A DNA stretch of 64,000 nucleotides from Raillietiella orientalis (taxonomy: Eukaryota). The stretch lies in assembly GCA_036172245.1 (NCBI GenBank), contig JAYWIR010000010.1:1984001-2048000 (forward strand). The letters run 5' to 3'. Numbering within the stretch: position 1 is the stretch's first letter; each line of letters starts with the position of its first letter. The notes beneath the pieces are model-generated. The model was not told the DNA's origin. It ran no database searches and worked only from the letters and a program-made list of their open reading frames with translations. The position numbers were made by a program, and so were the translations under genes. This document shows, in pieces, positions 1 through 64,000 of the stretch.

Positions 1-21
1 AGGGCTCCATTTCCTGATTAA

Positions 22-758
22 CCCTAGAGGGGTAACGTGACCACTTTGTGCATAAATGGTTACGTAATGCCATATAGGACACCGATTAAAATGCGAGAAT
101 TTTTCATAAAAATTTCATTTTGTTGATGAATTACAATTATCTTTACAAATTATTTTGAAAGTTATTTGCACATTCACAACATAAAGCCCTTCGGTGTCGG
201 GCACACGTGACTTTTTTTCAACAGGTACGCTTTTCCCTTCCTTTCCGGCTGGCGGAACGTGGAGGGACATTTCGCAGCGCTCATGGATCCCTAAAGGTTC
301 TCTCGGCACCCCACTCGGATCTTTATTTTGTGCAGATGAAATCGAATTTCACAAAGAACGAGACGAACTTTTTCCCGGTAACCGGCGTTCCATGTGAGAA
401 GCTGTTGGAAGCTGGTGTGGCTTTCTGCTTCCGTATTTCCGCCATCTAAATCTTGGTCTTCATCAGATGAGAACTCTTCCCAATCAGTTTCTCCTCTTTC
501 ATAGCTTCCAATCAACCCTTCATTTTGCGTTGAGCATTCCATTATGGGAGGCCATGGGTGCACATTTTTTTCTATGTAAAAGGGAACGTGGTGTCTCATG
601 CGAGGCAACCGGAAAGAAAGCCAGCCGAAGTGCACGCCGTTGCGACTACAAGAACACGGAATGCTTAGTAACAGGTCGTAGCTAGGGCGGCGTGCTCTCG
701 ACACGGACTGACCACGGCAGAGAGCCTGCACATTTTGGTTCCTGTGTGCCGTACAGGG
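22..758 (-). mobile_element. Internally deleted piggyBac-like DNA transposon
   Basis: TTAA on both sides (18-21, 759-762) with CCCT...AGGG ends; the TIRs are otherwise degenerate. The minus strand keeps an acidic N-terminal piece (WEEFSSDEDQDLD) and a frameshifted Cys-rich C-terminus (RCEM..PRSASRKGREKRTC*KKVTCARHRRALCCEC) typical of piggyBac transposases. Confidence 0.7.
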
Positions 759-1882
759 TTAAAACTTGAACTTGCTTTTTTTCCCGTCGTCCGCTCAACC
801 CCTTTCGAGTCTGCTCAAACTCTTTTCGTTCCCTCGTTTCCACCTTACATGTCGCTTCTCCATATTTTGGGTTACTTCAATTGCTTCCTCCCTCAAGCAA
901 GTGAATCCACAAAGTTGGCTCCTTACGCGTTCTTGTTTTTTTTCTGCGACTCGGCGTTGGTTCCCGACATTCGCGAAAGCATGCCTTGAGGAAGGATTGC
1001 GTGAAGAAACAAAAAAGCCTTGACCTTCACGATGTTTGGTAGAATGACAGGGTGGATCGTGGCTTCCCCGATCATGGCGTCAAATTTTACGTGATGAGGT
1101 TGAAACCTCGAGAACACAAGAGGTGGAAGGTAAGGGAAGAAATGAAATGAAATAAAAAAAAGTGAAATTTCTGCGCAGTGTCTGGAGAATTTTGCAGCTC
1201 AAGGCTTCAGTCATTGGCAAAACTTCACTCTGTTCTCAGTTATTGGATTCACATTCTTTCTTGTAGGTTTTCGATCTGTACTGAAAGCAAAAAAGAAGGT
1301 TCTGTAGTATTAGAAGACAAAAAAAAGAAAGAAAGTTGCCAAGGATTCTTTCCGTTTTCACAGCATGTTGCATTTTTTCCCGAAAAAACATCAGGATGCC
1401 TCTGAGTACCAGAGAAGGAATCAACAGAGTTACCTATCGAATTCTCAAGGGAATCGTAACTTTTAAGAAACTTGGCAGAATTGATGAAAGGATGCTGGAA
1501 AAGGGAATGGTTGACATTGCTGTAGAAAGTGCTCTCTTCGCTTCGAAACGTCGTCATTGGAGTGGAAGAGATTGTCAATGCATGATTAAGGAAAGAGAAC
1601 GAAGGGGAACTCTCTTTGTAGCTTTGCTGATCACGTCTCGTCTCAAGCTCCAGACCAACACGAAAGCTATTTTTTCAAGTTCTTTCAAGGACACACGTGT
1701 ATGGGGCACATTCCTGGACTTTGGGGATACGAGTTCGGACATAAGTTTTGACGTTCCGAGTTACAGAGCACCTTCTCTCGCTCCTACGACGCAACTAAAT
1801 CTGTTCCCTCTGTGTGGTCGCGCTATACCAACCTGAATGTGCTGTCTGCTGATGTATCGGAAGTTGAGGGACACACTTAGAG

Positions 1883-2134
1883 AAGCGTTCCCCAAACTTT
1901 CCCTGTGACGGAACACTTCACAAATCCTGAAATTTTAACGGAATACCTTGCGTATTTTATAGGGTAGGTAGACATAATAAATAGATTAAGCGAGTGAATA
2001 TAAGAGTTAAGAAAACGAAACAAACATTTATTCTCAAATCTTAATTGTGTAAAATTTTCATAATTTTTCACGGGGCACCTATTGACTTTCCGTGGAACAC
2101 CAGTGTTCCGCGGTACATAGTTTGGGAAACTTTG
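1883..2134. mobile_element. hAT (Charlie-like) MITE
   Basis: Imperfect TIRs AGCGTTCCCCAAACT ... AGTTTGGGAAACTTTG, subterminal GGAACAC/GTGTTCC motifs and an AT-rich interior. No clear TSD. Confidence 0.6.
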
Positions 2135-2569
2135 AGGCGCAAGAGATCGTGTTGCAGTTCCTCCACCGATCTGTCGGCAAGCCGTTGTGCAGTTTTCTCT
2201 TTCTTTTTCCTGTCCTGGCAATAGAATGACCCAGGGTGTGCACACAGCAACTGCGGGGGTGGGGATTATGATTTTTGTTTGTGAGCCAGCACGGCTCTTC
2301 CCTATGAAGATGAGGACAGAATCAGAACCAGCGGCACTCTCTTTGGTGCCTCACATCCTGTGATGTAAACGCTGTTGCTTCGTTCTCAAAATGGCAATTT
2401 TGTGCAATGAAAGTACATTTCGTTGGAATAGTTTGTAGAGACTCAGTATCGCGGCTCGGAGCAAGCTGGGAAGAGGGCACACACTGCGTCATCGACGTCA
2501 CAGACTGCCAACAGGGAGGATGACTGTAGAAAGCTTCCAGTTCAGGAAAATCTCGGACAACCCCAGCTC

Positions 2570-2800
2570 GAATGGGGACCAGGAAAAAATCCGTCTGCTC
2601 AACTGTGCAAAATTGGTTACTCATGAGGAGAACCCACTGAAAGCGCTCCAGGCATTAGAAATAGCTGCGTGCAAGCAAACTGCTTCAAGTCCCAAGAGCA
2701 TCAAGAGCTCGGCCCTATCAAATCATGCGGCAAATAAAGGTTCCATCTTGCTGCGCATGTCTTGGGATTAATGCAAGTGCTGGCGCTAGTGGTTCTTTCG
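2570..2800 (+). mobile_element. Possible Penelope-like GIY-YIG endonuclease remnant
   Basis: KLVTHEENPLKALQALEIA and KSSALSNH resemble C-terminal GIY-YIG motifs of Penelope-like elements. Highly degenerate. Confidence 0.3.
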
Positions 2801-4554
2801 CGACTAAAATCACACTTCGTCTAGTTCCGGGAGGTGAATCGCCTCAGAGTTCATCACCATTAGTCTTCGGACCGCCAAGTGTTATGAGGAAAGCTTAGAA
2901 AGCATAGCCGGTCGGATTCAGCGGCCTGAGGGTAAATGCGTGACCATGCGCTTCCTCTTCTGCATACAAGACGGTGGAGTGCAATGAACGGTTCCTGTCA
3001 TCTGATATTCTCGGGGAATGCTACCCGCTGTTGAGTGCTGAGCAGTTCGGATGGCATCAAACGTTCATTCCCTCGCCATGAAGCGCATTTCTCACAGAAA
3101 AGTGGTACCGTCGAACGTGGACCACGCATGTGAGCACTCGGAGGATTTGTTCTCCCCAAAGCTAGAAAGCACGGATGGTGGATACGCACAAACGCGACGT
3201 TCAGAGCACTCGAAAGAGAAGTTTCGACCTGCAGCCCACGGATCTGAAATTTCGAGGACGCCATCCAATAGCTGCTCTCCAGCGTGATGATCTTTGACCC
3301 AGGACGGTTTTGACTTTGTCATTCTTTCGGCGGGTGAGCGGTCATTGCACCTTGAGCTCTCAAGGTGCTGTCTTCTCAGATGGTTTCCAGGGTGGCAGCA
3401 CAGCACCCTTGCTTTTCAGAGAAGGCACGATGAGCAGTGTGCCAGTGCGGTAAGAGTGGTTACGTGCTAAGTTGTTTTTCAGGTTCCACTTTGCGTGCTC
3501 TCTGCGACAGCATCTGGAAGACGTGAAGAAATACGCTGCTGTCGCAGAGTACAGGACCTGCGCAGCAGGATTGCCAGTAGCATTGCGCAGTTACGTTTCG
3601 TGATGAAGCTCAGTGACTGATCATAGCCTGGACACGATCCCAGTAACTGAATGTACTTACGTGGAAATTGTAGGGAAACGCTTACGTGCCTTCTGATTTT
3701 ACGGGAGAAAGTAAAACAAGCAAGCAAGATGTGTTCGTCACTGTCCACTTGTTACCGCAATTTCCCGTTTCATTTTGAAGAAGCAGCTTTCATACGTTTA
3801 CCACACGTTAGGCTAGGAAGGCATTGTACACAACCTTGCTGCGTACGTAGTAAGTGCCTTGCTGCGGCAGTGCTTTCAGAGGTAGAAGTTCTCCGTCTTC
3901 TTGCGCCCATGAAAGTTCAAGTGGCAATAAAAAAAAAAAGAAACATGTCGCCATTTATTATAATTGCACTGATATCTTAATGACTTGTTTTGATCCATCG
4001 TTTCAATCGATCGCGGACGTTGGTTTGAAATTGAGCCATGCGTACCGATGCGTTTCCTGATTAGCACTGGCATTTCCTGAAGCCAATCCTAATCGATTCC
4101 GAGAACGGAACCATGGCAACCGTGCTCCTTGCTTAAAACGATATAACCACGATAGGCATCTTTTTTTCCCCCCTCTGTTGCCTAAAGATACTGATCAGGT
4201 GAGCGCAGGGAGTCCTTACATTCATGTAGTGTGTCCATTGAGAGGTATTGTTCGAGAACACTCGTCCTTTCATCCTAAAGATGGAAACAGATGTTACTGG
4301 TCTGACAGTGATGTCGAATTTGATCCTGTTGCGACCCCTATCGGGAAAAATTAATTTCCTTGACAACTTTCATGCATGATCGATCAATCGCCAGTGTCGC
4401 TTTTCGTGATTCAGTCCTGCCTTGACCTTAACGTTTTCCTCTTTGCTATGCCACCTGACCTTTGAACTACATCCGGCAACGCCGGCAGCAGTGGAAACAT
4501 TATGATGATGGCTGATAAGTGTATCTGCACGGTTTCCCTCGCTCTCTTTTAGTG

Positions 4555-4630
4555 CGGCGAATTCCCGGGTGGCATTCGAACCCGCAACGCTTGGTGCCAC
4601 GTGAGCGACCGTGGCCACAAGGCCGCTGAA
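4555..4630 (-). repeat. Isolated tRNA-derived SINE head
   Basis: Minus strand CAGCGGCCTTGTGGCC...GCGGGTTCGAATGCC (A and B boxes) matches the heads at 8583 and 29935. Confidence 0.6.
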
Positions 4631-4879
4631 GGACTTGGCGGCACTGCACTGTGCGGGCGATCTCTTCGTCGTTCCGTTGCCGTGAGGCGATGACACTTTG
4701 GCTCGACACACCATGGCAACTGCTAGGCAGTGTAGTTTATCGTTCATGTTGACAATCATGTAACAGGTACAAGGGGGATAGTGGACATTCTTCCGCAGTT
4801 CCTCCTCTCTTCATCTGGGGCTCTCGTCGCCCCTCTTCATGTTTCTCCCTCCGCTTCCTGCTCCCCGTATGGTAAGAGA

Positions 4880-5700
4880 TGGGGTTCTCTGACTGGTTGT
4901 AGGTTTTCCGTGTGACGTGGGCTGTATAAATATGGCTGGAGTGCCGATGCACGAAGCCACCATCCGGTGCCTATCGTCACCAATCGCTTCGGAATTCCCA
5001 AGATCCTGCAGCACTTCCTCGTTACCTGGATCCCAGGCTCCCAGGGAACCAATGATGAAAGCACGGACTCTGCAGTTTTCTCCCTCTGCTTAGCTGGAGG
5101 GCCGCTTCTTTGTGCTTTTCCTCTTTGCTTCTTTTGGAACTGCTAAACGTCTCTCTTCCATTTTTGAATGGGCAGCGGAAGTCCATCACGAATACCCGGT
5201 TTCCTTTTTCCATTAACAGATCCGATATTAGGAGGGAATTTGTTCCTGGAACTCTCTGGTTACTGAACATGAGGGTCCATTTCGCGTCATCCACCGCGGT
5301 CTTTCTGATTATCTCTTCTTGACTTGCATTGTGGGGTGCAATGGACATAGGAGTGTGTCTCCTGCATCTGTTTCGTATGTGAGACAGCGTTTCATCTTCT
5401 GTCCTGTAGCGCAGACATGCGCGTCCTTCCGATTGCATCTTCTGCCCATCCATGACTGGCTTTCCTCTTTTCCTTCTCCTCTGTGGTCTGTTGGAACCTC
5501 GACAGGGGGAGAGATGACGACAGGAGGTGAGCTGCAGAAGCAGCCCTGAGCCCCTCCGATCTGGTGCCACTCCGAGAGATCCATAGGATCCTAGGGGAGG
5601 AAGCGTTAGGATTTCGTCGCCTGGTCGGACAGAAGAGTTTATTCGAACAGAAATGAACAAGCAAGCTGGCAACGGTTCCCTGCAAAGAGGAGCAAAAAGT
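4880..5700 (-). mobile_element. Utopia/NeSL-like non-LTR retrotransposon C-terminal fragment (CCHC plus restriction-like endonuclease)
   Basis: Ordered motifs ETLSHIRNRC..HNA, NQRVPGTNSLLISDLL..VFVMDFRCPFKNGRETF..K..K, FIIGSLGAWDPGNEEVL and SSHIYTAHVT. These mirror the Utopia-type C-terminus (ETLPHV..C..RHNA, VPG..LRPD..DVTVPFEN, IVGALGSWDP.NE, WSRDIY.EH). Frameshifted. Confidence 0.8.
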
Positions 5701-5789
5701 TCTTCGTTAGGGAACTCCGGCATGCAGACCGGATTTTCAAGAAGTCTGAAGCGTGAGGACAAACAAATCGATAAAAGTAGGCTGAGGGC

Positions 5790-6055
5790 AGGGGTAGGGA
5801 TTTTTGGTTCCGGCCCTCCCTTCTGCAGAATTCACTAGGAAAAGTCCGAAACGGGTGGAGAAGAACCACAACTATATAAAACAAAAAAAGATGGGGAGGG
5901 ATTGTACCCTACATTTGTGTTTGGAATAAGCCGCTCTTTCATTCCTAGAACCAGCGCTGCATGCCAGCGATCTCCGCCTTCACTTCTTCCAGATGAGGCC
6001 ACCTCGCAGCCGTCCTCGTGTGGGCGACTGCCGTCACAATGACCTCTCTTGCGGT
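5790..6055 (-). mobile_element. L1/Tx1-like LINE family A, short 3' fragment
   Basis: Ends in TAARWPHLEEVKAEIAGMQRWF*, homologous to the ORF2 ends at ~6800 and ~60950. Confidence 0.7.
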
Positions 6056-6074
6056 AGGAGGCGTTATGGTTCTG

Positions 6075-7068
6075 GGCTGTGCATCAGGAAGTTCCGCTCC
6101 TGGAACTTCGGAGCCTGCGGCTTCCCTTGAGCGACTCACTGGAAGATGTGGTGCAGGACCAGGACAAGTGGATTCGCCTGGCCGCCACGCCCCGTGCCGC
6201 AGTACTGTCTGTCCTAGGAGCAAGCGACGACAGTTGCCTACCGGCGGGGTGGAAGGTCGCCTACACGACTGCAGAAGAAACCAGACCCACGGGCCCACTG
6301 GAAGACGAGCGAGCTGGCAGACGTGGCCACTGGTAATTGGGCGAAGGGGCTCCTTCAGTGCAGAGAACTGTTCAGTGTGCCCCTGTGCGTGCACATGTCT
6401 GTGTTCCCCCTTCACACGCTTCTGCTGTCGACATTGGGGTTTCCATTGCAATCAGCGCGCATCTGGTTTCCGGGAGAGTTGCCTCCTCGAACTGTAGAAG
6501 GTGTGGGGCGGTGGAATCGCTCCCGTTTCTGCTCTTCGACTGTGGTGCCTTCCAGGGACTGCGGTGGAGACTACCTTCGGAGCTCCTGCATCAGGGGGAC
6601 ACCGCCATCGACGTCTTGCCCCGCTTGTTCACTCGTGGCGGCCTTTCGCTAAGCGTGGTCATCACAACGATCTGTTGCATCCACGCCATCGTCGTGGCCC
6701 ACCACGTATTGCAATCGCAAGAGATACCCCAGGGAGGTTACCAGGATTGCAGCTACCAACACGAGGACGACAGCCAGGTAGTCTCACTTCAACGAAGAAG
6801 TCAGGAAGGAGATCGCCCTCATTCTGCGCCGATTCTGAAACGAAGGAACGGCCGAACTTGAAGACCCCTGTTCCCACCCACCCCCATAGTTTTTTTTATA
6901 TTTTTTAATATATATTTGTGGTTCTCTCCCCTACCGTTCCGGGACTTCAGAGTTCCTGACTTGCATGTCGAAGAGTTCTCCTCTTATTATCCCTTAGTCT
7001 GGGAACTTAGTCCACAGATGGTTTGTTCATTTTATTTGAATGAACGACCCGGGAAGCCGGGTAATAAA
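6075..7068 (+). mobile_element. L1/Tx1-like LINE family A, 5'-truncated copy
   Basis: PAGWKV motif, CCHC finger CRRCGAVESLPFLLFDC, ORF end and structured 3' UTR ending CCCGGGAAGCCGGGTAATAAA. Confidence 0.8.
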
Positions 7069-7229
7069 TGACCTCTCTTCTCTGAGTCTGCGTCTCAAGC
7101 ACATGCTGGACTGTGGAGACGGCGCGACAGCGTTTCGCTTGGAGCTTGGCTGAGTAGAAGGTCGGACGGACAAAAAGCAGGGGGCAGAGGATGGGGGCCA
7201 AGGAAGCGTCCCAAATCCGCTCCTGCAAG

Positions 7230-7400
7230 ACGGATGTGCCATCTCGGAACGGGCCGTGGGCCACCTCAGCCTTTCGAAGGCGATCCGACCGCGCTTCGGC
7301 GGCGCCGTTGCCGCCCGGTGGAACGCCGAGGTACTTGAAGTGCCTGTCCGCGGGGACCCCAAGTGGGTCCAGCCGGACGGCTCCTCCCACGACTCATCCA
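7230..7400 (-). mobile_element. Non-LTR reverse transcriptase fragment (RT domain 7)
   Basis: RHFKYLGVP motif, with a homologous copy at 44670-44800. Confidence 0.65.
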
Positions 7401-7979
7401 CGGGGACGACCACGCCCTTCTTGCTTCTGTCGACGTGCCCTCATGCTCCCTGACGAACCAGCCTGAAGAAGTCCCCGAGTCTGGACTCCGGGATGGAGCG
7501 GAATACTGGAAGGAAGCCATGCTGACAGTGCGTGGCTCCTCTCGCTCTTGCAGATGACCTTCCTCTTGGAACCAGCCATAGACAATGCAGTCTGGGAAGG
7601 TAAAAAAAAAAATTTCTTTTCTTTTCGCGATTCCGGGGACGGGTGTCCTTTGGCTGTTGAATATTCATTCCTGTGGGGACGGGCGTCCCCCACTCGCGTA
7701 GGTTTGACGTCCGGGCCGCTGGGACAGGCGTCTTCCGGCTACCGGATGGCTCGCACCCTTTTTCTGAGACCGTAGGACCATCACGTCCTCAAAGGAAGGC
7801 AGCAGCGATTCTGGAAGAAGACGAGGAATGGGACCAGGCAACGTGGCTGAACCGTATGAGAACACGTCAGCGAGTATCGGTCAGGAAAGTGGGAATGTGG
7901 GGGGAGCGTTTCAGGAGCGGCGACTTTAGAGCCAACATCGACGAAAGACAAGGTCATGGGCAGCTCAGGAAGCGCGACT

Positions 7980-8350
7980 GGTCGTGTGGGGTCGAGTCGG
8001 ACGCCACCGAGTGGTCGCACTCGATCGGCCTCGTCGCCACCAACGTCTGCGCTCCGAGCAACCCCTGATGGGGTGCCGCTCGAACTCGGTCCTCGCACAG
8101 AGGAAGGAATGGTCAGCCAACACGGGACGCGAGGAGGCGATTTCAACATAAAGTGGGGCGCGTGGGCAGTGGAGAATCAGTTGTGCTCAGCCAGCTTGTT
8201 GGCCGTCCAATCCAAGATGGAGGGCTGCATCGATCGCGTCCACGAGCACTTTTGGTCGTCGAGACCAAAGGTGCTGGTGGGTCGGCAACCGGAGCAGGAT
8301 AAGAAGGACGCCCTCCGACCAAGACTGGATCGGGGCCGGGGTTATTCCAT
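7980..8350 (+). mobile_element. APE endonuclease fragment of an L1-clade element
   Basis: ATNVCAP, GGDFN and RLDR in the correct order across a frameshift (canonical NVYAP, GDFN, RIDR). Confidence 0.7.
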
Positions 8351-8582
8351 TCAATGGGGGCCCTCCTTTGAACCTGAAGCAGCCGATCCCTCAGCAAGAG
8401 GTGAAGCTCCCCGCAGCTTCCTTCGAGGTTTCTCCGTGTAACAGGACAGGGACGAATCAAACTCGTGTTAGAGACTCGACTTGGACTGCCTTCCCGCGGA
8501 GGCGGGGATGCGCTGCGAGCACGCGCACCTCTAGAAGAGAGGACCTTGGTCGCCTGGCAGAGAACAGGGCCAAGGCTGAGCC

Positions 8583-9316
8583 CGCATCAGCGGCCCCGTG
8601 GCTGCAGTCTCTCTGCGCGTGGTAGCAGCCAGTACTGCGGGTTCGAATCCCGACCAGGGAAGGGAAAATCGATGCCAAGAACGGGGGGCGCGTCGTGGGT
8701 TTCGAGTCTCCCCCGAAGGATGACGCCGGTTGACCTCGGTTGGCTTTGAGTGTGTCACAGGTGGGAGCCCGATGCCCAGCGAAGGGATGCCCCCCCACAT
8801 GGGATTAGAAATCGACCCTTCGGGATTTTTCCAGGAACCAAGGAGCCAGTTCCCTTCGAAATTGCCCTCCGCTTGCGAAAATGAAGCCGTGGTGCCATGG
8901 AGATGGTTGATGCCCTCCTCAGGGTTCCAGAAGTGCGCTGCTCCCTCCGGGTAGCGCCCTCCAGAGAAATTGGAAAGCGTCCCTTTGGGGTTCTTTTCAG
9001 AAGAAGAAACAGGGAGCAGGTCCTTTCCCGGGGATCCCTCCGGAAAAGAAATGAGTAGTGATGTCCACTGCGGTTCCTCTGGAGAGAATAAGGAAGAGGT
9101 TCCCTTCGGGGTTCCCTCTTAAGCGTGAAAGAAACGGATTCCTTCCTCCGGAGCCTTCCTGGATCCATGGGGTGTCCCTCCGGGGTTGCCCCTTACAATC
9201 TGAAGGGTGACACGCACCCTGGGGTGGCATGGGTAGCGTCAAAGAGAGTTCCGTGAGCTCCCCCTCTCCCAAGGAGGCGAGAAGTTCTTCAGCATTCCTT
9301 GAGAACCAAAAAAAAA
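8583..9316 (+). mobile_element. tRNA-headed SINE with ~40 bp VNTR, copy 1
   Basis: B box GTTCGAATCC at 8641, second B-like box at ~8698, tandem units at ~8930-9160, tail TTCTTCAGCATTCCTTGAGAACC plus an A-run. At least six homologous copies in the window. Confidence 0.8.
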
Positions 9317-9349
9317 GCTGGAAGGAAAACAGAGAAGCAGAAAAGAACC

Positions 9350-10242
9350 CCAGAGAATTTGCATCGCTCAGTTCTGGAAGCAAGGGACAGAATAATCCCG
9401 GCAAGGTGGGAAGTGACGTGCTGTGTAGCAGCAAAGAAGAAACTTCTGGGCGAGTGGACAACTCGGAAAGGGACAGGCGCTGCGACTCAAAGTGTCCCCA
9501 CCCAAAGGATCTCTCCGCTCGGGCAAGCTTCTGGGAATTCTCCTCGGAACCTGACCCTCAGTGTTGGAGGACAACAGCACCCTCCCTCTTAAGTGACAGG
9601 TTTCGGCGTTGCTGCTGCTGCTGCATTGGGGAATCCCATGCAAAGCGCGACTCCACCGCTGGACGCTAGGGAGTGTGCGGAGTGCGACCGGTTCCTTCAC
9701 TGCACTGCCCCCCGGAAACTGGAGACGTTTCGCAACAGCCCTCCGGGCCCCTGGGAGCAATAGGGGTCAGAAACGTTGCCAGACGCCTCTCCGTGAGCGA
9801 TGCACCTGCCACGAGTCACGTGCGTAGCAACTATGTGTTGCATGCCGAGGCATCCTGAGGGCACGGAACGCCACCAGATGAGGTCAACACGGCAGAGGTG
9901 CCAACCATCGGTGGGAACTCTTTCTGAGGATCGCCTCGAGACAGTCTCATCTAGGAAAAGATAGACACCAGCTTGCCAGCATCCTCCAGAACACGAACGG
10001 AACGTCACGGAACGCACGGTGATTTCTTGCCGACCTCCCAAACAAACATTCTTCATGACCACTTTGTTTGTTTTTATTGTTCTCCCCCCCCTCTCACCCT
10101 CCGTGCTATTCCCGCATCAAACACCTAGCGGCAAGGGGAAAAGAACTTTCTTTGTTCTTCGAACGTGGTAGAACCGAGCGTTCCACCGACAATGTAAATT
10201 ATTTTTTTTCATAATGAATGACCCGGCCAATCCGGGTGAAAA
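9350..10242 (+). mobile_element. L1/Tx1-like LINE family B 3' segment fused to the SINE tail
   Basis: ARDRIIPARWEV...LLHWGIPCKARLHRW...LASIL, followed by the hairpin 3' UTR ending CCCGGCCAATCCGGGTGAAAA. Confidence 0.75.
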
Positions 10243-10254
10243 GCGAAAAGCCCT

Positions 10255-10885
10255 TTGGGGCACAGGGAAGGGTCCCATGTTCTCCTGGAAGGCTTGCCTG
10301 CCCTGCGTCGGGATGGAGGAGGACTCATCCTCCTTCCTTATTCTCTCCGGAGGGGGTCTGCTCCATTTTTCTCCGAAGGGAGCCTGGAAAGGGCCTGCTA
10401 GTAGGAATTTCTTCTCTGGAGCTACTCACCGGGAAGGGAACCGCTCCTTGTTTCCTCTCCCTCTGAAGAGAACCCCGAAGGGACGCTTCCGAAATTCAGA
10501 AGGACGCTGCTTCCCCCAAGGAAGCGGCACGCTTCTCTGCACTCCCTGGAGAGGTGGCTACACACCTACTCCATCTGAACGACACGGAGGGGTCCCCCAC
10601 ACTGGGAGGTCCGCTCCTTTGCGCAACCGGAAGGGGAACTCCCCATTCCTTGATTCCTGGAAGGACCTCAAGGTGGACTTTCACTGTTCCGGCCCTCATC
10701 GAGGCATCCGTTTTGAACCACTACCATCGCCTCACCCGAATGAATGTAGGCCAACCAGCGTCATCTTGCGGGACGAAGTCGAACCCGCGACGCACTGCGT
10801 TGATTTCTATTGGAGTATTCGAACCTGCGCCTCATGGTACCACGCTCGGAGACCATCGTGACCACGTGGCTTCCGACGCGGGCTG
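10255..10885 (-). mobile_element. VNTR SINE copy 2 (tail truncated)
   Basis: Reverse-complement head (GGTTCGAAT, GATGACGCTGGTTGGCCT) and VNTR units at ~10300-10530. Confidence 0.75.
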
Positions 10886-11059
10886 GAGCGAATGGAGAGA
10901 CAGCTCCGGTTGAGGACGCTGGCTTTCGCGGCGAAGAATTGGAGCACCCACTGGTGCGTCCCCGCCTCGTCCAGAGGGAAGACCAGCTGCCAAGGACCAC
11001 CATCGTTTCTTGTGCGCAGCCACCGCAACGTGCCGCGCGCAGACCCCAACTCCAGCGGT

Positions 11060-11640
11060 TGGTTGCCCGGTGGAAGCAGGGAATCGTTTCCCGCGCGGGC
11101 GGCGATCCACGACGCGAGCACGGAGCCATCGCACCTCCTGCGGTGTTCCAGTTGCGCCCACTGTTGCTCTCTGAAAGGGATGGCCGAGAACCCCATAGGG
11201 AGCTTGTGGGCAGACAACGTCCCCCTTGCCGCAGAACCTCCCTCCCCAAGGGAGGAAAATGGTAGTTGCCAACCTGATGAGAAGTCTCCTGCGAAATCGC
11301 GTGCAAAAGGAAACCGATTAATCGATGGACAATGGGAAAACTCACCGACTCTGCAACCCCGAGTGCCCCAACCAGTAGATGAATCCTCTGGGCCCAGTTC
11401 CAGGGGATTTCCCCGGAAGAAGTGGTCCTGGTCCGCAGTGTTGATGATGGAACTTGCCGGAATCCTTAAGAGGATGCAGAGGACGCCGAACCACAGCCAG
11501 TGATCCTTTCCGAAGTCTCTCCCTGAAGTCTTTATTATGTTTTTCTTTTTGATTGATTCCCCTTTCTTCTGCGGGCGAGGCGAACCTCTCTGGTCTGCGT
11601 ACCGGCATCCTGGCATGCTCCCCTGGTCATTTTTGGACGT
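11060..11640 (+). mobile_element. LINE family B 3' fragment
   Basis: ARWKQ motif, ORF end ELAGILKRMQRTP, and GGT-CTGCGT-ACC 3' UTR hairpin at 11592-11603. Confidence 0.7.
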
Positions 11641-11969
11641 GTCAGGACCAGGAGTTTCGCCGCCATCTGTTTGTTTCAATAATAAGCGCCTCGGCGTGGC
11701 TGGATGGCAAGTGTGTGCCACCGAGGTACAAAAGTCACCTACCATTTTCTTCACCTCTGCTGAAGCCGAACCTCCCAACAGCAGACATGCAGTCCCAGAT
11801 TGCCGGACCTGTCGTTCAATCCTGGCCTCGTATCCGGCCAGCTTGCGCCTGGAGTGGGTTTCGCTCTTGTAGAAACATGCGGCTGCTCCCGATACCCTCC
11901 TCGAAGCCTCGGTGCAGGAAGTGTGGTGGGATGCTGGACGCAAAACTGCCGGGCAGAGTCCTCAAGTAG

Positions 11970-12380
11970 CCCTGCTCCTTCAGCTTGGCACGCAGCTGCT
12001 CCGCCACTTCAGCGTGTCTGAGCCAATCCCTCGGTAGCCTCCACACGTTCGTCAGGGGTCCTTCCCTTTCCCAAGGGGTGCAGCTCCAGTTCGATCCTGG
12101 AACGATCTGGCGGCTCGATCTCACTTTGCGTCTTCGACTCACTTGCAAACACGGGTGGTCGTCGAAGGAAATATGGCATTCCAGATCCATCAGTGAGGAA
12201 GTTGTGCGCACAACTCGCTCACCGGCTTCGAAGCACCGCTGGACGCGAGAGCTGTGGCTTAGAACGGTGCCAGGTGAGGGTGAAATCAAATCCTTCGCCC
12301 ACTCGACAGTGGATTGTGTTACCCTTGGACGTGGACGGGTGTGTGTAGACGTGATCCTCCTATTCCCCACAAACACCCCC
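11970..12380 (-). mobile_element. L1-clade endonuclease end and linker fragment
   Basis: SFDDH (SDH-like) followed by WRLPRDWL, resembling the post-endonuclease WKLN..LL motif. Confidence 0.45.
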
Positions 12381-15369
12381 TAAGATGCGTAAAAGCATCT
12401 CTGTGCACCGTGTCATGCTGTCTTCTGCGGTGATCGCAATTCTCTTCTGCCTTCGAGGCGTGGTCGTGTCCCCGAGAGCCGACAACACACAAGGGCGCCA
12501 TCTCCGTCGTGCTCTTTTTCTTGAGGACGACGACGAGACGATCCAATCGGTCTTGTTAAAGGATGAGTTCTCCAACACCCATCAGAAAAAGTAGAGGGCG
12601 CTAGGAGATTGCTCCCTCCTATTATGTCTCTACTCTTAACAGATACCTATTTTTTTATTCATTTATTTCCTGCCTCTTTCCCTTTTTCCTTGATGTGGAC
12701 CTCACCGACCAGCTGACTGGCTTTCCTGCCGCCTCTTCCGGATTGTTCGAACTGTGGCAGGAACCAGAGTCCAACTCTGCATTCTTTGTCTTGATTGTTT
12801 ACTGTGAGAAGTTACTATGCATTTCCTGGAATCACCGGAGTGAACAAACTAGCCTTGCTCCTTACTATGTCCTTCACGAGGAAGTAGGTTTGGCGGATAC
12901 CGAGGAGGAACTCTCGAACAAGACGTCATTTTCTCAGTGGTCAGAGGACAAGGCGACGGAAGTTTCTTAGCGAAAGAGGAAGAGGAATGGGATTTCCTTC
13001 CAGACATCACGGTGCTACTCGACGGCTGATCTCGTTGATCCGTTGCTCCTGCGTTACGGCAACAGCTCACTGACGGATTTTCATTGCCAATGAGAACTGC
13101 CACAGAAGTCTCAGGTGAGTTTGTCAGGCAAAGATTTCAGAAACCTCGAAAAAAGAAGACTCACTTCCAATGGAGAATGTTGTAAAAGATCATGGCTGGT
13201 CTTGATTCTGTTCAAAGAAGCCACTTCCGATAGAAGACAGTACGTCACGAAACACCAAACGATTTGAGAAAATTTTCTTGCATTATTTCTTATTGTATAG
13301 ATAAAGCACTGCACGAAAAAAAACTGTACAAACACCTGGAAAGTTTTTTTATCTGGGTAAAATAAAAAAGCATAAAGACATTCAGTTTCCAAGGTGGTTC
13401 TTCGATAGTTTCGATGAACACGTAGATGCTACGATTTACCTCCCAGACTTGTAGTTTAAAGAATTAAAGCATAAAATCAGCGATCAACAAGTTAATGTGG
13501 GAGATAATCAAATTAAATGCAGTGTTCTCTTGGCAGTGTCTGTGATGTCAGATGGTATAACACAAGTAGCACTTTAGGAGCAATAGATCACAAACTTTTA
13601 GCGAAGGTTCATGAATAACGAAATCTACATAATAACGAAAATCGTTTTAAATTCAGTTGCTGCATATAAACTGAAATAGAAAAAAAAACATGAAGCAGGT
13701 TTCATTTCTAAATTTTATACCACATGGCAATCGATTTTTAAAAGATCATTAGTTGTTGAGATGATGTGACTGATGGTTATATTATAAGAACTACAGGCAG
13801 AAAAATATTGAGAATGAAGATTACGCTATCGTTTATTCAAATTTTCGAATTCAGTTTACATTAAGATGAGTAATTGTCTTTCGGTATCGTACTCATTTAA
13901 GATATGAGTGAAACTGCATGAGAGTGTGCATTGAATCCTCACGTTATTATGTACAAAATACTGTTTCCATGAGTCCTGAGTTACATACCTCACCAAAAAA
14001 CGCTTCATCTTACAATAGTTCAAAGATCCTCTACTTTCGAATTAGCTTAATTAGGAACAAAGATGAATTAGTGAAGAACGTGGAAGCAACAGTAGTACGT
14101 GAAATATACAAATCTTAGAGAACCTCATGTCAAACATTCATTCGTAGACCAGTGATATCACCTTTACCACTTTCCTTTCCATTGATTTGGTTATAGCATG
14201 TTAACGAACTTATACAAATTATATTTATACAAAAAATACAAATATTTTGCCAGCTAACAGCATAAGATATTTGGAAACTTTATATCGAAATGTAATGAAA
14301 AAAATGATTTACAAGATACATTTCAGAAAGGTTTTCTTGCTTCGGAATTTGTTCCTAGAAATTGTTTTGAAAAATATAAGCTATAATTATTTGTTCGCAT
14401 CATGTTACATTAGGAACCACAATATCGAGTTATAACTCAGTTACCTTGTCTTATTCAGATGTGAAAGACTAAAATACGGAAACCAGTGTTGATGTTTCCA
14501 TGGTTGGTTCCCGGCTGAACTGCCAACCGGTTTAAAATTCAAGCAGATTTCTGGAAAACAATGGACACTTAGATTTCTTTTTAATAACCCCATTTTAGAT
14601 AGGAACAGTAATTAAGGAAACTAAATACTTCTAAAATATATTCTACTTTATTTTGTAAAAAAGTAGTCCTGAATCTATAGTTTCTTCTATAAAAAGAAAA
14701 TCACAGTTCTAAGACAAATGAAAGTAGCTACTTGAACTATAAAACGAAATGTGTTAAAAATACACTAGCCAATGAAAACAAAACTTATGTTAATATATCA
14801 GAAATGCTTCGGTGAAATCACTAGTTATGATCAATTGCAGGGCATAGTCCGATTTGAATGAACCGAATAGCATCTCTGTTTTCATTTAACAGTAATTTTA
14901 AAACCGGAAAAACTAGCACGAAGTTAAAACGGTATCTAATTTCCAAGTACAAGAAAAGTTTCATTAGATATGTTATTTGATATCACTTATTTGAAAAACA
15001 GATTCAGATTCGAGAAAACAAAGATTAAAAACAGACTGTTGACTGAAATGAATAAATCTCTATTGTTCATACTGACTATATATAAGAGGTAACATTCAAA
15101 TTATTGCAAGAAGTAGTTCTTCTGTATTATGATCTTTTATAAAAGAAAGAAATCATGAAGACTCTAAGAAGAACTAAAAGAATTGGCAGCAGCTGAATTT
15201 AAAAGAATCGATATTTTCTGAAATCTCAAGAATATGATTCATACCATTAATTTGAGAATTTGATTCGCGCATTTAAGGAAACATTTGTGCGTAATATGTT
15301 GGTACCAGTGCTATAACTTCCTCTGGTTCCAAGTGCTCGGTAACATTACGGATTAGAAAACAGCAAACA

Positions 15370-18300
15370 ATGATCGGTTTGGGTGGTCCTGCTGCTATTT
15401 TAGTGCTTAGTAAGTATAAAGAAAGAATCACTTCAAATATTGTTCAAGCTTAATGCATTATTTGTCATTTTGTTTCTCGTGCTATATTGCATAGCCATTT
15501 AAATTTGGCGTCTGTAATGCATGCGTCAGTTTTCCAATAGAGATTGATTACAGCAATCCAAATTTATGAAACTTTCAAATACCATGTTCAGATGTCGTAA
15601 AATAAGTCGTTTTCAATCTATTCGTGTAATCTTAGCATTTGTTGTTTTGCAAACTTGTTACTTTGCAGCTTTTTCCATTGTATGTCATTTAACAATATTT
15701 GTGCTTATTTTGAGGTAGACATTAGATGATTTTGAAAGTGACTATTAAGTTCTCTTTCATTTTATCTTTTGAGAGAATCAATCTAGTGCGTATAATCTCA
15801 AAGCTTAATTCGGAAAGCCACAATTTGTAAGGCATGTTCAGATTTACAAAAGCTCAGGAGGAAGCTGAGCATGCTTCTCAAATTTGTATCCTTTCAGTGT
15901 TATCATACTAGAAGTTGTTTATGCGATGGCCAAGTAAAAGATGTTTGCCTTTCCCAGACTGACAGCATTTGTTGATAATATGGTATTATCCATTGATGCA
16001 AAGAAACTTGCAACTAGTGACAACTGTTCTAATGCTGAAGACTTAATTCTAAGCATAAAGTCAGGAAAATTGTAGCGTGCGACCTTTGAAATTGGATTTG
16101 AATTTTCTTTAATCAGTGATTCCTTCTGATTTTAGTGTCATGTAGGAAAAATTTGTTCTTCACTTAGTTTTGATGGCATCAGCATGTGTTTTCACATTCA
16201 TAAGCTTGTTTGGAATAGTTACCAAGCATTAAGCATTTTTGATTTTTGGGCTTCAAGTTGATAACGCCGCAATTTTTTTGTAAAGTGTTTCTTTATTAAA
16301 TTTTGTTCTGGTGATAGTTTTAAGGAGTTTTGTGTTTATGGTTTTATGCTTGAAAAATACTTTGAGTATCTCTTATATGAAAGTATGCAGTTATATTATG
16401 AAGTTACTATATGACATACATTTGCAGTTTAGTGAAAAATATGAAACATAGGTCTATATTATTCTTTCCCTGTGTTTTGTTCTTGTAAGTTTTTATGTAA
16501 TAGTTGTGGCTTCATGAACTAGAAGCTGTCATTTGAAACATTACAATGATAAAAGTCAGAAGAGAATTAAAAATTAGGGTTTTAGATTATGAATTCATAA
16601 ACATATATCGTGCTTCACTTGGTGGTTATTAAGCATTTGAAAAGAGTAAATCATGGCAGTGCTTTTTATTAATAAAAAAAAAATCCTCTTTACAGGTCAG
16701 AATACTAAACGGGAGAGTGGTAGAACTGTCCAGCTTGGTAATATCAATGCTGGAAAAGTAAGCCTTTAAAAATAATCAGAAAGATATCTAGCAATAATTT
16801 CATCTCAGGCTGTAGCAGATGTGATCCGCAGTTGTTTAGGCCCTCGTGCCATGCTTAAAATGCTTATGGAGCCCACTGGTGGCATTCTCATGACAAACGA
16901 TGGAAATGCGATTCTTAGGGAGATAACTGTACAGCATCCTGCAGCAAAGTCGTTGATTGAAATTTCCAGAACTCAGGATGAGGAGGTAAAGTGTTTTTTT
17001 AAGGTGATAGAATTAATTTGCATTTTCAGGTGGGTGACGGTACAACATCAGTAATTGTGTTAGCTGGCACAATGCTTTCTGCTGCTGAACCATTTCTTTT
17101 AAAAGGAACACACCCAACAGTGATCATTAGGGCATACCGGCAAGCTTTGGAAGATGCAATTGTTCTTCTGAGAGAAAAAATCAGGTAAGGATTTCTTTGT
17201 TAATAATGTTTATGTGTGAAATCCATCCAGCATCCGTGTTAATGCTGATGATGACGAGCAATTATCAAAAGTAGTGCAGGCATGTGTGGGCACCAAGATG
17301 TTTGGTGACTGGTCTGAGTTCACTAGCAGTTTGGCCATCCAGGCAATCCATGCTGCTATTTTGCGAGAAGCTGATGGCAGCATAGATATTGATATAAAAC
17401 GTTCCATTAGAATAGAAATGGTCCCTGGTGGAACAGTAGAAGACTCACGAGTTGTACGAGGTGTAGTGCTCAACAAGGATGTAACTCATCCTAATATGAG
17501 GCGAAAGATCAGCAATCCACGCATTGTGTTATTGGATTGCCCACTTGAGTACAAAAAAGGAGAAAGCATGGTAGAGAATGTGTTCCTTACATTCAGGTTT
17601 CTAACTGTAGGCTTAGACCAATGTTGAGGTATCCACTGAAGATGGTTTTACACGCTTGTTGGAACTGGAGGAGCAGTATGTACACCAGCAGTGTATTGAC
17701 ATTTTGCGTGTCAAACCTGATCTTGTATTCACGGAGAAAGGCATTTCTGATCTTGCTTCTCATGTGCTACTTAAAGGAGGAGTATCTGCTGTACGACGTC
17801 TGAAGAAAACAGACAACAACCGGCTAGCCAGAGCTACTGGTGCCTGTATTGTCAGCCAGACATCTGAATTGCAAGAGAGTGATGTAGGCACACTGGCAAA
17901 GCACTTTGAGATTTCCAAAATTGGTGATGAATCTTACTGTTTTGTAACAGAATGTCAGGGCCCAGGAGCATGTACCATTTTGCTGAGAGGCCCTAGCAAA
18001 GATGTCCTCAAAGAACTCGATCGTAATTTTCATGATGCCCTGCACGTAGCCCGTTGCATCATTTTAGAACCATTTTTGGTCCCTGGTGGAGGAGCTACTG
18101 AAATGGCTGTAGCCCATTTGCTCACAGAAAAAGCTAAGCTGATGACTGGTGTAGAGCAGTGGCCTTATCGTGCAGCAGCTTCAGCACTGGAAGTTATTCC
18201 TTGCACATTAGCACAGAATTGTGGAGTCAATCCTGTGCGAGTTTTGACTGATTTAAGAGCAAAACATGCTGAAGGTGATGTCTACCAAAACTGGGGCATA

Positions 18301-18504
18301 AATGGAGAGACAGGGGAACCTGCTGACATGAAGCAGCTAGCTATTTTTGACCCACTAGCAGTTAAATTGCAAGCTTACAAAACAGCTGTGGAAACTACCA
18401 TTCTGCTTCTACGTATTGATGATATTGTCAGTGGCTCCAAAAAAAAGAAAGGAGATGATGGGGCTAGTCAGCCTGCTCCCCAGCCTCCCCAAGGTGACGA
18501 TTAA
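15370..18504 (+). CDS. CCT3: T-complex protein 1 subunit gamma (CCT3). Exons 15370-15409, 16696-16757, 16809-16985, 17030-17184, 17231-17570, 17617-18504
   Basis: The spliced translation MIGLGGPAAILVL/SQNTKRESGRTVQLGNINAGK/AVADVIRSCLGPRAMLKMLMEPTGGILMTNDGNAILREITVQHPAAKSLIEISRTQDEE/VGDGTTSVIVLAG.../...NKDVTHPNMRRKISNPRIVLLDCPLEYKKGESM/TNVEV...LLLRIDDIVSGSKKKKGDD is collinear with animal CCT3. All five introns are GT..AG and keep the frame. The GDGTT ATP-binding motif is intact. Confidence 0.97.
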
Positions 18505-18620
18505 AAAACCCCTTGAATTTAAAAATACAGATAATTCATAAAATGGTTTATTGGTTCTGATGATTATCTGACAAATTCTTGAAAATCAAACAAGGTACCC
18601 TTAGTATTACATAAGAATGG

Positions 18621-18626
18621 AATAAA
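18621..18626 (+). terminator. Probable CCT3 polyadenylation signal AATAAA
   Basis: AATAAA about 115 nt after the TAA stop, in an AT-rich 3' region. Confidence 0.5.
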
Positions 18627-21559
18627 ATCAATTATGTTTCACATTAGTAACTGTCGAGTTAGGTATAAGATTCCAAGAACACTTAACTCGGACGGGGTAT
18701 GCGTGTGGTACCTATTTATGAAAACATCACCTCGAGAACATCTCATTTAATTTCCTTTGAAGAAGAATCTTGTATTTCCAAACATGGCTTCAAATCGTAC
18801 TACAAAAGGAGCTGTATTCAGTTGATACTTTTAAAATACAACACAGAAACCCGATGTAATACCTATCGTTTGTTCCTCAACACTGAGATTAAAAAAAAGT
18901 GGTACAAGATGAGATAACATATCTGAGGACGATCAAAACAACAAAAACCAGGGTTAGAACTCTACCTAAACTAAGGTTTCCAAAAATTTTCCGTCTACTA
19001 CTTTGGAACCTATAAAGAGAATTGTTCGCACGGATGTGCAGTCAAGCTGAGCATACTTAATGCACGACCAGAAGTTTCATACCTCAAAATTCAAATGCTA
19101 ACAAGTATTTGATACTTTTTTCAGGAAAAGTATCGGAAACGCCAAAAACAGTTTGAGGTATACATCCATTACTTTCTATCTTGATTTCAGTATTTAGAAG
19201 ACATTGTTTCCCTTTTTTTTTTTTTTTTGGCAATAGCAAGTAAGTAATTTCATTTATCCTGAATATATCATAAAGGAAAGTGGAGACGAACGAATGAGAA
19301 TCTGTTAATCTTGTTTTCTACACAACCAAAATACCCAAGCTGTTGTAAGAATGTGGCTGCCCTGAAGCATTTCCCCTTGCGATTGGCAGTCGATGGATAT
19401 ACCCTTTCAAGTTCTCTGCCAGCTATCCTTGAATTCTGCGACATACTAAATCTTTTCCCTGGGACAACTTGATAATTTTGCTAGCTGAATCTTGCCGATG
19501 CTCTTTTGAAATATTTTTAAGTTTCATCAAGTTTTTTTTTTTTAAATACTGCTTTCTTTTTTGCACTTGCGCTATAAGCGAGTAAGACGTCTATTAAATC
19601 GAGGATTGTGGCCATTCATATGCTCTGCTCATGAATTCACTCTTGAAATCTACATGGCAGCAGCTTCCGGACTGCATGAAGTCTTGGATTGTAATTAAAA
19701 AAAATTAGACACTTTGGGACTTTGGCATTTTTCTAGATATTTGGATTTCATATGACCGTTGTGAAAATTATCTACACCATTTTGCATGCATAATATTGAA
19801 AAGTCTGTATCCTCAATAATATTCGGTATTTAATAAACGGCAATGGTTTCGGTTTTGTCAACAGGAGAAACAACGTTGATATTTTATTAGTCATACGGTG
19901 TAGCGGGACGTCGTTCTCATTCCTATTTTCTTTAAAGTAGATTTATGACAGACATCTCTGTTCGTTAAACCAATCCCATTTTATGCAATCTCCTTGATTC
20001 TTGCTTCCAATCTCCAATGCCTTTTATAATTGTGTAATCTATAGAAACTTTCCCTTCCATCCTTACAGACATACGTATGTGTTATATATTAAAGTATGCT
20101 TGGTAATGATGATTCCCTAGATCACGATCTTTTGGATACGGATTCTTATGGTAAGTGGTATGGAATCGGGATCGAATTAGTTGCAGGAATTTCCACATGA
20201 AAGATGATTTTTCTGATTTCCGTAATTGCATGTGATAATAAAACTGAAGTATTACTAAGAGTATACTTTTGCATTTTTTTTTTTTTTTTTTGCCACTTGA
20301 TAACACTGATTCTCAAAACGAAGCGTTATTTTTGCTCCGCAGCATCCGTTCGTTCCTCGTCCACAAGTAAACAGCTGATGGTTTCTGCTTCGTAATGGTA
20401 TACTTCTTACTCACAAAATGTATACACGGCCAGGATCGTTTCTTCATATCGGAACTGCGGATGACACAGCAGAAAGCCTCCCGAATCGTCTGCGTTGTTT
20501 TTATGGCCTCACGCAATGCTTTCATATCTTTTTGGATGAATGCTGGATGTTTATCTTGGGATTGCTTAGAATTACGTGTAGAAGTCTGATTCTCTGCCAA
20601 GCTGTCACTAGTGAGGGATTTCACGCTAGCTCTCGAACTGTGGAACACGAAATTGATAAAGCCATCCCCAGTCGAGAATACCTTCTTCGTTGGGATGTGG
20701 GATGAGTCACAAGGGCTGTATCGGCAGATAGCTGCTGATACAAGGTAAAAATAAGGCCTAAGAATGCGTCTTGGCTCCGAAATACAAATGGTGCTCTCTC
20801 TCTTTTTTCTTTTTTTTCCCTAAGAGGTAAGTTTTCCTCTGATCAACAACTGATTTCGTGGGTCGTTTCCTCTGATTAAACAAGACGCTCTTGCTTTCGT
20901 TAAGCGAGGTGACCTTAACGAAGACGAGCGAAGGAATCTGACTCTGCGACCCCATGTTCCAGGCTGGACTCTGTTCGTTCCCGTTTTCCCTATCAACAGG
21001 AATGCCACGAAAGATCCTTCTGTACGCGCCATTTGGTTAATTCGGTATCGCAATTGATTTGCTTACACCCGATTCTGGGCGCGTTCGCCCGAGGACCCCG
21101 GAAAACACATCCCCAGGGCAAATTGGCAATGCATCTCTGCCAGGAGTTTTCACTTCCAAGACTGCCCTCCAAGCAGATCGTACGAACGATTTTCCGTCAG
21201 GAAGGAAGTTTTTTTTTTTTGTTCTTTCGGTCTGATGGAGCCGTGGTCTGTGTGTGTGTGTGTTTTTCTTGCTGAGTGAAAGCTGCAACCGAAACCCTTT
21301 TTTTCATTGCACCCTCTTTGTATCTTGTTTGAAATTTGTATATAAGCTTAGATAGGATTCTCACGAAGTTGGACAAGCATTTCGGTAGTCCATTTTTACT
21401 TAACAGGAAGCCACTTATCTCGAGCTCTGGGTAATTATTTTTAATTGGCACCATGTTTACAAATTATGTTGATTGTGCAAAGAACACAATTAAAGATGTA
21501 ATTATATGGGTGCTTCGAACATGGTTAAGAATGCACATATGAGGAAGCAGTTATGTTAT

Positions 21560-22080
21560 GCAAACAGAATCGCTGATTATCTTTTCTTAAGCAGAAGTCA
21601 TTAGCAAGTCGATTAAAGAAGCTCGAAATAATGAAATGGATGATCTGATCTATTTTTGCTCTTCCTTTCGGAAATCCTTAAGAAGCCTTAAGAAGAGTGC
21701 AAAAAAGCAAAGAAATGCCGAATTGCTTTTAGATGCAAATGAACACAAAAAAATGCTCGTCTCGGAAACCTTGGGAGTGTGTAGCAACTGCAGAGTCCTC
21801 CTCCTTATCTGCTTTTGAAAATGCAATCGATCCATTAAAAATTATTCGAGCAATGCCACGAAACGACCCACCCTTATAGTATGACATTGTAAACCTATAA
21901 CAGTTTCTTTGAATGCAAATAGGGAGGGAGATCCAAGCACTGACAGTTACGAAAGCACCATGCCGCTCTTGAATGTCTGCTACGGAGTCGCAAGCAACTA
22001 TGGAGGAACATTTCACGGAATGGAAAATAACATCGAAACATTCAGCATCTGGTCAGCATTCAGTAGCCCATGCAAATTGC
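21560..22080 (+). mobile_element. hAT (ZMYM1-like) transposase remnant
   Basis: QTESLII...ISKSIKEA and CYGVASNYGGTFHGM...SPC resemble hAT motifs QNE.I...IK.A and CYDGASNM.G...G...HC. Stops are present. Confidence 0.45.
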
Positions 22081-22852
22081 CGGGATGGGATGGCATGACG
22101 GACTTCTAGAGCTGATTAGTGCCCGCGAGAATTTTGGGCTGAATCAGCTCCTTCCCCAAGATTGTCGAATCACACATTGAGCGCTTCACACCGCAGATCT
22201 TTCCCCAGTCCGACCCCCGGTGGGTCATTTTCTTTTAGGACCATCCCTACTGCAATCACGCAAACCACGGTGCACACACCGTCACCGATGCGGCCCGCGC
22301 GGGAAAGACACCTTCCTGGCCGCACAGTTTGCAATTCGGAGTCCATGCAGAAGAGTCCAAGATGGGGTTCTCCCGCACGCCCGGATGTTTATCTCCCTCT
22401 CCAGGAGTCCTGAGAGAATGTCTCGCATGTCCGTGGGTCAACTTGGTCCTTCTGAAGAGGATGCTCCTCAGGAAGAACGCGACCATCACCCGCACGATAG
22501 GGCTGTAGCGGGGAACGCCTTCGAAGAGTCCTCCTGGGACTTCCAGCGTCCTCCATATCCGTCGCTCCGCACAGATCACGCTCCCAGGGATGCCAGCGGA
22601 TCTACACACATTCAGGTGAAGTTTTCAGGGTTTGGGGTTTCCCTTCCACGACTGGAGAGAGGAAATGCCCGATTCCAGAAGGAATTTTCCATACTCATGT
22701 GGGCGGCGCTCAACGAACAGTGCCCAGGTGGATAGGGAAAATGCAGCGACCCATTTGAAAATAATTCATGGCATTAATTTTGCTCTGTAAAGGGGGAGGG
22801 GGGGGGGGGAAGAAGCATTTCCGAAACGTTTTTTTTTTTCCCTTTCTTCTTT

Positions 22853-22886
<34 letters not shown>

Positions 22887-24799
22887 AACTGGCAGCTGTT
22901 GTTATTACCCGGAAACCGTAAGTCCATTCTTCGAAAGCTCCAAGAACTTCTGAATGAAGCTTACAATGAGAATTCTATTGAAAGGGGGTTGTCGGCGTGC
23001 CTGGATTCCTCCATACATCTATTCATCTCACACAAAGAAAAGGTCTTTTTAGCACGCTGAAATCGAATTTTTTCTGATCAAGTAAATTTTGGGTTTGTTT
23101 TACTCGCGTCAACTTAGCCGCGAGCGTATGAAGTCATATGTTGACATTACTGGGCATGTGTGACTTTCATTCACCTCATAACTCTTCTGGGAAAACAGGG
23201 AACAACAGAGTTGTTTTTGTATCTACACGACGAAACAGAAATCCGACTTTGAAAAAAATGCATCAGTCCTGTCTTCAGACCCGGATAAGCATGATGAATA
23301 AAAAGTTCGAGTTTACGTGCAATGAAATGTAACGTCCGTGCAATGTGTAATTTGTGATGGAATTCGTAGTTTCATCGTTTTTCAGCTCTCGAAGCACCTG
23401 ATAGACGTGATCGAAAGAGGGAGGTGGAAAACCATCTAAGAGTTTGGAATCCACCTTCGTTTCGAATTGCATGCTCGAGGTATTTCACGATGACATCGAT
23501 CGTTCTTTTTTTTTTTTTTTTCTCTTCCTCCCCGTACAAATGAGAATTGGTCCGTACAGTGCTCCCATTTCGAGTCGGAAAGAACGAAGGACAGTGTTTT
23601 CGTTTGGCTTATTCGATACCGATTCCTCACCGCGCAGGCTTCACCCTCGATTTGTGGGAAACCGAGACCATACGAAAAAAAAAGAAAAAATCGAAAAAAA
23701 TACACAAAAGCAGTTTTCATTTCGGGAGGTCGAGAAAGCGGGGATGAAGTTTTCGAAGCTAACGTACGTTCTACAAGCTCCGAAACCCATTGCGTACGTA
23801 CCATAGCAAGTCGGGCGGCTGTACCAAAGTGTGTCACGTGCTTTCGCGTTGCTACGAAACCGGTCGGTGGTTACAGAGCAGAACTTCAGCTCCTCACCCG
23901 TGACACATTTGATGGGTTTCCGTAAACCGGCCGTGCAAATGGGAGGCCTCGATCACCACTTGCCGCAGATACTGATCTGTTTACGTGGATATCCTTACTT
24001 CGGGATTCGGTTTTATTACTTCTCCGGTGGCTCTGATTAGCTGTGTGAATCCATCAGGTACGCAACCCGCGTTAAAAATAAGCCATCCTGGAGAAAAGAA
24101 TTCCCTTTCAGGGATAATCGATAACTTCGAGCAGAAACATGCATTAGCCGGCAGCAGCGTGATCGATAACGTGGACTGAAGCTCCTCGTGTCCGGGAAAA
24201 AAATCGGACCGAAATTCCTTCTTATGATGAGGTGAGTGCAGCTCAGCAAAAGAGTTCAACAGGGATCCCATCATGAGCGCAGGTTGAGAGGAGACCGCTG
24301 TTGCCCACAGTATCGTTTTCTCATTACTGTCCATAATGGGCGGAGCATGCTTCTCAGAGTGCTTCTCTACCACGAACGAGACCTCAGGTTCTCACAGTGC
24401 AGTCACAGCCATATTCTCATCCTCACCGCCTTGCCATTCCTTATCAACGCCATATTTCTAGGAAATCGGAATGCTCGCTTTATATCTGCTGGAGTCGCTG
24501 GAAATGCTCCGGCAGCTTTTCCTTAAGGGCAAAAGATTGGTTGTAGGCTAAATCCGAATGGACAAGGCCTATCTCTTTCCTGTACTGACGGCTGGAATTT
24601 TTAATAGCCCATTCCATTCCCGAACAAAGCGAACACCATGAGCTTGCAGTGCAGGATCACTCTCATTTGTTTCTCCGGTACCTCACATCCTATGCTCTAC
24701 ATTTACTGAACAGCTTGGAGATTTTCTGGAGATGTTATCGCAGCTTCAATAGACGAACATTTCTTATCATGGAGGACAGTGTCCGGTCTAGTTTTATCT

Positions 24800-25400
24800 G
24801 TGGGTGATGTTTGCTATTTTCGATTTTGTGACCATAGTCATCCATGCCGGCTCCCCTTCAACGATGTCTGACGCGTGGGTTTGTGCCTCTGACATGGACA
24901 CATGCGCCGGGTTTCAGGGGTCATTACGAAACAGTACTGTTATATCACACACGCAGCAGATCATCAAAATGCAAAGGATCTTTATTTATCAGAGAGGTCT
25001 TGCTGAGGCATGCTGAATTGGGCAAGAATACAGTAAACTGTGTTAGCGGTTTCTTGTCTGTGAGTTTCCTCATCCTCTCCAGAAGTGAAAGCTTTCTAGC
25101 TAAATATATTTAAGCAGAAGATTTTGCAAGACTCAGTTAGATGAAGAGCAATCCGAGAAACCGATGAAGCCCCATCTATTTCTCGGGCACGGCCTCTGTG
25201 TCATCTTCATGGTATTTTTACAATCTTTTCGTTGGTCTTCATGACGATGCCAGCTTTGGTCTGTGGGTGCACTCGAGTTATCCTGCCAATGGGACATTTC
25301 AAATCGATATTATCAGACTACCAGCTCACCTTCCTGTCACCCTGTTCACGATCTATAAGAGAGGTATCCTCTGGGAATGTTCCAGTACTTAGTCGAGCTC
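24800..25400 (+). mobile_element. Possible Penelope-like RT remnant
   Basis: AIFDFVTI, LHDDASFGLWVH and HLPVTLFT occur in the order of Penelope-like RT motifs (SFDV.SL, YVDD.F..W, HP.I.FT). Very decayed. Confidence 0.3.
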
Positions 25401-26029
25401 TAGAGAATAAAACAACATTGCAGCAGAACACTGCTGAAGAACTTCCGTCTGCTACGTCGGTGGTGGACGGAAACACGTGGTTCGATTCAGCATGATAAGA
25501 TCCTCATTAAACTATTTGCCTTATGGAAATCCAAATCGTTATCTGCACTTGAATTTAATCGTCTTAATGAATAACCGGGGATTGCGGTCGTCCCCAATAT
25601 CTCATCCCGCTCGGTGAGTAAAAGTGTACATTTCATTCGAACTCGTACACCGAAATGTAAAAAGATTCTGCATTGATCCGCTCACACGAATTCATCGCTG
25701 ATTCACAGCGCGGTAGTTCATCAATCATTGCATTCACCCATGCACATTCATCAATCAATTGACAAATCCCAGAGAAAGGTTCACCTGTTCATCCGGCGTC
25801 AAGTCTGCTATTCAGGGGGAGGTGCATGTTTCCTGCTGACATCCGGTCATGCCGAGGAGTTCGTTCTGTAGTGTTGTATTTGCAAGCACGTGGTTATTCG
25901 TCGGGAAAAAGTCATTCATCCTTAACCCTGATACCGTATTCTACCACATTCTTCCGTTTCCAGGAGGCGTTCCTAGTCCGCCCACCAAGACCTGCTTAAG
26001 AAAAACGGGAGGGCAGTAAAAAGTGTGTG

Positions 26030-26330
26030 TGACTGCGACTGCCGCGGCAGGTTCCGTTGCACTTGGCACGAAGAGGTGCTTCCTCCTCCGTGGAGGAACG
26101 TTCCCAAGCACTCCGGAGCGCGACGCGCTCCACTGACAGGTGAGGGAAGGACTCGGCTCCACCACATCTGGCACTGCTCGGATCGATGCTCCTCCTTGTC
26201 CCGTGGCGTCGGCGAGCGTCGCAGGGAGTGTCCGGTGCAACAGTCGCAGTGGCCCATCCTGCCACTCCAGGGCCGTCGATCCCTCACCAGGGTTCCCAAG
26301 AGATACGACCAGATGAAAAGGGGACAGTCA
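26030..26330 (-). mobile_element. LINE CCHC-region fragment
   Basis: ARCGGAESFPHLSVERVALRSAW is homologous to the family A/B zinc finger. Confidence 0.6.
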
Positions 26331-26399
26331 AGCGTCGAAGCGTTGTCCGCACTGGCGGCCATGCTGCCGCGATCCTCGATGTTTGCTCTCCTTCTTTTG

Positions 26400-26620
26400 A
26401 CGTCCCTATTTCGGCACCGTTGTTGAGCGTTCGTGAGTGTAGGTGGCTTTCAATGTTGGTGCTTTTCCTTTGACCTCAAGTCCCAGATCCGGCTGTCTGG
26501 AAGCCCCGGATTCCCGATGCTTTTCGATATGGGCCATCAGCTCTTCGTGTTTCTTCATGGACCCAACATTCGGGATGCGCAATGGAGGCACCGGATAGGG
26601 TCACCACTCTTAATGGAAGA
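26400..26620 (-). mobile_element. RLE-type non-LTR endonuclease fragment
   Basis: HC...KKHEELMAHIEK...RQPDLGLEVKGKA, an RH..PD-type motif; similar to 62940-63260. Confidence 0.55.
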
Positions 26621-28274
26621 ACCCTTGAGAATCACAGCCTCGTCACAAGAGCGAGTTGAAGAGGACAAACAGACAGAGGAGACGGCAGTCAAGATTTGCC
26701 ATTTGTCTTCACCTTCCTTTCTTGACACGGATGCATCCGCAGCGAAAATGAAAGAATGGCGTTTCAGCGCACTTGAAATAAGTCGGTCGTCTTGGTCCCT
26801 CTTCGCTCATCTGGAGCCACTCAAGGGAAAGTGCTTTTGGAATGGCAGTCTCTAAACAACACTTTCAGAAACCGCCATGAGAATGATGTTGAGACGGAAG
26901 CAGGGGCTGCCGCTTCTCACGAGTCCTTGAAGAGGGAGCGAGGAGGAACACCCCTCGCTCCAGCAAATTCATCTGCTACATCCGTGCCAGACGTGCGGGA
27001 GGTGCCCCTTGCTCTGCGATCACTCTTCGAATTGACTTTCAAGAACCCTTACGGCGCTTTCCCGCAAACTCATGCTCCAGCCTGATGACGCATCCCGTCA
27101 TAACGGATTCTTCTGTGAGCCCTTTCAGTGACAGTTGGCACTATGGCTCCATGCTAGGATTATTGATCAAGCACCCACGTGGGAATCCAATGACTGGGTA
27201 ATTCTTCCCCGCACTGTTCTTGACTTGTTTCACCCTGAGCGGCTCCCGGTACGTCTCTGATGCCGCTCTGTACCACGAAGGCCTCTAAGGGATGCAGCTC
27301 GGAGGTTTTTTTGAGGCTCATCCCATGGTTTATCTCGATCGGTTTGGCTTAGTGGCTCGCTGGAAACGTGCACCGAAAAGTAAAGAGAGCCATCTGTCTT
27401 CCTGATCAGCATCCAGCCGGAGATGACCCGGTTCACGTGCAGATCAAAGAGGGAGGGTGGCACGAGCTATAGAAACTGAAAAAAAAAAGAAAAAAAGCTG
27501 ACCAGGAGCTGGCAAACTGTGGATGGGATGCGAGGGTCTTTGTGATACGACGAGCACCTCCAGCTAGGGAGTTCATCCGATCTCCCTTTTCATCTGCAGT
27601 GGTGGTGTCTACAGTGGTGGTGTCTGCTCTCCTTCTGCCTCGCTTCTTCCATCGCTCTGGAGACTGTCATGTATCTCAAACCACATTTAGGACGTGAAGG
27701 GGTCGAATGGAGAGAAGATGGAGTTTATCATGATCATTTGGTGTTTGATTGATTTGGTGTATCAAAGGTTCTCTTCCCCTGGAGAGCCAAATCCCGGTCT
27801 CAGTCTAGAGTCTATTTCTGGGATGAGCCAGTCCCCAGTTTCCATCGTTTCCAAGGCAGCTCCCGAAGGGATCTGCTTTGCATTTTCTCCGAGTTGTTCG
27901 ATTATCATCGTTTGGTGGCTACAGGTGCAGCGATCGACGATGCGACGTTGGGACCATCCTCCTCCCCTATTCCATACCTGCACCTTCGGTCGGCTCCGTC
28001 CTTGAGGAATGCAGCCAGCCGGCTCGGGGTCGTTTCTGCTGCTCTCGACTGCAATCTCTTTTCCAGTCCAAAGAGAGCAGGAGCTTTCCCGGAGTCCGCA
28101 TCCTCGGTTTCAATACGATGCGCGCAAGCAGCAGCATCCGGATCCAAGGACGCTCTCTGCTTCGTCCGGGAGCAGCGCGTTTCCAAATCTCCCCCGTCGG
28201 CGTTCCACTTTGACGGATCCACAGCTGCCCGATTTCACACCCTCTCAAAGACACCTGGACTCGCACTGGATGAC

Positions 28275-29165
28275 TATCACCCGGTTATGATTATAAATAC
28301 ATTTGCGTGGTAGAACACGTGGTTCTACCACGTGCATGAACCTGCCGAAGAGCGGTACGCAGACTGGCGAGATCCGCTTCGGCAGCGTGGGGGAGGGGAA
28401 AACACACACACAAAAAAATAAATACACAAAAACAGGGGAGAGGAAATTTTACACGGGGAGGGAGGGGAGAACCGAGGAAGGGATCGTCATACGCGGAGGC
28501 GTCCTCTGCATCCTGTCCAGGATGCTGGCAAGTTCCGTTGTTTGTTCACCCGCGTGGAGTCATCTCGACGCGGTCCTCAGGAAGATCCACGCCCAGTGGA
28601 TGGCGTTCCCGTCATTTCGGCCCCTTTTTCTGGAGTTCCAGACCACCGCCATCCCGCGGAGACAGGAGGAGGGAACTGCAAGGAATGCAGCTGGCGGCGG
28701 CAGTGCGGCGCGCACGAAGAGGCGTCTGAAAATGTGCCTGGGGCCGCCCACCGGCATTCCTAGGATCGTGGCGAGGCGATCCGAAAGGGATCGGAGGGCA
28801 TCACAGTCCAGCAGAAGGTGCGGGAGGGTCTCCATCTTCCCGCACCTGTCCCACTTTGCACCCGCCCTCCCCCCGCGTCCAGCGGTGAAGGCACGCTTTG
28901 CACGGGATTCCCCCATGCACCACTAGCAACGACGACTCCTGCCACTCGAGGGGGAGGGCGGCACTGTTCCAGAAGGCTGAGGACTGCTTCACCTCCTCCG
29001 GAGGAATGTCGAGCAGCAGCTCTCCCCACTCGGGGTCGCATCACCCGTCACTTCCCGAGTTGTTCACGCCCCCAGGGAAGTTTCTTCTTTGCTGCTATGC
29101 GGTAAGTCACTTCCCACCTTGCCGGGATCACGCTGTCTCTTGCGTCCAGAGCTGGATGATGGAAT
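28275..29165 (-). mobile_element. LINE family B 3' segment fused to the SINE tail
   Basis: ARDSVIPARWEV, CGKMETLPHLLLDC, ELASILDRMQRTP and the 3' UTR hairpins. Confidence 0.8.
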
Positions 29166-29194
29166 TGGGGTTCTTCTGTTTCTGCTGCTTTCCT

Positions 29195-29935
29195 TTCAGC
29201 TTTTTCATCAAGTGCTGAAGAGCCACTCACTGCCTTATGGGGGCTCACGGAGCTCTCTTTGACGCTGTCCACGCCACCAGGGAGTGCGTGCCACTCTTCG
29301 AGTTATACGGGGTACCCCTTGAAGGGACCATCTTGCCAGAATCCGGGAAGGCTCCGGAGGAAAGGAGTCTGCGCCTCTTACGCTTGGGAGGCAACCCCGG
29401 AGGGGCCACTCGTTTCTTCTCCAGTGGGAATCCGGAAGGGATCCTCTCTTAGAATTTCTTCTCCTGAGGGAACTTGCAAGGAAACCTCTCCCTGTTCTCT
29501 CCTTTGAAGAGAATCCCAAAGAAACACTCTCCAATTTCTCTGGAGGGAGCAGAGCGCTTCTGACACTCTGGAGGGATCCACCAGCTCCATAGCACGAGAT
29601 TAAGGTACGCTGTTGGAGGGTCCCATCCGAGAGGAGCGGACTGCTCCGTTTGCGTAACAGGAGGGAAACCCCGAAGGGCTCCTTGGATTCTCGAAGGACT
29701 CTGGAGGGTCATCTTCCAAATCCCAGCCAGTCAACGGGGCACCTGGAGGTTTCGGGCTTCCGCCAGTGCCTCACCCGGAGCCTACAAGCCAACCAGCGTC
29801 ACCCTGCGGAGGGACTCAAAACCAGTGATGCACCCCGCATTCTCGACATCAATCCTTTCTTCCCCGGGCAAGATTCGAACCCGCAGCTCTTGGCACCACT
29901 CATGGAGACCTTGGTCACACGGCCACCAACTCTAG
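29195..29935 (-). mobile_element. VNTR SINE copy 3
   Basis: Head TGGCCGTGTG..GGGTTCGAATC, VNTR at ~29350-29560 and the conserved tail. Confidence 0.8.
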
Positions 29936-31299
29936 CCTGATGGAAGGGAGTGGTCGCCTGTGAAAGGAGTGAGTGAACCACCATCAACCACCATGTAGTC
30001 GAATCTTCCTTTTTGTTTTTGTTTTTTGTTTCTTTCATCTGCCGCCTTGCAAACCAGAGTGAACATCTGCAGACAGCTGCAAATAGCGAGCGAGAAGGTG
30101 CAGAAAGGAAACGGAAATGAACCATTATCCTCGAAAAATCCCAGGAGAAGGACAGAGCAGCGTTTCCCGGATAAGGGGTTTCATCCATCCGAGTCCTGTT
30201 CGAAGTCCCGAAGCGTCCCCATCGAAAATGCGTTTGCAGGCATGATGGGAGTAGCCAATTGCCCCAGAGGGCAGTTCGCTCCTCAGGTCTCTCGGGGATT
30301 CCTCAAGGGTGAAATGTGACACCCTTGAGGAGGAAGGACAGTCTGCTCTCACAGTGCGGAAGTGAAAGCTGTTGCCACACGTGACCCACACGGCCGTCGC
30401 ATCGACCTCGGCGATCTCGGCTTCTGAGGGCGTCCAGATGCCGGACGAAATCGTCCGTACATGCACTTGGTACAGCAAAGACAGGACAGCTGGATTGGAT
30501 CCACGTGGGGATTCTCCACGGTTCGGTGCTTCGAATACCTCGTTGCACCGCTGGAGGATTTCTCCCCAGCGGAGGCGTGGTCCAGCTGACTTCAGAAGGC
30601 AGAGTCGTCCCGTAACAGGATGGCAAGTTTATCCAGATGGAATAGGCCACCATGTGAAACACGTTTGTGGCCCCCGCCCTTCGACCCCTGCTCTTTGTTT
30701 GGCCCCCTCCTGGTAGCGTAAAGGAGCGGACCTCGGTCCTTCTGAGGAAAGCCTTCCCGTAGGGGCAAGCAAGGGCACTCAGGGATCCCGTATCCGCTTG
30801 AAGGACTTGTGCAAACAAGTCCTGACACTGGAGGAGGGGATGGAGTGTGAGTTCCGAAGAACGATACTGTCGGCAACGTTCTGGAGCACCCATCGGTAAG
30901 TGTCTTCCCGGATCCCGGCCAAGCGAGGAGCCGGCAGGGATGAGCAGTCTGAGATGACTCGACCCGCCCCTTGTTTGCAGCTACCGACGAATGACGCGAT
31001 GAGGCTGTCGGCAGATGGTTGCATTGGAGTAGGACCAGACCTGAACGGCTCGCCGATGGACTGCGGCTCCTGAAGATATGAAACAGCTCAGGCGTAGGTG
31101 AGGATCAGTGGCGCGAGAATGGGAGAAGCTCATCGCCTGCTGTGCTCCAGACACGCTCGCTGCTCGTCGAAGATGATGGACTGCCCTAGGAAGACCCTGC
31201 GGTCCCAGCTAACCCTTCCTGCTACGCCATCACCCTTGAGGGATAGCCAAAATAGCCAGGCGGCCATCTGCCTGCAAGATGAGAGAGAAACTCCGGGAT

Positions 31300-31920
31300 C
31301 GCAGGAAAGAAGGAGAAGCTAATGGGATGCTTGACTGCACGTCCCTCCCTGCTGTCCTGCTCAAAGGACTTCTCCGCCGGATGGATCTCCTTGGAATCTC
31401 GTTGGAGGCAACGGAGATCCACACGGTGTTCCACGACAGCTTTTTGCTTCCCCTGAAGTGGCAGGACTCTTCGTTGGGACTGCTGCATTTTGGACCATCC
31501 TGTGCAACACGCGTCTTTTCCACTGGACCAGGGAAAGTGCAGCCCCCGAGTGAAGGGGAAACGTCGACGCGCCTGTTTTTGCCCTCCGGCGTGTGGGGCG
31601 ACATCTGATCACGTGACTGAGCTTCCTAGAAGGCCGTCCTAGGGCCTCATCCACATACCTCCTCACGTGTGGCTCCTGCCGCAACGATCGCAGCTTTGCG
31701 CTGCGTCAGCGAAACCGCGGCGGCCAGAAGCCCCAGCGACGGAGGCCGTAACCTTCGTCTTCTCGTTCCTAAGGATCCGATTAGATGTCCACACCTGAGG
31801 AACAACCAGGAGGAACAACTTGCCGGCATCCTCGAGAGGATGCGGAGGCCTCCAGGGAGCACTCTGTAACGTCTTCCCTCCCTCCTCCCCCTCCCCCCCT
31901 TCGCAAGCATTCCAGTAATT
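31300..31920 (+). mobile_element. LINE family B 3' fragment
   Basis: GLLRRMDLL..LPLKWQDSSLGLLHFG and QLAGILERMRRP. Confidence 0.7.
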
Positions 31921-32759
31921 TTTTTTTGGTTTTCTTTCCTTTCCTCCGAATTTCCCTGAGTGGCACCTCTTCCGGCGACCGCTCCGAGTAGAGGACTCCT
32001 CCGGAACATCCGTGAGCGGTGGTACGCATTGCTGCCACGGATGAGTCGCTGAAATTTCCGTCTTCTTGCAGCGGACGCGCCTGCGCAACTGGGTGAGGGG
32101 GCAGCGGGGGCTTGCCGGCAAGGGAGGGAGCAATTCCTCGCGCCCGCTGCCGGAAAGCAGCAGGGACCAGAGAGCGAAGGTCCGCCTGTGTGCTTTGACT
32201 GGTGAGTCCAGCCGTTGGGCGGGGGCGACCGCACCAGAGGACAGGGCAGGTGGGGGAAGAACCGCCTGCTGTTCCAGCCCCGGCTGCGAGACTGCTCCTC
32301 TGCTCGTCCGTAGCAGCCTCCCCACGCCGCCTTCCACCTCTGCTTCGAATTCGGGAACGCAGTCCCCATCTCCGGACATCCCGGTCACGTGGTGCCGGAC
32401 GCGGTGGCGCGATCGCGCCCTCCGGAACAATCCCTCTTCCCGCAGATTCTACCCTGTGTCCTGTTGCCGCGGGAGGTGGCTTGCGCGCCCATCTAATAGG
32501 ATCTGTCAAGCCCTTTTGAATGGACTCCTGGGCCCGGAAATCTCGCATTCCTCTTTCCCTTGCCGGCAGAAGCGCGTGAGCCCAGGGGTGGACGCGGGAG
32601 ACCTGGAAAGCTGGCGCGAAGCGGGACGGGAAGTGAGGGAGCAAAAAACGCCAACGTGACGTTCCTGATCGGGAATTCCGGGTCAAACGTTCCAGGGGGC
32701 GCTCGCCACGTCGGAGCAACGCTCTCCTAGCCCCACGTGAGTAAGAAATCGGTAGTCGG

Positions 32760-33283
32760 GCAACGACGACCTCAAAGTGATCTCGACGCGGGCGCAGCTG
32801 CTCGGAAGAGAGAAGTTTATCTGCCTCTTGCACGCGGAAGGCGGACGCGGCGGCCGCGAAGAGCCTGCTGGAGAAGCAGCAGGAGCTGGACCGCCTCGTG
32901 GAGTCGCCGTCTGCCTGCCCTCCGACGCACTGTCCACCGTCGCCGCCGCCAGGGCGCTCAGGGCTGAGCTGGAGGAGGTCCAGGCCGGGATGGGCGTCAT
33001 GAACGTCGGATCAATAAGGGAGGCCGCGCGCATTAGCAAGGTCGAGGAGTCGGTGCCCGTCAACACCAACTATCTGGACAACCGCAGTTTGGTCATCATG
33101 GGCCTGGAGAGGCTGCAAGAGTTCCACCCTGAGGCTGTTCAAGCTGCTGTCCGAGGTAGAGGGCAGTGTCGATGCCAACACGAGCGACTTCCGTGGGAGC
33201 TAGCCAACGTCGACTTCAATCTCAGTCAGATGTCGGCGTCCCTCAACGTCAAGAAGAAGGACCAGGTCGACCTGAATGACTGA
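32760..33283 (+). pseudogene. Frameshifted coiled-coil gene fragment, possibly dynamitin/DCTN2-like
   Basis: Strong G/C third-position bias in shifting frames. AKSLLEKQQELDRLV and LERLQEFHPEAVQ/FKLLSEVE loosely recall the DCTN2 C-terminal half; similarity is from memory only. Confidence 0.3.
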
Positions 33284-33579
33284 ATGAGGTGCGCAGGGAG
33301 AGCGACCACCTCCTCCTGGAGAGGACCACAACCAGGTGTTCAACCATCCGCTGCAAAACTGCGAGAGCGCTGTCTTTGCCTTCCCGCGCTGCAGCAGCCG
33401 AGGAGATTTCGAATCCTGGTCTGTCCTTGGGACCCGTGGAAGGATCAGCGGAGGAGAGACCTTGGAGGCCACTACTGGCTGCGGAATCCCTTGCGTGGCA
33501 TCCCTTGCGGCGATCTCCCCGTTCGTAGCAGGAAGCCCTCATGTCGGCCACGAGAAGGGGGGCTTCCTTGTTTGTTTGT

Positions 33580-34500
33580 TTTTGTCATCCAGTCACGCGA
33601 AGGGGGTTATTTTATGAAAAAAAGATAAACCAGTTGGGAACACGCTAGTTCCCAACCTAAGACAACGAAGGTTCAAGGGGAGGGTCCACTGACACGCAGT
33701 CTGGGATGACGGAAAGTCTGGAACGGGGGAAGGACAAGGAAACAAAAATAAATGAATAAATAAAATAAATTGGTGAGATGGGTCAAGGATCTTTGAGTTC
33801 GTTCCGTGAGCACCAGGATCAAACAAAAAAACTCTGGAAAAGATACGGAGCGAATGGGGATGGGGAATGAGAAAAGAAAGTAAAGGGAGGGAGGGAACCA
33901 TGGTCACCAGGGTCCGCTGTTCCTGACTGTCCGCCAACCAGAGGTGGAAACGCCGATGTCCTCCTTCGCTTCCTTTTCCAGGTGAGGCCACCTTGCAATG
34001 TCCCTGATGTAGGCAGCTGTCATCCTGGTGACCTCCCTTCGCTGTGTGGTGATCTCCAGCACACGTCGGGCAGTGACGATGGCACGGATCCAACCTCATG
34101 GTTAGGACCACCGCGCTCGTCTAGAGCCCTCCCGGCGGGAGGAACCACTGCAGCACATCTCGAGCGGTGTCCTGGTGCAGGACTGTTCCTTCCAGCCTCC
34201 TCCACGGTTCCTGGATGGCACCGCAGTCCAAAGGCAGGTGCGGCGGAATCGGCTCCGCCGACCCTCACCGAGGCACGGCTCGAGGATGCAATTCCTGCAG
34301 AAACTTGGTGCCGCCGCTCGTTGCACTGGAATCCCCAGTACAGGAAGAGCAACACGTCCCGTTTCCACGAGAGCGGGAACACTGAACCGTCCAAACAGTG
34401 GGGAAGGACCACAAGTTCTTCGGAGGCGATACTCAAGAGTTCGCCCCACCGAAGGAGTCCCGTCGCTACAGCACGCGAAGTGGCAACATACGCCAACTCA
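33580..34500 (-). mobile_element. LINE family A 5'-truncated copy
   Basis: GLLRWGELL..FPLSWKRDVLLFLYWG. 3' UTR hairpin GTTGGGAAC/GTTCCCAAC at 33633-33656. Confidence 0.75.
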
Positions 34501-34509
34501 ACCATTTCA

Positions 34510-34990
34510 CTACGTACTGCGTCACCACTTCCGACGGCGCCTCACGCCGGCCGCATCCCTAGCATCAGTTTGCTGCCTACGCAGGATCGTAGCTTCATGG
34601 AGCAACGCCAGATGAGGCCAAAACGACAGGGACGCCATCTATTGTGATGCCCTCTTCATGAGGACAGCGTCAAGATGGGCCCATCTGGGAGTCCTGAAAC
34701 AGAAACTTGCCGGCATCCTTACAAGGATGCAGAGGACAACCTCCAGCACACAGCGATCCCTTTCCGAAGCCCCCTTCCCCCCATTTTTTGACTGTATGTT
34801 TTTTGTTCTTTTTCTTTTTGTTTGCCTCCCCTTCCCCTGTGCTGCCGAGGCGAAACCCGCTGACCTGCGCGCCAGTTCCCGGCAAGTCCCTTCCCTCAGT
34901 CACAAGTAACGTGGCAGGATTAAACGTTCTGCCACAGACATGGATGTTTATTTCTTATAAATAAACGCTCCGGCGTGACCGGGTGTCAAC
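34510..34990 (+). mobile_element. LINE family B 3' fragment
   Basis: KQKLAGILTRMQRT plus the full four-hairpin 3' UTR. Confidence 0.8.
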
Positions 34991-35849
34991 CACTTGGAAC
35001 GGTCGTGGCAACAGTGGGTCTCAGGGAGTGAAATACTTCAAAGCGCATTTCCTGGAACGCAACCCAGGACTCGACGGTCTCCAGCCGCCAAGTGTTGTAG
35101 GTCATTGGGCGCCGGCTGTTCCATAAAAGCGAGAGGGCATTCCTTTACCTTGACATACGACCTCGATTGCTTTTAGGAAGAGCTACATTTGAAGACCAAG
35201 AGCGTCAAGGAGACCTCGGAGCCACGCGCGTGCCCGTTGTGCGGCTTCCATCTTGAAGAGGGAATTCCGCAGCCGCACGGATACAGCAAAAAGGGGATTA
35301 TGGACGGTGATTCCTCTTCAAACCGTGCGTTCGGGAGGAGGATTCTCATAGGAAGGCGCTCCTGCGTGCATCGCGTCCGAAGGAGGTGGCGACTCTCTTA
35401 AATTCCGCAAACCCTGAGGGAAAATGGGTTTCGACTGGGAGCCGCCCTAGCTGCTTCAAAGGGTCGCTTTTCCCTCAGTTCACTCTGCCCGCAGGCCAGA
35501 ATCTAAGGCAGTCGGGATCGGGTAGGAAGGAGGGGACGATAAAAAGGCGGGAAGATAGGAACTTTGGTTTCAGCCCCTACTTTCTTCCTAGAGCTGGCTC
35601 TGAATGCTGGTGGTCTCCCAGGAGACTTCTTCTCGCAGGAGAGGCCACCTTTCAGCCATCCTCATAAAAGAGGCTACCACATGGGTAACCTCCCTTCTCT
35701 GCTAAAGAGAATCCAGCACATGTCGGGCTGTTGACCACGGCGCAGAGACGACAAACGGGTCACCGCAATCACGGCGTCAGCCCGCCTCCCGTGAAGAAGC
35801 AGCGCCGCAACGAGTCCTTGGCCGTGTCTTCCGGGTAGTGGACCACCGT

Positions 35850-36200
35850 AGCGCGTCTCCGCCCCAAGCCCTCCTCCGGCATGCTATGGTCCAGCAAGTT
35901 TCGGTGGTCTCGCACCTGGAACAGTTCGGAGAGTCGGATGTCTGCTCTGGTTGAGCCGGAGTCCCCAGCTCAGAGACAGCAGAAAGTCCCGTTTCCATGG
36001 CGACGGGAGCACCGTACTATCTCGGCGTCAGTTAATTCCTTTCCACCGAGCAGGTCACCCCGCCGAAGGAGTCCCTTGGCCTGGGACGAGTAGTGGAGGC
36101 CCGCTCCTGCTCGTCCTGCAGTCGCCCTGCAACTCTGCAGGGCGACTCCCGCCCCCGCCGGCTGGCTGCTATCCTCGCGTGTCCCGAAGGCAGATTGTGC
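35850..36200 (-). mobile_element. LINE pre-CCHC and CCHC fragment
   Basis: GLLRRGDLL..LPSPWKRDFLL and PNCSRCETTET. Confidence 0.6.
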
Positions 36201-38319
36201 AGCGGCAAGGGGCGAGACGATAAACCAAGTACGAGATCCGTTCGGAACTCCCGAACCCGGAGGCTGTCAAGTGCGCGTCACATTCCCTCAAGTCTTGTTC
36301 TATAAGTGATCTGGGAGTACACGTGACTGCTCTGGACAGGTCATCGGCGCACTCTTAATCTCATGGGAGCTGATGGTCGTGGCAGAGGCGCGTTTTCTTT
36401 GTCTTCTTGCACAGCAGTGTCTGCTTCGAAAGCATAGTCATAGGCGCTTTTTATCATCTCTGTTGGATGCTCACCGTCCCGGTCTTCTGTGAGAAAATGT
36501 GTGTGGCACGCCTGAACCACACTCTCGAGCACTGAGCCGGTAGCTCGAGTAAGATTTCCGAAGATCACAATGCGCTGTTGGTCCGGATCAATAGCACCGG
36601 GAGCTAATGACCTCGAAGCAACTGGTCCCGAAAACAGATCCGAAAGTGAGGCCGTATCATATGCTGCGGAGAGGCGGAAAGGTGACCATACTGGACGCCG
36701 ACTTTCCCTACGAAACGTACCTCGCAGTTCCAACGGAGGCGAGACAGCCATTGATCCGAGCACTGGCTCCCTGTTTTGCTGCTAGAGGCACGCCTGCGCC
36801 AGCGTACCCCTCCACTTTCTTAGGATCCTCGGAGATCTGGGGAACGGCGAACAGGAATCGGAGGACTCAACTGGGGAAAACACCAAGAGAAAGCGTACTG
36901 TCCCCGGGAAGACCTCTGACTGGACCTGAGGGAAGGTCGAGTTACCTATGAAACCAGATGCAGGTTGTCTCTTCGGAAGCCGGCCCGCAGAATTGCGTGG
37001 TTCCAGAAAAAGGGGAGAAGAGGACGAGCACCGAGTCCTGACCATTAGCTCATCCTCGAGAAGATGGCCCGTTCCCAGGGAGCTCCCTCGTGGCTCTTGG
37101 GATCCTAAAGAGGTGAACTGACCACCTGAGGGGGAAAATGACCTCCAGTAACAACCAACGCTTCCTCTGGATCCGACGAGGGATGCTGCGACCTTCCTCA
37201 TCATCCCAATAGAATTATCCTGGGACGCACGCTGGAAGTTGCAAGAAAGACCACCTGTCGAGAGGAAGCCATCCTCAAGAAGTGCAGCCAAAGGAAGAGG
37301 AGATGAAGAAGCCAGATGGATCGCAAAGGAGGGGTAGGGACTCCTAGAGTCCTCCCTAGTCGTTCCTTTCGTGGATAAATGTCCCGCTGGAGCACGCTTT
37401 CCAGGTGGCAAAGTGGATGCCAATCCCCTGTTTGGATTCTCCGGCGGAATCGGAAATCAAATCCACCGACCCCTAACAGCACTTGGATCGAATCCCTCAT
37501 GTCGCTCCTTGGACGTGAAGGGAGTTCCCTGCACGCCTTTGGAATGCGCGGAGCTGCTGACTTCACTCGCGTCTCTGGCTTGACGCAGATGACTCGCAAC
37601 CGCCTCTTCCTTATGCCGCCTCCCAGTCGTGGGGGATAACCAAAGGACACATACCGTCTCGCCCCTACTGTCCAGGTGCGACATCCTTCCGGTTTCGCGC
37701 AGGCTTCTCAAGGCTGCCCGAGATGCTCAATAATGGTGGCTAGCATCCAGGAAATTCCATGAGGGGCTGCTCGCCTCCCCTCTCCATGAAATGCGTGGGA
37801 GGGTTTGTCTCCGAGTACAGGAGGTGAGGGGCTCCAAGAGGGATGAGGCTTTTCAGTCATCTCATCCCCTTGGGAGCGCCGTGACTCGGATAGCCCTAAC
37901 GTCTTGTTAGGGGAACCGCGAGAGGGTGAAAGTGGGTCTGCGCGATTCCATTGGACAGTTGCAGAGCACCCCTAAGATGCGCGAACATCCCTGCTGCAGC
38001 CTTCGGTGCATCCCGAAAGCTGCTTGCGAGGAAGAGATGCTCATCTCTAGCCCGGAAACGTCCCCATCCCTTGGCGCTCCTCACCGCGGAGGGACGGTGA
38101 CGCGTCGCGTTTCGAGGGAGGCCCCAGTGCTCCCACCAGCAAGACGGCGGCGCACCGGTTGCCAAAGCAAAAGCGCAGAGGCGGCATTTCCATCGAAGCA
38201 GCCCCAGGATGTAGAAGTTTCCTCAGGGAATTCCGAAGGAAATTCCGCCCTCGCGGGCCCGAGAGAGCCGGGGAGGGTGCACTCTCCTTGAACACCAGCC
38301 GCACCCCCGCTCTCCACCT

Positions 38320-38910
38320 AGTCACGATCTCCGCGCGTCGCGGTTCGAATCCCGCCGAGAAGAATCGACTCCAGAGAAATGGGTGCGACGTGGGTTTGAA
38401 GTCCCCCCGCTGGGTGGTGCTGGTTGGCCTGTAGGCTTCGGGTGCGGCACTGGTAGCTGAAAAACTGGATGCCCCCGATGATTAACCAGGATCGGGAGTC
38501 AACCCTCCGGGTCCTTCCAGGAATCAAGGAGTTGGGTTCCCTCCGGGGTCCCCCTCCGGTTGTGAAAATGGAACCATGCCCCTTCTCTTTCCTTGTGGAA
38601 GACCCTCCGTCTCGTAGCATGGAGCTGCTGATGGATGACACGTCTCCAGAGTGCAAGTGCGCTGCTTACTTCGGAGTTCTCTTCAGAGGAGAGCCAACAA
38701 GGAGCAGCCTCCGGGAGTCCTTCTGGAGAGAATAAGGAAGAGGCCCCCGTTCGGGATTCCCTTCAAAGACAACCAGGGTGGAGGTTCCCTTCGGGGGTCC
38801 CTTTCCAGACGTGACAGGAACGGGCTCCATTCTCGGAGCCTCTTCCTGGATTCATATAGCGCCCGCCTCCCTGAGTATCCCCCTTATCTTGAAGAGCTAC
38901 ACGCGCCCTC
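38320..38910 (+). mobile_element. VNTR SINE copy 4 (3' truncated)
   Basis: GGTTCGAATCCC at ~38342, SINE body and VNTR units at ~38660-38840. Confidence 0.75.
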
Positions 38911-39309
38911 GCAATCATAAGACTCGTTGCCCAGGAAACATACTTGTGTTGTCCAGGATCCCCATAAGGGGGAAGTTTCGTCAAGTGGCTGTTGGTGCTG
39001 CTGCTGGGGAGAGTCGGACACTTGCAGTGAATTCGCCCCTCCTGTGATTTCCGCAGCCGAGCGATCCAGTTCGGTGGGCGTTGATCATCTTCCTCCCCCC
39101 AGCAGCACATCATTGGCCGGAGCGGGTCTGCTGTTGCGCGAGTCCTCCATGATCGGCCGCGTTTTTCGAGAGAGTGGGAGAAGGAAGACACGGGCGCGCT
39201 ACAGCCTCGACCTCGACCGACCTCCGGAACGGTGCTTGCATCCGTAATCCGGTCCGGCAGCGAACAAGTCTCGTCTCCTGGCAATGTGGGAGGGAAACTC
39301 GCCGTGGTT

Positions 39310-39470
39310 CTTTCGGGATCCTCACATGGGCTTGCTGCGTGCAGACCGGCGACCCGCCAGAGCGCACCCAGCAGTCGGCAGGGGGGTGCAGAAAGGAGGA
39401 ACTGGCACCAGGATCGCCGTCGTCCTCTCGGGCATCAGGAGTCCCACTGTTCCGCAGGGAATGTTTGAGC
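39310..39470 (+). mobile_element. APE endonuclease N-terminal remnant
   Basis: GILTW followed, after a frameshift, by HQESHC (TWN...QETH). Confidence 0.4.
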
Positions 39471-40661
39471 ATCTCTCCGGGCGGGCGATTCGGAAGCCTC
39501 TCTACAAGTCAGAAGAGGAGGAAGAAAACAGGAAGTCATGCCCTTGTGAGTTCACCTTATCCTTTTTCAGATCTCTGGAAGTTCGCCGATCCCACTCGGC
39601 TGACCCGGCATTGACCCGTAATAACCCTGATTCTTCTTCCATCGAAAGTGATGCCTGATCATCTGGTGCTCCTCGAGAGACGCGCAGATGCTCCGAGCCA
39701 CCTGCTGGGCTTTTAAGATCTCAAAGAAGTCTTCAGACGGTGCCGGGAGGGCGCCAAGTGTTTAAGGGAACGTAATGTAATGTATCAGGGAACGAGCTCC
39801 TAATCCCTTGTTCTGGCATTGCGGTACCAGTGCCGGGAAAGACTGTTTGAGGGATGCGCTTTCTCGAACGTTCTTCATCCTTCTTCTGTGGCGCAGGCAA
39901 ACCTGATTTTGGAGGGTCAAGGATGGTGAATCGGTAGGATAACGAACTGACCTGCAACTTGATCCGTCTCGCCCCGCCCCGTTCTTTGGAAATTCTTGGA
40001 AGTGAAAAAAAACAAAACATGCGGATCCGCACTCGTCTAGGACGCTTTCCATTCTTCATTTCTACTGTTGGTGATTCTTGGATCACAAAGAGCTACAACG
40101 AACCCAGCGTTGGCTGAGCAGAACGCGAGGAGCCACGCTGAGCTGAGATGGAGCACAAGATCTGAGTTGCGATCCAGTGCGGGGATGGGTTCCAGCATCC
40201 GAGTACCACCAGCACACAACAATCTACTTGACGATTCCTCCTAATCACGTGCAGTGTTTTTTTTTTTTTTTTTCCATTCTTCTTACCATTCCTCTGTCGC
40301 GGGAAATCGGAGGGAAACAAAGACGACTGGCCTATTGCTCGATTCCTCGAAGATGGAATGAAAGCGAGTGGCCAGTCTGCAGGCACGCCTCGTCCGGCCG
40401 ATGGGATAGAGAGGTGATAGTGGGTCGCCACCAAGGAAAACGATTTCCGCAGAGCTTTCTTGAGCACCAGCGGAAATGGGAGAGTCAGTAAGCAGAGGAC
40501 GGCTTCTCGAAACCTGTGTGTTCCCAGCATCCTGGTTCCCAACCTCCCATTGGCAGGGGAAACTTGAAAGTCCTCCGGATGAAAGAGATGGCATGCAGTT
40601 CCGCCTTCCCTGGACCCGATCGTTTCTCGGTTCGAGAGGAAGTACTGCTTTTCATCGACTA

Positions 40662-41072
40662 CAGTGGTATTTCGGTACTCGACGGTGTCGGAACTCGTCA
40701 AACCCAGTACTAGCCGCATTTTGACGAGAAACAAAATGTTTGGACACTCGGCCCATGCTCGAACTCGACACCCCACTCACGATGAACCTGTGAACGCTTT
40801 CTTCTCATGGTGCCTCGTGGACAATGCCGAACACTTCCACAGAGTTCCTCCCGAATCGTTCCTTTTTTGTGCTTTCTGTGCCTTTGAAGCATTAATCGTG
40901 GGTCCTAAAATGGTTAAAAATGATACCACGAAGCCTGGAAAGGAACTCTTTGGTACTCGTCAGTTTCGGCACTCGTCACGAGTTCCGGAACGAATTACCG
41001 ACGAATACCGAGTTACCAATGTATTTTTCTTTTTTCAAGGGGGAACAGTTTCCAGGCACCGAAGCATCCCTG
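40662..41072. mobile_element. pogo/Tigger-like MITE
   Basis: Left end TA|CAGTGGTATTTCGGTACTCG versus reverse-complemented right end CAGGGATGCTTCGGTGCCTG. Internal GGTACTCG/GGCACTCG subrepeats. Confidence 0.6.
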
Positions 41073-41225
41073 TTTAAAAGCATTTTTATTTCGACGAGCG
41101 CTGGACCGCTCCCGCCATGCGGTGGATCCTGAGAGGGAGTCCACTCTACGGTACCCGTTTCAAGCTCTGCTCCGGGGCAAGTCGGCACGAGGAGGAGGAA
41201 GGGATCTCAGGGTCATCTACAGGAC

Positions 41226-41875
41226 CTAGTAGCAGCGGTAATCCCGTAGGTTGATTCCGGTGCCGAAAGGCAGAGCTTCCAGCTGGACATCGCAGAATCT
41301 GCTTTCTATGTCCGGGCAGTCGAACAGAGCCCGAACTTCCACCACAGGGATGGGGTAGAGGACCGAAGGCAACCTTTCAGCGTCCGCGATGTCGCAGTAA
41401 TTGTAAGGATCTTCCATCTCGCCTTTGACCTGCTCCACCATCGTGGCCAATGCGGCAGCTTCCTGCATCTTTTGAAGCAAGAGAGGGTTGATCTTAAACA
41501 GACTCAGGGTCACTCAAGCGCCATGATGCCGGAAAAGGGTAGCATCTTCAGCTCTCAATTTTCTTCCCGGTTCGTCCCCGAACTAATTTACGGTACCAGG
41601 CAGAGCGTCTCAAGAAGAAGGAGAAGAAGCATCCCCCTCTACCGCACGTACACGCATTCACGCACGCACGCAAACCTCACCACGAAGCCCTTTCCCAACG
41701 TCGTCGACACCGTCAGGACGAAGAGGATATGCCAGCACTCCCAGGTGCAGTCCATCGCGTTCTGGGCGTCCCTGCGGTCGGACTGAGGCGAGATCTGCGC
41801 GGAGCACCACGCCACGACTCGGTCACGCAGCTGGCGCGAAGAGCGAATGTGCCACGGATAGCCGTCGCATTCTAA
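41226..41875 (-). pseudogene. Degraded spliced gene fragment, first exon MATH-domain-like
   Basis: AG...GTGAG-bounded segment translating ECDGYPWHI...CTWECWHILFVL, resembling the MATH G.PW.I...W.C pattern. The downstream segment has stops and then a 95 aa GC3-rich frame. Confidence 0.35.
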
Positions 41876-42269
41876 TCGAGGCGTGCCCCGAGAAGGAAAG
41901 GTCATCTCTAATCACCGAAGTTCACCGTTCACGGAGTTTATCCTCCCCGGTGATCGGCGATCGATACGGGCGATCCCGATCTCCAGAAATCGCAGCCCGG
42001 ACTCTCAATCTCGGCACGGCCTTGCACATGCGCTCTCGTCCTAGAGGCGCGAGACTTTTCCGAGGAGCGCTTCCGTGAAACGGACCCTTGCGAAGCCAAG
42101 TGATCTCGGGGGGATACTGGAGGAGAGCATCTTCCTCCAGGATGACGGGTGGCAGCTGCGAGTGGCTATTGGTTTCCCAGGTGTTCGACCAATCACACGC
42201 GCCGATCCAATCTTGGTCGGAGCAAGGAGAGCGTCGGCACGGATGCAATCGCGAAATCTCGCGCGCGAT

Positions 42270-42345
42270 CCTAGGCAGCAACAGATTCAGCACGGGTGGG
42301 GAAAAGGCATCGCCTCCGAGGGGAGGCCCCATTCGTCGCAGAAAG
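42270..42345 (-). mobile_element. Non-LTR RT motif B remnant
   Basis: GPPLGGDAFSPPVLNLLL resembles G..QGD.LSP.LFNL. Confidence 0.4.
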
Positions 42346-42684
42346 TTTTTTTTCGGACTGGTTTCTGGGAAGCGTGAGAAGGAACGGCAGGGATTCCTCC
42401 GCGTTATGAGTTGTCGATTGCCTCCGCGTTGCTGATGCCTCCCTGGTGAGCGAAATGCGAGTCCGCTCCGGTGGCAGGGGCCTCCAGAAAGGGATGCTCC
42501 CTGCGTCGGACAGCAACCGTGCCTTCAGACCATTTCTTGTACACCGGCGATCGCCTGCACTTCTCTGACCGACGCTTTGTTCGTGCTGCCTCCTTCAGTC
42601 GACTGCTCGTGCGAATGGGTCCTGCAGGAAATACCGCGGACCCAATATGCAGGATGTGCTCCATATGGAAAGAGTTCATCCAGC

Positions 42685-43330
42685 CTTTTTTTCTTCCTTT
42701 GGGGTTCTTTTTTCTTGGTTCTCAAGGAGTGCTGAAGAACCGTTCGCCTCCTTCGGGTGGGGGAGGGGGACACGAAGCTATTTGATGTCGTCCGCATCAC
42801 CCTATAGTGCGTGTGACTCTTCAAGTTGTTGGGAGCAACCCTGGAGGCATGAATGCCACAGTATGAATCCAGGGGGGCTCCGAAGGAAGGAATCTATTCT
42901 TCTTACTTTCGGGAGGCAACCCCGAAGGAAGCTCTCGCCCTGTTTTTTTCCGGAGGGATCCCGATGGAAATCCCTTTCTCGTTCTCTCCTGAAGGAGTTC
43001 CCAGTGGAGACTACTCCATTATTTCCCTCCCCGAAGGGAACCCGAAAAGGATCCTCTCCTGATTTCCTCCTCTTCTGAAGAGAACCCTAAAGAGGCGCTC
43101 CCCAATTTCTCTGGAGGGCGTTCCCCGAAGGGAGCAGCACGCTTCTTAGCACTCTGGAGTGGCAATCCATCATCCAGGTCCATGGTACGCAATGGAAGGC
43201 GGCTCCAGTTTCATAACCAGGGGAACGTCTCCTTGACTCCTGGGAGGATCCCAGGGGGGCCACTTCCGATCCCGACCTCATGACGGGGTCATCCGGGAGT
43301 TTCCGGCCTCCACCAGTGCCGCACCTTACG
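42685..43330 (-). mobile_element. VNTR SINE copy 5, interrupted by a LINE (remnant resumes at 44215-44240)
   Basis: Tail with poly(T) on +, about 7 VNTR units at 42880-43140, body up to ACCAGTGCCGCACC at 43312. Confidence 0.8.
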
Positions 43331-44214
43331 GCTAGATGGGAGGTTACTGTGGAAATCTCCGGAAGGAGAAGAGGGCTGGGCGAGTGGACGACGAACCAGC
43401 TCACCGACGCTGCGAACCCGAGTGCTAGACTTTATGGACTTTTGCTCTGGGGCGTGCTACTGGGTATTTCGGGGGAAGACCTGCAATGGTTCTCATGAAC
43501 ACTCTCACCCTCCCCTTAAAGTGGCAGGAGTAGGCATTGAGGCTGCTTCACTGGGGCCTTCCGTGAAACGCCCGCCGTCATCACTAGACTCAGGTGTGTG
43601 TGGACCCGAGCTGCGTCAGGTGCAGGGAACATGAATCCTTCCCGCAGCTCCTTGTTGGACTGTGTTGCCCTCCTGCCCCTTTAGGAACGCTTTGCCGTGA
43701 CCCTTGGAATCCCCGGCGGCAACTCCAGAGACGTTCTGAAGCGCTTCTTCCTGCGCGACGCCCTCATGACGTCAGGCCGCGTCCCTAGCAGCACTTTGCT
43801 GCCTACGCGGGATCGTGGCTACATGAAGCAGCAACGCCAGAGGCCGCCAGGACGACAGAGACGCCATCTATTGTGTTGTTCTCTTCATGAGGACAGCGTC
43901 AAGATGGTCCCATTTGGGAGTCTTGAAACAGGAACTTACCGGCATCCTTACAAGGATGTGGACAACACCCTTAGCACACAATTATCCCTTCCTGAACCCC
44001 TCCCCCCTTTTTGACTGAGTGTACGTTTTTCGTTTTATTTTGTTTCTTTTTGTTTGTCTCTTCTTACCCTGTGCTGCCGAGGCGAACCCCGCTGGCCCGA
44101 GTGCCAGTTCCCGCCAGGTTCCTCCACGTAGTTATAAGTAACGTGGCAGGATCAAACGTCCTGTCACAGACGTTTATTTTTTATAAGTAAACGCCCTGGC
44201 GTGACCGGATGTCA
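43330..44214 (+). mobile_element. LINE family B 5'-truncated copy
   Basis: ARWEV..GLGEWTT start, degenerate CCHC, ORF end and full 3' UTR. Confidence 0.8.
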
Positions 44215-44669
44215 ACCAGCACTGTACTCGAAGCCAACCGAGCGAACGGAGCTGTAGCTCCAGTTTTGGACACTTTCCCTCGTGGCAACCTGTGGAGCAC
44301 CTCCTGATGACAACCTGCACGTCTTGGGCAGGCGTCAGCAACGATGAAAGTCCTTCGCTGCCGGTGCAATGCTGCAGCAACATGAGCGCGGGGACGCATC
44401 ACGGAGTCATCCTTAAGTTGGTACAAAGTGCATCCGGAACTGCACTTGCAGTCCGATCCTCTCCAGCGTCGGGATGCCTAAGCCGGCATCCTGACGCGGA
44501 GCCTCCTAGTCCTTAGGGAGAATGCTGGACCTCAGCAGGCGTTACTCCCGGAACTTGGCCAAGTAGCAGGACCGACAAACAAAAAAAGAGGGGTGGAGGA
44601 GGGAGCAAAGAAGGTGTACTAAACGGAGGCTTGCTCCGGCAAGACGAACTTGCCACCTTGGAACGGTCT

Positions 44670-44800
44670 GAGAGCACTCTGTGCCTTCGAAGGCAGTCCG
44701 ATCACGCTTTTTCTGGACTGAAGTCGCCCAACGGAACGCCGAGGTACATCAAGCACCTGTCCATGAGGATTCCCACGCGGATCCAGTCAAACTGCCTCTC
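44670..44800 (-). mobile_element. RT domain 7 fragment
   Basis: DRCLMYLGVPLG, homologous to 7230-7400. Confidence 0.6.
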
Positions 44801-44804
44801 GACC

Positions 44805-45366
44805 CAAACTGTGCAAGGGGAGCGGGAATCCCTCCCTCACCTCCTAGTGAACTGCATTGCCCTCCATCCCCCTTAGGGACCTTTTCCGCGACCCTTGGAA
44901 CCCCCCGGTGGCAAGGCCAGAGATGTGATGCAGCCAGCCGCAGCTCTTGCAGCACTTTGCTGCCTTCGTGGGATCGTGACGGGGCGGAACGAAGCCAATG
45001 GAGGAGCCAACGACAGGGACGCCACCCACTTCTCTCTCCGCTTTTTACGGATAGCAGTTAGATGGCCCCACCTGGATAATAACATCAAACAAGACCTTGC
45101 CGGCATCTTCCAAAGGATGCAGAAGACCGCCCCCAGCCGGCTGTGATCCTTCCCCTAACTCCCGAAAATTGTTTTATTTTTGTTTTGTTTATTTTTCTCT
45201 TTGTTTGACCCTTCCCCTCTGCTGTTGTGGTAGTCCTCACCGGTCTGCGAACCGGTAACACAGCAGGGTATCTACAGAAAGGACGTGGTTAGACCACAGG
45301 TCCAGCCACGAAAATCGGATATGTCTATTTTATTTCAAAGAAACGATCTGGCGAACCTGGGTGAAA
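44805..45366 (+). mobile_element. LINE family B (divergent subfamily) 3' fragment
   Basis: ESLPHLLVNC and KQDLAGIFQRMQKT, with a variant 3' UTR. Confidence 0.8.
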
Positions 45367-45560
45367 ACCAGTGCCTCTGCACCCGAATAGGCCAACCAGT
45401 GTCATCCTTCCGGGAGGGCACTCGAAACCCACAACGCACTCACATTTGTTCTGAAACCGATCCCCACGTGGGGATTCGAACCCGGAACTCCTGGTGCCAC
45501 AAGCGGAGGTCGCAGGACAGCACGACGCGCCAACGCGGACAACTGCCCTGGACGCGAGTC
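45367..45560 (-). repeat. SINE head (tRNA-like)
   Basis: Minus strand CTCCGCTTGTGGCACCAGGAGTTCCGGGTTCGAATCCCC...GATGACACTGGTTGGCCT. Confidence 0.75.
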
Positions 45561-45599
45561 CCAACTCGTTAAGGGTGAGGAATTTCAGTTTCGTCAGAG

Positions 45600-45800
45600 T
45601 GCTTATCTAGACTAGGGTGCACAGAGTACTGTTCAGAGGGATACACAGGCAAGGAAGCATCTTTGACGATCTTCGTGTGCTTCTTCTCTCCAGCCTTTGT
45701 AATTTTCGAGCGTCCTCTCATTGCGGAGGTGTTCCAGCTCGGTGTTTCCATTGCGCACCCTGGGAGAGCTTACATTCGAGCAGGTCCGTATTTTTCGCTT
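45600..45800 (-). mobile_element. RLE-type non-LTR CCHC/RH fragment
   Basis: TELEHL...KKHTKIVK resembles E...H...RHN.IV. Confidence 0.4.
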
Positions 45801-46199
45801 CACCTCCTCCTTGTAGATTTTTGGTTCCCTCGACACTTCTCCGTTCCTCGGATGCCGAGATCCTCGAGATGCTGCTACGGACACGCTTGTTGATGCGGGC
45901 GTTCCTTCCGGGACGGGGTGCGGGGGTCGATTCTCGTTGCCCTTCCCCACTCTGGTCTTTCCCTCCAGAGCCATCCATGAGGACCGCCCACAGGGGCTTC
46001 CCTCCGCTCTTAAGGCTGTTTCCGGCTTCAGATTCGTTCCCGGGATCATCTGGTTAGCGGCTACCGCTCCTGACCAGGGTGCTGCAGCTCAAAGACTCGC
46101 CCTCGAGGAGAGGTCATGCACCACGCCTTGATGAGCGCCAGCAGGCCTCCTCGCCAGAAGAGCAGTCGGCTGCGAGGGGCTGTCTCCGGTCCCCGTAGC

Positions 46200-47338
46200 C
46201 AAAGACACCAGCTCGAGGCGATGTGACCTTCAGCTGCGTGAAGTGGTTGCCTTGGTGGAGGAGAACACCTGGATCTCCTGCCTGCCCGAGAAATGCACTG
46301 CCCGGCTCCAGGAGGAAAGGTCCACGGCGAGGCGGGATACAACCGCCTCCGGAAAGGAAGATACCCTCGACAGCCGCTGCAGGGGATCGCTTGCGACCTA
46401 TGCAAGCTGCTGTGGGTATCATTAACCCCCCTTGCCCCAGTGCTGACCTCCCTAAGAAAAGCAAGGGACAGCGACCTTCCGGCAAGGAGGGAAGTGTCCA
46501 GCTGCATTGCAGGAAAAAAAGAAAATGATAAGTGCGTGAATAGCTCGGCAGGCCACAGACAGGGCGACACCGAGCGTCCCTCCGAAAGAACTTTGAAGCT
46601 GGGGCGAGCTGCTCGCAATCCCTCCGGAGGAGGTAAAGTGACCCCAACATGCTGGAACAGTGCCACCCTCCCCCTCGAGTGGCAGGAGTCGTCGTTGCTA
46701 GTGGTGCATGGGGGAATCCCGCGCAAAGCGTGGCTTCACCGCTGGACGCGGGGGGAGGGCGGGTGCAAAGTGGGACAGGTGCGGGAAGATGGAGACCCTC
46801 CCGCACCTTCTGCTGGACTGTGATGCCCTCCGATCCCTTTCGGATCGCCTCGCCACGATCCTAGGAATGCCGGTGGGCGGCCCCAGGCACATTTTCAGAC
46901 GCCTCTTCGTGCGCGCCGCACTGCCGCCGCCAGCTGCATTCCTTGCAGTTCCCTCCTCCTGTCTCCGCGGGATGGCGGTGGTCTGGAACTCCAGAAAAAG
47001 AGGCCGAAATGACGGGAACGCCATCCACTGGGCGTGGATCTTCCTGAGGACCGCGTCGAGATGACTCCACGCGGGTGAACAAACAACGGAACTTGTCAGC
47101 ATCCTGGACAGGATGCAGAGGACACCTCAGCGTATGGTGATCCCTTCCACGTCCACCGCTCCTCTAGAAAGATCCCCCCCCCTTTTTTTTCGGTTTCTCT
47201 TCGCCCTCCGCCGCGGCAATGGACCTCGCCGGTTCTGCGTACCGGTGGTGGCAAGTTCACTCACGTGGTCTACCACTCTATTGTATTGACTTTATTGTTA
47301 TTTTAACAATGAACGCCCTTGAAGAACTGAGTGAAAAA
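46200..47338 (+). mobile_element. LINE family B, longer 3' fragment
   Basis: LPLEWQESSLLVVHGGIP, CGKMETLPHLLLDC and the 3' UTR with CTGCGT loop at 47235. Confidence 0.8.
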
Positions 47339-48129
47339 CCTTATCCAGGCCCCCCGGCTAGTTTCCGCAACCGTTACCGCAGGTGGATCTCCTGCTGAGG
47401 ACGCGACCCGTCTTGAGCGGCTTCTGCATAGGCGGTCGGCACTGCCCCTGGAGGGCGATGTCCAGAAGGACAGAAGGCCGAGTAGCACCACGCGAGCAAT
47501 CCACGGAGCGGCGGTGCCCTCTCGGGAGCGAACACGGAATTTCTCGAAGCCTTGGGATGCGGAACGCGGCTTTCCCTTGGCGAGGGCCTTTTTGTTTTTC
47601 AACAGGAAAGGGGAGGGGGATGTCCATTCTGCCCGTGCGGCGCGCGCGGGACGGACGTGGTTTTTGTCCTCACGTGCGGGTCGAGGGCGAGGTCGCGAGG
47701 CGCGCGCGACACTGGAGACTTCCCTCTCGACGTTCCTTCTGCCTGACATCTTCCCGATGCTTTCGAGGCCGCCGCCGGGTTTGCGCCACTTCCTTCCGGT
47801 CGCACCGGACGCGAAAATCCCTGGAGTTCTCCTCATCCGCTCGTAACTGCTTCTTCCCCCCCGGGACGCAACCTGCCTTGGAACAGACCTCGAGTGCCCG
47901 GAGAGGGGCAGCTGCCAGCAGCCATGCTGTCGGGTGGATTCCGTCCGGATGTGAAGACTTCCCGTTGATTCGTCCGCATAGAAAAGCTCATTGCTCTACC
48001 CATTTAGTAGGTTCACAGGAGCTTCCCGATATCTCAATCCACGGATGTCCACTCCGTCCTTTTGGATGGCCCCAGCCGTTGGTTATGCATGAAACCAGAG
48101 GAGGGAAAGGAGGTTTCCATGGCATCCTG

Positions 48130-48930
48130 CTCCGACCGTTGCGAAGTCGGTCTGCGGTCTCCACGCACGGTAATAAGGGTCGTGGGTTCGAGTCCCTCCC
48201 GGGGAAGGATCGACGCCAAGGATGGGAGGTGCGTCGTTAGTTTCGAGTCCCCTTCACCCCATCCTCAGGATGACGCTGGTTGACCTCGGTTGGCTCCGGG
48301 TGCAACACTGGTGGAAGCCGAAAAACCCTGGGTTTCCCCGCTGACTGGTCAGGATTTGGAAGTTGACCTCCGAGGTCCTTAGAGAAGTCAAGGAGCTCTT
48401 CGGGGCTCTTCGGTTGTGAAACTGCAGCTGTCCTCCATTGCGTACGAAGGAGCTAGTTGAATCCCCTTCGGGAGTTGCCTTCCCAGTGTCAGAAGTGCGC
48501 CGCTCCCTTTGCGGAGCGTCCCTTCAGGGTTCTCTTCAGAGCCGAAGGAAACAGGAGAAAGTCCTTTCCGGTGGATCCCTCCTAAGAAGAAATCCAGGAA
48601 CGGATCCTTTCCGGGTTCCTTTCAGAAAGGAAATAATGAAGCGGCCCTCCTTCCGGGGGATCCCTTTGGAAACAACCAGGGCGAGGATCCCCTTCGGGGT
48701 TTTCCCTCTTAAAAGTAAGAGGAACGAACTCCGTTCCTCCAGAACCTTCCTGGATTCATGGAGTGGTCCTCTCCTGAAGTACCCTCCTAACTTGAAGAGC
48801 GACTCGCACCCTCAGGTCACGTGGACAGCGTCAAAATGAGCTTCGTGACCCCTTCCCCCCCTTCAAGCAGGCGAGCGGTTCTTCAGCATTCCTTGAAAGC
48901 CAGAAAAAGAGAACCCAAGAAAAAAAAAAA
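48130..48930 (+). mobile_element. VNTR SINE copy 6 (near full length)
   Basis: GGGTTCGAGTCCC B box, VNTR at ~48500-48740, tail and A-run. Confidence 0.8.
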
Positions 48931-48937
48931 GCTGGAT

Positions 48938-49420
48938 CGACACCAGGTTGCTCCGGGGCGTTTATTTATAGAAAAATAAACATACAGGTCAGTGGCAGGG
49001 CGCTTGGTCCTGCCAAAATGTTGCCATGGGAGTCTGCTAGAACCGCCACGCAGGTCGGCGAGGTTCACCTCGGCAGCAGAGGGGAGGAAGGCCAAACAAA
49101 AAAAAAAAAAAAAAAAAACAGACTGTCAAAAAAATGGGGGGCTTCGGGAAGGGATCACTGTGTACTAGGGGGTGTCCTTCTCATCCTTGTAAGGATGCCG
49201 TCAAGTTCCTGTTTTCAAGACTCCCAGATGGTGCTATCTTGACGCTGTCCTCATCAAGAGGACAGCAAAATAGATGGCGTCTCTGTCTTCTGGAGGCCTC
49301 CTCTGGCGTTGCTGCTTCATGTAGCCAGCGTAGGCAGCAAAGTGCTGCTAGGGATGCTGCAGGTGTGAGGGAGTCGTACAGGAAGAGGCGCTTCAGGATG
49401 CTTCTGGAGTTTCCACAGGG
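48938..49420 (-). mobile_element. LINE family B 3' fragment, tail-to-tail with SINE copy 6
   Basis: AASLAALCCL and the ORF end, plus the 3' UTR on the minus strand. Confidence 0.75.
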
Positions 49421-52400
49421 ACGCGGCAAAAAAAATCTAGAAAGAAAGTAGAGAAGGCAGAATAATCCTAGACGATTCCCATCATCCAAAGCCAATTATC
49501 AGTGACTGGAGAGGTATAGGGAATCCGCATCGCTTTATGTGTGGCAAGTCTTGGCTCCCCATCATCTGGATCAGCTTGGCAACTCCTTCCATGCAGTTCG
49601 TTCGCCGCCTTCGCAGAAGCCGATCGGAGGCTACTCCGGTCTTCGTCCCGCTTCCGGCCGATTCTCGACCGGAAGCGGGATGCCAGGACCATTCTTCCGA
49701 CGCTCCCGCGAGCTTGAGTCCTGTCAACGATCTGCGTCCATCAACTGGATCGCGCTCTCTGGTGGGAGAACAGACAGACCTCTCTGCTCGCGTTCGTCCG
49801 TTCGGCCCGCCCGTGGCAACTCCAGGCGAGTCTTTTGGCGGGTGGCCGCCACTCCGAGCGTACGGAAGAGAAGAGCCCGTTCGGGAGCAGAGCAGCTTTC
49901 TCCTTCGGAAGACGTGCAGGAAGCGTCTCCACGTGGTAGGAGACACGCAAACGCGAGAAAAGCTCCTCCGAGATGAGGAGGAGAGAGAGCCATCTTGTCC
50001 TCTCGTCCGAAACTTCTCCATAGTAGCGCTCTCATTGGCAATTCGTTCTGCGACCAGCGTGACCCCACGAACGCCCAAAGATCCGAGAGATGCGATCGTT
50101 TGGGACGTTCGTGAGAGCGAAATTGAATTCGCTTGATGACTACCTAACCGAATGAGATGTCCATTCAGAGATGATCCCTCCGAACTTCTCGTCGGAAAGA
50201 ACGCACGGAGGCATGTGTCCTATTCCGGGGTGGCCGTCCACCTGGAACACCTGATCCCATTGCAGGGGAGAGAGAAAGAAAGTTCCGGAGGCATTCCAGA
50301 GTGACCTCTGCTCTACCGATGGCTCAAAGCTGCTTCTTCATCTTGAGGATCCCACGTTTGGGGGGTTGCACCAAGAATTCCGAGACATTCCCATTCCCCG
50401 ATCCCTTCCTAGTTGCTTCCTCAAAATATGCCGAGTGAACACGGAAACGCAACATCAGCAGAGAATGCGAAAGTGGTTTCGGAAACAAAGAGGATGGCTG
50501 TCCAGAGAAGGGAGGACGGAGGGGCAGCAGCCAAACTTCCAGATTTTCGGCGATGACGGCTCCTCCCCGGTTTGAGAAATCGTGCAGATGATGACAGGCG
50601 CGAGCGAAGATGAAACGCCTGCGGCCTAGAAGGTCAAACGGGAAGACAGCGGCTGGTAACTGGACGGTGAACGTTGCCGACGGTGGCAGCGACAGAGGCG
50701 CATCAACTCATGGATTTCTGGCATCGCGCGCTTCGTGACGGCGTTCCACCCCTCTCCGATCTCTCCGCCACTCCGTTGGACAGACTCAAGTTCCATGCTC
50801 GCTGAGTGATCTCACGAAGCCATCCGAAAGCTGCCTCTAGCGACCAAGACGCATCCCCTTTTCTGGCGTTTTCCGTGGGCAGCTGCGACCACGGCGATCT
50901 CGATGAACACTTGGTCCTGGCTTGCTGCCTCGGACAGAGCTTACTGGAGGACCTCCTGTCTTCCGTGAAGTTCTGCCGAGCTGCCGCTGGTTCATCTGCA
51001 TGGGTCCTGCGTCCACTCTGGAACTTCTTGGCTGCATTTCATACTTAAGCATCAGGGTGCAAGCCTCATTTTTTTTTTCTTACCCAGGAATTAACCCAAT
51101 CTCTTTTTTGGCAGAGGCAACCCTCTGACGAAGAATTCTGCTAGGGATAGCGTCATTGTGCAAGGAGTATTAGGGAGAGCGGCGTTGCACGTACGTGACA
51201 AAAGATGGCTGAGGAGGATGCGACTGGTAGAGTAGTGCAGGCAAGCATCCTCTCCGAATGAGATCTTCATGCGTGCTCGACTTCCTTGAGACTGCCGTGC
51301 TTCAAGGGGAGGGACTCTACGATGCTCGTCCGCACGAGCGATCCTTGAAGATCGTTCCCCGCTGAGGGACGAGGAGATCCCTCATCTCTCAAGGAAGAGT
51401 TCTGGTCTTCAGCTCATCTCTTTGTCGTTGACTGATCATCGTGCCGTCGACTCATCTCCAGAACTCATCTCCAGGTCGCTGGCTCGCCTCCGTACATCGA
51501 CCTGGAGGAAGGGTTCTGGTGCGTCAGCAAGGTGGGTATTGTGCGGGTTCCCCGCCTAGTGCATTAGTAGCAGCTGAGAAAGTTCGAGACTGACCGGATT
51601 TGCTCCTGAGCGACATCAGGCTACTGACCTGGAAATCTTTCGATCCGCCAAGCAGTAAGGCAAATGAGTCATCCCCATGCCTACCGATCGAGGAGATTCC
51701 GAGGTCTCTCGGACGAGGGCAACCAAAAGCAACTTCGCAGCCGACAGCTCCTTCCAGTCAACTTCGTCAAACGAAAGCACTCATCCCAAAGAGTGTCACG
51801 ATCATCGGTAAAAGGATCACAGGTACCGCGGACGGAGGAGGAATATGGGAAGTTCGTGTCTGGAGCGATCGATGGGAAGTCCAGCGAACCCGGTCCAGAC
51901 ATCAGCCCTGCGAATGGGCGGTGGGCACGAAGGTTTCTGGTCGGATGAAGGTAACATGGGCGTAACGAGCCGGAGATCACTGCCTGAAGTTCTTCACAGG
52001 GGCGTGAGGGGGAAGGCTGGCTCCAGTGTGCACGTCATCCGACGAGGGGACCGTAGCTTCCAGCTTTAGGGAAACCTTCTGAACAAAGGAGCGTCAACTT
52101 CCTGTCCTGAACAAAAGAGTGCCACTTCCTACCTGTTGTCGCCGTCCAGCACTTCTTGTGCTGGACGACTACGAGCATTTTCCATCGGGACATTTTCCAT
52201 TTTCTGGAAGAGACTTCAGGGATCACAGATCCTCGAACTTCACGTGCGGTTGAGCGTGGCCCACCACGAAGTGTCGCGGGCGCACAGCAGGTGTGTGATC
52301 TGGGAAGTCCCTCCAGGCACTGCGTTCGGGTGTGGCTGTCGAAAGACACGGACAACTGACGCTTCTGATTGGGAGAGCGAACCGGAAGCATCGGCAGCTA

Positions 52401-53289
52401 GTGACACTCGACCTGTCTGGCCCTGGAATGAAATTCCAAACTTCGACTAGGTCTTGTGCCTTAGGGTGAGGTGCAGGTGACCCCTATGGGAACTTAGCGG
52501 AGGCTCCAGACAAATCAGGATAGCGAGAAGGAAGCGAAGGCCGGGGACTGGTTCTCTGCCTTGCTAGGAGTCTCAGCCATCGAATTGCTCACAAAAATCG
52601 TGTTGGATGGAACACACAAGGCATGGCTTGAGGTCTGCATAAGGAAGAAGACTAGCATGCTCTGGATGTACCATAACGGAACTGCAGCCCACTGGCCACG
52701 CGCGGAAAGGGAGCTCTGAGTTTTCCAAAAGGAGATCTTTCTACGACGTCTTTGAATTGGTCTGTTTTCTTCTACTGCTTCTCTAGTTTAGCTTCGAGCT
52801 GCGAACTACTGATCTTAGTAGAATTCCTACACATTTTGTCGGCTTCCCTTATCTTCGGAAGCAAGGAGGTTGCTATGAGACCTCAAGGATTTCTGGAGCA
52901 GTCAGGCATGCCTAGGAGAAGGGCAGACTTTGATGCCATGATGACTGCTTCCTTGCTGGAAACTTAAATGGGATCCTTTGACTTGAGGTGGATCTACAAA
53001 AGTTCTTCAAGCACTTCTCGAGAACAGCCTTCAGTCCGAGTGAGTGAAGGAAATGGAAATGAATTGCTTAATCATTTAATGAGAAGGAAGGAGAGATGTT
53101 CTACTGAAATCTTAGCAGATTTAATTAAGATTAGGGAAAAACGAGGGAAGAAATTTGTATGTTCAATGTTATTTTGCAATACTTAATTAGCTTATATAAA
53201 ATTGTGTGAAGGATTAACCTGATTAAAAGTAATTCTCAATATATATTATGCAAATTAAATATATTCTATAAGATAATGATATTTGATTA

Positions 53290-54166
53290 CATTACCTTAG
53301 ACTTTCTTATAATGCGAGGTAGACTTGCCTCGTTGTGAGGATCCACGTTATACGAGCCCTATGGGTTACAACTGAATGATGTGATAGGATTTATGAACAT
53401 AAAATGCAAACGTTATAGCAGTAGAATATGCATTACTTCACTTCACAAATGTTAATTTATCATTTAGCTTAAATAAAAAAGTGCTTTTAGAGTCTTGTTA
53501 TTTAACCCTTTGAGTGCGGGGCTCACCATATTTGAACGTTCCGTGTTGACGGCACGCAGTGGAGATCCCTGTCGACGGAACGCTTTTTCGCGTACCGCGT
53601 GCTCTTATCAGAGGTACCCATCGACTACATAAAGTGCTGATTGTAATTGTTTATTTACACCGCATTAAATAAAATATTTTCATTTTTACCAAACATATAT
53701 TATTTATTTAAAAATTACAATTATAATTCGAATAAATCGATAATTTATTCACATTTTTGAAGTATCACAAAGATGAAAAACATCATCATAAATTCTATAC
53801 GGTATCGAGGAAAACCGAGAACAGTCAGCCGATATAAATAGAATTTTGTTTACTGTCGTTGCCAAGGGAATTACAAAAACGTAAGTGTATACGTCCATCT
53901 CGAACATTGATAGTGTTAACTTATGTCGCGTGTATCAGGTAAAAAAAACATCTGCCAAACGCATATAAGAGTCCATAGTGCTCAAAGGGTTAATCAATTT
54001 AGACAATTCAATTTCACTCCGCCGTTCTCGTTCTTCAACCTGCTTAGACCATGTGTTCACATCCTTTTGCAAAACCGCTGAACTGACCCTTTGCCACAAA
54101 ATGAAAATTCGACCATCGAGTTGTACGGGGCTGATTCACCGCGTTATACGGATGCGGGGATCTACT
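53290..54166. mobile_element. Degenerate pogo/Tigger-like element hosting a piggyBac MITE
   Basis: Right end ...CGCGTTATACGGATGCGGGATCTACTG|TA. A degenerate left end carries TTATAATGCG and CGTTATACG motifs. Confidence 0.4.
53506..53989. mobile_element. piggyBac-like MITE
   Basis: TTAA|CCCTTTGAG ... CTCAAAGGG|TTAA: a perfect 9 bp TIR core with TTAA TSD and an AT-rich non-coding interior. Confidence 0.85.
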
Positions 54167-56399
54167 GTATCCACATTGCACATGGTATTCTATATAATGT
54201 TTACAATCTGCCGTAGAAGAAGGGATTGGGATGTGCTTTGAACTGTGAGCACCTTACAAATTTCTTTAATAATCAACGGATCCTCAGTATTCTATAATGA
54301 AGCATAAGACAGTACACATACAATTAAACAACGTGTTTTACAGGGATTGCAGAGTTCCCATACCACATTTCTCACAGTTTGTTTTCTCGATCGCCGAGAA
54401 AGCTCTTTCACTCAACCGCTCACTGCTGCGTTTTGAAGTGTCCAGGGAAGAAGGACCTCTCTTTCCTAGTCATCGCGTGCAGAGCATCCGCTCTGCATCC
54501 GATAAGGATTATGGAAAACAGGTTCATCCAAGAGTGGATGTTAGAAAGGACAGGATTAGTTCGGCAGGCAGTGACCATGAACGCCCTCGCAAGGGTCTAA
54601 GCGTCAGGAAAGAAATCGCAACCGTTGGCTCTCGCTGTTGCCAGCCTCAAACAGAAGGAACCCAGTCGATTCGTAGTTGACGCAGAGGAGACCCCTGGAA
54701 ATGTTCTTCGCATTCAGAGCAACAGTGACACGTTGATCTCCAAGGCAAGGTTGAGGATCGTCAGACTGTCTACCGAGCCTCAGGGTGAGCGAGCCTTTTA
54801 TGATCTTTTGACCGTCTCGAGTTGCCTCGTACAATCCAAACCGATCTCACTGAGGCGCTTCTATTACGACTTTCCCAGATGAGCACCATCTTATTTGAGG
54901 ACATCGCCACAATAAGGACGGCTGTCCAGAGACGGACTGACGGAGAGGCAAATGCGAAAGTTCCAGATTTCCGGCGACGGGGGCTCCTCCCCGGTTTGAG
55001 AAGTCGTCCAGCTGGTGGCAGACGCGAGCGAAGATGAAGCGACTGCGACCCAGGTCAAACGGAAAGATGGAGGGTGGCGGTTCGGCGGAGAACGGTGCTG
55101 ACGGTGGCAGCGATGAAGGCGCATCAACTCAGTTCAGTGACCAGGTGTTCTTGACCTCAGATCCCTGCTTCAGCATTCTGTTGCAGGCTCCTCCCGATTT
55201 GAGAGATCGTTCGGCTGGTGGCAGATGCGAGCGAAGATGAAGCGGCTGCGGCCGAGAATGTCAAACAGGAAAACTGCAGGTGGTAGCTGGACCATTAAAA
55301 TGGAGGAAAGAAAGATTCCCGTAACCATCGAGTTGCGGTGATAAACTCGGAACACTCTTTTGCACCGGCGAGTGCTGGCGGGGATTTTTTCATGGTGCCT
55401 GGCAGCAAAGCTCAAGACTTGCGAGAACCGAGATCACGAATCGTTGCCGCCAAGCGAAGCAGGAAACGTCCATCTTGCTGGAGCGAGCCACTCGCTGTCC
55501 AGCCGAAGGCTCTGCCCGGGAAAGGCGATCCGGGAGCAACGAGAACGTGTCTGGAGACGGGGAGGCAAGGCGAGAACGCATCCTTCCCCGCAAGCCATCT
55601 CGAATTTCCCCACCCCGGGTTCTGCAGCCCGGGGACATGGGTGCCAGGCGCAGTTCTGTACTTTCGGGGTGCTCGTGCCCTCCCCAGAGAGGGAGGGGAA
55701 AGCAATGTCAACAAAGGAGTCTTTGCACCCGAAAGGAAGCTCCTGGATTCCTGCCTCTTTTGCAGAGGCCCTCTAGAGGGAGCCGGGCGTCCGGTCGCGC
55801 TTCCAGAAACCAGTGGAGGATGGCGGGAACTGATGTTTACTTAAGGGATTTCCTCTGAGCGACAGCGGAAGTTGACTCTATAAGGAAGGAAACGCCGCAA
55901 GCCTCGCCGCACCAGTCCGAGGTGGCGACTGCATATGGTTGCGGAATGCCCCCCAGGAGATGAAGGGGCATGGCCGCGCAAGAAAAATCGGCATGGTAGT
56001 TGTTTCTTGCCCTGCCCTAGCCTCTGCTTGTTTGCCCGAAGCAAAGCGTCAGGTTCCTGTCGCCTTCTGGCTGTCCCGAGAGGTGCCGTCTGCCTTCCCA
56101 CGCCACCTCTCGCTCCTCGAGGGATTCCTCCTGTGACCAGTGACGCTTTTACCCTGGCACGACCGGAAAGTTCGAGAGTGATGCCTTCATCCAATGGAAA
56201 ATTCGCATGCACGGACAGATACGTCCCACATCTTTCTCATCCCAACATATTCCTTCTCACTAAGGGGAGCAAGTTGGCAAGGAGGCAGAATCCGTCTGAT
56301 GTGGATACCAACGCAAAGCAGCATGCTGGTCATCAGCAATTAGTCCAGGGAGCTGCATTGGTTCGGTTAGGTTCGGAAACATTGGAAGACATTCCTACT

Positions 56400-56545
56400 T
56401 AGATTTCCAATGCATCGCAGCATCCTGTGAGCTTCAGTACCATATGCAATGTGCCTTAGGCATCTTCCTATGTGAGCTACATTGGTTGAAGTACTCAAGA
56501 CATTTTGATACAGACCTCCGAGTTTGAAAGGACTCTTTTCTTGCA
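56400..56545 (-). mobile_element. Penelope-like GIY-YIG remnant
   Basis: GGLYQ...HIGRCLRHIAYGTEAH resembles GVVY...YIG.T.R.L..R..EH. Confidence 0.5.
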
Positions 56546-58659
56546 TCGTCCTTGCTTCAGTCGTTTTCTTATTTTCCACCGCATCATAGGAACGGAGTGA
56601 TGCTGAGTTTTGCGTCTGAGGAATCGAAAGATCGCAACAGAGGGCTCTGTTTGCTGCTCTCAAAATACGATTGCTTTGTCGGGCCGAGTCGGGCTACGCA
56701 CCTTGTCGAAGTCCACCGACTGACCGGCGAACGTCACGTCTCCCCTTTCCAGTTCGGAAGTCCGAGAGGGCAAAAACGCCGGATTTCCCCAGTACCAGTC
56801 TCCCCTAGTGATGACGCTCCCTCGATGTTCCGCTGATGTTCTGGGCGCGGGGGGTTCGGGGGAGGATCTGCCGAATCCTCATGCGTGGAAAGGGCAAGGG
56901 ATGCTGGAGAAGGACAGTTTCTGCTCGAAATCTGCAGCGAAGAGGCGTTTCGTCCCAATCGCTCATCGCCACGCCACGCCGCGCCTCAGCTTCCCGGAGT
57001 CCGGCGCACGGTGAGCCAAAACGAAGAGAGGAACGCGTGGAATGCGTGCGTGGGGAAGAACGAAAAAAACGAACCCTCGTTGGAAGTGGACGGCTTTCCG
57101 GTGGCCACAGGCCGAGCGTGCTGTGCTGAACCAGGCTGCTCCTGCAAAAACTCTTGCATGGCCGGATGTTGCATTCGCCTGTACCTGCTCGTGGAAGGGA
57201 TTTCGTCGCCTGTTTCAGGAAAATCGTTCTCTTCTGGATCTCAAGCGATCCGTGGGCCGCAGTAACCCTGGACCCTGATGCGAGTGAGGGTGGGGTATCA
57301 ACACGTGTCAAGCTGCCGAGCCTCGGTCCACAGAAAGGGGACGAGTCTTTATGAGTGGCTGCCCTGATGATGTCGGGACGGGATGGCATCCGGCGACCGG
57401 AGTTGCTGCAGGATTTCCATGGAGATGCGAGCCGTCATTCCAGGCGCGGCATGCGAAAAGCCCCAGAACGTTCGGGATGGCTCCGGAGGCCATGAGAGGC
57501 CAAGGGAGGCCAGAAGAACAGGGGAGCGACTCTCCAGCTGACCTCCAAACGGATCCGGGAATCAGTGTGCACGTCATCCGGACGAGATCAAGTGGGCTCA
57601 TGGGATTCGGGAAACGAGTACTTCTCAGTCAAAGAAGAACAAACGGTGCAAGCCGACGTGGAGTCAAGAGAAGCGCATCTTGTGCAAAGGACCTCGAGTC
57701 GATACCCCCGTTCTCTCCACCGCCTTTCGGTACCCAAAGGAGCCCGCCCCTTCTTCCACATCGCCCCTACCCAGTCGGATGCCCCTGTGGATGCCTTCCT
57801 CCCTCACTCTGCATGTAGGCCACTTCGGCCTTCCCTAGCAACCGAGTCAGGCTGAGTCCTACTCCCCTGTTGTGGGCAGGTCGTTGTCTTTCCCTGCTTC
57901 TGGATTCTCGATAGCAGTCAAGGGACACCCCGAGTGGAGCCGTTCTGCGCACAGTAGCGAGGAAGGGAACCCGGGTCATCGCGCTCGACGAAAGCTGCCC
58001 GTCTGGAGGCACCGCGCCAGCATCCAGAAAGGAGCGTGGGCGGATGGTTCCTGTTCGCGTTTGCAAGCGATAGCTGGGTCCGATGACCAGGGGATCTTCC
58101 GCCACCTCGCACGACCTTCCATCACAATCGAGGCGGCTAGCACCTCAGCAGGTGGCCCAAGCTGTGCTTCCAATGAACCTTTCCCAGAGCAGCACGTTGG
58201 GGCACGCCGCATCCTTCCTTCCTGCTGGGCGCCAGACCCATCCCTTAGGGATGCTCAGATCCATTCTCATCCGTCGCTTTACAAGCCCCGTTGTCCTGGG
58301 GAACCAGCGACGATCGCTCTGACGGATGCTGGCGCGGAGAAGTGGGGAGTCCGTCCTCTTTGCCTTCCTTCGCCTCGCTTCTTCTGCAGAAAGCCCGTAG
58401 GAGCAAACAGCTCCGCTCCTCCTGCTTTCCTGTCGCCCTGGAGCGCCTACCGAACCAGGAAACAGTTCTGATCCGGTTCCGGGAACGTTTTTTTTTTTTT
58501 TTTATGAGGCCAGTAGCGCGACCTCAGGGGGAGATCGTCACCATGGGCCTAGGATCGACGGAATCCTTCTGGGTTCTTTTCCGCTCCCTCCGTTTTCCTT
58601 TCAGTTTTTTTTTTTTTTTTTCTGGGGTGGGGTGGGGTGGGGGGGGGGGAAGAAGGGTC

Positions 58660-59128
58660 CTTTATTTTGGTTCGTTAAGTGCTGAAGAACCGTTCGCCTT
58701 AGGGCTCACGAAGCTCTTTGACGCTGTTGTACGCCACCCGAGGGTGCGTGCGTGTTAACTCTTCAAGTTATGGGGGCTGCCTTGGGAGAAGACCACCCTA
58801 TGAATCCAGGAAGGCTCCGGCGAAAGGGATCCCTTCTCTTACGATTGGCAGGGGACCCTCCACCCTGATTGCCTTCGAATGGGACCCTGAGGGAAGATCC
58901 TTTTCCTTATTTTTTCCGTAGGGACCCTCAGGAGAGACCGCTCCACCGTTTCTTCTTCGAAGGGAACCCTAAAAGGATCCGCTTTTGAATTTCTCCTCTG
59001 GAGGGACCCCCCGGAAAGGATCCGCTCCCCGTTATCCCTCCGAAGAGAACCCCAAAGGGTCGCTTTCTAATTTCTCTCTAGGGGGCTCCCCGAAGGGAGT
59101 AGCGCACTTCACACTCTAGAGAGGTATC
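58660..59128 (-). mobile_element. VNTR SINE copy 7, body and tail (head at 59691-59832)
   Basis: The clearest VNTR, 38-41 bp units at ~58880-59100, plus the conserved tail. Confidence 0.8.
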
Positions 59129-59690
59129 CCCTCCCGCACCTGCTTGTGGATTCTGTTGCACTCCGGTCCCCTCTGGGAGCTCTTTGCCGCGACCCTAGGA
59201 ACCCCGGCGGCAAATCCAGGGACACATGGAGACCCTCCCTCGTACGTGACGCCCTTCGGCCGGCAGCCTCGCTAGCAGCTCTCTGCTGCCTGTGTGGGAT
59301 TATAGCTGCCGGCCTGGCGCCACGCAAGAGGAGAACGGAACGACAGGGATGCCACATCCACTTCGCTTCATGAGGATGGCAATAACACGGCTGTACTTGG
59401 ATCATATGCAGCGTGAACTTGCCAGCGTTCTCGAAAGGATGCAGAGGACCGCCCTCAGCAGAACGTGACCCCTTCCCGAATGCCTCCCCCCTTTTTTGAC
59501 TGTATCTTTTGTTTTATATTTTTCTTTTTGTTTTTCTCTCCTACACCTGTGCTGCCGAGGTGACCCCGCTGGCCGGCGTGCCAGTTCCCGGCAGGTTCCT
59601 TCTCGTAGTTATAAGTAACGTGGTAGGATCAAACGTCCTGCCACAGACATTTATTTTTTATAAATAAACGCCCCGGAGTGATCGGGTGTC
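59129..59690 (+). mobile_element. LINE family B 3' fragment inside SINE copy 7
   Basis: LPHLLVD...ELASVLERMQRT and the full 3' UTR. Confidence 0.8.
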
Positions 59691-59832
59691 AACCAGTGCT
59701 ATAGCATCCGAATAGGCCGACCGACTTCATCTTGCGGGGGGAACTCGAAACCCACGATGCACCCCCATTTCTCTGGCGTCGATCTCCCACGTGAGAATTC
59801 GAACCCGCAACACTTGACACTCGCCAGCGCGG
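59691..59832 (-). repeat. SINE head of copy 7
   Basis: Minus strand GCGGGTTCGAATTC...GTGGGTTTCGAGTTCCCCCCGC. Confidence 0.75.
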
Positions 59833-60696
59833 ACAAAAAACGGGTTGATTAGAGGCTGCCAACTCCCATCTTTCTTGAGCAGTGCCCTTCATCTGAGCTA
59901 GCAGTTTATCCTGTTTCTCGATGGCCGGATATATACTTCAGTCACTACAGTCAAGGGACGCTTCTCCTTCCTTGTATCTCTTGCATACGGGTTCAGCCCC
60001 ATTTCTGGTATGCGCGGCATGATGCTTTTGATGCCTGTGGACCAGTTTACAATCGGAGAGTCTTGCATTTTCGCTGGTGGACGGGGATGATGCCCCAAGG
60101 CACGATGTTATTCCAAATAACACGTGGTCTTCTCCTGGACGGGGCTCTTTTCCACGAGGGGGAGCCGTTGGAAGGGGGAGTCCTGGCTTGACCTTTCCAC
60201 CATCAGGAGGAACCCAAGGGTGAGTTCGCACGATATCCCTCGGGCTTATAGGAATGTTGAGGTACCGAGGACGACAACCCTTGGAAAGAGCTTGAAGAAC
60301 GTATGCGAATTGGCTCAGTGTGATGGCGGACGCGTTAGCTGGGGCATCAGTCAAATGACCGGGGCACAAACCTACCTAGTCGAGTTGTCTAAAGAACACG
60401 GACCTTCAGACCTGCGCGACCACGACGAAACTTGAGAGAACATGTGTGGTCCAACAGAGAATATCCCAGTGGCAAAGGAAAGGTGGGGATTCGAACCACA
60501 GCCGTCGCCTACGTCAGGCAGCATTCCCACTTCAGTCTGGAACCTCCACCCTAGAGCATCCATCACGAGCCAGCTCTCCTCCGGCATCGAGGAGGCTGAC
60601 CAAGCTGAGGAAACGAGGGTGCTTCCTCCCTTTTGCCTGAGATCAACTCCAAACCACCCAAGTCGTGCTTCCGACCCCGTGTATTGAAGCTGTTTC

Positions 60697-61780
60697 CCAC
60701 CCGGGTGCTCCGGGGAGTTTATTACTAAACTATCCGGGAACAGAGTTCCTGGACAAAGGAGACAGAAAAAACGAAGGGAGGGATCCCCGACACGCAGGTC
60801 GGTAAACCGAAAGTCCGGAAGGGGAGGGAGGGGACCACCAATGCTTATATAAAAAATATAAATAAAGATATGGGGAGGGGAGGGGACAGGGGTCTTGACT
60901 TTGGCCGTTCCTTTCCTTCAGAACTGGCGTTGTATGCCGGAGATCTCGCTCCTCACTTCTTCCGGAAGATGGACCCACTTGGCAGCCGACGTCATGTTCT
61001 CGTCGGCTATTCCGGTGGCCTGTCGGCGAATCGCCAGCTTCTCCAGCTCTCGGTGGGCCTTGGGCCAGCTCTCGATGGCGCGGGTGCAACAGACAGTTGC
61101 AATAACAGCACCTAAGGACAGACCGCCTGGCGTGAAGAAGCGGCACATCTCTTGCGGTGTCCCCCTGGTGCAGGAGAGCTGAGGCCAGCCTCCGCCATAG
61201 TCCTTGGAGGACAGCGCAGTCCAAAAGCCGGTGAGGAAGCGTTTCCACTTCTCCACACCTTTTGCAGTTCGGGGAGGCAACTCCCCCGGAAACAAGGTCC
61301 GTGCGCCGGTTGCGATGGAAACTCCAATGCACCAGCATGATGACGTCCTGCTTCCACGAAAGGGGGAACGCAGAAGTGTTCGAGCACGAGGGAGGGACCA
61401 CAAGTTCTTCGGGGGGCACACTCAAGAGTTCGTTCCACCGAAGGAGTCCCTTCTAGATGTTGCGAGGCATGGCGGCGTCTGCCAGCTCGCTAGTCCTCCA
61501 GCCGCCCATGGGTCGGGTTGCTCCTGCGATGGTGCAGGCGACCTCCCACCTCGCCGGTAGGCGGGGTGGGAGGTCATCACTTGTCCTGAGGAATGACAGC
61601 GCGTCGGCGAGGGGCGTGACGGCCAGGCGAGTCCACTTCTCCTGGTTGTTCATCCGTACAGTACGGAGAGAGATTGACTCAGCGGAGTTCCAAAAGTAGG
61701 TGTCTTGCAGCTGTTGTGCTGGCCTTCTGTCAGCGCCTTGAGTCTCGGAGCCTCTTCGATGGAGATGAGAATCTCTCAAA
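60697..61780 (-). mobile_element. LINE family A 5'-truncated copy
   Basis: LPARWEV, FPLSWKQD, CKRCGEVETLPHRLLDC, EEVRSEISGIQRQF* and the 3' UTR hairpins. Confidence 0.85.
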
Positions 61781-62939
61781 TCGCCTTTGGATGGAGGTGC
61801 AGCTGAGGTTAAGGTTGAAGCTGGAGTCCGTTCAGGCTTCCCGGCTGCTTGTCGAGGGACGCAGACTTTTGCGGAAGACGGGAGCAGGTGGCACTGTAGA
61901 GGATGGTAAGCGTTCCTGCGAGAACCTCCCTTTCTTTCTCAAGCCGCTGAGATGCCCGCTCTGATTAGCATGGCGTCGCTGCCTTCCCCCGACCACCTGG
62001 GTGGAACGAAAGCTTCCGGAAACTTCCCGAATACAACTCGAGTCCTCATTTCCTGAGATAAAAATTTCAAGTAACCTGGAAACAAAGATGCAAGACACAG
62101 CTCGTGGGGTTTCCTCATCTCCTTCCTACCGCTCTCACGGGATCTCGCTGCTCAACTCTGCTTCCTATGAAGTGGAACCCCGAACTCTTTGAGTGCTTCA
62201 TCCTTGTGGGCATTCGAGAAGGGAAGCAGCCTCCCGAAAAGTGCAGTGGGTCAAGCATCATTCGAGGTGTGGAGCCAGGAATTCTCCCAGAAACCAGTGC
62301 ACTATTTACGTCCACTGACATTTGCTACAGGCTGTTGAAGAAACCGAAGGCAGTTCATCTCGCTCATCACGTCAGAGAAGACCACTGTCCCGTTAAGAAC
62401 AACGTGGTGGATTTCCAGCCAAGTTCCCTAGGGATCCTGCGAAAGCCTTCTTGTTGGCAGAAAACCCGGTGCCTTCAGCCATTTCTGACCTCCGAATCAC
62501 ATCTGCAACATTTCCATTCTTGGGAACCCCCTCTATTGCCATTTACCCTTAAATTTTCACTTGAAGTGAAAGGGCGGGGGGCTGTGCAGACTGGCCAACG
62601 TTTCCGTCGTCTTCACATCCGTCCACTCAACTGCCCGAGGGCAGCACTGTCTACGAGAGAGGCTCTATCTTCGCAGACGAGTCCTAGACGAGCCAAGGTG
62701 CCAAAATATGTCTCGCGGGCAACTGGATGTTGGAACATATCGCCTTCTTCCCAGCGAGTTCCCACCTAGCGCCGTGGGATCTCTTACACTATCCCGTCTG
62801 TGACGGGAGTGCCAGGGGTCCCAAAGATGCAACGACGAATGCCTCCGTTGACGCAAGGGCTCTTTGGGCGGGAAAAGAGAGTACTCTTCGTGTGCGTTCC
62901 CCTTTCTGTCTCCCGCTTGATCTCTTCCGAAGTCTCTGA

Positions 62940-63260
62940 GTAGGTGTCGAAGAAGGAATGAGAGAGACATCCAGAACGATGGCTCGTCCCTCCGCACGCA
63001 GCACCAGTCCTGGGGCCCCGGGTCGATCTGAGGATCGACATCGGGTGCAGGCTTCCAGCTTCTGGTTCTTCCGAGAGGCCTTCTCGATGTGTGCTGCCAT
63101 CTCGTCGAGCTCCGGTGAGATTGGAGACTGGCTGAAGGCGCGGTGAACTGAACTCAGATTAACAGCGCCCCAAGGAAGCGTTCCTCTCAGGGTGACTGAG
63201 GCAGGAGGAGGTGCTCCGCCGTCGGGTTCCTCGAAGAATTGGCGGCACTTCAGCTCACTC
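62940..63260 (-). mobile_element. RLE-type non-LTR fragment
   Basis: CRQ..AEHLL...MAAHIEK...PGLVLRAEGRAIVLDVS, a PD.V...I.DV endonuclease motif. Confidence 0.6.
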
Positions 63261-64000
63261 TTTCTCCGATCGCCGCTGGCAAGGAAACTCCAGGGTGAGC
63301 TTAGGGTTTGCGGGACGTGTTCGAAGGACCCCACCCTAAAGATTTAGCCAGAAGGGAAGGATGAGAGAGAGTGGATACTGAGAAAAGGTGGAGGAGGCTG
63401 AGTGGGAGAGCAGCGCGCGAAAGGAGCAGGAATGCGGGGGGTGGGGGAGATGCCGTCGATCCCAATGAAAAAGCAGGATTACGGCATCGGATGCAGCTAC
63501 TCATCTTGGCGATGAATTCGCTCTCTTCTTCTGAGCCATCCCTTGTTGTAGACCGAACCCTTTGCGGCACTGAGGTTTGCTGCGGCTTAGCCTGGGTGAG
63601 GATGGTCGACATTTCTCGGGCTGCTAGGGTGCACCGGAAAAGGAGACTAGAGTGCTACCGATCGCCGATCTCCGAGAGGGAGAGGAACTTCCGGCTTTCC
63701 AGCAGGTTGCTAGGGAGAACGCTTTCCCTTCAGGGATCTGAGATCGTTTTTTTTTTTTCACGCCCCATCTTGCGGAAGTGAGACCGAAATTGTAATCCAT
63801 CCACGATCTGAGCCAAAGGGCACGAAGTTCTGGTACTCCCGAAAGTGCACTCTCTGGGTTGTCCTCCCGGTTTCCCGCTGCTCCCTTGGTCTCTCCCATT
63901 CCTCCCACTCTGCAAGCGGACAGCTCGGGATCCAGAAGAAGGAAAAAGGAAAGAAAGGAAGAACTCGACGAGCACGTCGCCCTCTCGCTGCAAGAACACG

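What the first reader, a model, noticed from the sequence alone, without database searches (positions are those of the whole stretch)
43312..45560. LINE 3' ends repeatedly land antisense at the same position of the SINE: possible SINE-targeting L1/Tx1 retrotransposon
Seen: three family B 3' termini are followed immediately by the reverse-complemented SINE starting at the same point, ACCAG(T/C), at 44215, 45367 and 59692. They have different 5' truncation points (43330, 44805, 59129), and the one at 45367 carries a clearly different 3' UTR variant, which suggests independent events. At 43312 and 44215 the SINE sequence flanks both sides of the LINE as a decayed TSD-like repeat (ACCAGTGCCGCACC / ACCAGCACTGTACT). 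At 59128 the SINE resumes after a deletion. Two further 3' ends (10242, 48938) also abut antisense SINEs, and the 28275 and 48938 ends are followed by ATCCAG. Known: Tx1-clade endonucleases are often sequence-specific (snRNA genes, tRNA arrays, microsatellites, other transposons). Inference: the LINE may use a SINE it probably mobilises as a preferred landing pad.
Basis: partly seen in the sequence, partly recalled or inferred. Interest (0 to 1): 0.7.

Follow-up and report, generated by a model that had tools for sequence, protein, structure and literature searches.

The report
LINE families homing into one SINE
Three related, now dead families of jumping genes (LINEs) inserted again and again at two fixed spots inside copies of one short repeat (a SINE), a known habit of some LINEs but with an unusual landing pad.

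Summary
Real, and it holds genome-wide. The 'SINE' is a roughly 900-bp tRNA-headed repeat (X), 3% of a 200-kb sample. LINE family B1 lies antisense at one nucleotide of X in 35 of its 40 best-matching 3' ends. Of 234 exact B1 ends genome-wide, 115 run on into the site. In 28 of 40 the rest of X lies upstream of 5' truncations of differing length, with 10-18 bp duplications where scorable, so these are independent insertions. Sister family B3 uses the same site (15 of 30). Family B2 uses a second site, in sense (25 of 30). Both sites share the core TTCC|AYCA, with no cross-use. The elements are L1-group LINEs with a shortened endonuclease and a hairpin instead of poly(A); Tx1 membership could not be tested. 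That they mobilise X is unsupported. Closest precedent: crocodilian Tx1-Mar in a Mariner transposon (PMC4494074). I found no SINE target in print (seven searches). This scan noted the pattern before in other windows of this genome; the genome-wide counts are mine.

The parts
42677..43311 (-). Body of repeat X ('family A'), the part 3' of site 1 in X's own sense
   Evidence: nhmmer with a model of X: positions 161-777 at 42677-43325
43312..43325 (+). Left copy of the target-site duplication at site 1, preceded by CTCC
43326..44214 (+). 5'-truncated LINE, family B1: ORF2 C-terminus, 3' UTR, AATAAA-like signal, terminal GC hairpin, no poly(A)
   Evidence: 78-80% identity to long B1 copies up to their 3' end; B1 model score 323.7
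44215..44240 (+). Second copy of site 1 (about 26 bp of antisense X)
44240..44325 (+). B1/B3 ORF2 fragment (about 1320-1230 bp from the 3' end), possibly the 5' end of the B3 copy
   Evidence: 82.6% to B3, 81.8% to B1: not resolved
44332..44800 (-). Fragment of related LINE family C, antisense, interrupting the stack
   Evidence: 70.6% to intact copy L147
44801..45366 (+). 3' part of LINE family B3, sister of B1
   Evidence: 74-77% to B3 copies, 64-67% to B1 over the longer matches; tree
45367..45541 (-). Head of X from site 1 to its 5' end; B-box-like GGTTCGAATCC at 45472-45482 (minus strand)
   Evidence: model positions 4-173; sequence
58546..59128 (-). Body of another X copy, lacking about 150 bp next to the LINE 5' end
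   Evidence: model positions 311-827
59129..59691 (+). B1 copy at site 1
59692..59827 (-). Head of that X copy
29154..29932 (-). X copy empty at site 1, filled at site 2
   Evidence: model positions 9-821; sequence
28273..29150 (-). LINE family B2 in sense at site 2 of that X, 9-bp duplication
   Evidence: locus L091
48150..48937 (+). X copy empty at site 1
   Evidence: model positions 28-788
48938..49420 (-). B1 copy, antisense in X but at a different CCAG after X's A-run
34540..34988 (+). B1 copy outside X (off-target); ACCACTT at 34524 and 34989
8579..9370 (+). X copy empty at site 1, followed at site 2 by a B2-like sense fragment (9381-9664)

Best explanation
B1, B3 and B2 were autonomous L1-group LINEs that inserted by target-primed reverse transcription, and their ORF2 protein read a DNA sequence that X happens to carry at two places. 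Shown: fixed nucleotide and orientation, variable 5' truncation, 10-18 bp duplications at site 1, family-specific use of two sites that share TTCC|AYCA in the LINE's orientation. Inferred from the duplication boundaries and the standard TPRT model: the first nick falls on the strand opposite to the LINE between T and GGAA (CTGGT/GGAA at site 1, GATGAT/GGAA at site 2). The freed T pairs with the terminal A of the LINE RNA, which ends just after a GC hairpin with no poly(A). A second nick 10-18 nt away gives the duplication. The duplication recreates the site, so LINEs can stack. The short core is too common to explain the preference, so about 11 bp or more must be read; which part of ORF2p reads it is unknown, because the endonuclease is about 20 residues short in the region that holds the groove-probing hairpin of L1. 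X is an abundant, dispensable landing pad, not shown to be a passenger of these LINEs.
For: B1: X head directly after the 3' end in 32 of 40 by model, plus L001 (missed by my coordinate cut-off) and two stacked cases (L008, L020) = 35 of 40; X on both sides in 28 of 40, with LINE lengths 316-3761 bp. Genome-wide, 115 of 234 exact B1 ends continue CAGYG; among my on-target loci only 15 of 29 keep those letters exactly, so most of the 234 are probably on target. B3: 14 of 30 by model plus L086 by eye. B2: sense X ending at site 2 upstream in 25 of 30 (L112 dropped, its hit is 6.5 kb away). Site contexts GCTTCC|ACCAGTGC (31 loci) and ATTTCC|ATCATCC (17 scored of 25); cross-use 0 of 70 and 0 of 30. 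Insertion follows sequence, not distance: site-to-B-box distance 89-142 bp (SD 12, n=23) with offset 0 in 23 of 23. Four off-target B1 copies have duplications of 10-17 bp and keep part of the core (6-10 of 18 positions). LINE and host distances are uncorrelated (Mantel r -0.12 raw, 0.00 centred, n=19); LINE 3' ends are 0.11 from their majority sequence, the X copies around them 0.24 (21 loci). B1+B3 are sisters (100/100), B2 apart. Relatives in the same genome sit in U1 and U4 genes and form one clade with the hairpin-ended families (SH-aLRT 99). Precedent and the endonuclease's role: PMC4494074.
Against: The 7-mer CCACCAG occurs 3 times in X and 24 times outside in 200 kb, and TTCCACCAGTG with one mismatch 4 and 3 times; off-targets match the long site poorly, so long sequence read-out is inferred, not shown. 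Loop deletion in L1-EN cuts activity and changes specificity (PMC1950540), which makes a highly specific short endonuclease surprising. The host tree does not reject one clade. Variants shared between the two copies of the duplication: 9 of 44 (permutation mean 4.1, p 0.016) over positions 2-12 but 5 of 36 (p 0.21) over 2-10. The 40 B1 loci were picked by likeness to one copy; 7 of them fall in three near-identical sets. No intact B1, B2 or B3 copy was seen; protein features come from relatives and from two decayed copies. B2 duplications are mostly short (4-7 bp in 11 of 17) and X's terminal hairpin follows B2 in only 7 of 30 by a lenient match.
Confidence: 0.62

Rival explanations
1. Two-step targeting: ORF1p/ORF2p is brought to X by RNA polymerase III factors, chromatin or a DNA structure, and an endonuclease with only a short preference (about YC|AYC) picks the exact base, as Dictyostelium TRE3 lands downstream of B boxes.
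For: Site 1 lies about 107 bp downstream of a B box, inside TRE3's 40-150 bp window (PMC5911963). The short core is common outside X, and off-targets keep only the core. The endonuclease is short in the hairpin region.
Against: Base-exact insertion over a 53-bp spread of B-box distances; site 2 is about 750 bp from the B box and used by another family; no cross-use between two sites with the same core in the same repeat; TRE3 inserts in sense over a window, B1/B3 antisense at one base. Relatives target U1/U4 genes, which are Pol II genes (PMC4494074).
Confidence: 0.25
2. One or a few ancestral LINE-X chimeras spread as a unit (by retrotransposition from X's promoter, duplication or gene conversion) and were later trimmed.
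For: Near-identical LINE 3' parts at neighbouring loci with different 5' ends (L010/L016 98.5%, L019/L024 98.9%, L004/L007 96%) show that local conversion or duplication occurs. AU test does not reject one clade of filled hosts (p 0.099).
Against: Many different 5' truncations each meet X at the same base with a duplication; two LINE families share the site; host and LINE distances are uncorrelated and the LINE is younger than its host; filled and empty hosts are intermixed (16 changes, shuffled mean 16.0); most X copies are empty at site 1 (4 of 30 filled; 1 of 9).
Confidence: 0.05
3. For B2 only: the X-then-B2 units are template-switch chimeras (like U6/L1), the reverse transcriptase jumping from B2 RNA to an X RNA that ends at CATCATC, rather than insertions into a genomic X.
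For: Many upstream X copies are full length, X's terminal hairpin follows B2 in only 7 of 30, and many X copies without a LINE also stop at this point (10 of 23 'other').
Against: Five loci have X on both sides of B2 (L094, L101, L108, L109, L117); others have duplications reaching into locus-specific sequence at the X/B2 joint (for example L093 11 bp, L105 15 bp, L116 11 bp); no duplication links X's 5' flank to the site-2 sequence (15 copies, p 0.40); site 2 shares the core of site 1.
Confidence: 0.2
4. Random insertion followed by selection that spared copies inside X.
For: X is dispensable repeat DNA, 3% of the sample.
Against: Cannot give one base and one orientation per family.
Confidence: 0.02

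Closest known systems
Tx1-Mar LINEs (and SINEU) in Mariner-N4_AMi of crocodilians (Kojima 2015, PMC4494074; passages and section 16 read)
   Same: Several related APE-type LINE families prefer one abundant non-autonomous repeat; two hot spots, one antisense (about 240) and one sense (about 830); families differ in which they use; independence shown by 5'-truncated copies.
   Different: The host here is a tRNA-headed SINE-like repeat, not a DNA transposon; the two sites here share a core (TTCC|AYCA), whereas the paper saw no similarity between its two regions; insertion here is base-exact; Tx1 membership not shown.
Tx1L in Tx1D (Xenopus) and Keno in U2 snRNA genes (as described in PMC4494074)
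   Same: Sequence-specific APE-type LINE that uses a multicopy sequence as target; relatives in this genome sit in U1 and U4 genes.
   Different: Target class; shortened endonuclease; hairpin end without poly(A).
Human LINE-1 ORF2p (PDB 8sxt, 8uw3)
   Same: Best solved match by sequence (E 3e-46 against 6e-15 for the next RT) and by fold: APE endonuclease, RT, C-terminal Cys/His motif; 5' truncation and 10-18 bp duplications.
   Different: L1 nicks T-tract/A junctions (PMC1950540) and ends in poly(A) (recalled); here a GC-rich site, a terminal hairpin and about 20 fewer residues between the GDFN and IDH motifs.
Dictyostelium TRE3/TRE5 (L1 group, tRNA-gene targeted; PMC5911963, passages read)
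   Same: L1-type element next to Pol III B boxes at a similar distance.
   Different: TREs are position-specific over a window through host factors; here one base, antisense at site 1, and a second site far from the B box.

Membership tests
L1-group (L1/Tx1) LINE | ORF2 with N-terminal APE endonuclease and RT closest to L1 | tested here: met
   Intact relative L149: Exo_endo_phos and RVT_1 over cut-off, zf-RVT under cut-off; L1 ORF2p best in PDB by sequence and fold. Decayed B copies are 36-52% identical to the four hairpin-ended relatives in frameshifted tblastn pieces.
L1-group (L1/Tx1) LINE | TPRT marks: variable 5' truncation and target-site duplication | tested here: met
L1-group (L1/Tx1) LINE | 3' poly(A) tail | tested here: not met
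   Ends are AATAAA, CCCCGG-loop-CCGGG hairpin, TG-NN-A(A)
Tx1 clade | RT groups with named Tx1 elements | not testable with these tools
   No named Tx1 protein among the hits; representatives carry no names and the name look-up could not be made. In the RT tree the genome's families form their own long branch.
Target-specific LINE (criterion of PMC4494074: over 20% of flanks of one type) | Flanks enriched for one repeat | tested here: met
   B1 35 of 40, B3 15 of 30, B2 25 of 30
Target-specific LINE | Endonuclease nicks the site in vitro | not testable with these tools
   needs biochemistry
tRNA-derived SINE (X) | tRNA-like head with B box | tested here: met
   Majority head folds as a cloverleaf over its first 76 nt at ARAGORN 85% threshold; 20 of 70 heads called, 0 of 70 controls; B box in 51 of 70. 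Nothing at default thresholds or in Rfam; parent tRNA not identified.
tRNA-derived SINE (X) | Dispersed, many copies, fixed 5' end | tested here: met
   1587 candidates; 3% of 200 kb; common 5' start
tRNA-derived SINE (X) | Target-site duplications around X | tested here: inconclusive
   One convincing A-rich 18-mer (L034) among the 29 distinct near-full copies printed; none in the short-end test
tRNA-derived SINE (X) | 3' tail shared with, or target shared with, a partner LINE | tested here: not met
   Complete X ends in a hairpin, T-run and A-rich stretch, unlike the B ends; no B target core at X 5' flanks. Other LINE families of the genome were not screened.
tRNA-derived SINE (X) | Pol III transcription | not tested
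   no RNA data examined

The most novel reading that the evidence does not exclude
A whole lineage-specific clade of L1-like LINEs with a trimmed endonuclease has split up the genome's small-RNA-type repeats as targets (two sites in one SINE, U1, U4, relatives' coding motifs), and sets its specificity by a route other than the endonuclease hairpin: another ORF2p surface, or recruitment by the SINE's Pol III machinery or RNA. That would be a new targeting mechanism and a reversal of the usual SINE-on-LINE dependence.
Probability: 0.2. Interest if true: 0.8.

Novelty: new variant of a known kind. Interest (0 to 1): 0.55.

Why it matters
It adds a tRNA-derived SINE to the list of LINE targets (none found in my searches; Repbase reports and the 2004 Kojima and Fujiwara survey were not seen). 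More useful is the natural series: related endonucleases with different, base-exact targets that share a 7-of-9 core, with intact ORF2s of relatives still in the genome. That makes an open question directly testable: how an APE-type LINE reads a long target, here with the known specificity loop shortened.

Tried and rejected
LTR with a tRNA primer site, or X as the LINE's own 5' UTR: rejected, the upstream part encodes an L1-type ORF2 end, most X copies stand empty and intact relatives begin with other sequence. X as a 7SL, U1 or U4 derivative: no hit of the X model on the genome's own 7SL, U1 or U4. X as a strongly folded RNA: z-scores -2.0, -0.5, +0.1 for three copies, 12 shuffles each, not supported. 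B LINEs mobilising X: no motif excess, no duplication; a weak TTTAAAA excess (5 of 60, controls 0-2) is post hoc, one of seven motifs tried. Off-target B1/B3 sites as other LINEs' coding motifs: apart from the stacked L008 and one eroded copy (L083), none of the off-target flanks hit an ORF. Structure model of L149 ORF2 (pLDDT 74.5) is under 50 at residues 190-203 and 215-226, so it cannot say whether hairpin or connector is lost. Host tree uninformative (31 of 44 branches open). The planned random sample of 400 kb stayed at 200 kb, all from contigs C1-C11. Sequencing runs were not searched. Supplementary figures S3-S6 of PMC4494074, which list targets per family, were not opened and may name SINE targets.

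Full report
Observation. The three junctions are there. The sequence before them is the 3' end of an L1-type LINE: ORF2 C-terminus with a Cys/His motif, T-rich UTR, AATAAA-like signal, a CCCCGG-loop-CCGGG hairpin and no poly(A). The sequence after them is the antisense head of a repeat I call X. The stretch 42677-45541 is one X body and one X head with a stack between them: B1 (43326-44214), 26 bp of the site, a B1/B3 fragment, an antisense family C piece, and B3 (44801-45366). Whether this is two insertions into one X or two filled copies joined by a deletion is not resolved. The ends at 10242, 28275 and 48938 are other cases (see observation check).

The host. The window lies in a 210-Mb animal genome ('animal' is my reading of the snRNA, 7SL and chaperonin matches). 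Aligning 21 empty copies gives an element of about 850-930 bp with a fixed 5' start. Its first 76 nt fold as a tRNA at a lowered ARAGORN threshold (20 of 70 heads, 0 of 70 controls) and 51 of 70 carry a B box; default scans and Rfam find nothing. Complete copies end in a hairpin, a T-run and an A-rich stretch. X covers 5915 bp of 20 regions of 10 kb taken at round coordinates, with 9 copies spanning site 1, one of them filled by B1. A duplication around X was convincing in one copy only. X is SINE-like; its mobiliser is unknown.

Site 1. I searched the genome with a B1 3' end that stops before the junction (1013 candidates, 40 scored) and examined all 40. The head of X follows directly in 32 by model, three of them with an eroded LINE end or site (L016, L025, L170); L001 adds one and L008 and L020 show the site followed by another LINE piece; 5 are off target. 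Two of the 40 are this window's own copies and 7 belong to three near-identical sets. In 28 the body of X lies upstream of the 5' truncation, LINE lengths 316-3761 bp, and where scorable the two junctions share 10-18 bp starting at ACCAG. An unselected count agrees: 234 exact matches to the B1 terminus plus AC, of which 115 continue CAGYG; reversed-pattern controls 0. Five letters do not prove X, but only 15 of 29 known on-target loci keep them exactly, so the on-target share is probably far above 49%. For B3 (740 candidates, 30 of 40 hits examined) the head follows in 14 by model plus L086 by eye, both sides in 8.

Site 2. For B2 (536 candidates, 30 of 40 hits examined), X lies in sense directly upstream and ends at the same place in 25 (26 by model, L112 dropped as 6.5 kb away). 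Among 23 X ends from loci not chosen for B2, 7 are followed by a sense LINE piece, 5 by the terminal hairpin, 1 by an antisense piece, 10 by other sequence. In the LINE's orientation the sites read GCTTCC|ACCAGTGC and ATTTCC|ATCATCC, and no family uses the other's site (0 of 70, 0 of 30; the patterns were anchored on these motifs, but both also stand in X's majority sequence). The evidence for true insertion is weaker than at site 1: duplications are 4-17 bp (17 scored of 25) and X's remainder follows in a minority, so template-switch chimeras remain possible for part of B2.

Independence. Different truncations meet X at one base. LINE and host distances do not correlate (Mantel r about 0, n=19 after dropping three near-duplicates), and at the same 21 loci the LINE is 0.11 from its majority sequence and X 0.24 (the LINE figure is biased low by the way hits were chosen). 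Filled and empty hosts are intermixed in a star-like tree (16 changes, shuffled mean 16.0), but a single clade of B1 hosts is not rejected (p 0.099). Shared variants across duplication pairs are significant in one of two windows tried. Local conversion or duplication does occur but does not explain the pattern.

The LINEs. All B copies seen are decayed. The genome holds intact relatives: of 150 endonuclease matches listed I fetched 20 with long frames. L149, L150, L143/144 and L146-148 have the same terminal hairpin, and a DNA tree places B1+B3 as sisters next to L150 and L149, and B2 with L143/144; none of these eight lies next to X. ORF2 has APE endonuclease and RT domains and is closest to human L1 ORF2p among solved structures. 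Database relatives are about 25-36% identical, except two fragments at 74% and 66%. A second group sits in U1 and U4 genes and is sister to the hairpin-ended group. All 17 intact endonucleases measured have 39-43 residues between the GDFN and IDH motifs, against a median of 63 in 115 database proteins with scorable motifs (of 174; 7 of them under 50); decayed B3 and B2 copies align to this short form; B1's endonuclease was not seen. In L1 this region holds the hairpin that probes the DNA groove (PMC1950540, passages). The model cannot say which piece is missing.

Mechanism. Most likely TPRT with a sequence-reading ORF2p: nick at T/GGAA on the strand opposite to the LINE, priming through the RNA's terminal A (position 1 of the right flank is A in 34 of 34 B1 ends, also where the left copy has C or T), second nick 10-18 nt away. 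These steps are inferred from junctions. Insertion tracks the sequence while the distance to the B box ranges over 89-142 bp (23 loci scored; four eroded loci and those without a motif match dropped). The short core is too common to give the preference alone, so either 11 bp or more are read or X adds a tether; I put these at 0.62 and 0.25.

Comparison. It works like Tx1-Mar in Mariner-N4_AMi, down to one antisense and one sense hot spot used by different families (PMC4494074; passages and section 16). It meets that paper's criterion for target specificity. Membership in Tx1 could not be tested. What differs is the SINE host, the shared core, the base-exact sites and the short endonuclease. 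Seven searches gave no paper naming a SINE as a LINE target; I saw listings for these, and passages of four papers. Subscription journals and Repbase reports are outside the library.

Verdict. Observation confirmed, interpretation partly supported, a new variant of a known kind. Earlier notes of this scan describe the same pattern from two or three copies per window; they are not independent evidence, and the counts and tests above are mine.

Noticed in passing
L135 522-687 and 7593-7755; L137 2090-2252 and 7620-7782; L141 2258-2399 and 7995-8132; L151 2043-2181: Intact LINEs of a sister group are flanked by U1 (L135, L137) or U4 (L141, L151) snRNA sequence over Rfam's cut-off; several lie in tandem near contig ends. 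No paper on U1+U4-targeting Tx1 found in one search.
   Followed up: partly
L136 (oriented 1660-1943 and 8799-9082) and L135: Model positions 374-609 of X's body sit in the 3' UTR of a LINE of that sister group (72.7% over 414 nt to an X copy): X's body may come from, or have been captured by, that LINE.
   Followed up: partly
L149 (C83:296441-306440): This intact relative lies antisense in another LINE's ORF2 at CACC|AGCAGTGCCG, 9 of 10 like X site 1 after the junction: one copy only.
   Followed up: partly
L093, L105, L116, L118, L120, L176 and others: Many X copies stop right after site 2 and go on in unrelated sequence, also before a B2 insertion (the duplication includes that sequence). 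Unexplained.
   Followed up: partly
window 28473-29017 and 46608-47151; L010/L016; L019/L024; L004/L005/L007: LINE pieces 96-99% identical at loci tens of kb apart with different ends or flanks, suggesting frequent local gene conversion.
   Followed up: no
window 17220-18504: Nearly intron-free TCP-1/cpn60 chaperonin reading frames (CCT-gamma-like, name recalled) in an AT-rich island.
   Followed up: no
window 9919-10242, 11441-11708, 47038-47337, 6732-7067, 60373-61002: Further hairpin-ended LINE families whose targets were not surveyed.
   Followed up: no
L121 (C7:953877-954173): The genome's 7SL gene (238.8 bits) and three weaker copies; unrelated to X.
   Followed up: yes
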